Source of the DNA: Laetmonice hystrix | Lineage: Eukaryota | Assembly (NCBI GenBank): GCA_965235115.1 | Contig: OZ249437.1 | Span: 7,626,001-7,690,000, forward strand | DNA: 64,000 nt | Reading direction: 5' to 3' | Shown here: positions 1-64,000 of the stretch, piece by piece | Layout of the letters: every line of letters begins with the position of its first letter | Numbering within the stretch: position 1 is the first letter of the stretch | Notes under the pieces: generated by a model | Database searches by the model: none | What the model was told of the DNA's origin: nothing | What the model saw: the letters and a program-made list of their open reading frames with translations, nothing else | Translations under genes and position numbers: made by a program

Positions 1-749
1 CCTGGCCTGTTCCCTTGTACGGCTTCTGTTCATGATGGCGACTACACGATTGAGGTCCAAGCCCAAGCTCCCACGGAATTCTCCGATCTCCATGCCCCCA
101 TGCAAGAGGGAGCGTCTCATTATGGGTCAAGCGGAACCGGGTCGGCCTCGACTATTTCGCAAGGATTCGCGGCTGGTGTCCAGACAGTTCCCATTTACGA
201 CTGTTCAGGGAGGTTGGACATGGGAGTTCGGCCCGGCCTGAGCCTTGACTGGGTACTCCCAGTCTCTTCCAGACCATTCTTGCTGTGGCCAGATGCAGTA
301 GTGCAAGGGCAGATCTACGTGTGTGATCTGTATGATCATATAATATTAGCAAAAGAATGTTTTTCACCAACAATCGCGGTGTCTCCTTGAAACTTCGTAT
401 GGACGCTTCAGTTAAAGTGGGATTTGGAGCGGTTTTTCGGATCTGACTAGATAATAGGCCTAGCCGGTGTCCATCTTCGTTGGATCGACAAGATGTTTTT
501 ATTGGAGCTATACCTCCATTCTTTTTGCAGTTGCCCTGTGTGGGGAATATGTTTGAAACTCCATGGTTGAGTTTCATACCATAACATTTGTGACACAATC
601 ATTAACTCAACTTGACCTTCAAAGAATCAAGGAAACAAGGGAAAGCAGATGATTTGCATCGGTTGCAGAATGGGCGTTTCATTTCCCTGCATCCCTGCAC
701 TGTGTGTTGTGGGTGGCTCCACCTGCTTGTTCCAAGCAGGTTAGTGGCC

Positions 750-2142
750 TGCGTCGCCACTCACATTTAACTGTTCAACACATTTTTAACCCTTTAACAC
801 ATATTTTTGAACGATAATGTTCCTATTTTTAGATTTGGGAACATAGACATTAATGGTTTCGAGACGGTGCAGTGTGGACTCACTGTCAAGAGTAATACCA
901 ATTCATGGACATTTACTTATTGTTACCGTTAGTTGTAATTTTCTACCATATCTATTCCCATGACAATGCAGTGTGGGCTCATTGTCAAAAATGGGACATT
1001 AATGGTTTCGAGACGGTGCAGTGGGGGCTCACTGTCAAGAGTAATACCAATTTATGGACATTTACTTATTGTTACCGTTAGTTGTAATTTTCTACCATAT
1101 CTATTCCCATGACAATGCAGTGTGGGCTCATTGTCATAAATGGGATGGTGACACCCTTTCTGTTCAGAAATAACCTAATTGTCCTAAACCTTTAATTAAT
1201 GTTGGACACGTGCAGTGTGGGCTCACTGTCCAACTTATATTTTTAATATTATAATAAACGGGTGTTGCCCAAATAACAACATTATCTGTTTCCGAGTGTT
1301 GCCTGCATAAAGGCACGTTGTAACCGAAGGTTCAACGAATTTTATGCAGGAAAACACGAGAGGCCTACTGTCTGAATCAGCGCCGTCATGGCAACAACTT
1401 TCTGGGTCATGTGTTGAATAATTATGTCACGCCGAATCCCATCATGCATCATGCCGCAACCGGTTGACGACCGTGACGTTGTCCTTAAATCTTCCCACTT
1501 TCTTCAAGACAAGCAGGGTAACGGTTTTCAGTGCCTCCACCGCCCCACCTGCCGCCTTAGGCCATCTGTTTAATGCGCTTTGCGTCGCCACTCACATTTA
1601 ACTGTTCAACACATTTTTAACCCTTTAACACATATTTTTGAACGATAATGTTCCTATTTTTAGATTTGGGAACATAGACATTAATGGTTTCGAGACGGTG
1701 CAGTGTGGACTCACTGTCAAGAGTAATACCAATTCATGGACATTTACTTATTGTTACCGTTAGTTGTAATTTTCTACCATATCTATTCCCATGACAATGC
1801 AGTGTGGGCTCATTGTCAAAAATGGGACATTAATGGTTTCGAGACGGTGCAGTGGGGGCTCACTGTCAAGAGTAATACCAATTTATGGACATTTACTTAT
1901 TGTTACCGTTAGTTGTAATTTTCTACCATATCTATTCCCATGACAATGCAGTGTGGGCTCATTGTCATAAATGGGATGGTGACACCCTTTCTGTTCAGAA
2001 ATAACCTAATTGTCCTAAACCTTTAATTAATGTTGGACACGTGCAGTGTGGGCTCACTGTCCAACTTATATTTTTAATATTATAATAAACGGGTGTTGCC
2101 CAAATAACAACATTATCTGTTTCCGAGTGTTGCCTGCATAAA
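750..2142. repeat. Two apparently identical 562-bp direct repeats (750-1311, 1581-2142), each with an internal ~149-bp dimer
   Basis: Copies match at offset 831 wherever I compared them. 269 bp of unique sequence lie between them. Copy 2 is flanked by CGCTT on both sides (1576-1580, 2143-2147). Confidence 0.95.
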
Positions 2143-4361
2143 CGCTTATGAATTTCTGATTAATAGTACAAGCCTTCAACTCGTCTTGTCACGGTATGTA
2201 AAATGATTATTCTTTTTTTTAAACGCTCACTAAAAACATTTTAGAACTAATTTTAATTGAAACTTAATGAAAATCAATCATGAGCCTTGCCTTAAAGACA
2301 ATACTTACAAAGTACAATAATTTCCCACTGACGAACGAACTGTGTAGAGTTGGACGAAGTTGAAATTTGAAACCACACAACTAACTACACCTCATTTTGA
2401 AGTTTTATTTCTCCTTTCTACGTCTCATGAAATATTAATAGAACTGGAGTAATTAATTTCCAGTTTATTCGTCAATGTCTCCATGGATATAAAATAGAGT
2501 CAAAGTAGACAATCATGTTATCCAAGTCTGACAGGATCCTGATGACAATCGACATCAAATGTTCCTAAAGAAGGTACTCCCCTAACCTGAATACACGTTC
2601 AACACGCGTATCTCATGGAAGGTTGGGTCACATAACGTGACAGAGCCCTCAGTATTCCCTGAAACGTGCCTTTTTTGGCAACCAGGTACCCTTATAATAA
2701 TTAACAGAAGTATTCCCTTACAGCCCCTTTAAACTTCAGTCGACCTTATAGACCTCTGACACCATGTGAATGCGTAGTGTGTTTGTCTCTATATTGTAGG
2801 AATCCATGTACGGAATACTCCACAATAACAAATTGTAGTTTGTAAAATTTTCAGCATGTTCATCAGAAAACAAATATTTAAGTAATGTGTTCAACTCCAA
2901 TATCAGTATAGGAATATTAATATCCTCCATGCTATGACCCCGATCTACCTCAACTATCTGTGCTATTATAGGCCTATAAGTTAGACAATTTTCATTATGA
3001 ACTCTAGAGGCTTCCCTCCGACTTCACATTATGGGAGATCCCGATATTTGCCAAGGCCTACACTAGTGGTCATATCATATTACTGTGTTGGCTGAGATGA
3101 GCCCCGGATCCGGTGCTGACAAGAGTTGCCGTGGTAAAAATTCGTACTGGCGGACTTCGTGACACGAGGGTGTGATTGTGGCACGAAGGCGACGTTTCCC
3201 ACTGAGTGGCACAGATCGCGTAATTGGGAACGCTGCTGCGCATCCAACCGTTTAATTGGCCGAGATGCTGAGCGTCTATTTCCGAGGTGTCTCATAGTCC
3301 GAGGCCACTGACCACCGGTCCATGTCTCTCCAAGGAGGAAGGTTAGCCAACTGGGATTTAATTGCAGTAACTGGAAGAACTCGCCATCTTCCTTGCCGGG
3401 CTGCGGCTGTCAGCCAGCCCGGACGAACAGCCAGTACTTCTCGATCCGGTACTCAATGTAACGTAAATGAACCTCTGCTGATAACATCTTGGTCTGCTGT
3501 TATCTCTATTATTTTATTGGTCCTCTTCTGCCTACTACATGTAGGCCTACTTTAATAACGCCATTGACGGCATGATTTTGCTCTGATAAAATAACATATG
3601 CCTACTACTGATAATTAATTAGGAGTTCGGTGGAGCTTCCAAAAGGAATCAAATGGAACGATTATTGTATTTCAACAGAGTTGTGGTGCTTATAATCTTT
3701 GGAAGTGAATACGTTGAAGCTTTTCGGGAGTGAGGCAGATTTAGCTATCAGAAAATAGCCGATGGATAATTAATGTATAAATGTGTTGTAAAGTGACGTT
3801 TGTATAATCCTGGGCAGTAAAAAGCCTGAACCTGTGGCCTTTTAGACTTTCGGAGTTATCGTCACCGTGGGGAGACTGATTAACATGTTTATGACATGGC
3901 AGGAATGCTAATATCACCACTCGTGAACGTCAGTCGGCAAGAGAATAACAAATACTGTGAGATGAACTTGGCGCTAGAGATTTAGGGCACGTCCCTTGAC
4001 AACTGGTGTATCTCCGTCTTCAAAGCCGCTTTGATGCTCTGTATATGCGACCCTTAAATACAAGGTCCTGTAATGTCCTGCAGAAATGACATTAGATTAC
4101 GTTCTCTTCAAACAAAGTTATAGCAAGTAATAGTTAGACATATGTAATATCAACAAGCCTGTCTCTCACAAACATATCCTGGAAGCCGATTAATAAAACA
4201 AAAAATGGAAACGATGCCACTGAAACATCCGTAGAGTCTGTCCACAAGAGCCTTGTTTGTGGACTCGGCCGGTGACGACAGTGAGTTAGAACATACATTC
4301 ACTGGTCATAAGTATTGCAAAATTAAATAATAATTTATTCAATTTTCTTTACACTAATTAA

Positions 4362-4701
4362 AGGTGCTATTCGTGGAAAAAAGTTCATTTTTTTTATTTT
4401 TAATTCTGTTGACGTTTATGTGACCCCACCTATCATGGATATAGATTCACAATAAAGGAAATCAAAATTTTTCATGGATAACGGCACAAATGGGGCTCTC
4501 TCAAAAGGCCTCTGGAGACCCTGACACGCCCCACCATAGGAAATGGCTCTATCTCGGTGCGCACCGAGATAGGTTTCAAATGCTGCACACAAACTAATAG
4601 AAGGTTTATCAGGCCAATGGTATCGGTAGGAATTGTTTTTAGTACTATGTGCACAATGTATGATAGGAGAAATACCATTCTGAGCGAGACGAATAGCACC
4701 T
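4362..4701. mobile_element. Non-autonomous TIR element with TTAA target site (Kolobok-like)
   Basis: TTAA|AGGTGCTATTCGT...ACGAATAGCACCT|TTAA: 13-bp perfect TIR, with TTAA at 4358-4361 and 4702-4705. A purine-purine start with TTAA fits Kolobok better than piggyBac. Confidence 0.75.
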
Positions 4702-4739
4702 TTAAGACGTGTTGAAAGTATCTGAAGTCAATGTTCTTT

Positions 4740-5045
4740 TTTACTGTCGGAAATATTGCGTCCCAGGTCATGGCACCACCTGCCTGCCAGAATCTTGACT
4801 GGGCTGAAGCGTAACAATCTGACAGTCTGCAGGAGGCGCCGATCTTCTCTCCGTGCGGTTTTCTTTGGACAATCACTTCCGTTTAATTGTTCATGGTCAC
4901 CAGTTTGTTGGTACCTCGCCAATACTCTGCACACGGTTTGACGGAAACAGTGAAGATGTCTGGCTATAACCTGCACCGAAACATCTTCTCTCTGAGAAAT
5001 GAGTACATGACGTTCAGCATTTCTAAGTTCCCGTACCTTCGGCAT
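4740..5045 (-). pseudogene. Tc1/mariner transposase N-terminal DNA-binding fragment
   Basis: ORF MPKVRELRNAERHVLI...VIARHLHCFRQTVCRVLARYQQTGD...CPKKTARREDRRLLQTVRLLRF matches the Tc1 paired-like HTH pattern (IA..L..S..TV.R...RY..TG...GRP.KT..REDR). No DDE domain follows. Confidence 0.75.
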
Positions 5046-5282
5046 AGTAGTAGCAAAATGAAACCCCTTTTACAGTCTGCTCTGATCAACCTTTCCCATT
5101 ATGTACGGGGATCATGAAGAAGTATTATGTAATGGACGCTGGCCTTTTACTCTCAAATACTATTTGGAGCGTGTTGCAATACTTTTGGCCAGTGAGTGTA
5201 GAATTTACATAGCCCTGTTTTTAGGTCTCGGCTATAGAAGACGTGATTCGTGAGATGTCCAACTCCTCAGTGTTCAGGGCCT

Positions 5283-5433
5283 GGGCCCGGTTTCAAAAAG
5301 ATTAAGATCTTAAGTTATAAGCTCTGCTTAAGGCCTCTCATTCGCTGGTTGAAGCTGAGCTGCAGAGGGTCAGCCAATCAGAGGCCCTAAGCAGAGCTTA
5401 AATTAAGATGCTAATCTTTCTGAAATCGAGCCC
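5283..5433. mobile_element. Palindromic MITE, PIF/Harbinger-like ends
   Basis: GGGCCCGGTTTCAAAAAGATTA...TAATCTTTCTGAAATCGAGCCC long imperfect TIR. TSD not clear. Confidence 0.65.
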
Positions 5434-6781
5434 AGATCTTGCTTAAGCTTTTTAACCTAGGCCCTGCTACCTGTTATCCCAGTGACCTCTAATTAATCAG
5501 GTCGTACCCAAGGGTTAATACAGGAGGGAGGAGGGTTACAACTCGTCTGGGTAAAATTATAATCTTTTACAAAGGCTTTTTGTCTGAAAAAGGGGCCTTA
5601 GACTGTAGGCCCTACTGTCTGGCGCCCATTCGTCCTTGGAGTTGAACACATGTAGTTTGTAGTTGAAGACCAATGACAAATGGACTCCATAATTGGTAAT
5701 GGCATATGTTTACTTCCAGGATTACGTGGTGGAGTATTTGTCCCTAGAAATATCGACTGGTTATCAATGCAAAAGCACAGTAGCTTTCCTATATTTGTAG
5801 GAAATGTGTAGTTGAAGCGAGTGTGTACTGTGAAGCACTGTAGTATGGCTCCGATTTGGGCCTTCAATAAAGCTGAAACGCTGTATTGTAAAAATAGCAT
5901 CTCCTCGTATGCTTACGTGTCTACCTTTGTCTCTGACTGTGCACTGAACATCAATTTCCTATTTTTGCTCTGAGATCACGACGACGAGAAATCTAATAAC
6001 TGATAGGATTTATAGGATGACTTAAAAACATTAAAGAATATTGTTTTATATGGGGAAATCCAGCCGCTCTCCGGGGCCTGAAGGTCTGTTATTTTATATC
6101 AGCCACGCTTGTCAACTGCCCCCAATTGTGGAGTGAAAACGGTGGCCACTGTGTGGTGACCTATGGGATCGGTAGGCCGCCAGTCGTCCCGGCCGTCGTC
6201 CCCAATGATCTAGTCCACTGGTACCGTGTGGTCAGGACATTAGTTTTGACTGCCCGACCACAGCGCCATCCTTCCCCCGACCGGCCAGAGTTAGGTCCTC
6301 CTGCGCTTCGTTTGGCAAGCATTAGCTAAATCCGATCTTCGGTGTCTGCGCCAAGCGACCGAGTTGGTTGGATCGATAGTGTGTGAATGGTGAAGGGGCC
6401 GTCGAAATGCATTGGCCTCCTACCTCACTGTGGGACTGGGGGGGGGGGGTAGACGGGGCGAGGACAGTATCCGCACTCTATTAATGTGCTCATACGTGTG
6501 TAACTGGGCGTGTCGGTCTGCCACTGGCACGGCCAATAAACTATAGCGGTCCCAGTCACCGTCCGACCCCAGTCATCGTACTGAAATGACGGAAAATATT
6601 AGGGGGGGAGGTCGTAACCACTCCTCATTGATGGCAATGTAGAAAATTGTTTTTTTTTAACAATTTTAAAATTCATATTGCGCTTTAAGAGATTCTTGGG
6701 CTGAACATCACTGAATAGGGCCGAGTAGGGCAAAATAAATACTTCACCTCAGAAGTTAACAGCGCTATAACTCGGCTATAA

Positions 6782-6902
6782 CTGCCGGAAGAAAAATGTC
6801 TCACTAAGGAAATTGGGGCATTTTTCGCAGGCAGTATAGAAAAAATGACTCAGAATCTTTGATTGGGACATTTTTCGCAGTTGAGACATTTTTCCTTGCC
6901 AC
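6782..6902. mobile_element. Small MITE-like inverted repeat
   Basis: GCCGGAAGAAAAATGTCTCA...TGAGACATTTTTCCTTGCC imperfect inverted ends. No TSD verified. Confidence 0.4.
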
Positions 6903-9900
6903 AAAGCTCCACTACATCAGATTCATAATCACACTTTCTTATTATGGCTCCATCAGATGTCTATGTACTCCAATGTTAGGAAAATTAATTTCAAGATCCG
7001 GACGTAAAAATCATCAATGAAAGCTTTTATTTTTACAGCCGATTCCCTTACTTAGTTTAAACTTAATATGTTAACATAAAATAACTTAAGATGTGACGAA
7101 ATTTCAATAGAGACCTTTATGAAAATATCCCCATACAAATAAAACGTGTCATATTGACACAATATAACATTCACTGTACAGTCCTCGTGTCAGATTCGGG
7201 TTCACTCCTTTACAACTGGTATTTTATTGTAATGAGAACAGTCAATCTCCCGTCATGTAATTTTAATCAGATATTGAGAAACCTTGCGGTTAAAACAACT
7301 GCGAATTCAATTTCCCTTTGATGGTTCGAGTGACAGGGTCCAGGCCAAGAATACTCAAGTATTCAATGCAGGCTGAAGACATTCTAAGTCATTTCTACCC
7401 TCCAAACAATACATGCTACACTGTAACAGTTACACTGTAACTGTAACTCTGTAACAGAGATGATGTCTTCTACCGTCTCTGTTGGTTTTCTTTCCACGCG
7501 GTACTTTTAATTGAAAATGGAGACATCTTTGTCTGAGGCATTCTATTTCCATGCTAAAAACTTTAATCCAGAGAAGGGATGTAAATGCATCTTAAAAGGC
7601 AACAACAGAGAAATTGGAAACTGATGTTGACAGGACACGATTAACACTGTTGCACTTGTATCAATTTAGGCCTAACTTTTCGTTGTCACCGGCAGCAGTG
7701 TTTTTTTAGGTCGCAGTGTTAGCTTGTTGGACATGTGGCTAAAGGAAGACGAGCCTCAGGTACACTCAGAGAGGCAAGCCGCCTTGAGCGACATCCTTTG
7801 TGGTGTTCCCCTTTATGCTGGTCAAACAAGACATTTTCTCTCACCACTAACGGTAAATTGTAGAGGTGGGGCACCTTTCCCAATGATGACATTTTCTGAC
7901 GTCGAAGCTCCTACGAGACTGCTGCATAAGCGGCTGCTTTAAAATTGGGAGTGCGGACCACCTCTCATGCCGGAAACGTGATGTTCTGGCGAAGGCACGT
8001 CCGTCAAGCCTGCAGCAAACTCCCATTTCCATATACTACTAAAAGGTGCCGCCATTTCCACAATGAGCGCTGTGGCGGCATTGGCCAAACTTATCGTAGG
8101 TCTCACAGGCTGGAGTGTGAATCAATGCACCTCATATCTGATGGTATAAATGGAAAACATGGGTTTATTGAGCCAGGGTTGTTATATATCAATACCAATA
8201 CTACCGGAATATGTCCACTTGTACTATCGATAAACGGTATGACACCATTGGCATTCAGTGCTGTGACTGGATTTTACGTGGCATTAGCTCAAAAATACAT
8301 GGAACCGTTCGTGGAATTTTGCAGATCTGGGTGTAGTTCTGAATGTTACAATCATTGGTTCTCATAGAATGGATCATACACCTGCACGATAAAAGTTTGA
8401 TCTGTAATACTTGCGGAAATATTTGAAAAGTTTCAGGACGGTAGTATTATTCTCAGAACGTCAGACGATCCTGACCTTACGATTGCTTCACCACCATACC
8501 TAATCGTCGCCCAATCAATGAGCTACTTTAGCTGTACCATCTTTCGCAATCTTAAATTGAGATCTACAACTTTCACTTTCAATTTCCGGCTGTGCGTAAT
8601 CCAATTTGGCCGAGTCCTGTAATATAATCTGCCCCACTCTTGCACTTTATCTGATTATGGCAACGGCTAAGACCGGGCCCAGTGTCTGCACTGTAACAAA
8701 GTCTCAGTATCAATGTATCTCGCCTATAAATGTCTACAATGTGAGGAAACAAGAAAAGAACCAGAGATGAAAGCGATGAAGGGCCTTAAAGCAGTTTCAG
8801 CTCTTGTTTTTGTGCATCACCAAATCACATAAATATTTCATTGTTTCCTTCATTTCCCCTGGCATTTCTATATCTGGCGATGATTCCCTTGGCCGAACTC
8901 AAGGGCTGGCTACAGGCAGGTATAATACTACAAAGGAATGTTCTGTTCAAAAGGATAGCTGCCGGTCTTAGGGTGCTCCAGGAAGCATGGATATCTTACT
9001 ACTAACACTGAACAGCCGATGAGTTCAACATGTCCAAAGACAGATACGATGAAAAATCCATTTGCTTCTCGACGTTTCTTCCTTGGCGCAGACAAGTGTA
9101 AAAAGGCTGCTGGGTACACGTGAAGCGGTCCTTCACAACTGAACACTACAGATGCTTGCCAGGAGATGTTATCAAAAACTGCTTTTATTACAAGTCTGGC
9201 TGCATCTGGTCTCAAGCGAACAATTATAGTTCGATACATTAAAACCCAAGATGCCGCAATTTATCTTACTGGTGCAAAATTTAAAGAAAATAAAAACCAC
9301 TGCCAATTTGTAGAACTATGATAAGGAACATTATAATCAATCTGAATGCATTATTATTGTAATTATATTCCTAATACGACCACTCCGACCAGTTGTAATT
9401 TATTGATAACGATCAGCCAAGGATGAGATGCTGCACTGCAGAGTCGATCACATTGTTCTTAAAAAGCGGGACTCTATGCGTTTACCAGTTCTAAAGTGAT
9501 TTAATGAATGGAATATGGCCCACTGCTCACGTTAAGAAAGGCACACTGACAATAAAAGATAATTGACAAACTAGATCGTTCTGAGGAAGGAAATTTCCTT
9601 AATCTGAAAACAGGAAAATTTACTGGCACATTTGAAAGGCTTTCTATGGACAACCCAATCAGTCCTCAGATGTAAATATTTCCTCAAGTACAGCGTTTTA
9701 TATTGTATCTTATCACATGTTGGCGCCATTGGAAGTTATATTATGCTTTAATAATGTTACATTTATCAGGGCGTAATGTAAGTCTAGATTTACAGCAGTT
9801 TTGAAATACGCAACTTCAACTGTCAGCAGCTAAGTTTAAACATGCCTATATCAGTATTTATTATTTGGTTGAGCAGAATACTGCAATTCAAGCCCCAAAC

Positions 9901-12900
9901 CATAACTTTTCAATTCATGGTTCTCAATAAATAAATTATTCTTGGGGCGCAAATACCATCAGAACAACAGAGACTGTGTGAAGACAAATGTCTTCGTGAC
10001 ATCCCGCGTGCGGTATCAATATTACACTGTGAGGTGTGAAAGACAATATTCGTCCTTCTGGAGCGTTCCAATCCAAACCGCAGCCATGCCTCACGAACAG
10101 ATATCAGCGGTGGTCACGTGGCCTCAGTCAGTTGGTGGTCTCCTGTAGTCGGTTGGTGGACGCGTGGGTCACACCCGTGACGAGACTGGACATTATCTGT
10201 GTCACCCATGGCTGCACCTCCCTGCACGCCATCGATAAGGGTGTCATCTCGGAGACGACCCTCCCCTCCTCCTTCTCCTTGACACGTACCCTTCTCAACC
10301 CTTGCTCAATAAGCGCAGTCTGTCACAACAAAAGGGTCACGCAAGGAGATAGTGAAGGACAAGCTCCTTCAATCGTCTTGGTTCTCGCTAACTCTTTCTC
10401 CCCAGTTTCGTAGCCGTGTCACTTGCTTTGTACCGTTCTATACGGACCTGGAGGGGCGACCTATGATCAGGGTCATACACTTTGATGTATGTGACGGTGC
10501 GCCGCTCGGACACACCGGCAGCACCAAGAAGTATTACGGCCTGATCGACTGGAACCCTCGGAAGGCCGTCCAGCGTTGCATATGGACTCTCGCTGTATTT
10601 TCTCTACGATCCAACAATATTGGCCCGAGAGAGGTCACGTAAGGCCACCTCCGGGCAGGCCCCTTTCATCTCGCCACTCAAGGCTACTTGCTCGGGTACA
10701 ATGTTGCAATCAATCCACGGTGCTTGCCGCCTCCACGCCTTGCCTCGGAAGGAGGCACGACCTCTGGACGTCATATTCAAATTCTAGGATCGGTCGTAAG
10801 AGACCCTCTCAACCGGTTTCAATATGCCGAACGAGAGCCGTGCTGCAGCATCCTTCACACGCTGTGGCGGACATGGTCGCAGGATTGAGGTATGTTGGAC
10901 AGGACGGATCAACTTTGGTCCAAGAAGGGGTCACCCCCCCCCCCCCCCGCCCCTTCCACAATCTCCCGGCATCAGTGATCACACCTCGGCCACTCCCCCG
11001 GATTGATCCCAATCGATGACCACACCCCCATCCCACCCCCACTCCAGGGCGGCGGGTTGAACGTTTGGCTTGTCGATGTGTCCGGCACCTCCAGGCCGGG
11101 TCGCCCGCGGTCGCGGCTGAGCCTTCGACTCGCCTGCTCCAACCACTCAAGCCAGCAACCACGTTTAATAAACGTTTCGGAATCTTATAGTGGATGAATA
11201 AAACATTTTTATAACGTTTTCTGAGCCGAGACAGTCACCAATGTCTTAATGACCATGAATGTCGTCCCTGTCTGCTGATAATAATTTACGTCACACTCGA
11301 CCATTGACAGCGAAACTTCCACTTGTCTGGGTAAGTTATCGTGGTCATCAGAAAGTAACATCGATTCTTCTGCCAGTAGTCGCAGCCGCGGGACTCGCGT
11401 GCAAAGCGGTCCCCAGCGCGTACACATGACAAGCTTTGATGTGTTTCATCAACAAGCCTAACTATAGATTCATAGCAAGACTTATTTACCAACCTCACAC
11501 AAATTGCAACTCATTTTCTTCTTCAAAAACACCAAGCGATCGGTAAGAAAAAAACCATCACGCCATAAAAAGGAAATCTCAAACAAATTATTAAAGTTCT
11601 TTCCATAAGCGATTTCCATCCTATAATTATATTTCTACCCAGCATATAAGAGTCACTCACTCACTCACTCACGCCGTTGCCTTATTCAATTGCCAGCCTA
11701 GCCAATTGCCCTTCCATAGGCGGTCTTCAATGGCATGGACTTCAATCTGGACTTCACCACCGAGGTTCAGGCAATTAAATGGAGTTCTCTTAATGAACCC
11801 TTCAATTCTGGCCTGATGTATTTGTCATGGGAGGATGTTTATGGGTAAACGGTGGCGCTTTTAGACGTAAGCATTTTTCAAGTTTCCACTTAAAATCGCA
11901 ACATAAATTTATATTATGTTCAGGATACAGCCTCGGCGGAGACGGTCTGTTTCACACACAAAGCACTGTAACAATCAGGGAAATCAATAACATATCATCA
12001 TTTCCGGACTCGGGGGGGGGGGGAAATAGTTCCAATATGTCGTCACTGTACTGTGAACCAGCGTGGAATATTGGTATTATCTGGAGAAACTTTCATCTGT
12101 ACCATGATTACAACCTTCATACATCCAGGATGAGGTTCGGGAGAAGGTTCGACTGCAAGTTCTCTGTACACATTATATCAGAACCCTCAATTTTCAAAGT
12201 TGTTTCTCCCTACCTGTTGTTATCTTACTGTAAAAGACTCAGAAAACAAGGCGTTTCTACGAAACAAGCCGATTTTCAAGTGTTTTTTTTTTAAATTTCT
12301 ACACTGCATGGTTCATGTACAGCTGGACTTATATTTAAAAACATGTACCTATACTTTTTATATGGAACCATTATCAAGTCTCAAATGGATTAAAACCTAG
12401 CTGCTTTACAGCACATTGAAGACCACAATTCGTTTTTAATGCATACGCCCTGTAATACAATTACAATAATACAATTATGATTTATCCGTACCCACGGTGT
12501 AAAAGCAACAGCCAGGATACAGGAAGGGCAGAGAAACTGAAAGGCCCTACACTGGGAACATTGCCTCTCTTGCGATTTTGAACTTCTATCAAGAATGAAT
12601 AGTAAGCAAATATTGCGTGATTGTGGTATATTAAGGCAGACCATGGCTACTATAACCTACTCGTTCTTAAGTTCAGAATGTACAGTTGAAAGTGCTCCTA
12701 AAGAGTCACTGCGATTGTTTCCAAAACTTTATACATTTTTTCAAGTTGGGTTAACTTTCTCACTTTGATAGGACAGTCGTCTGTCATGCGATGCCTGGCA
12801 GACAGCGACCTGCATGACCACCTTAACACGACCAATAATATCACAGTACATGTAACCCTCAGCACCGACCGGCAAACACCTCCCTAATGATTCACGCTAT

Positions 12901-15885
12901 CCTCATCCCATCATCTTCTATAAGTCTGAGTGGGGTTCTGGCCTTTATCTGTCTCTCTAGCAGGTGCTTGCCCTAACCCCTTCATCAGTTCCCTGCCCAG
13001 CAACCGGGCTGTTTAAACTCCGTGATCTGCCTACTATCTATTACCCCCGGGCTGACACAAACATCAACTACCTCAAATGAACTGTCAAATTTACCATGAA
13101 GAGACTGATAAATCCGCCACAGAATTTTTCTCTCCCTGTTAGCAAATGGAGACGTATATCAGCGGTCCAGTTTAGCAGACCACGCCATGGTGTAGATATC
13201 CCTGTCTGCCAATGAGTGATCTATCCCCGAGTGAAACACACCCGGGACTCTGCTGGTCACGGGAGACAGCATAAAGTGAGTGAAATCATCCACGCTGACA
13301 TATCATTCAATATATTCCTGAACGCATTTATCGAATATTACCTAAAGGCTTAGTCAAGTGGTACGCTCCCGCAAGCCTCTTGTCGTCTTCTTTGAAAAAA
13401 AAGAGTAAAGTTCATTTTATCAACATGAACTACACGACTACTTCTGGGTTTTATACGAAAACGGTCAAAGCGACCAAGATTCTTCCCTAGATTCATGATC
13501 ATTTCTGTCCGATAGTAAGGCTAAACTTTCCGGAGACCACGACAGGTATCTGGCTATAAGATGAAGGTTACACGCCCTCCCATATTATCAGAAACCACTT
13601 AAAGTAGGCAGATGTGATGCACCTTGGGACGAGATCTTGTCCACCCGTGGCTGCCCCTATCATACCGACCACGCCAATAAATGACGTTTATTCGATTTGC
13701 CTTTTAGACTGCTTGTTCAACTTTAGAGAAATAGTAATTTGGCTTGGCGCCGCATGAATACGACTCCTCTGTCATTTGATCAACGTCAGCTGCGACTGGA
13801 ACGCTGCTTTAATTGGAATCATTTTCATCTTAATTACCGCTAATGGAACCACTAATACATCATGGAATCCGATTATCTGAAATCGAAAGTTTCTCCTTGA
13901 TACCACCACTGCAATCTACAAATTGCTGCAGTTTGCTTTCTGATCCTTCCAATGTCAGACCAATCTCTAGCATAGAATTAATTTCTAGAGCAGTGGACTC
14001 CACTGGACTATCTCAATGTGACCGACCAGTTCGATAATGTAACAACCAGGAATGAGACATAGACCCATGGCCAGGATGTCCAAAGCTAGGGATGGGTCGA
14101 CCGTATTGGGGACAAAATGGGCATTTTCAATGAAGTGGACCCTTCTTAAAGCTTTCAGGTGAAAGTGAACCATAGCTGGGGCTTCCGTTGGAGAAGGTTT
14201 TGATGGGGGTGGTGGGCTCGCCAGGTCCCTGCACCTCCCGACCCGAGCTTGGGCCCCGACTTACCAATAATATTGCCCCAACCGATTTAAACCCAAAGGT
14301 CCCCCAATAATCTGAGAAGCCGTTTTGACCTGTTGTAACATCAAAAAAGGTAAACCTGGCTTCACGTACGGGAAAAAGGCGTCCTTCCCCGTGTTGAGTG
14401 TCTGCAAGAACCACGGTTGAGGTCATCCACCTGCTGACCCTTGTTCACGAACGCCAGATCTGGACAGCTGACACATCTCGCCCCAATCTATGCCACTCAG
14501 CCTCCCGGGAACCTGCCCGAAAGGTAATCATTCACGTACCGCACAGCGAGCGTTTGCTGACCACGCCAGGAACACCCGCCCCCCCCCCCCACTCCCCCCG
14601 GTACCGATCGTTCGGTCTGAAAGCCCTTGGCGTCCAATAGGTGCACCTGCTGGTCAGCGTCTGTCTATCACACCATCAAAAAGGTCGACCATGTCATAAT
14701 CTTTTTATCACAGTCTCACGTGTCTTACAGTCTCGCGTGTGTCTAGAATATTATATATCGCATGCAGCGATTACTTGGCAAGTAGTGGAGTGCAGAAACC
14801 ATCTTATACAAACACATCAGAACAGTGAATTAAACGTACCAGGGCGTATGGTTAACATCTGACGATGCCTCTATATAAAACACGGTAAGAATGACAATGG
14901 ACCCTCAGCACTTCTCTGTAGTCGTTCAAACCAGATCGAATACAACATTGGACGGCTAGCTTCAATAATATAATACCGGCACTTAAACCTTCTCAAATCC
15001 ATTGTTGTATTGATTCTGTTATTGAAGCCGCAACCGATATTTTAGAGGTGTACAAGTAGAAACAGACACCTCGCTTATAGTAACTGAGACGACAACAGTT
15101 CTGGAGTTACCATACCTGTACCGGTGTTCCTTTATCTACAAGGAAGAGTTACGACAAACTTCCTCTATAAGCTGCATCAACATGTGTAAAACTAAACTAA
15201 AACATTAACATACAAAAAATACCACAATAATAATCATCTAGTAAGTTTAGTTTACCAATTCTCCTATGGTCCGTGGATGAAGAAAAAAGATCAATTTACT
15301 AGTCGACTATTGCCGACGGTCACACATTCCTGATAGGTGACCGTCCTGAAGAACTGATCCTTTACCTCATGACAAAATCCTTCCATGTAGACACGCAGAG
15401 ACCTGCCTTAAAGGCATGCACACTACCACAGACAGCCACCCCTGGCACTTCGCTCTGATCTGATTACTGCCCCCCCTTTCCTCGCCATCTCCTGTTTTCC
15501 TAACACAATTTGCATTATTTGAACTCGTATCAAACGTCGCCGGCGTTGTGTGTACCACGTCCACACAGATGTTCTAACCGACTGTGTCCAAGGCCTTGTC
15601 ACAAGGACTCCTCAGTTTACCTTTTCAACATGCATTAAGGAGCACGATTAAAACAAAACCATCCGTGAGAAATGATAAGGAATTCCAGAGCACATTTCAA
15701 TGTTGCTTTATCATTCAACAACGATTGCTTTTATATCTCAGATTTTCCCCTTCGCCCCATGTTGCTTTCCTGGGACAATCTGAAATATAACTGCCTTTGG
15801 TGAACTGAAATATACCAGAAATCAAATTGGCAATTGGCCCAAATTAAACGGTATACAGAAAGTTAAATTAGTGAGAGAGCCTTAC

Positions 15886-18826
15886 CTTGTCTCCGGCTTG
15901 CCGAGCTTGAAGCAGTTCTTCATTGAGCCACGCAATCTGATTGGATGGATCAGGCCGGTTGAATGCATACTGGTTCTGTTCGTACCACAATATTGTGTTG
16001 AGGCTGATTAGACGAACACCACTGCCGAGCTCTACCGAGTAGTATCCACCTTGTAAAGGAAACAGTGGCTGTCTCATTCATCCGCTGGGTGCATGGCAGA
16101 CTGGGATGGAACCGTTTAGCCAGAACCCATCAGGAACATAGAAGATCTATACAGTACGGCAGCAAGAACTTCTGTCATCTTCATTTAGGTTTCTCTCAGC
16201 GTCAGAGTGATCCTTAATGGGACCTAATTGGTATTCCTATCTAACATGGCCGTGTCTAAATGGATCTGCTTCACCGAAACGTTCGAGGTTAAACAAGCAG
16301 ATTTTTCATAGACCGCAGTACGTACAGGTTACAAAATTGTATATGCTGAGGCTGCCCATTCGGCCATCTCAAGATGCCCACAGGAATCGAATTTACTAAT
16401 GATTTATGATTGGGCACTTCTTCCTCGCGCAATGTTAATTGGATTATGACAACACTACAAGCCAGCTAGGACCTATTGAGTATTGTCACTGGATGCTTTG
16501 GTAGAGCTGTTTAGTCCAAAATGAAATCATGCTAACCTAATTTAGAGACACCACACTTGGTAACGCAAAGCATCTGCCATTTAAAACATCTAGGCTTTGT
16601 ACTGAAGGGGAGCGAATACTAAGGTATTAATATCCCTAAACATACCTTTGTTAAATGTTTTCTGACTGTTGTTACTCAGTAGTGTATCCCATCCACTGTA
16701 TCCCAGGATACTGCTGTAATAATCAGCTGGTGCAGGTGGAACCTGATTGGCTGGCCAGGCATCGTGATTTCCTAACGATGGCAATATTCTCGTATCTGGG
16801 AAACTCTCCTGTAGAAGGGCTGTTACATTCTTCACTATCGTAAACACCTTAGTTGGGTTCAATTCATTGTCAGGAATATGAGGTATGCTGTCTCTGTAAG
16901 ATAAAGACAAGTTCATTAACAAGTCTACTCTCACAATAACATCATCATTAACACCTCTTTCTCACTAGCAAATTAGTGTTAGTTCGGATTTCAGATTCAA
17001 TTTCTATAGAGCGAATATCTTCTGTTAAAAAACATAAAAAAACGAGTTACAACAGATGTCAGCTTGAATTCATTGAAAATATTTGTCTAATGTATGTGCA
17101 ATAAACTATGGGGAAGAAGAAGGATCTAGTACCCAGTCCAGAGGATAAAGTCAGGGTCAGGGTAGATCTTCTTCATTGCTTGTACAGCGGAAGTGACGAG
17201 TTTCCAGGGCGAGTCACAGTTGTAGTTGCCGTACTCGCCATTAGTAACGTTTCCAGTGGCTCCCCGGTCTGGCGCTTGGTGACAGTTGTACTGGGTGCCA
17301 TGACTGCTGTAGTTGGCATCAAAATGTACATCTGTCAACTGCCAGAACACACCTGAAATACCAGTACAACTTTTATGGGTTATTGTACAACAATAAACAG
17401 TTCTTTTTTAATTATTATTAATTTTGTTGTGTACGGTGGCTGGGAAAGGACATCACATGAATTTACATTTTTCCCAGTATTATCTCGAGCGCTCGAGTTA
17501 ATTATCTCGAGCGCTCGAGAAAATACTGGAAAAATATATTCATGTGATGTCCTTTCCCAGCCACCGTAGTTGTGTCTACGGCTTTCGTCAGAGTTTACCC
17601 TAGGCCCCTATGTACATGTATTGTTGTTTTACTTCTTTTTTTTTGGGTGTTTGTTGTTAAATGTGTTTCTATTAATCATATATGTCTGAATTTAGATTTT
17701 GGTTGTCAATGCTAGAATAACCTTGCCTCCTTGGTTACTTATAGATCTATGTCCCAATTAACCTTCCTCATTCTACCATATAGGTCCATCCAATAGGTCT
17801 TTCGTTACTTTCGAAGTAGGCCTATTCGTTCAAATATTAGGGCCTACATGGCATTGATTTTAAACGTTGTCAAACACCATTCAAAATATAAAAAAAGGTT
17901 TTAGACCTATTTATCACCAATCAACAATGGCCCTGCTTCGCTATAGAGTTGCAAGATTCCTTCGTCCTCGTAAATTATATAGGCCCTACTCAGTGGCGGA
18001 TCCGGGGAGGGGTTCGGGGGTTCCAGCCCTCTTACGAAGTAATTTTCCTTTTTTCCGCGCAAACCTGAATCCGCCCCTATATATAGATCTAGGCTAATAA
18101 CGGCTAGCATACGCCGCCTCTTCAATTCTTGGATAGCCCCTTTGGATAGGCCTACTGTCCCTGGGTGGCCCGGCTTTGTTACCAACCAGCTTTGTTCCCG
18201 GTGAAAGCACCCCTCTCCGAGAACGTAGGAAGCTTCCCTATAGGTAGTCGGTCGGCAGTTGCCCGCGGAGGCGGTATATAGGCCTATTATAATAGTTCCG
18301 CGCCCCGCGGTCCCGGCGCCCCAACTATAGGCTACACCTATTAGGGTTGTTCCCCGGCGGGAAGGGCCCCGCCCCCCAGCTCCACCCCCCGTCACCTGGA
18401 CCAAGGCCCCGCGGTCTCAGCCCCACGGCCTTCCTCCCCGGCCTGTTGGCATCAGTCGCCCGTTGTGGCTCCGTCCGACACGGTTACCGGCCGAGGCCCA
18501 GGGTTGCATCCTCTGTCAGTGTAGTAGCACGGCCTGGTACGGTATAGGCGACAGTCGGCCCACGGTACGATACCATTAACGACCATGTCCCCGACAGCTC
18601 GCGGCGGACCCAGCCGGCCTGCCGCTGGGGTCGGGTGGCCGTGGGTGAGCCCATGCATGCGGCCCTGGTACGCAGACAGGCTGATGGCTCGAAGTTTAGA
18701 TCTACCCATGAAAACTAGGCTTACACACTCACCTATCTGTGGACTAATTTTCCGAGCTCCACAAACTATCCAAACCAGATGGACGATAGTTATGGCGTAC
18801 CAAATGTTTACACGAAACCAATCCAT
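15886..18826 (-). CDS. SMPDL3: Acid sphingomyelinase-like phosphodiesterase 3 (SMPDL3A/B-like), exons 1-4 only
   Basis: Exons 18826-18733 (signal-peptide-like MDWFRVNIWYAITIVHLVWIVCG), 17352-17133 (FWQLTDVHFD...NCDSPW...DFILWTG), 16893-16646 (DSIPH...SLGNHDAWP), 16049-15886 (GGYYSV...LISLNT...DPSNQIAWL). All junctions GT-AG and phase-consistent. Metallophosphoesterase motifs DxH, GD and GNHD are present. There is no saposin domain, so not SMPD1. Confidence 0.9.
17434..17566. mobile_element. Tc1/mariner-type MITE with TA TSD in SMPDL3 intron 1
   Basis: TA|CGGTGGCTGGGAAAGGACATCACATGAAT...ATTCATGTGATGTCCTTTCCCAGCCACCG|TA. The centre carries two CTCGAGCGCTCGAG palindromes. Confidence 0.85.
17991..18079. 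mobile_element. Short hAT-like MITE remnant
   Basis: CAGTGGCGGATCC...AATCCGCCCCT ends. No TSD found. Confidence 0.5.
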
Positions 18827-19982
18827 CGCCGCCCGTACGGAACTTTTAGTTGGCAGTGTATCCTACTGTCGACTGCCACTCAGCTAACATCGATGAGCGG
18901 GCACGGACCGAATCGTTCTGACAAACACTGCCACCTGTTGGAGGAAATCGGAATCCCGGCCACGTGCCACGTCAGAAGTCCCGCCAAGAATGGCTGCGCG
19001 CGCGTGCATGGGTTTCATGAATGTCGACCTTCTGTCGCGGGCAAGGGGCGTGCCCCGTAGAGACAAGTAGACTCTATGGTCTCAAGGGGTAGGCTATTTT
19101 AAACGTTGATGCCTTTTTTTAATTGGTAGGCGGTAGGCCTAGAGCTGCATGCCATGCGGGAGGGGGAATTCCGAGCAATCTATACCAGGCTACGCCCAGT
19201 AGGGGCCTATAGGCCTAGGCCTAGCCACCATAGATCTAGATTTGGGCCAGAAGTAGCCTACACTAGCCGTCGGCCTATCATCGCATTATTTCTAGGTTAC
19301 GGTTAGGGTAACTAACCCAGTTGGTAAAACTTGACGTAGACCTATGTAGGCCTGGGCATAATAGGCCTACGTGACATTTAGAATCGTGTTCGTTCGTTGT
19401 TTTTTTTTTTGGGGGGGGGGGGGGTCTTTCTTAGTTGGGGGGGGGGGGCAAAATCAGGTAATCTCTTATTCTAATACGATTCTAATAAAAAAAAAGTAGA
19501 GGCCTACTTCGAATCATGTGAAATAAGAAAAAAATAGGAACCTTTCCTCGTCAAAAAGTTGCTCCCAATAGGCCTACTAGCATGCAATCCCGGCTAGGCC
19601 TACTCTACCGGACAGCCATGAGAGTAGGCTGGACCTAAGGCTAAGCTATAACAACAGACCTCTTTTGCCAAATTGGGGCCGTCTATAGGCCTAAATTACG
19701 TAACGCCATTCTGACTGAATTAAAAGCCTACCTAATCTAGGTCTTTAGTATTCTTAGACATACCCAAAAGGTGCGCCAAGTTAAAAACCAGCCAGTCCCC
19801 TTTTCCATCGTGATTATAATTTGAGAATCCGTCATGACTGGGTCAAAGAACCTCGATGGTTCTGTCTGGGTCCAGCACGGGGAACGAGCAAAGCGACATC
19901 TGTCGTCTAGGTTAGAAACAAAGAATTCCCCTGCAGGTGGCGCTCATTGCGAAGGTCAAGGTCGAAGGCCGATGCTGCCATC
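18827..19982. promoter_or_regulatory. Putative bidirectional promoter region SMPDL3/NDUFB6
   Basis: Divergent start codons are 1.16 kb apart, within a CpG/GC-rich stretch (~17.9-20.4 kb). TSS not determined. Confidence 0.5.
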
Positions 19983-22900
19983 ATGGCGGAGAAGTCGACG
20001 TCCTTGAGATCCCCGGCAGAAGTTGACAAGGAGGCAGTAGACCGCTTCAACCGCCTCCTCAAGGAAAGTCTAGAACGCGAGGAGAAGCTTCACCAACACC
20101 ATGCGTGGAGAGGTGCCAAATTTCCTCCCTTCAACATCGAACCGATGCCGTACGAACGGCAGAGGTTGGCGACACCGATGACCGCCGAGGATCGAGCCCT
20201 CCGTAAACAGTGGGTACTCGACCAGAAACTGTCGCCGAACGAACCGCACTACATCCCCGAGCTCTACCCACAGAACTCCATCAGGAGGATGTTGGCTGCT
20301 CCGTGGAACATTCTCTTCAACACGTTGAGACCTTTAGTGGTGGGTAGGCCAAAACAAGGCATCTGGCTCGAAAAGCCGGTGTCGCCGTCTTTTTTCTCCG
20401 CGGTCTCAAGTCAAGATCTACTACTCCGGGAGCGGTGTGACTAATTACCGAAATCTACCGAAATCTACCGGAATCTACCGGAATTCAGAAACCCCATGAC
20501 TAATTACCGAAATCGACCCCCAAACTTACCGAAATGGACCTCTAGTTGTGTTTGGGAGCCCCCAAACTTCCCGAAATGGACCTCTAGTTGTGTTTGGGAC
20601 CCCCCAAACTTCCGATATCGACCTCTAGTTGTGTTTGGGAGTCCCCAAACTTACGGAAATCGACCCACTCTAATTGGGTTTGGGAGCCCCCAAACTTACC
20701 GAAATCGACCTCTAATTGGGTTTGGGAGCCCCCAAACTTACCGAAATCTGGGGGCTCCCAAACACAACTAGAGGTCGATTTCGGTAAGTTTGGGGGCTCC
20801 CAAACAACACTAGAGGTCGATTTCGGTAATTTGGGGGGCTCCTATAAACCCAATTAGAGGTCGATTTCAGTAAGTTTGGGGGCTCCCAAACACAAAGTTC
20901 TAGAGGTCAATTTCGGTAAGTTTGTGGGCTCTCAAACACAACTAGAGGTCCATTTCGGTAAGTTTGGGGGTCCATTTCGGTAATTAGTCATGGGGTTTCT
21001 GGATTTCGGTATATTCCGGTAGATTTCGGTAATTAGTCACACCCCTCCGGGAGGTTTCTAATTCTGCAGAGTCGCAAATGTCATATCTGATCTAGTAGTA
21101 GTACTAGCCCATGAAAATATATACAGTAGACCTCGCATATAACGGCCTTGCATATACCAGACAATCGCCTATAACGTACTGAAACTGGAAGTCCTGATCC
21201 CGTCTAACAATAATTCAAATTACCGTATAGATCTATGCGTATAACAGACTTCGCATATAACAGACAAAAATCTCTGGTCCCAATCAGTACGTTATATGCG
21301 AGGTCTGCTGTACTCGTGAAACTTTAATTAGTTTAAATAAAAGAGAGGTAGATCTACCCCTTTTGTTAGATTGTTGCTTTATTTTTGTTAAGAAACCGAC
21401 ATGTCTGCCTCCGTCATGTCTTTGACTTTGGCCACATAGACACATTCCCTCGTTTTAAAAAGTTTTTAAAACCATGTTCTATTTCACTTCAGGGGCAGAA
21501 AATTGCGAGTGCAGGACGTTTCTATGCTCCTAGAGCAGCGATGACAGCTTTTGTTGTCTGGGGATGCTACTATAATCTGAAATATCATTCAGCGGTATGT
21601 AAGCAGCAGTAAAATATAGCTCACCATTGCTAATCTGGGATTCATGTACGCTGTAACAGTCAGACAGTTGGTACCTGGTAATTTCAATGCATTCAAATTG
21701 TGAAAGATGCAGATTCAGGGGTGTGATCAGCTGAAGGAAAAAAAGCCTGAACGTTTGTGGTGCAACTTGGGGTGGGCACAGCAAGGGTGTCCCCTCCCTC
21801 AGCGAAAAATGTGACAATTTCATGTTTAAAATGGTGCAATCTGAATGAATTTTGGAGGTTTTATTTATGTTAATACTGGAATGATTTCCAACCATTCGCT
21901 GGCGAGTTTTGACCAATTTGGACAAGTTTTACTCCCACCTCCCTACAATACATATAGATTATAAGAACCAGATAAAATTAACAAAATACACTAAAATCCA
22001 AAATTGTTCTCTATATATTATGTTGTGGAACTCTACAAATTTAGACATACATGCGGAAACTGAAATGTGGTTTAAAAGAAATCTCAAATTCCATGACTTT
22101 TCCATGACTCTCCCTCGTTTTTCTATTTTTCATGACTTTTCCAGTTCTGGAAAACCAAATTTCATTTTCTATGACTTTTCATGACCGTTGGAACCCTGTA
22201 AGATCGCAACGGATTTGAACCAATCACCGAGGGGTAACTTTTTCATACAAAAAAGCTGGAAATCAGGCAAAAACTGGAAAAATCACAAGCCTACAGATTA
22301 CTGGACTGTTTTAGATAATCATGGTAGAAGCAATAATTCAGAGATTGAAGTCGTTGTTCTTTTGTATGCAGGAATGGACAGACGCTAAAGGGTGGCACAC
22401 ATACCACAACAGGGCTCCAGTATTTCCGGTATGAATCCTTCATGTTAAAGTGGCACCGCAAATTCCTGAAATACTTATCTTTGAACTCCAGTGACGCCAT
22501 GTACAAATTTCAGGTTCGAGCAATATATATGAAAATATTTTAAAAACGAAATGGAATAATATATTGCCGCTGTCCTTACCGGGCGTCATTACCCATGCCA
22601 CTAGCTCCCAGCCCGCGCTGGCTTCAGAAAATAGTGGTCAGACCGAAAAGTAACTCGGTGCCTATACATAACTACATTTTTAAAATACTTTCGTTTATCA
22701 CTCAAACCTAAAATTTTAACATGGTGTCACTGGTGTTCAAAGGTAAGTATTTCAGGAATATGGGATGTGACTTAAAGAGATTACTTTAATCATTGTAGCA
22801 GTATTAACACCTAGATCAATGGACAAACAGAACCCTAAAGCTAAAAAGTATGAAAAGTAGGCAAGCTAGTGTTTAAATGATTTTATGGATACCCAGTACC

Positions 22901-23104
22901 TGATTAAAGTTGGGATAGTTATGGGTTAAATACATGGACCCATGTATTTTATGTTGATGTTGACCATAGTATGGTATTTTCTTATTTGTTCAGGGAGATG
23001 AATCCTATCCAATACCAAAGGAAAAAGAGGCACAGGATTTCAATGACCGTGGCTTCAAGAAACGCAAGGTGTTCCAAAACATACGCACTGGCTACACAGA
23101 GTGA
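19983..23104 (+). CDS. NDUFB6: NADH dehydrogenase (ubiquinone) 1 beta subcomplex subunit 6 (B17), ~208 aa
   Basis: Exons 19983-20339, 21493-21594, 22372-22428, 22994-23104, all phase 0 and GT-AG. Motifs ERQRLATPMTAEDRALRKQWVLDQKL, YYNLKY, WTDAKGW and GDESYP...DFNDRGF match invertebrate B17. AATAAA near 23385. Confidence 0.9.
20433..21044. mobile_element. Foldback/MULE-like element with 9-bp TSD in NDUFB6 intron 1
   Basis: TSD CTCCGGGAG at 20424-20432 and 21045-21053. TIR (C/G)GGTGTGACTAATTACCGAAATCTACCG. Both arms are built from ~42-bp subrepeats in opposite orientation. Confidence 0.85.
21124..21310. mobile_element. Tc1/pogo-type MITE with TA TSD
   Basis: TA|CAGTAGACCTCGCATATAACG...CGTTATATGCGAGGTCTGCTG|TA. 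Confidence 0.85.
22449..22771. mobile_element. Old TTAA-flanked palindromic element (Kolobok-like)
   Basis: TTAA at both ends. Inverted subterminal block TCCTGAAATACTTATCTTTGAACTCCAGTGACGCCAT vs ATGGTGTCACTGGTGTTCAAAGGTAAGTATTTCAGGA. Confidence 0.55.
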
Positions 23105-24041
23105 CTTCGACTGGTCTCTAAGGCAACTCAGAAAACTGTACATAATATAGAAGTGAAGAGCCCACGGAGGAGAGACATAAGTTATACCCAGCCTTACCAT
23201 TGACGATGACCGGTCCGGGGATGATTATTCTAGTGCTGGATGAAACTCCAATTGCAGAAATAGTGCAGAACTTGATGGGAAAATGGAGATTGTGAGAAAT
23301 TGTGACATAAAACTAAATAAATATTGGTTACATATATGATAAGTTGTTTTTTCCTTCTTTATTAGTTGCACTGATTTACAATTAATAAAAAAAAGAAAAA
23401 CTTAGAATTTTAAATGTTAATGGCCCTTTGACCACTCCCACAGTGGAGACATCTCAGGGATTTTGTTTGGGGTCCATGTAACCCAAGGTGTACACAAAAG
23501 AAGTGTTTTCTTGTAGTACACAAGAATACTCAATAGCAATGTTGAACAGCAATGTTGCTGAGGGGCAGTCCTTGTAAGCCATCTTGAGAAAAACATAATG
23601 CACAAGATAATGAACACTAGGGACTAAATCTAGTAGGGAGAGCCCCCTAGTGGCCGACTTAAACATGAAGATGTCTCCCGTTTATAAGAAATTCTCCATA
23701 TAACAATTTTTTTCTGCGGCCCCAGTACTCTGCTATAACTGTACCTTATGACATTTATCAACAACAGAACTTTACTGTTGCTGAATATTCTTTGGAAATC
23801 GTCAATAAGTTCACAAGATTGAACAGTGTGTGTTTTATTTTTTTGTAAAAGTACCCCAGACCTTAAAACATTGCAGTGTTTTACACTGTTTCTCAGACTT
23901 CTTCCTTATTTCAAGAGTCCACTCTCCAACCAATACGTTGGAAATAAAACTGTCTTCCAATTAGATGTTTGAAGTTGGAAACAAATGTGAGACTGGTATA
24001 GAATCAGCAACCATTTCCAAAGCATCAATTTAAGCCAGCTG

Positions 24042-24779
24042 TTAAGATGGTCCTTCCTCGACTTCCATCTCTGCCATTTCTTCCTCGGCTGCAGGCTGAG
24101 CAGGAGGGTCAGGTCCAGGCAGATGGGTGGAGATCACTTCTAACAGACTGTCTATCTGCTCCTCCGTCAGTCTCTCCTCGCTCTCCTCAATGATCAATTG
24201 GATTTCAACAGCAGTTGTAGGACGCTGGTTCAACAACTGCATCTTTTCTGCCTTCGTCAGCTTGAAGGGCTGCAAGGCCTGCAAAAAATGCAATTGCTGC
24301 TATGGTATATCTACAAATTTGACTTATGAACTACATTGCAGACTAAAATTTCTGATTAAAACTAATTGAACTTTCAAGTTCATTAAAATTGACTGGACTT
24401 TGCTTGTGAAAAGGACCGTGAAGTTTGAAACAATTGGCAAGTAACTTCCACATGACTACTGATACTTGCTTGCCCATACACAAACACTAGGTAAAAACAA
24501 TGTAGCCCCATTTGAGACTTTACACACAAAAAAAAGCATTTTCTGATTCATTTACTGTCAACTTACTTGTAAAAACTTGGCAATGATGTCTTCCGACTGC
24601 AGACTGCATGGCATACGTTCCAGATATTTGAGAGTGGAGTAGGCAACAGTCGCTAGATTCTGGTGATGTTTACTTGGGCGCTTTGATTCCTTTGATAAAG
24701 ATACGGCTTTTAGCTCCTGAAGCAGCGTAAAGACTTCGTAATTGCTCAGCATGGAGGCTGATTCATCAATGATCTCCAT
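24042..24779 (-). CDS. CRCP: RNA polymerase III subunit RPC9 / CGRP receptor component protein, 149 aa
   Basis: Exons 24779-24567 and 24278-24042, phase 0. [20 protein letters not shown]...[13 protein letters not shown]...[38 protein letters not shown] is the Rpb4/RPC9 signature. Confidence 0.93.
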
Positions 24780-24906
24780 TCTGTCCTCTGGTTCTACTGT
24801 GGCTGTGCGCTGTCACTGAACGACACCTTCGGAAGGTGTCTCAAGGAAACAAACCGCCCGGCATACAGGACAAACCCCCAAGATATCAGCACCAGAGTGA
24901 CCAAAA

Positions 24907-26400
24907 GCTGCAAATTAAATAAAAGTGATAATAAATTACCAATTTTAAGTTAATGTACTTGAACATAGTAGGTTAGTTAAATTCCTAAAGAATGGCTTGC
25001 AGAACACGTTTTTAGGGCTTTATCATTTAGTACTGATTTGGTTGAGCACTGAAACTATTCAAAAAGTGATGTTAAACTGGCACATTCCAAAATCGATAAA
25101 ACACCAAAATTTGTATGATTGACAGTAAACTGGCAAAAAAATCCAAAATCGACATTCTTAAAACAGAGGGCCGTATTTTAGAACCATCCTTAAGGCAAAG
25201 GATATCCTTTTGTCCATTGGATTGCAATAGACTAAAGGAACTCCTTTGCCTTAAGGACAGTTCTAAAATACAGCCCTTAGAGTGCTTAACAAGTATAGAA
25301 GTGTGCCACTAATTACCTCATTCTGTGTATATTTCATTGCTAAATTTGCGTGGAAAATCAGATATTTCCCATTGAATTGTGGGTGTTTAAGGCACGGGGT
25401 GGTGACAACTCGCACAAGTTGTTACTCGCAGACTCGGTGAGTGAACCAGTCACAAGACACATGGGCATCAACAAACAGCGAACTGAGTGAACTGAGATCG
25501 ATTAGTCGTGCTACAAGCCCGTGACTTCAGGTATGACATCAAGGCCGGAAACCTATTTTGTATTTAACAACAATTTTTCGAATATCCGTCTCACACGCCT
25601 TCTTAACCAATCAATGAGCTTCGTTTAGAACTGTGCTGATACGGATTCCGTATCAGCACAGTAGGCGGTGAGTAGCTTCAGCCAATCAGATTACTCCGTT
25701 CACCGCAAAGGGGTAATAAATCGACCTACTGCACTGCGTTACACTACGCGTAGCGTTAGAAGGATGGCCACATCTGATCTAGGCCTAGGGCTAGGCCTAA
25801 CCTTTACCCAAACTGTGTCATGTCGGAATTACTCTTCAATTACTGAATTAGTCAAACTAATTTAGGTCGGCTGCTTCCGTGTTGGTGTCAATAGCCAGTC
25901 CCTATCGGGAATCCCCCCCCCCCCCAGGCGTAACTAATCGATCTCAGTTCGCCCAGTTAATTCGCTGTTTATTGGAATATGCATAGACGTAGATCTAGAC
26001 TCTAGTCCTAGACGTATTGTCAGTGGCAGTGCCCATGTCCACACACACACATGGCATGCCGAAACATGTCGTTTGCACCGTAACCTGACACACACACACC
26101 CACTGACACAGTCACGATCAGTAGACTACATACTTACCAAATTTTGAAACAGAGAAATAGTCGTTCTACTAACGACAATCATGGCGTGCTCAGCAGGGAC
26201 ACAGTTAATCTAAACTTTACGGGAAAGACGAGTATTTCCACCACATCTTCTTTGATCCACGTTGTTTATCGAAGGAAGCGTTGGTTGCAGACGAAAAATG
26301 GCACTCCAACCCTCCAGAAACAAAAATGAGATAAAACCGTTGCAACGGCCGTTCTTCCGCGGGGATTAACCAAAGAGGGCGCCACCAGCATCAAAAGTCT
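24907..26400 (-). promoter_or_regulatory. Probable CRCP 5' UTR intron, non-coding first exon and promoter
   Basis: Acceptor TTTAATTTGCAG at 24908 and strong donor G|GTAAGTA at 26137. CCAAT boxes near 25605 and 25682. Inferred from splice signals only. Confidence 0.4.
25168..25276. mobile_element. PIF/Harbinger-like MITE
   Basis: GGGCCGTATTTTAGAAC...CCTTAAGGCAAAGG / CCTTTGCCTTAAGG...GTTCTAAAATACAGCCC inverted arms. Confidence 0.7.
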
Positions 26401-28668
26401 ATATCAAAGTGCGGGGCACCTCCTGTAGATGTGATTTTAACCCTGTAAGACCCCCTGTTGCAGATATGCAACAAATTTTCCGGGGGGGGGGGGGGGGGTC
26501 CAGCCCCAGGGCGTATGTACAACTGGGTCTTGGTAGGGCTAAATTAACAATTTTGGTAATGCTAAAAACAACCTGCAGTTCAGGTTGAAAGCCCCTTTTC
26601 TTAGCTTTAAAACGAAACCAGTTATATACTCGGATACTCCCAGCCGTTCCGTTTTTATTCACGGTTGAAGTTAACCATCTCGAAGCGGCGAACATACGTG
26701 ATGAATAAATGCCCAGTTTCCACAAGTAGCCAGCTTGTACAGTTTCCATCAAAAACATCCCAAAAATGCCCCACATACAGCAAACATTATTATGGATCTT
26801 CTCCTATGTGCAATATCCACTCCATACTCCATTAAAGGGTTGCTGACTAATACACCTAGGAACTTTGGCCAAATTTGGTGTAATTTGCAAAAACACTGCA
26901 GTTAAATATCTATAGAAACTAGAACAAGTCCAAGAAGTAAGGTATCAGAAGCATTTGGCATTGTGTGGCAACTCAAACTGAAAACTATTTTCATCAGGTA
27001 TACGTCCTTATTATGGTCACGTACGTTCTCAAAAGACTACAACTTGAACAATCGAGTTCTGCTGCGTAGAAAAAGTACTTTATTAACAAAACATAGCCTT
27101 TCCTAGCCAATAACATGTATCTCTATCAGAAATAATGGAACTAAGTATTGCTTCTTCTATACAACTTGCTATACAACTGTGTTGAAATTATAAATCCTTA
27201 TTTTTCTTTGCAGCTTTTTCAACTTTGACACGAACAAACAACACCAAAATTACTTTATACACACTGCTTAAGTGTTTCTCTGTGTTTCTACACCTCTTTC
27301 CCTATAAAACCACACCAAAACAGTTCAGAATTTTTAATTTTTAGCCGTAACATCCCGTTTTTGGCGTATATATCTCGTATTATAATTCGTTACTGGAATT
27401 TTTGCATCGTATTCGTAACGTATACGTTCGCTCATAGAAAAGAGAGCACTTCGTCTTCACTGTTTAAGGGGCATCGAAGTATTTCTATATCAAAACCATG
27501 TAATATGACTACCTCCATCTGTTGGCATTGTATAAATATCGTGTGCTCCTTGAAAGTATTCAAAATAACTGTAAAACATTTCCGTCACGTACGTTCGCTA
27601 CAGATATATATGGTTGTGAAATGTATATTACCCATGAGTATCTTCTCCAAATTTTAACAGTAGATGCCCCTCGCCTATACCTTTCATCTCCAGGACTTCA
27701 CTGTACTGTTTGCTTGGGTACCAGGCCCGCCAGTCCCATGTAGGGACTCCTCACTGTACTGTTTGGCCTCCCCTACTGTTTGGCCTCACTGTAGATCTAC
27801 TGTTTGTCCTCACTGTACTGATCGGTCAAGTCGACCAAAATCGCTTCTAAAGTATAAACAAGGCCAAAACACCGGGCACCGAGTTGGTAAGTAGCACAAA
27901 TGACAACCATTGAATATGTAGGCATAGTAATTTTTATGTGAAAATATGTTAACCGATGTTGTGAGCCAGATAGGCATAACCTTTCTCTTTCTCTTACACG
28001 TGGATATAGATGTACATACTGTTTAGTTTCTTGGACATCAATCTGTCTCTAAAACTACCTGTTAAACCTACCCCTTGGTAGGTTTAGTTATATACCGGCA
28101 GATTTTGCTCATTTACACCTCGGTTTAATCTAAACCATCTTCCTGTATACCGACCGTTATACCGGGTGTAACTATAAACCACTGGTTTTCTTAAACCCCA
28201 TTTATGCATATGGACAGAGATACAACTGATGAGTTAAACTTCAGTTTTGCTAAACTCCCATTAAACCACTTTTATGCATACGGGGGCAGCTGGTGTGTAG
28301 TTAGCCTTTAGGAAAGTATGGACGCAATGAGATACCTGCAACCACCGGAGCTGCAAAGCTATGCTACGGGATCGGGTACATACTCCCCCTACACAGAAAA
28401 ACAATTGAAAGAAAAGTTCATTTCCCTACATTCTGAGAACACAAATGTACTATTTCCTGGTTTCGAACTATCACATATGGCCACATTCTTTGGAAAATTT
28501 TTTTTACAAATTTTAATGTAGCATGGCCGGGTTACTGTGATTGGAATCAGGGCGCTGCCCCTAGAACGCGCTGCCCCTAGAACATTACCCCCCCCCCCCC
28601 CAACATGTAGGCTTATAATGCCACTGCACCTATTATGTTTCTATTTTATTGCAATTATATTCCTGATA

Positions 28669-28750
28669 TGACGTCATCAGTTTCATATGATGATCTTTCT
28701 GATATGACGTCATTGATGCTGTATTGTGATATGACGTCAGAGTGACGTCA
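28669..28750. promoter_or_regulatory. Cluster of four perfect CRE palindromes (TGACGTCA)
   Basis: Sites at 28669, 28705, 28732 and 28743; a fifth at 29998. Function untested. Confidence 0.45.
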
Positions 28751-31700
28751 GTCGACGACCAGTTTCTTGTACGACCCGACCAGTCCCTCGACAACCTCGT
28801 CCGGTTGTTTCCGGGATATGGCGCGCGGAACGTCCAAGTAATATTTCTGTTGGTCGACAAAAAATGAGTCCATGGCCAACATCTTGGTGGACCACGCCTG
28901 AATGGAGAAAATAAACACAATCATGATAGATTCAATTATAGTATTGATTTCGGGATCACCACAAGGCAGGCAGGGGGCATTAAGGCCCCCCCCCCCCAAC
29001 CCTTAGAAAATAGACTGAAGTCTATAGATCTATGTCAACAATAGATCTAGACTGAAGTTTATAGATCTATGTAAACGTAACATGCTATAATACCATATTC
29101 ATATGCAGGAGTGCTGAACCGAGACTTTTTCTTTGGTTCATCTTTGGGAGTTTATTCTTAACATCCATTTCATATGGCGTAACAAGGGACAGAAACTATA
29201 AGGAACAGGTATATTTTTGAAGTTACGGAGTAAGTTTCGCCCTTTAAATTTGCGACTCGGGGGCCATTGGCAGGACCCCTCCCCGATATTTATGCCTTTA
29301 GGTTGACGAGGCCCTCAGGGTGCCTCACAAAGGCAATCCATATTCAAAGGCTTAACACGGCCAAACGATATTTCAATATAGGCCTACAGGTAGACATTGT
29401 ATTATGGTTTTCCTATAGGCCTAAAGTAGAGGCTATGAGCTCTACAGTGATGCGTTGCTTACGTTCCTTCAGTCATGCGTCACTGAGCACCATTGTTTTG
29501 AAAATAGGATGTGAAATCCGGTTAGGGAGAGTTTCATTCAGGCCTCGTGAATCCACCGACACCTTCCAAATGGCCTTCTCTCAACGCAGAGTGCACAGCG
29601 ACGGCGCATGGCTTCAACTGCTCTTACAATATATTTCTGGGTTCCCACGCAAGATGTTGACTTCACGTTGAATTCCTGAACGTTAGCTCTGTCAACAATG
29701 ACCATGGGGGATTCATTTCAGGCCCAGGGTTGGAACTGTCCCAAGCCAGATTCACAGCCTATTTTCAAGACAATGGTGCTCAGTGATGCATGACTGGAGA
29801 AACGTACACAACGCATCACTGAGAGCTCATAGCCTCCACTGTATTGTAAGACCGTAGATCTAATACATGTACACGTAATATAGTTTGGCCATGTTAACCC
29901 TTTGAATATCGATTACCTTTTTGGAGACACTCTGTATGTTCGCCAAGCGTTTCATTCTCTTAATTATGACCATTGCTTTTAAGCTTTCCCTACTCAGTGA
30001 CGTCACAATTACAACCTACGATTATATAATAATCTACGGGTAGTCGGGTCCCATGAATAAAGTCGCAAGTCACATTCCTGGTGAAACCTTGTTTTTTTCT
30101 AAACTATAGAGTACCTAACAACTGTGTGGGGGATTTCCTTCAATGACTGATTTTTCCCAGCTCTTCGAAGTTTCAAACTCAATTTTCTTAACAGTAACAA
30201 AATGTCACTTGCGACCTTGCGTTATTTATGGGACGAGATACCTGTCACAAACACACGACAGAGCCCTGAGGTTACGACAGGCACTCAGTCACGATCTGGA
30301 AGTGTGACACTGAACCACACCTTGGCCAGAGCAGTGGCGTTTGGCTGTTTGCCTCCAACATCTTCAGGGAGATACTCGGGTGAGACAATCTCGTACAGCT
30401 TTTTACGGTCGGTGCCCAACATGTCAAACTGTGAATAGAAGTTGTGTGACAATTATACAGTGGGGTATAGTAAAGTGACCTTTAAACTTATGAAGGAATT
30501 ATTCCATAAAGGGACATTAAATAAGCCCAATTCAGTAAAACGTGTATAGGCCTATCTAGGAAAGAAGCGTCGGCATGTGGTGTTGCGGTATTTAGCAAGA
30601 GAAGAAGAAAAAGAAAAAAAGGAGAAAGAAGAAAAGAAAAAGAAGAAAAAGAAAACAGAAAATTTCGCAAGGAAATGTAGGCCTATATCATTAGTGGTTT
30701 GGGCGAAACATGTTTTGTCGCCTCATGTATGTAGGACTATCGTTTATGAACAACCCCAAAAGAAAAGTGGTTGCTCACCCTGTCCTGGAACTTCTGTTTC
30801 ATGAACGGTTTCATAATGCTGTGAACGTAGCTGAACACGCTGGGTTCGTTCACGATCACACAACGCTTCATCCGCATCGGAAAGGCGTCCTGACACACAG
30901 ACATATAGGTACACACCGACAGACAAAAAGATGGGATGACAGTTTTTACACCGACTCTTTATGGAGGCCAAGTCACCATGGGTAGATCTACAGGTTAAAA
31001 GGCCAATGCACACAGACGCAGCATTAAGGCTTTAGTGTGTGGGCGCTGAGGCGAACCTTGGGGTGTCTCAGATGTAGACAATTAATGCCACCGAACATAT
31101 TATCACTTGCCCACTTTGATTTACTTTCTGGATCATGCATGATGCCGGGGAGATCATACTAGGCCTAATGCCTAAGGCGCAGCCGAGGGCATATCCGCAT
31201 GACACCACCAAGGACTCACGCCGTTATGCACCGTCGCCGTATATATTCACTTCTGTGACTTTAAACAGTATTCCTATGATGAATTTTACCTTTATCAGGA
31301 CATAAGGTAATTCCGCCCCCCCCCCCCAATTTATGGCCCTTCTGCTCCCTGTGCGGTCGGGTAAAAAAGCATGGAAAAAATCGTAATCTCACCTGCATGG
31401 TTGACATCATAATCTTGGCAAAGGTGGTGCTGAAATGTTTAGCTTGGTTCATTCCAAAATTGCTGAAGTCGACAACCAACATGAGGCCATTCACCTGTAC
31501 TTCTTCATCCTACCACCAGAGGGCGAAACAGTACATAACAGGAGCCTTACAATCGTTACAAAATGCAAGTAAAGAAAACTTAAGCCCTCTGGTACTTGTG
31601 ATTTTTTTCCACATTGTCATTATAAGAAATAAGATTTTTAAATTCGCAACTTTAAAGTGGATTTTTACAATTAATTATATTCTTGCGCGCACCTCGATCT

Positions 31701-34700
31701 GTCCATGCACACACCTGTATGGCGATCTCCAGGTTCAAAATAATAGTCTTCAAGATATCCATCATTGAAACGTTACTCGGGTCCCACACACCTGTTGTGA
31801 CAGTCAACCATTCCGGGACAGTGAACAGATTATACAAAATAATGCACTTGCATGAAAGAGTGCAATATAAAAGTAAATTCTAGTTTTATTTTTATTTTGA
31901 CCAGAATGACCAGCTATATGTATGAACATGTTTTCTGAGTTTCCTTTTTTAATACACCATATAAGATAGAATGTATAGAAAGCTGACCTGGCCTATCGAA
32001 GAGTATTCCCCTGCCGTCTGAGTCCCTCTGTGGTAAGATCTGAGAGATGCCTTGACCCAAGGACTCAGTGATGGTGGCTGGGTGCATGTCATTAAAAATA
32101 TCGTACTCAGTACGGATCTTGTAGTAAGCAACCAGTAACTCGTACGCCCGGTCGTAGTCAAACTTACGGGCTCGAAGAAACCTCAGCAGGAAGGAGTCGT
32201 CCGTCCGACAGTGCAGACCTGTTCATGGTAAAGACATCCATGAAAAATATAATGGCAATAAACGCCCCTCACACCCACACACAAAAATCTCCCGGTCCAG
32301 AAAAAAAATTGCTGACCCCCCTACATCAAATGATGCATTCTGGGACATCTTTTGCATAAAATATGACCTTGTTTTGGGATGGAGATATCGGGGGGTTTCC
32401 AAGTGTCCGGACCCCCCCCCCCCTTGAATAAATTACTATATTAAGGACATATTTGTAAAAAAAAATTAAAATTAAAAAAATAAAAAAGAAGGTGTGTTGG
32501 CTCACACTTACATGTATTACCAATTAAATCGGAAACAGGGATAGACATATAGGGGTATTGCTCACGAGGGAAGTAAGTTCATATACGTCGTAGGATTTAT
32601 TTCTGAGAGTACAGATGAACCAAGTTGACTGACATATTTCTCGGAACCAAGTCGAAGGGAACTAAGTTAGGTGACTCACATACATATTTCTGGGAGTACA
32701 GACAAACTTAGGTGACCGACATTTTTCTCGGCGTCTGGTGACCAACATAATTAAATATTCGATAGGAGCACGGGACTTCCAGGAATGGGCATAGAGGTAA
32801 GCCAATGAGAATGAGACACGTAGGAGGTAAGGTAAGCCAATGAGAAAGAGGCAGGTAGGAGGTAAGGTAAGCCAATGAGAAAGAGGCACGCAAGAAGAGG
32901 GGATTTTTACCCCGGAGACAGACAGGTATAAGTAGTCAGGACTTAACGGAAAAGGGGGATAGTGCGGCCTCATCTGAGAGAGAAATGCGTGAAGGGAGTT
33001 AACAGGAGAGTTCCCGCTAGGGAGCTTGTGCGCGAGTTAAATGCTATTTGAGTATGGGGACGGATGGAGTATGGTACGCGTTCAGAAGTTATTGTGGAAA
33101 TAGACAACACTCGTGGAGGAGACGTGGAGTGTTATGTGCCAACTTGGATGATGTTCATCAATATAAGGAGTTACCTACTCAGTGTGGAGGATGTTGATTA
33201 ATAAAGGATTGAACCGGATTCCTGGAGTGTTATCCATCTCACCCGAATCCAGCGAAGCTACCAGAGCTAGCTCACCCCTATCAAGACTCTGGAACTTGAT
33301 TGGGGCAGACCTCTCGCACTAGTAACGCAATACCAAACGGACTAAGTTACAACCCCCGATAGCTATATCGAGATATATATCGCGAGGCCATAAACCACTC
33401 CAACACAAAGGTGTGCGTGTAAAATACATTATTTTAACCAAAGGAAACCTTTATATTTCCACACAAAATGTCCCAAGATTGCATTATTCGATGTCTTTTT
33501 TTTTATTTCCCAGATCAGCATGGCCTTAAATGGTTATCTCTGAAGTAGGTCTACCTAAACTTCGGAAACCCCCCTTAACAAAACCCTGGATACGCCACTG
33601 GTACGTGTCAAGGGCCATTCACACTAAGCAGAACTTTTTTGTCGTATGAACTTTTTCGTCGTACGAACTTCATAAGGAATTTTCGACGTTCGGAGGTGAT
33701 CGTAAAAACGACATTTTTGGTTACAAACGCCATTCACACTACTGCTTGCGAATTCGCAAGCAGTCGTGCGACCTCTTACAAACCTGGTTCCCAATGCTGC
33801 AATAATTCGCAAAGCTTACGAACTTCGTACAAACTAGAGTTCGTGACAAAAATCGGGCCAGTGTGAATTGCACTTTACCTGAGGCTGCGGCAGGTCTGAC
33901 AGGTAACTTTCTCATTGGTATTCATGTTTATGAGTTTGGTAGTATAGGTCTGACAGGTAACTTCTCATTGGTATTCATGTTTATGAGTTTGGTGGTAGGC
34001 CTACATAGAGTTGGTCTGGAGCCAAGTATTTCGTGATTCATTTGAATAGTCAATGCATATTTTGTTCAGACAATTATATAGGCCAAGACAACAAGCAAAC
34101 AAAGAAGTCACAATAAAAGAGAAACTAAAAAATAAGCTCTTGTTGGCATGGACTTTAAAAGGATGTCGTTCAATTACTTTGTTGATAGCAAAGGGCGACT
34201 GGCCAACGATTTCCTTCCACGCTACTTGCGCCGAATCCTAATTCTTCCTGCCTGCTCGGCTATTCGTGCAGGTCTATAATTTACACGCTCTTTTTGAGGG
34301 TTATACTTCCTTCATTGCAGCTACGATCTCACCGTATATAATAATATACAAATATTGGATGGCGGCGAGTCCACTATACAGTTTACGGGACGAAGAAAAG
34401 CGATAATGGACGAGGCGAAGCCGAGTCCATTATCGCTTTTCAGAGTCCCGTAAACTGTATAGTAGACGAGCTGCCATCCAACACTTGCTATATTATACAC
34501 CTATAGAGGTCTATATAGGGCCTAAGTAAAATATTGATAATCCCATATATAAATAAAGTCGAGAACACCCGCTTATGAAAATTATGTAGGTTAAACTTTA
34601 ATGAACACATTTTCTGTAACCATGGTCAATGTGACAATAATGGGGTACATTTGACGCATGCGCAATGGGAATTTCCAGTCAAATCCGCAAGGCGGCAGCA

Positions 34701-35819
34701 CCTGCAAGTCAGTCCTTGCTGCAGTACGTTAGCATAAGGTTAGATAGGACGACGAAATGCTAATGTGCTGTAGGATGACCTAGCCTTATCATTACTAAAT
34801 AATATTAACTCTTATGGACTAAAGTGAATGAAAGAAGTCTAAAAATTGCCATACCTCTTTAGAACAAATGTCGGTATGGCAACCAGCCACAGATTAGCAG
34901 ATATCAGCCTATCTAATTCTATGCTAAAATGTCTCCTGCTGAACCGCTTGCACAGTGCTGCCGCCATGCGGAAAACGCGGCGTCAAGGTACCCCATTTAT
35001 TGGACACATTAACTTTAGAACCCCATTAACTAGTTACTATAGTTAAATTCATGTTATCTTATCCATCTTATCATCTTATCATCTAGAATTAGCCTGGGCA
35101 GCCGGGCAGGACTGCTCTTATCATTTAGATCTACTTTGACGTCGTCTCTATGGTTTCCAGAGCGAACCGTTCAATATCGTATTTTACCATCCAATATCAA
35201 AATTTTCGGGACGGTCACGTCGTACAAATGGACCAATCAGATTGCTTAGCTGGGCCAGGTGTATAATATTGTCGTTTTTAGGCCTGTGTCCGATTTTCTA
35301 GGGCGGTTATAAATTGATGTCTCTTTTTGCTTTATTCATAGTTATTATCTTGAAATGATCAGCGCATTTCCCCCGTATCATCCTCATCACCGCCTCCAAT
35401 TGACTGAATCAATAAAGAAATATTGTCGCCCGGGCCAACGAATTACCTGTCCGACAGAGCGTACACCAACCATGCAATACCCGCTCATCCTGTCTGTCGT
35501 ATAGCATACCTTTATCGTCTGATTGTCAATATATCAGTTAGACGTATAGTTGCTGTAGGTCGGTGCTTTCTTACGGGGTCTCCGGTGTCCTCCCCCAGTC
35601 AAACTGAGATTTCTCCATCCATGACCCTTGCTGTTGCCGTTGCGTACGATCCCTGATCCCCAATCCCGATCCCCTCGTATACTCACCCGGGTGTGCGTTC
35701 ACCATGTCTCGGAGTGCCTGGATGTCCCGAGTTCGCCATTCTGGCTTCTCATTCAATTCCTGGCGTGCCTTCTCCAAAGATTTCTGGCTCAAAGTGCATT
35801 CGTACGGCTTGTCTGACAT
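28748..35819 (-). CDS. CRAL-TRIO lipid-binding protein (alpha-tocopherol transfer protein/clavesin-like), ~308 aa
   Basis: Exons 35819-35687, 32218-31988, 31791-31715, 31509-31393, 30889-30779, 30428-30321, 28897-28748, all phase-consistent. Motifs [27 protein letters not shown]...[18 protein letters not shown] and the C-terminal GSYKKLVVD* (typical GSF/Y-RKL-x-D end of invertebrate TTPA-like proteins). An upstream in-frame ATG at 35873 is possible. Confidence 0.9.
29316..29934. mobile_element. Aged mariner-like MITE (~620 bp, long imperfect TIRs)
   Basis: CAGGGTGCCTCACAAAGGCAATCCATATTCAAAGGCTTAACACGGCCAAAC vs the reverse complement of the right end, CAGAGTGTCTCCAAAAAGGTAATCGATATTCAAAGGGTTAACATGGCCAAAC. 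TA present on the right only. Confidence 0.7.
30599..30660. repeat. A/G-rich low-complexity tract
   Basis: GAAGAAGAAAAAGAAAAAAAGGAGAAAG... within CRAL-TRIO intron 5. Confidence 0.85.
32513..33351 (+). mobile_element. Probable solo LTR
   Basis: U3-like short repeats, three AGCCAATGAGA boxes (~32800-32880), TATA-like GTATAAG (~32926), AATAAA (33200) and a ...TTACA end at 33351. The left boundary and TSD are not confirmed. Confidence 0.5.
33611..33874. mobile_element. PIF/Harbinger-like MITE
   Basis: AGGGCCATTCACACT...AGTGTGAATTGCACT imperfect TIR with TCA/TTA flanks. Confidence 0.55.
34355..34481. repeat. Long palindrome with central GAGGCGAAGCCGAG
   Basis: ~55-bp arms (TGGATGGC...CTATACAGTTTACGGGAC...AAAAGCGATAATGGAC) and their near-perfect reverse complement. 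Confidence 0.9.
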
Positions 35820-36808
35820 CTTTTTCGGTGTTTCCTTGGAACCTTGCCGCTCAGTGTAATATGGAGCTGCCACTCTGCAGGGTCGTAAGTGGAGTTACAG
35901 ATTCATTAACCAAGCAACAAGCCGATTAGTATCAGACATAGAATATGAGATATTTAAAAAACTGAACTGCAGATATCAAGTACATGTATTAAGTATAGCA
36001 GATAACTGAATCAAAATTCATTTGGTTATCACTATATAATTATGTTTATTACATGCGCATTCTATCTTTCAGTGCCATTCAGGGGGTGCCATACGGTGGT
36101 CCGTGTTCCCTGCGGCCTGATTTGAGTGTACACGTTTCAGGGTGACGTGACGTTAACTAACACTTAACGGGATGCCATGGCGCATGAATACGGCACTACA
36201 TCAGGCATCTCGTTACTTTAGCGCCGTGAAGGACCCTCATTCCGCTGTAAGGATTCCGGGCGGCCGAATAAAAATAAATAAAAGTAAAAAGAAAAGAAAA
36301 CGAAAAGTTTCCGAATGTTCACGTTAACATGGCTCAGTGAAAGAACGCCGATTTTCTGAGAAGTCCACACCGACTGGGTCGAACCGAGGTTTATTCTTGA
36401 AGATAATGCAACTGTTGAGTTCGGCTCGGGCCGCAAGCAAACTCGGATTTGAAAGTATAGGCTTATAGAAGACTAAGCTATAATGTTTAACGCATTTTCT
36501 AAAGTTGCACTACTGAGGGAGGGGATAATGTCATTGTTGACCAATCATAATACAATATAGTTACCGTGGAGCTATCTATCACCGTTACGTGTATTTAACG
36601 GGCTTGCCATACAACTTTCACCGTTCTCGCGGGCGGGCAGGTCAAACAAGTTTACTGTGCCATGCACTCATGCGAGGAAATACCTCATTTCTGGACACGG
36701 CTAAACGACCCCTTTCTCACCTGTTTCTGACCTATTTTCTTCGTTTCTTTAAAGTAGAATTTTTCCACAACTCCATTATTCTGATCATTCACTTTCTCGG
36801 AAGCATAA

Positions 36809-36945
36809 AGGGCCTGATCCACAGACCGATTTACGGCCGATTTTGAGATAGATCTATACCGCCGATTTTTCTCTATAGTTTTCCTATGGAGAAAAATCGG
36901 CCGTATGTGAAAATCGGCCGTAAATCGGTCTGTGGATCAGGCCCT
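36809..36945. mobile_element. PIF/Harbinger MITE with TAA TSD
   Basis: TAA|AGGGCCTGATCCACAGACCGATTTACGGCCGATTTT...AAAATCGGCCGTAAATCGGTCTGTGGATCAGGCCCT|TAA. Confidence 0.9.
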
Positions 36946-37793
36946 TAATTCTCTCGATCTCTGTTCATTGTACGAATGTTTTGCTTTGGCTGGCACAACG
37001 TCCTTATTGTTAGCGAGTTGGGGTCCAGTCAACCGTTATCAGGGCCATGCATGGTAAGAAATGGTCCACGTGTGCAGGAAATGAGCAACGCTTTGTTTTG
37101 GCTCGTCTGTGTAGTTCATAATGGCGTTAATTTTGGAATACGAATGTCATTATCGACACTAAGGATGACTTACCGTCTTGACGCAGGTGACGTAGTTTGG
37201 GTGGAGAGAAGTAGAGAGAGAAGATATATATTGATGGTACGCAGGGAAGTGAGGGGTGAAGTCTTCCTGTCGCTGTCTGCTCGTCCGGCCTACGTAAATT
37301 CTTGTGCAGATTATGTCACGGACTGATGACTTTCAAATCTCTCCACAGGGTGTTCCAGAAAGAAGGTCATGTTAATTTCTACGTAAGTACGATTTCTTGC
37401 TCCTTCTCATCGGGCATCATGGGATGTTTTATAACTAGAAAAGGGTATTTATTTAATCGAAATCAGTCGAGTATTAAATCACTTGAGTCCATCAAATGCC
37501 CCGGTTCATTAAGATTTAAGTCACCTGTGTCCTGATTCTCCGTGGCGTGGCTGATGTTGATTAAATGCAAACTACATGTATTTTACCAATAAAGATTTCC
37601 TCTCATATTTTCGTCCATTTTTTTCTGGGACACCTAGTATATCAAACCCATGCTAACTGGGGCGGAGAGATGGAAGCACTCTGGCCACCAAGCGGCGATG
37701 AATGAAATCACGTTACGTTTCTCAATTACATAAGACAGAGAACCCGTCGAATGTTGCCAGAATGAGATGGGAGAGAAAGTGGACAATATACAC

Positions 37794-38290
37794 ATCGAAA
37801 TATTCACAAAGTGGACTTAGACGGAATGATCGAAATGTTCACAAAGTGATCGAAATGTTCACAAAGTGGACTTAGACAGAATGATCGAAATGTTCATAAA
37901 GTGGACTTAGACGGAATGATCGAAATGTTCAAAAAGTGATCGAAATGTTCATAAAGTGGACTTAGACGGAATGATCGAAATGTTCACAAAGTGGACTTAG
38001 ACGGAATGATCGAAATGTTCACAAAGTGATCGAAATATTCACAAAGTGGACTTAGACGGAATGATCGAAATGTTCACAAAGTGATCGAAATGTTCACAAA
38101 GTGAACTTAGACGGAATGATCGAAATGTTCACAAAGTCGACTTAGACGGAATGATCGAAATGTTCACAAAGTGGACTTAGACGGAATGATCGAAATGTTC
38201 ACAAAGTCGACTTAGACGGAATGATCGAAATGTTCACAAAGTGAACTTAGACGGAATGATCGAAATGTTCACAAGGTGGACTTAGACGGA
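37794..38290. repeat. Minisatellite of mixed 35-bp and 20-bp units
   Basis: GATCGAAATGTTCACAAAGT, with or without GGACTTAGACGGAAT. Confidence 0.95.
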
Positions 38291-39980
38291 GTGGGAAGTC
38301 AGTGTGTGTGTGTGGGGGGGGGGGGTGCGTGTGTGTGTGTGGGAGGAGGGGGGCAACATCCAACACAAATTTCTGACGACAAAAACAACTCGGACACGAA
38401 GAATGCAATAAACATCCGAGAATAGGAAGGCAAGTAGCCCAAACACACTTTCCAACTTCTGTTAAAATGAATTTTCCTTTTAGTGGCGAACGTTGCCTAA
38501 GAAAAGGGATACGACCTTGGTGGTTTTATCGAAGTTGGACAAGAAAAAAAGAAGACGATCTGGAAGTTTCCCGTATTTCGGCTCCATGGTATCCCGTAAT
38601 ATGCGCTATGATTTGTGCGAGATATTGGTGTTTTCATATCGAGATTTCCATGTTTTTTGCAATAATACCCATTGAATGACACTAAATGACACATTCAGTT
38701 TTGTTGTTCAGGAGTACACATTATGGGACTAAACTTGTGTTCAGTATGTGTAGTCCATACCCAGGTAGTTGGGGGACGCCACTCCGACGGGGTCCTCTTC
38801 CTCTACGACTGAAAACTCCCCGTTGATCTCTGCAGAGAAATGATTGAGCCAGACTTCTTATATATAAAAGATAGATAAATTATATATATAAAAAAGATTT
38901 TAACAAATCAAAAAAAAAGCACACAGATCTTGAGAACACTGCTCCTTTATTTCCCAAAGTTAGCTTTCAGAAAAAGCCAAGGAGAAGCACGACGGTCCAT
39001 AGATACATGGTGTTGTGGACAATATGGAGGCGGACGGATGGGTTTGGGAAGGCAGACAACCCATAACAATAAATAGAATATATTCATTCTAAATCTCTTA
39101 CCGTAGGTAAAATATATCTTGAAAACTCAACTAATAAAATCTTCCGTGATGTTTTAGAAATATGAAGGTAGTTTTGGTTTATTTGGGTTGCAATTTGGGC
39201 ATGAACGTTCAAACATCAGGGCTGGATACGCAAGCCTTGAGTTTAACGAATTCACCCTTGAGAACTGAGAGCCTTCTGAAATATTGCGACTTAAGGTCAG
39301 ACCTTGAGAGTTGAAATGTTTGTTACAATATACACTTACAACGAACCACTGACACAAGGAGTAAAAATACGTATCTCATATATACTTTCCATCTATTTCT
39401 ACCACTGAAATACTGTTCATACTATACCATTCCAATAAATAACACCAATTACTTCCAATAATATACATGTCATCATAAATTTACACATCCATTTCTCCAT
39501 TGAACTTCTGTAAAGGAAAGTTCAAACTTCAACAGATATGTACATAATTATTTTATCTACGCTTGTGTGTTTAAATTAATAAACTCTAGCATAGCAGTAT
39601 GCACAATTAATATATATGTAGTATGTGACACCATCCTTCAGAAGGACTAAACAAAGAACAGCTTTATCCACACCATATATTTCCGCCTGGATGCACCTAA
39701 TATACGTTTTACTGTTTATCACATGTATTTGTAATCATAGCACTTGCGCACGACTATAGGAAAAGGTGGCCGAAGTGGTACTCCCTTACAATTATATATT
39801 AAATACTTATGACAATATCCTAAGTCGGACCGAGTCTCCATACGTACAGATTGCAACTATAAGTTACCGGTACAATATACTAACTGACCGAAATGATCGG
39901 TATCGAAATTCCCGCGATCACAGAACGGTTGGAGGGATCGTACACAAAAGCTGCCATCTACAAGTCCCATCTCCCTGTAA

Positions 39981-40291
39981 AGGGCCTGATCCACTGGCCC
40001 GGTCGATTTAGGCATTTCACCGTTATGATTGGCCGTAAAATAAAAAATCACGAACACATGATTTTATGTTTTCGGTAAGATGCATTCTTGACTTTTTTTC
40101 CAGTACAGCCAACCATAGCAAAATCGGCCGGCCGGCCGGGCCAGTGGATCAGGTCCTATCGGCCGGCCGGCCGGCCGGGCCAGTGGATCAGACCAGCCGG
40201 CCGGCCGGGCCAGTGGATCAGGCCAGCCGGCCGGCCGGGCCAGTGGATCAGGCCCTATCAGCCGGCCGGCCGGGCCAGTGGATCAGGCCCT
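39981..40291. mobile_element. PIF/Harbinger-like MITE with five tandem copies of its right TIR, in the EFCAB7 3' UTR region
   Basis: Left end AGGGCCTGATCCACTGGCCCGG. Right side has CCGGCCGGGCCAGTGGATCAG x5 (~40130-40291). Confidence 0.8.
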
Positions 40292-40313
40292 GTAACACAA
40301 ATACCCTCACTCA

Positions 40314-43300
40314 TCATTTAATCACAGCCTCCGCAACACGAAGGCTCCACTCCTGACGTTCATTGCCCGGAAGAATATGGTGGGCAACCTGAAACAGGGG
40401 GAAAAGGGGTTATTGAGAAATAATCATTTCCTGAATCATAACTTTCAATAAATAAACATTTAAGTTATGTCATATTTTGTTTTCACGATTTGTTTTCTAT
40501 ATACATTTGTATGCAGGGAGACAGCACTATTGTGTGGCCAAAGGCTGGTACATGTACAGCTATTGGCATCAATTAAAACCAACCAAACTCTAACTGAATC
40601 TCTAATAATTCATACCTTGGCTGTTTTGGCTGGCACATCAATGGTATAATCGAGATGGTCCCGCTGGCTTACACAGTTCTTACTTCTACTGCAGTCGACA
40701 CTGATGGTCACCATGCTCCGAGACTGTTATAATACAATAAACACATGATTAGGATAATGAATCAATCCTCAAATACACTTAATCCACTATTAATCCAGGC
40801 CCATACCTAGCAGCTGCCCTCTCCAATCCCGGCCAGTAATTCAGGAAAACTTCAATTTTTTCCCTTTTAATTTGATAGAGTATGCTTTAATGCCAAATCT
40901 TAGACAGAACACCGTGTACTCTTTATTACATATTCTTGTCATCTTCAATTCTACTAATTTATCTAAGTCTTGAGCACTATATTATACTCCTGGTTCTCTC
41001 ATTACTGACATGTTGGGATAGGTCGTACCTTATTCTCGATGACAATGCAGGCACGGAAGTCGGTCATGTAAATGTGCAGGAAGAGGTCCTTCATGTTTTT
41101 AACCCTGGTCACTTCGCCCTACAAAGGTAAGACAAAATGTCACTACAGACAGTCATACTCAAAATCAGGATAGTGATGCTCTGGTTCATATCCTAGCGTG
41201 GTAACACTCAAACCTGATCTCGGGCAGCAACACTTTAAACCATATCTCAGAGTGGTGACACTCAAACCAGACCTTGGGTAGGGACACTTTAAACCATATC
41301 TCAGAGTGGTGACACTCAAACCAGACCTTGGGTAGCGTAGGGACACTTTAAACCATATCTCTGAGTGGTGACACTCAAACCAGACTTTGGGCAGGGACAC
41401 TTTAAACCATATCTTGGGCAGTGACACTTTAAACCATATTTCAATGCCATATACCACACCTTTAAGTCTATTTCAATGGCATTCCAATTCAGATCTCAGT
41501 TCTTAATCAGATTAATTACGCGATAACATGCAGCTCTACTTAGTCTTAGGTATTTAATCTTAGCTAGCTTTAGTGACTGAGTTAAGTGTGGGGTAAACTT
41601 CACCTTGTTGATAGTGGCCTCACTCAGGGCCCGTTCCATCCGGCTGCCTCCAGGACCAAGTTCAATGATCTTCATATTAGGGTTGCAGTCTTCCGCGTAG
41701 ACTTCCACTATAAACGGCACTGCCTAAAATTGATAACCAAGGGCGTCAACACTTGACATCTGACCAGATTCAAAGATGTATGATACTGACAATCCACAAC
41801 AATCCTTGACCTAAATAAGCACTCTATTATACCAAGGAATTAATGACGTTATTCTATGCCATAAGTAGGCTGAGATACGAAAGTACATGCCAAATAAATA
41901 AGCATCCAGTTTGTATCCGGTGCAAATTTCAAGATTTATGTTGAGCATACCTCGTCCATGACGAGTCCCTTGTTGTAGCCCATACTACTCAAGGTCACCC
42001 AGAGGTCATCCGTGTCACCCATGTTGTCCTCAGCCTCCATTTGGTTCAGGGTTAGGAACCCAGCCCGAGTCATCTCTCCATTTTTCAGTTCTACATTTTC
42101 TGTGATTATGGAATAAAAATAAATATTTTACTTTCATTACTACATGACACATTGACAGTAATGGTTCATTCATACTCCATGTATATGTCACTTTTCAACC
42201 AATAAACTTCACTCTGAAAGTTTAGAGGGATGACACAAAGTCAGAACCAGGTGTCAGGGTGGTCATAGCCTGTTTACTCAGTAACTGAAACTGTGACTGC
42301 AGCAGTTGGCTGAGAACTACATCCTCAGAACAAACTATAGTACCAAATTCTAGATATGGGACGTAGTGCTAGCAGATTCTTAGTAACTGCTTCAGACATT
42401 CTTCCTGGGACTGGACCCTAAAACTTGATGGGAGCACCATATACATGGGTATTACTATAGAATAACCTACAATACAAAGGTGTTGAAAAATGAAGGAGCT
42501 GTAATTTTTTAGTAATTACTCAGGACCTTCAGATATATCTGTGAGCATGCTTGTATCGATATAACACGTTCAATACTCTCTGGTAGAAATTGCGCAAACT
42601 TTCAAACTTGGCTCATGCAAGCGCGGCATTCTTTCAAACATCGATCCATGTAATTTAAGGTCATTACTTGGAACCCCCTGTCCTATACCTCACCCTCTGT
42701 GTAACCATTCATTAAAGTGAATTATGCCTAAACGAGGACCCAGCAGGTGAGTGATGACAAGTGGGCAGACAACCCCAAGTGGATCAGTGTAATGACAATA
42801 GAAACCACCTCCGGGAGGTGTTCTTGCTTACCTCCAATGTAAAACGCAGGTTGAACGAGAGGGTAAGGCATTAGGACAGGTACGAGTCAGAGAGGTAACA
42901 GTGTGTAACGTCCAGAACAGATGGTATTTATTTGTGAAGGTATCAAAGTGTATACAATCTGTCCCTTTTAACCTACTTGCCCTGGAATTTTTACAGCAGG
43001 AATTCAAGCACATGCTGCTATCAGGGTCAAGGAACAGAAAGTTGTTTTTTTAAAACATTACAAAAGGCGTAACACCTGGGAAGTGACATGTTGTTGCCGA
43101 CAAGTTGTCACTGAAGTGGGGTACCTTACCTTCCACGACTTCCCATTCCTCATCCGCCACCTCCTCCCCACTGGTCCGTAGGTTGAACCAGTTGAACTCA
43201 TCCCGACTGAGCAGGCCGTTTCCGTCAAGGTCACACACCTCGAACACGTCAGTTAGCACTTCCCTAACGCAATCAGAACACTTTATTGAACAACTAGACT

Positions 43301-45369
43301 AAAGGTAGGCAGAGAGTGGAAGAAATGTTGAACAGGCCTTCCTCCTAACTCTAACTAAACCTAAACCTAACTAAGTATCCTTAACATTCATGGAACTGTC
43401 CATAAACAGAGAAGTCTTTTTAAAGGGAGAATTTTAACTAAAACTTCTGTCAGAGCAGAAGAAAGATACACAAATATCAGACAAATGTTGTCTTGAAAGA
43501 CTTGAACTGTTTGTTGACACAGATTGTTAGAAACCAAAAAAAGATGAAGTTAAAGGTTTGACTCACTTGAAAGCTTTGGTCAGGACAAACTGATCGTCCT
43601 TGTCTTTCTTAACGAGTTTTGTCTCGACCCTGGCATCAGTTTTCCGCCGACGGAAGCGGCATCCAGTGTTCAGGGGCATGAGGATATACCGGCCTTTCTC
43701 TAGGTCACACCTTACACAATACCGCTACAAATATAACATCCGCTTTGTCAATGAACAGACACGGGTGGATTCCGTGAGAGCTGTCAGGGAGTATAGGAAC
43801 TTCTCCCGACCTACGGAGTCAATATTTCTAGTGTTTCAAAGCAGTCCAAGTTGTAACCCCCTTGTTTAAAGTGTTCCGTTCTGGATACCCTGTTGTCCCA
43901 AATTCTCCATTCCCCCTGTATATTTATTGCTGTAACATGCAAACATTAGGATCAATCACCCCTTTCAAGTCTCTCTGTTCGGTGAGTGTCACCAGGATGT
44001 TTCCATCTTCATTCGGACGTTCCCGCAGCACTAACAGTGCTGTTTCCCGCGGTGCGGCTCCAACTTCACGGCCACTATTCATGTCACCTGTCATTATTGT
44101 ACAAATATTAACCACAGCTCCAACTTCATGGCCACTATTCATGTCACCTGTCATTATTGTACAAATATTAACCACAGCTCCAACTTCATGGCCACTATTC
44201 ATGTCAGCTGTCATTATTGTACAAATATTAACCACAGCTCCAACTTCATGGCCACTATTCATGTCACCTGTCATTATTGTACAAATATTAACCACAGCTC
44301 CAACTTCATGGCCACTATTCATGTCACCTGTCATTATTGTACAAATATTAACCACAGCTCCAACTTCATGGCCACTATTCATGTCACCTGTCATTATTGT
44401 ACAAATATTAACCACAGCTCCAACTTCATGGCCACTATTCATGTCACCTGTCATTATTGTACAAATATTAACCACAGCTCCAACTTCATGGCCACTATTC
44501 ATGTCACCTGTCATTATTGTACAAATATTAACCACAGCTCCAACTTCATGGCCACTATTCATGTCACCTGTCATTATTGTACAAATATTAACCACAGCTC
44601 CAACTTCATGGCCACTATTCATGTCACCTGTCATTATTGTACAAATATTAACCACAGCTCCAACTTCATGGCCACTATTCATGTCACCTGTCATTATTGT
44701 ACAAATATTAACCAAAGCTCTGACTTCGCAGCTACTGTTCATATCACCTGTCATAATTGTACAAATATTAACCCCAGCTCTGACTTCACTATGAAATCAA
44801 CAATTTATTGACTAAGGTTGAACTTACCAGCTGTGCCGAGAGAGAGCGGCTCAATGGTGATCCACACTGACGTATCTTTGGACAGATGGAGTGAATACTG
44901 ATGGGACACTATAGTACCGTCCTCCTCAAAGAAAAAGCACCCTTTGCTGTGGGTCAAGGCCCAATCCTGAAAACAAACAAGTTCCAAAGCATGTATGTAA
45001 AACATGTGGATTTTTTATGTTTAATATGTCTGGTCAGCCATAGGCAGGAACAGACCCCAGCGCAAAACGCTGTGAAGGATGCCTATCAGTTATTAAATAA
45101 TCTATAATAAAAATAAAACTATGGACCCGTGACCTAGCCCCTGGTAGGCCTGGGCCCCCGAGTAGTTAGCCCTCCTCTTCTCTTGGCGCTCCTGTGTCTG
45201 GTCTATGGATTTTCTGTTAAAATAATGTTTACTGTTGGTTTTTCTAAGTACAGTACCGAGCAAAAACTTCATGTTACCTTAAGCCTTTTGGGTTCTGGAA
45301 GTTTGATTTTCTTTAGAGCCACAGGTGACTTTGTCCGTTCCTTGGGATGAGAAGAGGACTTGGAATCAT
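40314..45369 (-). CDS. EFCAB7: EF-hand calcium-binding domain-containing protein 7, conserved C-terminal exons
   Basis: Exons 45369-45278, 44966-44828, 44087(or up to 44747)-43960, 43724-43567, 43263-43130, 42099-41951, 41723-41604, 41118-41029, 40723-40616, 40388-40314, all phase-consistent. Matches vertebrate EFCAB7 motifs SKGCFFFEEDG..SHQY, ETAL, NTGCRF, DVFEVCDLDGNGLLS...FNLRTSGE, DLWVTLSSMGYNK, PFIVEVYAE, SKNC and NERQEW. Confidence 0.93.
41175..41440. repeat. ~54-bp intronic minisatellite (27-bp halves)
   Basis: GTGACACTCAAACCAGACCTTGGGTAGGGACACTTTAAACCATATCTCAGAGTG, repeated about 4-5 times. Confidence 0.9.
44055..44795. repeat. 60-bp minisatellite (~12 units) spanning an EFCAB7 3' splice site
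   Basis: Minus-strand unit TGGTTAATATTTGTACAATAATGACAG|GTGACATGAATAGTGGCCATGAAGTTGGAGCTG; successive 60-base lines of the listing are essentially identical. Confidence 0.97.
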
Positions 45370-46373
45370 CTGATGGAAAAAAATTACAGTTTACATTACA
45401 ATGTATCTCTGATCAGATGCTTTGTAACGGTAGTAGAATCTAAGACAAAAACATACTGCCTATTTTCTTTAAAATCAAAATTTTCATGGTAATTTTCAGG
45501 TCAAACATACATGTACATAAAAGAATACCGGTGATCAATATGTTTTGTTCTTGGATAAATGCAAATAAAACGTACACATGTGATGTAAATTTAATTTGCT
45601 ATCTTTTATGATCTCATGCCATTAGTTGTTTTACAAAATTAAGACACGTTTTCTTTGGTTCAGTTTTTAGGGTTGCTTAGATGTAATGAGGTCCCTTATT
45701 AATATTCTAGCAGTTATTAACGTTTAACTTTCTATTGGTGTTTTAAACACTTATGACACGATTATGTTACCACCGGAGTTTTGTATAAACAAGAGTTCTA
45801 AATCACCTTTTCTACATAAATCTACCCATACCGTAACATCTATAGCACTCCGGAGATTAGTACCACTGTCAGATATTAGTAATCAGCATGTAAAAAATTA
45901 CATGCAGTTCTCTACGGATATCTAAAACACTCCAAAAAAATTCTAAAAATACGAAACATTGCTGATAGAGATTTGTCATGTACAACCTCTGATATTTGTA
46001 CAGACTTGCTTCATCTGAACAGCCTGACATTGTGATAAATATGATCCCCTTTTGAAATCTACAGGATAGGGAATCATCACCAAAAGGATGAGTGAAGTGG
46101 AGCTATCAAGTATGTACATGGATTGTAAGGCATCTTGATTCCAGAGAAACCTGGATTATCGAGGTCCTGCTGGATAGGTAGATCATCATCAGTGTTTGTA
46201 ACCATTTAATACAGTCGGCTGACACCCTTTGAATCATAACACCCTTCTTAAAATGTAAAAAAAACCTACATACTACATCATTTGTATATATGTCTATCCA
46301 AGTCCGATTTTAAGGAGGTGCTAAAGTCAAACGGGCTCTTAAATCAACACATCGTCATATATCATTGCCCATA

Positions 46374-46552
46374 CAGGGTTTTCAGGAGGTCTCATCTTTT
46401 TCTTTGGAAGGGGGGGGGGGTCCCCAAAATATTACCAGAGCTAGGATACCTGTCCTGGGTGCCCCAAAAGGTGCTCCACACAAAGTTCCCCACAAATGTC
46501 GAGACCCCCCCCCCCCCCCTCTAAAAACGGAGAAAACCTCCAGGAAACCCTG
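46374..46552. mobile_element. CAGGG-ended MITE (hAT-like)
   Basis: CAGGGTTTTCAGGAGGT...ACCTCCAGGAAACCCTG, with flanks CCATA/CTATA (5-bp TSD, one mismatch). Confidence 0.7.
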
Positions 46553-47081
46553 CTATAGTTAATATTACAGGCATAAAAGCGGTTAAATATGTACAGATTT
46601 TTTATTCAAGCATTCATGCTATGGTTTACCGGTATTTGTGACACCAGAAGCTTCTACGTCTGAACATGCCATTGGATCTATCGGCAAAATATTCGGCACG
46701 CTTTCAATAATAGTGTCTAAAACATGGCCTGTTCTTTGACTTCCTGGCTGAGGGGCCCACACAATCATCTTTGGGGAGACAAATTTATTTCTAAATATTT
46801 TTTCTGGTCTGTGAACCATTGTATTGTAGTGCTGTCTGGAATACAAAATAACTGAAATTCATTGAAAACGGACACATCCAGATATCAGACAGTCTGGCAG
46901 GCTAGCCTAGTTAATTAGGACTTCCTACCAGGAAGGTCTTCCGTATTTCAGACACTGATTATTGGTACCAGCTGCAATAAAAAGTGAGTCAGCTGAAGGC
47001 AGGGAGTGACGTGGGGGTCGGGCGGGGAGTGAGGGGGGGGGGAGGGGTCTGAAATTATCCACGCAGTCTGTAATGCAGTAC

Positions 47082-50000
47082 CTGTCTCCGAATCTTTCGT
47101 CATATCGCGTTCTCTCGACTTACGAGGCCGGGGTTTAGGTACGTCATTGTCATTTTCGCCTGAAAAAGAGTTTTCTGAATATCTAGTAAGCAAACTGTTA
47201 GCAGCACACAAAACACACACTCTTATTTCAGAGATCTCTGATCTCTTCTTGTTTTCCTGACCAGAAATTAAGCCAAAAAATCTCGCAAAGTGTGGTGGTT
47301 TTTTTTCCAGAATCATGTATTTTATTCAATGGCTACACATAAGTCTGTCCTTTCAGCCGGCCAGTTCATCACAAACCACACAACTGGCGTCTTCTATTCT
47401 CGCACACATACCAGTAATGTGTTATGTATTTCTTTAAAGACAAAATCAATTTCTAATTAAAATATCATAATTAGACATAATAAAAACAGTCTGTGAAATT
47501 GCGCAGAAACCTTTTAAGTGTCTCACGGGAAAGTGCAATACAGTGTGTGACCTTCCTAACATGTAATCTTCTGTAAACGAATGGGAAGAGGGTGGGAGAA
47601 ACAACGGGATATCTTCAGGTTGGCCTTTGTACTCGTCATTTCACACCGCAACATCATGAAATTTTACTGCATGGCTTAAAAAAACGTTATGTGCCCTATA
47701 TGTTACAGTGTATCCTGTTACAGTGTATCCGGTACAAATCCTACAACAGTACACAGCACTTGTTAACACCACAGTCAAATCTTTCAATTTCTCAAACCGA
47801 AGACGAGTTTACTATCCAGGACATTACCGGTACACAATTGGTGAAACATTATATTCTGACCTTCCTTATGTTTGTTTCCTTGTCAGTAAATGTCATATTC
47901 TTGTGTCGGTATCACGCCTTGGCCTTGAACTGATAACCGTTCATTTAGTAAGGTTTGGATGGGTTCTACGTTATTGCATTCCTGCCATTTGATAAGTTTG
48001 TAGATAGGGTCATTTATACGTCTATTAGAGCTTGACTCACTTCCAACATGACATATGATCTGCTTATATTTCAATGTCATGGTGCTTGCCCAGTAATAGT
48101 CACTGTCTGGGTATGTCCCATCTTCGGACCACTGAGAACTTCAAGTACAAGTACCAGCAATGGGGCATATACAGTCACTTTTAAAAGCCAATACTGATAG
48201 GGAAAAACCTAACAATAATATTTGGTTTTAAACTAAATAAATAAATCAAATAAATAAAACCTCCAGTCCCCACGACTGTGGTGTGATGGTCTGTATGTTG
48301 CGTGTAGATACATCTTGCGTATGTATGTCTAAAATGTAATCTATTATATAACGGGACACCATCTCTGCGGACAAGGTCCCCATCTTCATCCCAGTTCCAT
48401 GCCATCTCTTTCCCATGATGCTCTCATGAAGTCGTCGAGTTGTTGTCCGTGTCAGAAGTCAATGTCCTAAACACACGACACAACACCTCTGTTAACGACA
48501 ACGTCGCAATGCTTTCCCTGCCCTAGTCCGAGTTTAACACCAGTATTTATAAATGGATTTAAGTTAAGGTTTTCCTTATAACTGGGTATTTTTCTGTTTG
48601 AAATTACGAGTGATTCTAAATAACAAAATTGCGGGAAATAAACATCTAAGCGTGGAATTCAGATTTTCACAGAATGTGCCAAGATGGTACCTAAATTACT
48701 AATATAGAATCATCCGTACACGTACTAGAAGACCAACAATTTCAATGCCCTTGAAGTAAGTTCCCATGAACAGCGGTCAAGTAATGAAAGCAGGAATACT
48801 TAAACGTTAGACTGTTTCAGAAAGATTCAGTGCAGGAGGACCACACGTGGTTTCAAACAAAGTGGAAGAACAGAAAAGTACGGATACTGGGCACAACACT
48901 AACCAGGTCAGTGATAACCAACGTCAAGGCCTTATACAACACTAACCAGGTCGGTGATAACCAACGTCAAGACCTTATACAACACTAACCAGGTCAGTGA
49001 TAACCAACGTCAAGGCCTTATACAACATTAACCAGGTCAGTGATAACCAACGTCAAGGCCTTATACAACACTAACCAGGTCAGTGATAACCAACGTCAAG
49101 GCCTTATACAACACTAACCAGGTCGGTGATAACCAACGTCAAGGCCTTATACAACACTAACCAGGTCAGTGATAACCAACGTCAAGCCACTAACCAGGTC
49201 GGTGATAACCAACGTCAAGGCCTTATACAACACTAACCAGGTTGGTGATAACCAACGTCAAGGCCTTATACAACACTAACCAGGTCGGTGATAACCAACA
49301 TCAAGGCCTTATACAACACTAACCAGGTCGGTGATAACCAACGTCAAGGCCTTATACAACACTAACCAGGTCAGTGATAACCAACGTCAAGGCCTTATAC
49401 AACACTAACCAGGTTGGTGATAACCAACGTCAAGGCCTTATACAACACTAACCAGGTCAGTGATAACCAACGTCAAGGCCTTATACAACACTAACCAGGT
49501 CGGTGATAACCAACGTCAAGGCCTTATACAACACTAACCAGGTCGGTGATAACCAACGTCAAGGCCTTATACAACACTAACCAGGTCAGTGATAACCAAC
49601 GTCAAGGCCTTATACAACACTAACCAGGTCAGTGATAACCAACGTCAAGGCCTTATACAACACTAACCAGGTCAGTGATAACCAACGTCAAGGCCTTATA
49701 CAACACTAACCAGGTCAGTGATAACCAACGTCAAGGCCTTATACAACACTAACCAGGTCAGTGATAACCAACGTCAAGGCAGGGGTGGAAATTAAAGTTT
49801 TTAGGAACTAGACAGCCGGGCTAGTAAAGCAAAAAATCAACTAGCCCGGATGAAAAATTATTAGCCCACATGATGGAAACGTCTGATGCCCGATTCTGTT
49901 TTGCAATAAATTAATCCCAGTCAGGCCTATCTCCAGAATATGCTACTCGCCAACCGGGCATGTGTTCTGTGAATGTCTAGTCGCCCGAGCTCGAATTCTG

Positions 50001-53000
50001 TCGCCTCGGTCGACCGGTCGACTCCAAATGCCACCCCTGCAAGGCCTTATACAACACTAACCAGGTCAGTGATAACCAACGTCAAGGCCTTATACAACAC
50101 TAACCAGGTCAGTGATAACCAACGTCAAGGCCTTATACAACACTAACCAGGTTGGTGATAACCAACGTCAAGGCCTTATACAACACTAACCAGGTCGGTG
50201 ATAACCAATGTCAAGGCCTTATACAACACTAACCAGGTCGGTGATAACCAACGTCAAGGCCTTATACAACACTAACCAGGTCGGTGATAACCAACGTCAA
50301 GGCCTTATACAACACTAACCAGGTCAGTGATAACCAACGTCAAGGCCTTATACAACACTAACCAGGTCAGTGACAACGTCAAGGCCTTATACAACACTAA
50401 CCAGGTCGGTGATAACCAACGTCAAGGCCTTATACAACACTAACCAGGTCGGTGATAACCAACGTCAAGGCCTTATACAACACTAACCAGGTCAGTGATA
50501 ACCAACGTCAAGGCCTTATACAACACTAACCAGGTCAGTGATAACCAATGTCAAGGCCTTATACAACACTAACCAGGTCGGTGATAACCAACGTCAAGGC
50601 CTTATACAACACTAACCAGGTCGGTGATAACCAACGTCAAGGCCTTATATGTACAACACTAACCAGGTCGGTGATAACCAAAGTCAAGGCCTTATACAAC
50701 ACTAACCAGGTCGGTGATAACCAACGTCAAGCCACTAACCAGGTCGGTGATAACCAACGTCAAGCCACTAACCAGGTCGGTGATAACCAACGTCAAGGCC
50801 TTATACAACACTAACCAGGTCGGTGATAACCAACGTCAAGGCCTTATACAACACTAACCAGGTCAGTGATAACCAAAGTCAAGGCCTTATACAACACTAA
50901 CCAGGTCAGTGATAACCAACGTCAAGACCTTATACAACACTAACCAGGTCAGTGATAACCAACGTCAAGGCCTTATACAACACTAACCAGGTCAGTGATA
51001 ACCAACGTCAAGGCCTTATACAACACTAACCAGGTCAGTGATAACCAACGTAAAGGCCTTATACAACACTAACCAGGTCGGTGATAACCAATGTCAAGGC
51101 CTTATACAACACTAACCAGGCCGGTGATAACCAACGTCAAGGCCTTATACAACACTAACCAGGTCGGTGATAACCAACGTCAAGGCCTTATACAACACCA
51201 ACCAGGTTGGTGATAACCAACGTCAAGGCCTTATACAACACTAACCAGGTCAGTGATAACCAACGTCAAGGCCTTATACAACACTAACCAGGTCAGTGAT
51301 AACCAACGTCAAGGCCTTATACAACACTAACCAGGTTGGTGATAACCAACGTCAAGGCCTTATACAACACTAACCAGGTCGGTGATAACCAATGTCAAGG
51401 CCTTATACAACACTAACCAGGTCGGTGATAACCAACGTCAAGGCCTTATACAACACTAACCAGGTCAGTGATAACCAACGTCAAGGCCTTATACAACACT
51501 AACCAGGTCGGTGATAACCAACGTCAAGGCCTTATACAACACTAACCAGGTCAGTGACAACGTCAAGGCCTTATACAACACTAACCAGGTCGGTGATAAC
51601 CAACGTCAAGACCTTATACAACACTAACCAGGTCGGTGATAACCAATGTCAAGGCCTTATACAACACTAACCAGGTCAGTGATAACCAACGTCAAGGCCT
51701 TATACAACACTAACCAGGTCAGTGATAACCAACGTCAAGGCCTTATACAACACTAACCAGGTCGGTGATAACCAACGTCAAGGCCTTATACAACACTAAC
51801 CAGGTCAGTGATAACCAACGTCAAGGCCTTATACAACACTAACCAGGTCGGTGATAACCAACGTCAAGGCCTTATACAACACTAACCAGGTTGGTGATAA
51901 CCAACGTCAAGGCCTTATACAACACTAACCAGGTCGGTGATAACCAATGTCAAGGCCTTATACAACACTAACCAGGTCGGTGATAACCAACGTCAAGGCC
52001 TTATACAACACTAACCAGGTCAGTGATAACCAACGTCAAGGCCTTATACAACACTAACCAGGTCGGTGATAACCAACGTCAAGGCCTTATACAACACTAA
52101 CCAGGTCAGTGACAACGTCAAGGCCTTATACAACACTAACCAGGTCGGTGATAACCAACGTCAAGACCTTATACAACACTAACCAGGTCGGTGATAACCA
52201 ATGTCAAGGCCTTATACAACACTAACCAGGTCAGTGATAACCAACGTCAAGGCCTTATACAACACTAACCAGGTCAGTGATAACCAACGTCAAGGCCTTA
52301 TACAACACTAACCAGGTCGGTGATAACCAACGTCAAGGCCTTATACAACACTAACCAGGTCGGTGATAACCAACGTCAAGGCCTTATACAACACTAACCA
52401 GGTCGGTGATAACCAATGTCAAGGCCTTATACAACACTAACCAGGTCAGTGATAACCAACGTCAAGGCCTTATACAACACTAACCAGGTCGGTGATAACC
52501 AATGTCAAGGCCTTATACAACACTAACCAGGTCGGTGATAACCAACGTCAAGGCCTTATACAAAGTGACAACCGACTGGAAATTTTCTAAAAGGTACATT
52601 AGTCCTGTGTAGTATTTACCCGACCAGTAATACTTGACTTATTTAATATTTTATTGAAGTAAAAATTTATATTTAACAACAAATCCGAGATTATTTAAGT
52701 CGAGTCTCTTGCAATCTAAGTGAGTACTAGAACTTGTTCTGTTTGTGTCACTGTCGGTGATATCACAGTTCATGTTGTCGCTAATATATTTGTCTGAAGG
52801 TCTTTGTATTTTGGTGCTTACACTGGTAACACAATAACTCTATGTCCACTCTTTACATTTTTCGTACAACAAAAACAGAGATGGCATACAGGTCTATGAA
52901 AGCAGCTGCACACAAAATGGTGCAAAGGCGGAACACTGATCTGAAACTTGTTCTGATCTTCAGATCACTGAATATTCTGATCTTCAGATCACTGAATGCC

Positions 53001-56000
53001 AATGTCCCGGTGGATTACTGATTAACTTCCATCATAAATCTTAGCAGAATCGTTCCATGAATTAACTCTATGAACACACTTGGGTTAGCAGGAAATGTTA
53101 AAAATGTTAATAAAATACAGCGATATTCTTACATTTGTTAACAGATCGACCTGATCTTAGGGACGTCTGAGATCCCATTCTGCTACCGCTCTCCACTATA
53201 AAAAAAACAACAGGGCACAGGTTTTCAAAACTTAAAGCTCCTGATTGGCTGGTCTATGCTCAGTAGTGTTAAGTTTACTGGTAAGCTTAAAGCTCCTGAT
53301 TGGCTGGTCTATGCTCAGTAGTGTTAAGTTTACTGGTAAGCTTAAAGCTCCTGATTGGCTGGTCTATGCTCAGTAGTGTTAAGTTTACTGGTAAGCTTAA
53401 AGCTCCTGATTGGCTGGTCTATGCTCAGTAGTGTTAAGTTTACTGGTAAGCTTAAAGCTCCTGATTGGCTGGTCTATGCTCAGTAGTGTTAAGTTTACTG
53501 GTAAGCTTAAAGCTCCTGATTGGCTGGTCCATGCTCAGTAGTGTTAAGTTTACTGGTAAGCTTAAAGCTCCTGATTGGCTGGTCCATGCTCAGTAGTGTT
53601 AAGTTTACTGGTAAGCTTAAAGCTCCTGATTGGCTAGTCCATGCTCAGTATAGTGTTAAGTTTACTGGTAAGCTTAAAGTTCCTGATTGGCTAGTCCATG
53701 CTCAGTATAGTGTTAAGTTTACTGGTAAGCTTAAGCAAGAACTGAAAATCTGACAAACCGGGCTGAGGTAACACAAGAAGCCAATCGAGCACAAGCTTCC
53801 AATTAGTAAAGAAAAATTCTAGATAATCATAAATTCTGAGTACAGCTATAATTAGAATTTATGTAGTTTAGTCAAACAAGGTACATGTACTTTTACTGAT
53901 CAGTGCTATAATAAAGATTCCCCCTTTCTCCAGAAGAATCGCAGGGATATAATTAATTTCCAAATGTTGATTCAAACAGCAAAAAGAACCAACTGAGCCG
54001 AGTTTAATCATAATTAATTTGCTAAAATCTGATGCATTTTTCAGTAAAAATACAAATGTGAGCAAAAGCATCACTCTACAAGCACCAAAACTCATTGACA
54101 CAGGACCCAGTAATGCAAGCACATGCTAAAATGTCATTACATGTACATGTATTTCCATTACAATATTTTTTCTCCCTAATATTACAATGGAGTCCAGATA
54201 TTCCGTTTGTGAAACTAGGTTTTATACACCCTGAGAAGTGTGCCCCACATAACAAAAGTGTGATACAAAGTGGTTGAATGAAGCGGTGAGATCGGCAAAC
54301 AGAAAATACATCCTCATCACCTGGTAATAAAGGTTTTGAGCCAATACGAAGCATACCATTCAAATTATCAAAAACTGGATTTGCCCACCACACTACATTA
54401 ATAATCTTCATTACAAAACATTAGTGCATTATAAAATAATTGCAAACCAGTAATATCCCCATCATGTTAGTTCCTGGACTTCTGCAAATATCAACTTTTC
54501 TTTCTCTTTTTCCATAGATATCACAATTATGAGAGAAAAGTCTTGATTAGTTCAGCAACTATTAATGAGACGATGAGGTAAAACACGTTGTAAACTACAA
54601 TAATCACTACTCTGATCTATAAAGCCTTGACCACAGTCTACCGTCCAACCGTGACGGCGGAACTACGGGGAATGCGCAATGATGGGGGCAGTCATCCACG
54701 TTATAAAAATCTCATGACAAGACTGAAACCAACTCTCAACAAACAAAAACATTCCAAAACGGGACATAACCAAAATACACGTGTCTTACAAAACATACAG
54801 ACCAGTGAGTGTGCTCATCAGAATGTTATAAAGTGAGTAATTTTGTTTGGGACCACTTTATACAGGTTAACGGTGGATTGGAGGCCCTATCACCACTACA
54901 TTACAGAAACCTTGAACAATCTTACCCTTTTTGGGTGAGGGGCGAGGCGTGCGCAAAGAAACCTGCGACCCTACAACTATATCGTCGTCGTCATCAGAGC
55001 CTGGGACACCTGTCAGGCCAGGAAGGATCGGTTAAAATGTTGTTAGAACCTCGTACTGGATGGTTCTGTCGTGTGAGGGTGGGGGTTGGGGGCACAGGGT
55101 GAGGCGATTTACCCCGACCAGGGTGAATGGGTAAAAGAACATTAGATGACAGTTCTAGATAATCCAAGCTACACCTACAAACAAGGTAGAATTCATGTAT
55201 GTACTTATAATTATATACTCTTCTGTTTGGTATGGATGTTGCTTTCAAAACTAATATCTAGAATACACCCTAAACGAAGGAAAGTTGCCTTTAAACCAAG
55301 TTCCAAAAGGATATTTAGCGTGAAAGATCTTTTTAAACAAAAAACTTTAACCAAATAAATAAAGCCATATGGGATTGAAAAAAACGCTACCTCAGTCAAG
55401 GAGACTGATTGGAAGAGTTGGACACTTACAGCATGGATGTAGTTCCTAACCGACCTTTAGTTTAAGCCACCATAACACAACAATCCCTAAACCTTATAAA
55501 CTGAATTCCTGTGCTGGTACACATACCTTAAAAAAAAAACACCAAAAAAACATCATGATGGCTTACTTTTTTTGTCAGAACTTGGGGCCTCTGAGGGCTT
55601 CATCTCCAATTCACCTGAAACAGGAGCAGACGGTGTACACGACCGGAACGCTGAGACGACCATGCACTTGATGACCCCGACCATGCACTTGATGACCCAA
55701 CCATGAATTTGATGACCCCAACCTTGAACTTGATTTGATGATACGGCCTCACACAGAGGCAAAATTACCCGGTACTTATTTTATTACGAAAATAATATAG
55801 ACGACTAAAACAATGGGTTTATTACCTCTCGTCTGCCATACTTGTTTCAGATCTACATTTAGAGTACCCAGAGAAACCAATGTGAGAAAAGGGCAAGTAC
55901 CAGCAGGCAAAATAACACAGTGAGCAATGTGCTGTCACACTGGATGCTCCACTCCAATTCCAAACAAATTGTGTCAGTGCATTTCAATAAGTAAAATTTT

Positions 56001-59000
56001 GTGAAAAAGACAAAGTTAATTTATTCAGGCTAGTTCATTTGTATGTAATTGTAAAAAGGTTGAACATGTTTGATAAGTTAATGTTGATACTACTTAACCA
56101 CAATTCATGTATTCATCATGTACCCCGGTAATCTACACATTACATGTCGGAGTAACTCATTGCCATCAGTCTGATCTTGGAGAGATCTTGACCCAGTTCT
56201 TAAAAACTTAAGAACTTAAATTTTAAGCATTATTTTTTTCTATACTTGAAATTTAATAAAAGATTACTTGAGACGCCACTACATTTTTTATATTATATTT
56301 CTCTGCCGAAAGAAATCCTCAAGGAGGTCAATTTACCCTTACTCCCCAAGAGATGACCTTTGTTTTCCTCTGACTCTTTCTCCTTTGCCTTTTGTTCACG
56401 GCTGTCCATTTTCTTGCCTTCCGGTCTTGACTTTTCGTTGAACTTTGATTCTGTTCGCCTTATGTCAGGACCGTCTGACACTGACAGCCTACCGGTACTT
56501 TCTACAGGCTTCAACGAATCTTTCAATACCTCACACTTAGCCTCACCTGGAAAAGTACAATTCCTACCGATTGAATTCACCATAAAACAAGTTTTTCTTT
56601 CGTGCCTTGTGATGTGTTCCAGCTGATGAATTTCTTCTATGAACTGCAAAAGGTTTTTTAAGCAGATCTACAGGGCCGTACCTAGCGGGGGGGGGGGGGC
56701 AGCTGCCCTCCCCCAGTAATCATGGCGAAAAGTGCCCTTTTTTACAAGCAGGTGCCCTTTTTAAGGGTGTGAATTCATCCTTGTACCCATGGTGCCCTTC
56801 TGATCCTAGGTCTGTCCCCCCAGCTATTCTAGGCTGTGTACGGCCCTGATCTACCTACGATCTATGAAGGCATTCTGCTGATGTATTTTAGACTTGAGCA
56901 ATCAAGCATATACTGCAAGCTGGTTTGTAATAGTAGTCGTTTTAGCGACCCGAATAAGCGTGATATGGACACTGCTGCCGTCACAATCTCACAAGCAGGC
57001 CATTTCTGCAATTGACATGCACTAAACTATACACTACTGTACTGATATTACCAGGTACCCTCCAAGTTTGGTACCTCATCAGTAGTCTATGACTGCTCTC
57101 TTAGCAATGAGGAATAAATAGCTCCGCTAATAATTGGCGTGCGATAATGTTTTAATGTGCTCTAAATCACCTTACGATGAAAACTGTGTAAAGGGATACT
57201 CTCATCTGGCTCGGGTTGAGTCAATGAATCTGTATTAGGGATCAGCCTCAGTCGGAGATCACATTCATGTCAAAAAGATTGAGTATCGGTACGTGTAAAG
57301 AGATACTCTCATCTGGCTCGGGTTGAGTCAATGAATCTGTATTAGGGATCAGCCTCAGTCGGAGATCACATTCATGTCAAATGAGTATCGGTACGTGTAA
57401 AGAGATACTCTCATCTGGCTCGGGTTGAGTCAATGAATCTGTATTAGGGATCAGCCTCAGTCGGAGATCACATTCATGTCAAATGAGTATCGGTACGTGT
57501 AAAGAGATACTCTCATCTGGCTCGGGTTGAGTCAATGAATCTGTATTAGGGATCAGCCTCAGTCGGAGATCACATTCATGTCAAAAGATTGAGTATCGGT
57601 ACGTGTAAAGGGATACTCTCATCTGGCTCGGGTTGAGTCAATGAATCTGTATTAGGGATCAGCCTCAGTCGGAGATCACATTCATGTCAAAAGATTGAGT
57701 ATCGGTACGTGTAAAGGGATACTCTCATCTGGCTCGGGTTGAGTCAATGAATCTGTATTAGGGATCAGCCTCAGTCGGAGATCACATTCATGTCAGATTG
57801 AGTACCGGTACGTGTATTCTCAACAACAAAGGTCCTGCAAAAAATCTCAATTGTATCCCTTTGTGCCATAATTCTTTTTAAGTCGCTCTCAACATGTCCT
57901 TTATTCCCAAAATGTAGAATGTGATCTTCCCAATCATACTTTGCACACTCTAAAATTGGGAACACTAGGCCAACACTAGGCTAATCAAGATATCCCTATG
58001 CTATGCCACATCATGCCATATGTACACCATACAGTCATTATAAAATCATATTTCAGATCCAGTACCTGTATAAAACCTACTATATGCAAATCTTCTGCAA
58101 ATTCCTCATCTATAAATAAAGAGTAGTTTGTATTCACTGATAACAGTACCACATTCCTGGCAGAAAGAGCATGTGACCTTGATTCACACAGCAAACTCTG
58201 TGCCATCAACTGCCAGCAATTCTTGATTTAAATAAAACTTACTTTGGGTGTCACCTACAGATTTCTTTGTTATAAGAGAAATTTGAGAACCCATCTTCAC
58301 TGGTGTTTCTGCAAGGAATAAATGAAGAATTAACCCAGAAAGTGCTACGTCCCAAATATTTCCTTAAATCTTTGAATGCAGTCTGGTAATACTGGTTGCA
58401 GAAAGAAACCAGATAATGAAGCTTACTGTCCTTATCCATCTTCCTCTTACTGTCTTAATCCATCTTCCTCAATCGAGGCAGAATCTTTAGTTTCTTTTAC
58501 CGATCTTAAGATGGAGACTTGCTGCACGGGGACTCCCTCCCCCTTGATACTTTGATTAAGACACTGACAAATATATTGAAATGCGAAATAAAAAAGCTCT
58601 TTGGTTCCATGCTCAAAATAAAAGGCAAATATTTATATTAATACGTGTTAGTACAACGAACTACGGTTCATGTAATGCCATGCTAAACCATAGCAACTTC
58701 TAAATCCCCCGGATTTCTTGAAACCGTAACAAAGCCTTGTACAGCTAAAAAAAAAAGTGCATTTCGGTCAACAGTGAACGCGTTGCCAAAGCTTTGTTAT
58801 TCAGAAAGCTTGAAGCTTTAGTACACTTTGTGAAAAATATATGCCACAAAAAAATAAAGAAAATGAAAAAAATAACCAACCCCAAAAACAGTCGAACCGC
58901 GAGGATATATTAAACTTACTCGTTTTCTCAGACACTACAGACCTCAGTGAGGCTTGCGATCCCATTTTATTCAGTTCTGACTTTCCTGAAAAAAGGACCA

Positions 59001-59436
59001 CACGGACAGTTTTTCTGGTGTAATATCACTGACTTGTTGAGTCATGACCAGAGCACCCATCATTATGACCTGATAACGGATAACCTGTGTCTGCAGCTAA
59101 AACTAAGTCATGCAAATAAAGCGTGTAAGTTACGCGTTGAACAAACAACTGACATTCCTGTACTTTCGGGACTTTGAACGATACACTATTCAGAAGATCA
59201 ATAATTTCCCCTCAGCTGGAAGCCATGAATGATGCTGCCCCCTCATTCTCCAAACATGCAAGCACATCTCTTCCCTGCCTATATGGTAATACTAGGTACT
59301 TTAAAAAATAACAACAGGCTCCAAGCATTCCTAAAAAACGACATTCCAGAAAGGAACCTGATGAGATCAGAGTTAGACTTACTGACGGAACTGGTAGATT
59401 TCACTGATATCTGAGAACCCATCTCAGCATCCTCCT
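47082..59436 (-). CDS. EFCAB7: EFCAB7 low-complexity linker exons (candidate set)
   Basis: Candidate GT-AG exons 59436-59383 (EDAEMGSQISVKSTSSV), 57229-57176 (SLTQPEPDESIPLHSFH), 56546-56337 (EAKCEVLKDSLKPVES...GHLLGSK), 55614-55567 (GELEMKPSEAPSSDKK) and 54970-54926 (SQVSLRTPRPSPKK) are all phase 1-1. 47194-47082 is phase 2-1 and needs an unidentified phase 1-2 partner. Support is splice signals and open frames, not homology. Confidence 0.55.
48892..52562. repeat. 43-bp satellite, ~80 units, intronic in EFCAB7
   Basis: ACAACACTAACCAGGTC(A/G)GTGATAACCAACGTCAAGGCCTTAT, with shorter deletion variants (e.g. 39 bp) and one MITE insertion. Confidence 0.98.
49780..50039. mobile_element. CAGGGG-ended MITE with 5-bp TSD inserted in the satellite
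   Basis: CAAGG|CAGGGGTGG...CCACCCCTG|CAAGG. The empty site is known from neighbouring satellite units. Confidence 0.9.
53213..53763. mobile_element. Harbinger-like MITE containing a 55-bp tandem array (~9 units)
   Basis: Array AAGCTTAAAGCTCCTGATTGGCTGGTCTATGCTCAGTAGTGTTAAGTTTACTGGT (53231-53735), bounded by GGGCACAGGTTTTCAAAA and TGACAAACCGGGC. Confidence 0.65.
56671..56848. mobile_element. CAGGG-ended MITE with 5-bp TSD
   Basis: ATCTA|CAGGGCCGTAC...GTACGGCCCTG|ATCTA. Confidence 0.85.
57186..57812. repeat. 102-107-bp minisatellite, 6 units
   Basis: Periods 107, 102, 102, 106, 106. The minus-strand unit contains GGCTGATCCCTAATACAG|ATTCATTGACTCAACCCGAG. Confidence 0.95.
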
Positions 59437-61995
59437 CTGTAAGCACGAAACCAGCATTTTTATATTTTATAATCTCATAACTTCGGTCTAACGTGACCTT
59501 GAAAGAAATTGTGCTCGTACAATAGGTGTTCCATGCAGTCTAAATCAAATATATTAAGATATTCTTAATCTAATTGTGATCATTACAATGGGAGGGACAA
59601 AAAAAGTAAAGTCATGATTTACAGAATTTTCACTCTTGAGAAGATGGAAGCCCCTTAAAGCACAGAAAAGGAGCTTTCTTTACTGCGAATTTCAAGTAGT
59701 CGCCTGAAGGTATTAATAAGGCTAGAAACAACCTAGACTAGTGACTGAAAAATTTAATGTGGACAGGAAATCGCTGGAATAACTGACAGATTGGCCATCT
59801 GTCACTGAGACTTTACTGATGTCCCAAACGGGAGAACCAACCGTGATCGAGGCCAATATTCCTAAAGAAGGTAACTAGCCTTAACTACCGCTAACTAACA
59901 CTGGTCTAATGCTTGACACCTATCTAGCGGTCATCATAGCGTGAGAACTCAGTAAAACATGTCCTTTCTTAAACATTGAACTTCCGGCAGCATAGCACAT
60001 TTAATGATTGAAAGCAAAAGTGTGCAAGTCCTCTAAGCCGAGGCTCTGGCAATCCAATAAATCTGAAGATTAATTTTTGCAGCACATTTTAAAGCTTCAC
60101 CACAATCAAAAATACCCTTAAATTTGCAATGACTTATCTTAGAATTATCCTCCCAATTATATTCTTTCATGACAGTAGGGGTATATTTCACTGATCGAGC
60201 GATGTATGTGACATACTGATATTTCTATGAAATGGACATCCGTTATACATGGGGGAAGGCATTAGGGACGTTCACTGCAGCACATATATGTTATGCAGTA
60301 AAAGCAAACAACTCACTAGTGGTGGACTTCAAGGAAGCCTGAGAACCCATTTTGTCTTTCTCAGGGTCGGCTCTTGCTGAAAGATTGATCAAATTTTAAT
60401 CAATAACACTTTCTAGGCAAATTGCTTATTTGTGATACGGTATTCTTTTACTGTTAAGTCTGGCTCTCTCCCTAATTTTATGCAAGATTAGATCCAGCAC
60501 TAAGAAAAATACACGAACAGGGAAACAGCTACAGTAATGAGAAACTACAAGTTTTTAACGTTCCTACTCAAACTACAGTAGTGAACTTATGATTAAAAAT
60601 AAAAATGAAAGTATTACTTTGACCCTCCCTGATGCTGCATTTATGACAGAGTATTTCTTATATTTTGTGGACAATCATACGCTCAGTAATCTGATATTAA
60701 ATCCTAACCCTGTAATTATTACCAAGTTCCCCGTTCTCTGGGCGCAAGGATTTATTGGCAATAATTGCAGATACTGTACGTTACTAATAGCAAACTATGC
60801 CCCTCAGCAATAAACTATGCCATAAGGATGTATGATAAATCTGGTATTACTGCATTTAATCTTTTATAATAAACTCTACCACGTATTATACCAGAACACA
60901 CTCTGCCCTGAAACTCTCTGTTCTGATCTGTTTTTTGTATAATGGGAATCATTCCTACCCATAGGTAACATGTACCTGGCATACAAAATGTGCACGGTAT
61001 TTGTACATCATTTGTACAACTGGGATTCTAGTGTTCAATGTGTTGAACACCGCAAGTAAATATAGATACATGTACTCCACTATCAGATGCTGGGTGATAC
61101 TATGGACTGTTTCACTAACAGAGACTGATAGTGCAACCAGCAATGGACCAAACATAACGGGCCTAATACGAATTATTTTGCCAGTTTAGTCAATTAGAAC
61201 CATGACAAGATGAACCCTTTGAGTTCAGTTAAACTTTTGGTTGCTTTTAATCTCGTATTATCAAACTACACTTATACTTATTTGACTCATGATGACCTCT
61301 CATATAATTTATCGCTCTCCAATAATTACGATGAACTTGTCTAACGTCATGATTTTTCCCATTATTCTTGCGTCTCTGTAGAATATGGCATCTCTGAAGA
61401 TGATGTTATTTAAACGAAATGACACACCATCCTGAGTCAACAATTCTTACTCAAAGTGTACGTCTGGTTGTAACAAACTCCGTGTACTATGTTTATAGAC
61501 TCTATGAATGGGGGCCAAACAACACGCACCTTAACTATGGGAAGTGAAGTAGGTTGTTAGGGGGTTCAGATTAGAACATCAGGTTAAAAGATGGCGTTAT
61601 TTGATCGGTGGTTGACAATGATTATATCAGGATAAATCTTACTCTTGTCTTCACTGAGAGAAGTTTGAGATCCAAACTGGTCCTTGGTTTCTGAAATAGA
61701 TGCATCAACCTCAGCTTATAAAAGTGGATACGGACCACATTTGAGTGACCGTCGATATATTTCATTTCACAAACACTCCAACCCACTGTTATATCACTAT
61801 TCGGGATTTCGAAATTAATCAATATTGGATGCTTTCATCTTCCTAACACTGAACTTTGTGCTTGAACCTGCAAATAAAGAAATCTTCACCAGGAGTCACA
61901 TAACCCTATTAATGACCGTAGTTATCGTGAGTACAAAACGTTCCACAATACCCACATCACAATATTACAGAAACCTGGTAGAAGAAGGAACTCAC

Positions 61996-63905
61996 TTGCC
62001 ACCTTGCTGCGAGGTTTTGGGGAGAAGTCTGATTTCTGCCTTTTTTCCCGTCTTTCCAAACGTTCATGTGCAACTTTTCTCACAGCATCTTGTGTATCCA
62101 ACATCATTCTGCAGAACTGCACAAAAAGGGAGAAAAATCTCTTATCATTATTCAAACTTTGGAAGTCTGCATTTTTAATAACCGACCAGTGATGAAATGT
62201 GATGGTAATATGACATCAAATTACCGATTCATGAAAACAATGGGAGTTAAATAATTTGGTCGAGAGTCTATTTCCTGAATTTATCATACATCTGAGCTAG
62301 TGAACTTTCTTTCTTTTTTTTTCATTACCTACCAGGGGTATTTACAGATATAATTACCAACTTTTTATAGTGAGTAGGGTATCTTTGTATCCAGTTAATA
62401 CTGATAATTTATTTTCAAAGTTTTACCACAGACATAAAGCACCGGCAACCTTTTCCATCATGGTATCACTTTAGAAGCAACAACAGATCACAATCTGGTG
62501 GATCTGCACAATATTAATGAGCATGCACTGATAATATGGGGAATTCAGTATGCATGTAAGGATATTACAAAATTCTTTTTTTCAAATTCTGTACTCTACA
62601 GTTACTCTGCCTTATAGCATCAAAAGGTTAATGAAATGCTAAGCTCAGTGCGACTATGTCTGATGGTCCCCCAGGCTAGTAGCTGCCCAAATCTTCATAA
62701 GACTAGCTAAACATTACTACATTGTAATACCTGATAGTACTGACGTAATTTATACAAATCTCTATTTTTGAAACAGCTGTGTGCAAATTTTCCTGGAAAG
62801 ATCTTCAATGAAAATTTCACATCCCCCCCCCATATTTTTCTTAGAAAACAAATATCCCAAATACACAATGTACCATTACTTTACCTCAAAATTTTACTGA
62901 CAAAACTAGAAAGGTTCACTGGTTCTTTCATTATCCACGTTTCAAGATCTACTGTCATTTCATTCTATAAGCACTCTTCCTCAAGATCCAGCTTTTCTGA
63001 AGCAGTAACCACTACAGTCTTAACATTTTGAAAGTAATTTTCCTTCTGTTTCAGTGACGACTGACATACTTTCAGCCAACAAAAAGCAAATCATACATCT
63101 TTGAAATTTCTTTAAAAACTGGCTGAAACAGCAAAACAAGTCTTCAGACATCCGCCCCTCCCTCCATTCAAACAAGATTTTTTAATGCCCTATCAACCCA
63201 AAACTTTTGAAGACATTTCTTTCTTTTTACACATAAGTTTTAGGTGGTGGTGAACATGGAACTAACAATTTGAACTGCACCTATCGAAACAGATGATAGC
63301 AAAATCTCATGCTCAAAGCAAAGGTTCAAAGAGAACTGACCACAATTTGTCACCAAAGTCATGCAAACAGAAATATATAGTTCATACCTTCTCATAGAGA
63401 AATCTTCCCTGGCAGAGACAGTTGGAGAAAAGTGAGTGAGTAAAAGTAGTGTCACATGCCCGTGCTAAGAGAAGCTACGATTTATGTGAGAATAGTGATG
63501 TAAAATTTGGTTGGCAAAACCACAGGTGTTTGCCGACATGCAGCATCAGGACAGCTGTGACCATAAGGCTTCAATTTTAAAATATGCATGTATTTTCTTT
63601 GGAGGTAATTCTTCATGAAATCTTTACGAGCTTCAAACAGAAAATCATCAAAAATGGAGCCCTTCAACTTAAATCTAGATTGTGGCTTAATAACATGGCA
63701 CTTAAACCTATTTTGAACATATCCTAAATAATAGGAACCAAGTGTGAAAGACCAACTTAAATTATTCCTTTAGGAAAGATTTCATGCATGTTTGGGAGAA
63801 AGTAAAAATGCCACCTACCTCCTCATAATCTAACTTCCCATCCCCATTCTCATCGACCTCGTCAATGATAGCTTGAACTTCACTCTTGCTCATCTTGTCA
63901 CCTCT
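61996..63905 (-). CDS. EFCAB7: EFCAB7 N-terminal EF-hand exons; gene continues beyond the right edge
   Basis: 63905-63819 RGDKMSKSEVQAIIDEVDENGDGKLDYEE and 62116-61996 FCRMMLDTQDAVRKVAHERLE... match the EFCAB7 RGEKMT.EEV..II...D.N.DGK.DY / FC segment. Phases are consistent. Confidence 0.85.
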
Positions 63906-64000
63906 CTGTCACACATCAAAAAGTAGAAAACAGGTAAACTTTCGCTCAGGTACTTTTCCCAACTCGAAATATAAAAAAAAGTCTGTAAGACAGACAACTG

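What the first reader, a model, noticed from the sequence alone, without database searches (positions are those of the whole stretch)
43960..44828. Splice-acceptor ladder: a 60-bp minisatellite creates 12 in-frame 3' splice sites in EFCAB7
The unit is the last 27 nt of an intron (TTAAT branch-like motif, ...ATGACAG) plus the first 33 nt of the next exon. After the phase-1 donor at 44828, acceptors recur every 60 nt from 44748 to 44088. All are phase-matched and the frame has no stop, so each choice adds or removes one 20-aa block (GDMNSGHEVGAVVNICTIMT). The last acceptor gives a near-canonical protein (...LGTAGDMNSGREVGAAPRETALLVL...). The first (80-nt intron) inserts 220 aa with 11 Cys/His-bearing repeats. 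A VNTR could therefore tune protein length through both allele copy number and acceptor choice, in a ciliary EVC/IQCE-complex Hedgehog regulator (function known from vertebrates). The upstream units are more diverged than the homogenised middle.
Basis: partly seen in the sequence, partly recalled or inferred. Interest (0 to 1): 0.85.

Follow-up and report, generated by a model that had tools for sequence, protein, structure and literature searches.

The report
Splice-junction minisatellite in EFCAB7 intron
A 60-bp tandem repeat has copied the end of an intron plus the start of the next exon of an EFCAB7-like gene twelve times, but the only RNA data available show the cell splicing to the last, original site, so the array is an intronic repeat of an already described kind ("mirage").

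Summary
A 60-bp x 12.2 minisatellite lies at 44057-44788 on the minus strand. Its unit is the last 27 nt of an intron plus the first 33 nt of the next exon of an EFCAB7-like gene. It gives 12 phase-matched AGs and one open frame.

The "ladder" reading is not supported. The one RNA data set available (run X4, contigs only) holds a spliced mRNA contig that joins 44828/9 directly to 44087. That is the last, exon-adjacent acceptor, so the whole array is a 740-nt intron. This isoform is colinear with EFCAB7 orthologues from many phyla, and none has an insert there.

Repeat-bearing RNA is present at about 1x per unit, roughly 2.5% of mRNA depth, as pre-mRNA would give. Minor use of the other AGs cannot be excluded.

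DNA k-mer depth supports about 8-13 units. It also shows that the second haplotype has a different unit composition, so the array is real and polymorphic. An in-frame, stop-free unit is expected by chance about 1 time in 6.

This is a "mirage", a splice-junction minisatellite. Such arrays are known from amphioxus genes, including acceptor-side cases, and from human F7, IFI6 and CBS, where regular splicing is kept. The scan already noted such arrays on other DNA of this genome.

The parts
44828..44966 (-). Exon A of the EFCAB7-like gene (calpain-CIII-like domain). It ends in phase 1 at 44828, with donor G|GTAAGT.
   Evidence: RNA contig of run X4 covers 44829-44968. Translation is DWALTH...LGTA. 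It aligns to orthologues.
44828..44828 (-). Heterozygous SNP at the last exon base: G/A on the coding strand, giving Gly or Ser at the junction codon, at position -1 of the donor.
   Evidence: C>T on the + strand in a contig of DNA run X3, and the single letter T between the two sides of the RNA joint in X4 (tables 3 and 5c).
44088..44827 (-). The 740-nt intron removed in the assembled mRNA. It contains the whole array.
   Evidence: Joint 44829 to 44087 in X4 contig 24, depth 39 (table 5). GT at 44827-44826, AG at 44089-44088.
44057..44788 (-). 60-bp minisatellite of 12.2 units. The unit is 27 nt of intron 3' end (TTAAT branch-like motif, weak pyrimidine tract, CAG) plus the first 33 nt of exon B.
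   Evidence: TRF; unit listing; unique in the genome; DNA unitig depth 7.6-12.8x of unique depth against 9.6-10 copies in the assembly.
44148..44749 (-). Eleven pseudo-acceptors, with AG ending at 44748, 44688 ... 44148. All are in frame, and each is followed by GT (CAG|GTGACA, an AG|GT proto-splice site).
   Evidence: None is joined to exon A in the RNA contig.
44088..44089 (-). Authentic acceptor AG, the last copy and the one next to the unique exon body.
   Evidence: RNA joint. The resulting protein is colinear with orthologues.
43960..44087 (-). Exon B (128 nt). Its first 33 nt are the exonic part of the repeat unit. Donor GGG|GTGATT.
   Evidence: X4 contig piece 43960-44087 and joint 43724 to 43960; translation.
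43567..43724 (-). Exon C (calpain-CIII-like, ...GRYILMPLNTGC...), used to identify the gene.
   Evidence: X4 contig. phmmer hits to EFCAB7-like proteins. The Atlas gives Calpain_III clusters.

Best explanation
This is a "mirage": a recently expanded, polymorphic minisatellite that arose by tandem duplication of a 60-bp segment. The segment straddles the 3' splice site between two exons of the calpain-CIII-like domain of an EFCAB7 orthologue. Each unit carries a full copy of the branch-like motif, a weak pyrimidine tract, the AG and 33 nt of exon. The cell nevertheless splices exon A to the last copy, the only one followed by the unique exon body and, 128 nt further on, the exon's 5' splice site. 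The other 11 AGs behave as silent or nearly silent pseudo-acceptors, and the array is simply part of a 740-nt intron. The choice of the distal site is most simply explained by exon definition. The acceptor has the poorest pyrimidine tract of the gene's known acceptors. It would therefore depend on pairing across the exon with the nearest downstream donor and on exonic sequence that only the last copy has. Shown: the array, the gene identity, the splice junction in the dominant mRNA, the real copy number and the haplotype difference. Inferred: the exon-definition reason for the choice, and the neutrality of the array.
For:: X4 contig 24 (1189 nt, depth 39) is spliced at five GT-AG introns. It joins 44829 (plus the allelic base 44828) to 44087. 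DNA runs X1-X3 show none of these joints, so it is RNA and not a retrocopy. One search also shows no X4 contig on 44748-44827 or on units 1-2. The only repeat RNA is one 90-nt unitig, which is the full 60-k-mer cycle of the inner unit, at depth 9.78. That is about 1 per unit, or about 2.5% of 39, the level expected of pre-mRNA; the last-acceptor protein is colinear with EFCAB7-like proteins of a hemichordate, nemertean, molluscs, annelid, echinoderm, priapulid, tunicate and amphioxus (42-55% identity). The junction falls in a short loop of variable length, and no orthologue has an insert; two relatives have the same phase-1 intron and no array; the repeat peptide has no homologue or family; the acceptor has 4/11 pyrimidines at -14..-4, against 7-9/11 in the five other RNA-supported acceptors; the depth of the repeat unitigs fits the assembled copy number. 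Literature: mirages at intron-exon boundaries, including the acceptor side (BflGb6), do not disturb regular splicing (PMC3087553, PMC3902484). In the donor-side cases F7, LMNB2 and PDGF only the authentic site is used, and in IFI6 and CBS also the two nearest pseudo-sites (PMC1557585).
Against: There is only one RNA data set, from one sample and of unknown tissue, available as contigs that drop rare variants. The RNA contig carries the non-reference allele at 44828, so it documents splicing of the other haplotype, whose array differs in composition. Exon definition alone does not explain why the penultimate AG (a 188-nt exon) loses to the last one. The repeat-bearing RNA at depth 9.78 could in part be isoforms that use upstream AGs.
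Confidence: 0.8

Rival explanations
1. One reading: several of the 12 AGs are used. This would give EFCAB7 isoforms differing by 20-aa blocks, with the repertoire set by VNTR allele length.
For: All 12 sites are phase-matched and stop-free. Inner sites are identical to the authentic one from -27 to +18 and beyond. RNA containing unit-to-unit junctions exists (90-nt unitig, depth 9.78). In IFI6 and CBS the two pseudo-donors nearest the authentic site are used (PMC1557585).
Against: The assembled mRNA uses only the last AG. No RNA contig covers unit 1-2 sequence, so the first and second AG are below detection. The complete 60-k-mer cycle requires molecules with at least two consecutive inner units, which pre-mRNA explains most simply. 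In-frame openness is expected by chance in about 1 of 6. The peptide is hydrophobic, has no homologue, and would sit inside a beta-sandwich loop that is 10-17 residues long in all orthologues.
Confidence: 0.1
2. Stepwise (recursive-like) removal. Every unit boundary reads CAG|GTGACA, a juxtaposed 3'/5' splice site. Exon A might therefore be spliced to an early AG, with the regenerated G|GTGACA donor re-spliced unit by unit or in jumps, ending in the same final mRNA.
For: AG|GT is present at all 12 boundaries. This gene uses donors without G at +5, namely GTGATT and GTGAAG. This is the AG|GT duplication logic of intron gain (Rogers model, cited in PMC3087553 and PMC4974935).
Against: No intermediate is seen. 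The same regenerated donor would also exist after the last AG, yet exon B is kept. 60-nt introns are far shorter than the 227-1030 nt introns seen in this gene. The final product is identical to that of direct splicing, so there is no positive evidence.
Confidence: 0.05
3. Assembly artefact: the array is an expansion or collapse error of the long-read assembly.
For: Identical 60-bp units are hard to assemble. Logan contigs cannot span the array.
Against: The depth of the repeat unitigs relative to unique flanks is 9.8x and 12.8x (X1), 7.6x and 10.9x (X2), and about 8x and 12x (X3). The assembly holds 9.6-10 copies of the same k-mers. Variant unitigs absent from the assembly, such as last-unit-type k-mers at 4.1x in both X1 and X2, point to a second haplotype with its own array.
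Confidence: 0.03

Closest known systems
[quoted passage not shown]
   Same: A tandem array whose unit spans a splice junction. BflGb6 duplicates the 3' end of an intron plus the 5' part of the exon, as here. Inner units are homogenised and edge units diverged. Haplotypes differ. Regular splicing is kept although the repeats carry AG/GT signals (PMC3087553, PMC3902484).
   Different: The organism differs: the EFCAB7 piece is only 45% identical to Branchiostoma and 53-55% to annelid, nemertean and gastropod proteins. The unit is 60 bp, against 150-160 bp in BflGb6. All 12 copies are in frame and stop-free.
Human minisatellites that reiterate a splice donor: F7 IVS7 (37 bp), IFI6/6-16 (12 nt), CBS IVS13, LMNB2, PDGF
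   Same: The first monomer spans the exon-intron border, so identical pseudo-sites follow the authentic site. The site next to the exon body is used, and at most the two nearest pseudo-sites as well. The VNTR is polymorphic (PMC1557585).
   Different: Those are donor-side arrays. Here the acceptor is reiterated, and the authentic site is the most downstream copy, a mirror image.
Tandem alternative acceptors (NAGNAG) and alternative 3' splice sites
   Same: Closely spaced in-frame AGs that could add or remove residues.
   Different: NAGNAG sites are 3 nt apart, share one branch point and are both used. Here the AGs are 60 nt apart, each with its own branch-like motif, and only one is seen in use. 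The description of NAGNAG sites is from my own knowledge, not from a tool.
[quoted passage not shown]
   Same: EF-hand exons plus calpain-CIII-like exons. PMC4631099 states that EFCAB7 has EF hands and two CIII domains. All full-length phmmer hits are named EFCAB7-like.
   Different: This is an invertebrate orthologue. Its role in the EVC/IQCE/Hedgehog context is known only from vertebrates and was not tested here.

Membership tests
Mirage / splice-junction minisatellite | Head-to-tail tandem array of minisatellite-size units | tested here: met
   TRF: period 60, 12.2 copies, 97% matches.
Mirage / splice-junction minisatellite | The unit contains both an intronic and an exonic part of one authentic splice junction, and the authentic junction is the terminal copy | tested here: met
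   The RNA joint puts the authentic AG at 44089-44088, inside the last unit. The exonic 33 nt code for the loop residues of the canonical protein. The intronic 13-mer is conserved at the same place in relative L010.
Mirage / splice-junction minisatellite | Regular splicing is kept and the duplicated sites are not used in the main transcript | tested here: met
   A single spliced contig uses the last acceptor. The limit is one RNA run, seen as contigs only.
Mirage / splice-junction minisatellite | Length or composition polymorphism between haplotypes | tested here: inconclusive
   Variant unitigs absent from the assembly at 1.4-4.1x depth indicate a different second haplotype. Copy numbers per haplotype cannot be read from contigs.
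EFCAB7 | Orthology by sequence to named EFCAB7 proteins over several exons | tested here: met
   Exon C hits EFCAB7-like proteins at E 4e-8 to 3e-4. The 276-aa spliced piece aligns colinearly at 42-55% identity.
EFCAB7 | EF-hand pairs plus calpain-CIII-like domains | tested here: met
   Pfam EF-hand matches on the exons at 63765-63908 and 43131-43262. Atlas neighbours of exon C are Calpain_III clusters. The architecture is as stated in PMC4631099.
EFCAB7 | Ciliary EVC-zone / Hedgehog function | not testable with these tools
   Known from vertebrates only.
Alternative tandem acceptors (functional ladder) | Two or more of the AGs joined to the upstream exon in mRNA | tested here: not met
   Only 44088 is joined to exon A in the RNA contig. 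Rare variants could be hidden.
Recursive splice sites | Juxtaposed 3' and 5' splice-site sequence (AG|GT) | tested here: met
   CAG|GTGACA at 11 of 12 boundaries and CAG|CTGACA at one.
Recursive splice sites | Splicing intermediates or lariats showing stepwise removal | not testable with these tools
   No raw reads or nascent RNA are available.

The most novel reading that the evidence does not exclude
In some tissue, or from the reference haplotype, the pseudo-acceptors nearest the authentic one are used at a meaningful level. EFCAB7 would then carry one or more 20-aa inserts in a CIII-domain loop, with a repertoire that depends on the VNTR allele. This would be an acceptor-side counterpart of the IFI6 and CBS donor ladders.
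Probability: 0.1. Interest if true: 0.5.

Novelty: new member of a known kind. Interest (0 to 1): 0.25.

Why it matters
The array is a clean natural experiment in 3' splice-site choice. It offers twelve near-identical branch/tract/AG modules 60 nt apart, all harmless to the reading frame, and the most distal one wins. That argues against simple first-come-first-served or 5'-to-3' scanning for acceptors in this animal. It favours recognition across the exon. It also adds a case of "mirages" outside cephalochordates, in a genome where the scan has seen them repeatedly. This bears on how minisatellites arise at splice junctions and on intron gain by AG|GT duplication. It does not, on present evidence, change the EFCAB7 protein.

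Tried and rejected
1. I searched the 5.8-billion-protein collection with the 290-aa array ORF, hoping for transcript-derived fragments that show a junction. No hit was found.

2. Pfam on the array ORF gave only sub-threshold noise.

3. I looked for relatives' DNA around exon C. P0003, the closest at 78% identity, had no DNA available. L008 holds exons C and D, but exons A and B lie beyond the 10-kb flank. L009 and L010 were informative.

4. The second run search, on 44660-44827, was inconclusive. X4 holds 2 of 13 words, the same share as DNA run X3. X3 carries the other haplotype there, so missing words may be allelic.

5. No run is on record as RNA. X4 was recognised as RNA only from its spliced contig.

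6. I checked whether the 55-bp array at 53231-53734 is a second mirage. It is not: it ends about 35 nt upstream of the nearest acceptor.

7. The assembly-expansion idea is rejected on k-mer depth.

8. I considered selection for an open frame and rejected it as unsupported, because chance gives about 0.13-0.19.

9. No structure or complex prediction was run. The loop position is inferred from the alignment only.

Full report
**The observation**

On the minus strand the window holds an exon that ends at 44828 (…GCTG|GTAAGT, phase 1). After 39 nt of unique intron comes a tandem array of 60-bp units reaching into the next exon. TRF reports it at 44057-44788: period 60, 12.2 copies, 97% matches, no indels.

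A script found the heptamer ATGACAG 12 times. The G of the AG lies at 44748, 44688 … 44088, always 60 nt apart. Joining 44828 to the base after any of these AGs gives a stop-free frame, with introns of 80 to 740 nt and 20 aa added per unit. Only one of the three frames of the unit is open.

Units 3-9 and 11 are identical. Unit 10 begins CTG instead of GTG, the last has G for A at +19, and the first two units are clearly diverged. The unit occurs nowhere else in the 627-Mb genome.

**Chance**

The repeat itself is far beyond chance, but the property that made it look designed is not. 33 of the 60 nt come from an exon and are open by descent. The other 27 nt stay open in 39% of mononucleotide shuffles, and 56% of 30-nt windows of the neighbouring intron are open in a given frame. 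With a 1/3 chance that a unit length is divisible by 3, roughly one such array in six would be an in-frame ladder.

The window is very rich in minisatellites, with at least ten arrays in 64 kb. One of them is a 3.7-kb array of 43-mers in an upstream intron of the same gene.

**The gene**

Exon translations give EF-hand matches. For exon C the Atlas neighbours are dominated by Calpain_III.

An exhaustive phmmer search with exon C returned 26 proteins. [quoted passage not shown] They come from Glandiceps, Lineus, Pomacea, Mizuhopecten, Lytechinus, Priapulus, Styela and Branchiostoma, and the Ridgeia protein is named only as an EF-hand domain protein.

EFCAB7 is described as EF hands plus two calpain-CIII-like domains (PMC4631099), which fits. 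The identities are 55% to Ridgeia, 53% to Lineus and Pomacea, and 45% to Branchiostoma. They suggest a lophotrochozoan-like animal and exclude amphioxus.

**What the RNA shows**

No run is on record as RNA. However, run X4 (58 Mb of contigs) contains a 1189-nt contig at depth 39 that lies on the window in six pieces joined at five GT-AG introns. The three DNA runs of the same sample show none of these joints. X4 is therefore a transcriptome, and the contig is not a retrocopy.

At the array the joint runs from 44829 to 44087, with one letter in between that replaces 44828. This corresponds to a heterozygous C>T (+ strand) also seen in DNA run X3 (tables 3, 5, 5c). The assembled mRNA thus uses the last acceptor, and the whole array is a 740-nt intron.

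The exons defined by the contig are 44966-44828, 44087-43960, 43724-43567, 43263-43130, 42099-41951 and 41723-41603. They translate without a stop.

**Is there any sign of the other acceptors?**

X4 has no contig on the unique intron start or on the diverged units 1-2 (tables 2 and 8). The first two acceptors are therefore below the assembler's threshold.

X4 does have one 90-nt unitig at depth 9.78, placed at 44070-44159. These include k-mers that run from the intronic part into an inner-type exonic part.

Such k-mers need molecules with at least two consecutive inner units. With about ten identical units, the depth is about 1 per unit, or some 2.5% of the mRNA depth. Unique introns at that level would not be assembled, and none is. 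Unspliced pre-mRNA explains this fully.

Minor isoforms from upstream AGs would give the same k-mers and cannot be excluded. A second run search on 44660-44827 was uninformative, because the RNA appears to come from the other haplotype.

**Comparison with orthologues**

The last-acceptor protein aligns colinearly with twelve EFCAB7-like proteins. The junction (…LGTA|G·DMNSGREVGAAPRE…) lies in a loop of variable length between two conserved strands (VW-I/L-T-x-x-P and P-V/I-D-T-A-L). No orthologue has an insert there or anything resembling the intron-derived peptide.

Two relatives for which DNA could be fetched (L009, L010) have a phase-1 intron at the same place, about 1.0 and 1.5 kb long, with no minisatellite at the boundary.

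In L010 the 13-mer GGTTAATATTTGT occurs exactly once in 20 kb, on the gene strand, about 45 nt upstream of exon B. This 13-mer is the core of the intronic part of the unit and includes the TTAAT motif. The local alignment extends to 20 of 21 positions, with a score about 4 sd above shuffles.

**Is the array real?**

Contigs cannot span the array, but the unitigs that represent it have 7.6-12.8 times the depth of the unique flanks in three DNA runs. The same k-mers occur 9.6-10 times in the assembly.

Some unitigs are single-copy or absent in the assembly yet occur at 1.4-4.1x. Last-unit-type k-mers with G at +19, for example, are at 4.1x in both X1 and X2. The second haplotype therefore carries an array of different composition, probably with several inner units identical to the authentic junction over at least 58 nt. 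The array is real and polymorphic. Exact copy numbers per haplotype remain unknown.

**Why the last site?**

This part is inference. The acceptor has only 4 pyrimidines in positions -14 to -4, against 7-9 in the five other RNA-supported acceptors of the gene. It should therefore depend on help from the exon.

Only the last copy is followed by the unique exon body and, 128 nt downstream, by the exon's donor. Under exon definition (established knowledge, summarised in PMC1557585), the acceptor nearest to the donor is the one paired with it.

First-come-first-served choice would favour the 80-nt intron, and that is not what is seen.

Every boundary reads CAG|GT, a proto-splice site. A stepwise route through these sites is conceivable but has no support.

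**What is known**

Minisatellites whose monomer spans an exon-intron border are documented. On the donor side the human examples are F7 IVS7, IFI6/6-16, CBS, LMNB2 and PDGF. There the authentic site is used, and in IFI6 and CBS also the two nearest pseudo-sites (PMC1557585).

An earlier follow-up note of this scan (s1-306512) pointed to the amphioxus term "mirages", and I checked the papers. Mirages duplicate either boundary. Globin BflGb6 duplicates the 3' end of an intron plus the 5' part of the exon. [quoted passage not shown]

The present array meets each of these features. The same scan noted recurrent splice-junction minisatellites on other pieces of this genome (s1-324846, s1-306512). 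I did not test those loci.

**Verdict**

The feature is real and nicely regular, but it is a new member of a known kind. The proposed protein-length ladder is not supported by the only RNA evidence available. The residual probability of meaningful use of pseudo-acceptors is about 0.1. Interest is 0.25.

Noticed in passing
window 44828 (also 42059, 43671): The RNA contig differs from the assembly at three exonic sites. At 44828 the change is G>A on the coding strand, at the last base of exon A, giving Gly>Ser and altering position -1 of the donor; it is also seen in DNA run X3. Sites 42059 and 43671 are third-codon-position, synonymous changes not seen in the three DNA contig sets. They look like alleles of the second haplotype rather than editing.
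   Followed up: partly
window 48893-52563: A 43-bp x 86 minisatellite (3.7 kb) lies in an upstream intron of the same gene. Overall there are at least 10 minisatellite arrays in 64 kb, so the genome is very rich in minisatellites.
   Followed up: no
window, minus strand, about 59440, 58960, 58290, 54990 and 53132-53197: Five short exon-like ORF pieces each encode an (M/V)GSQxSL(R)S motif. The one at 53132-53197 has AG and GT flanks. The same motif is repeated in the linker of the Sinanodonta EFCAB7-like protein P0022. They may be repeated or alternative cassette exons of the linker between the EF hands and the first CIII domain. No RNA evidence is available here.
   Followed up: partly
L010:8416-8428 and window 44101-44113 (and each unit): An intronic 13-mer, GGTTAATATTTGT, is conserved just upstream of exon B between this species and a relative whose exons are only about 50-58% identical at protein level. 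It may be a constrained branch-point or tract element.
   Followed up: partly
L010:8437-8472: In relative L010 two AGs 33 nt apart precede exon B, both in phase 1 and both in an open frame. The upstream one lines up with this window's acceptor, and the downstream one has the stronger pyrimidine tract. Which is used is unknown.
   Followed up: no
window 53231-53734: A 55-bp x 9.1 array ends about 35 nt upstream of the acceptor of the small GSQTSLRS exon. It is close to a splice junction but does not span one.
   Followed up: yes
window 846-1145 and 1677-1976; ORFs at 1167-1331 and 1998-2159: Two identical 149-bp x 2 arrays and two near-identical ORFs lie about 830 bp apart. This is a larger tandem duplication at the start of the window.
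   Followed up: no
window 15900-17400, 24045-24299, 31900-35900 (minus strand): Neighbouring genes by ORF content are an acid-sphingomyelinase-like phosphodiesterase, a CRCP/RPC9-like protein and a CRAL-TRIO domain protein. These names come from my own reading of the translations and were not searched.
   Followed up: no
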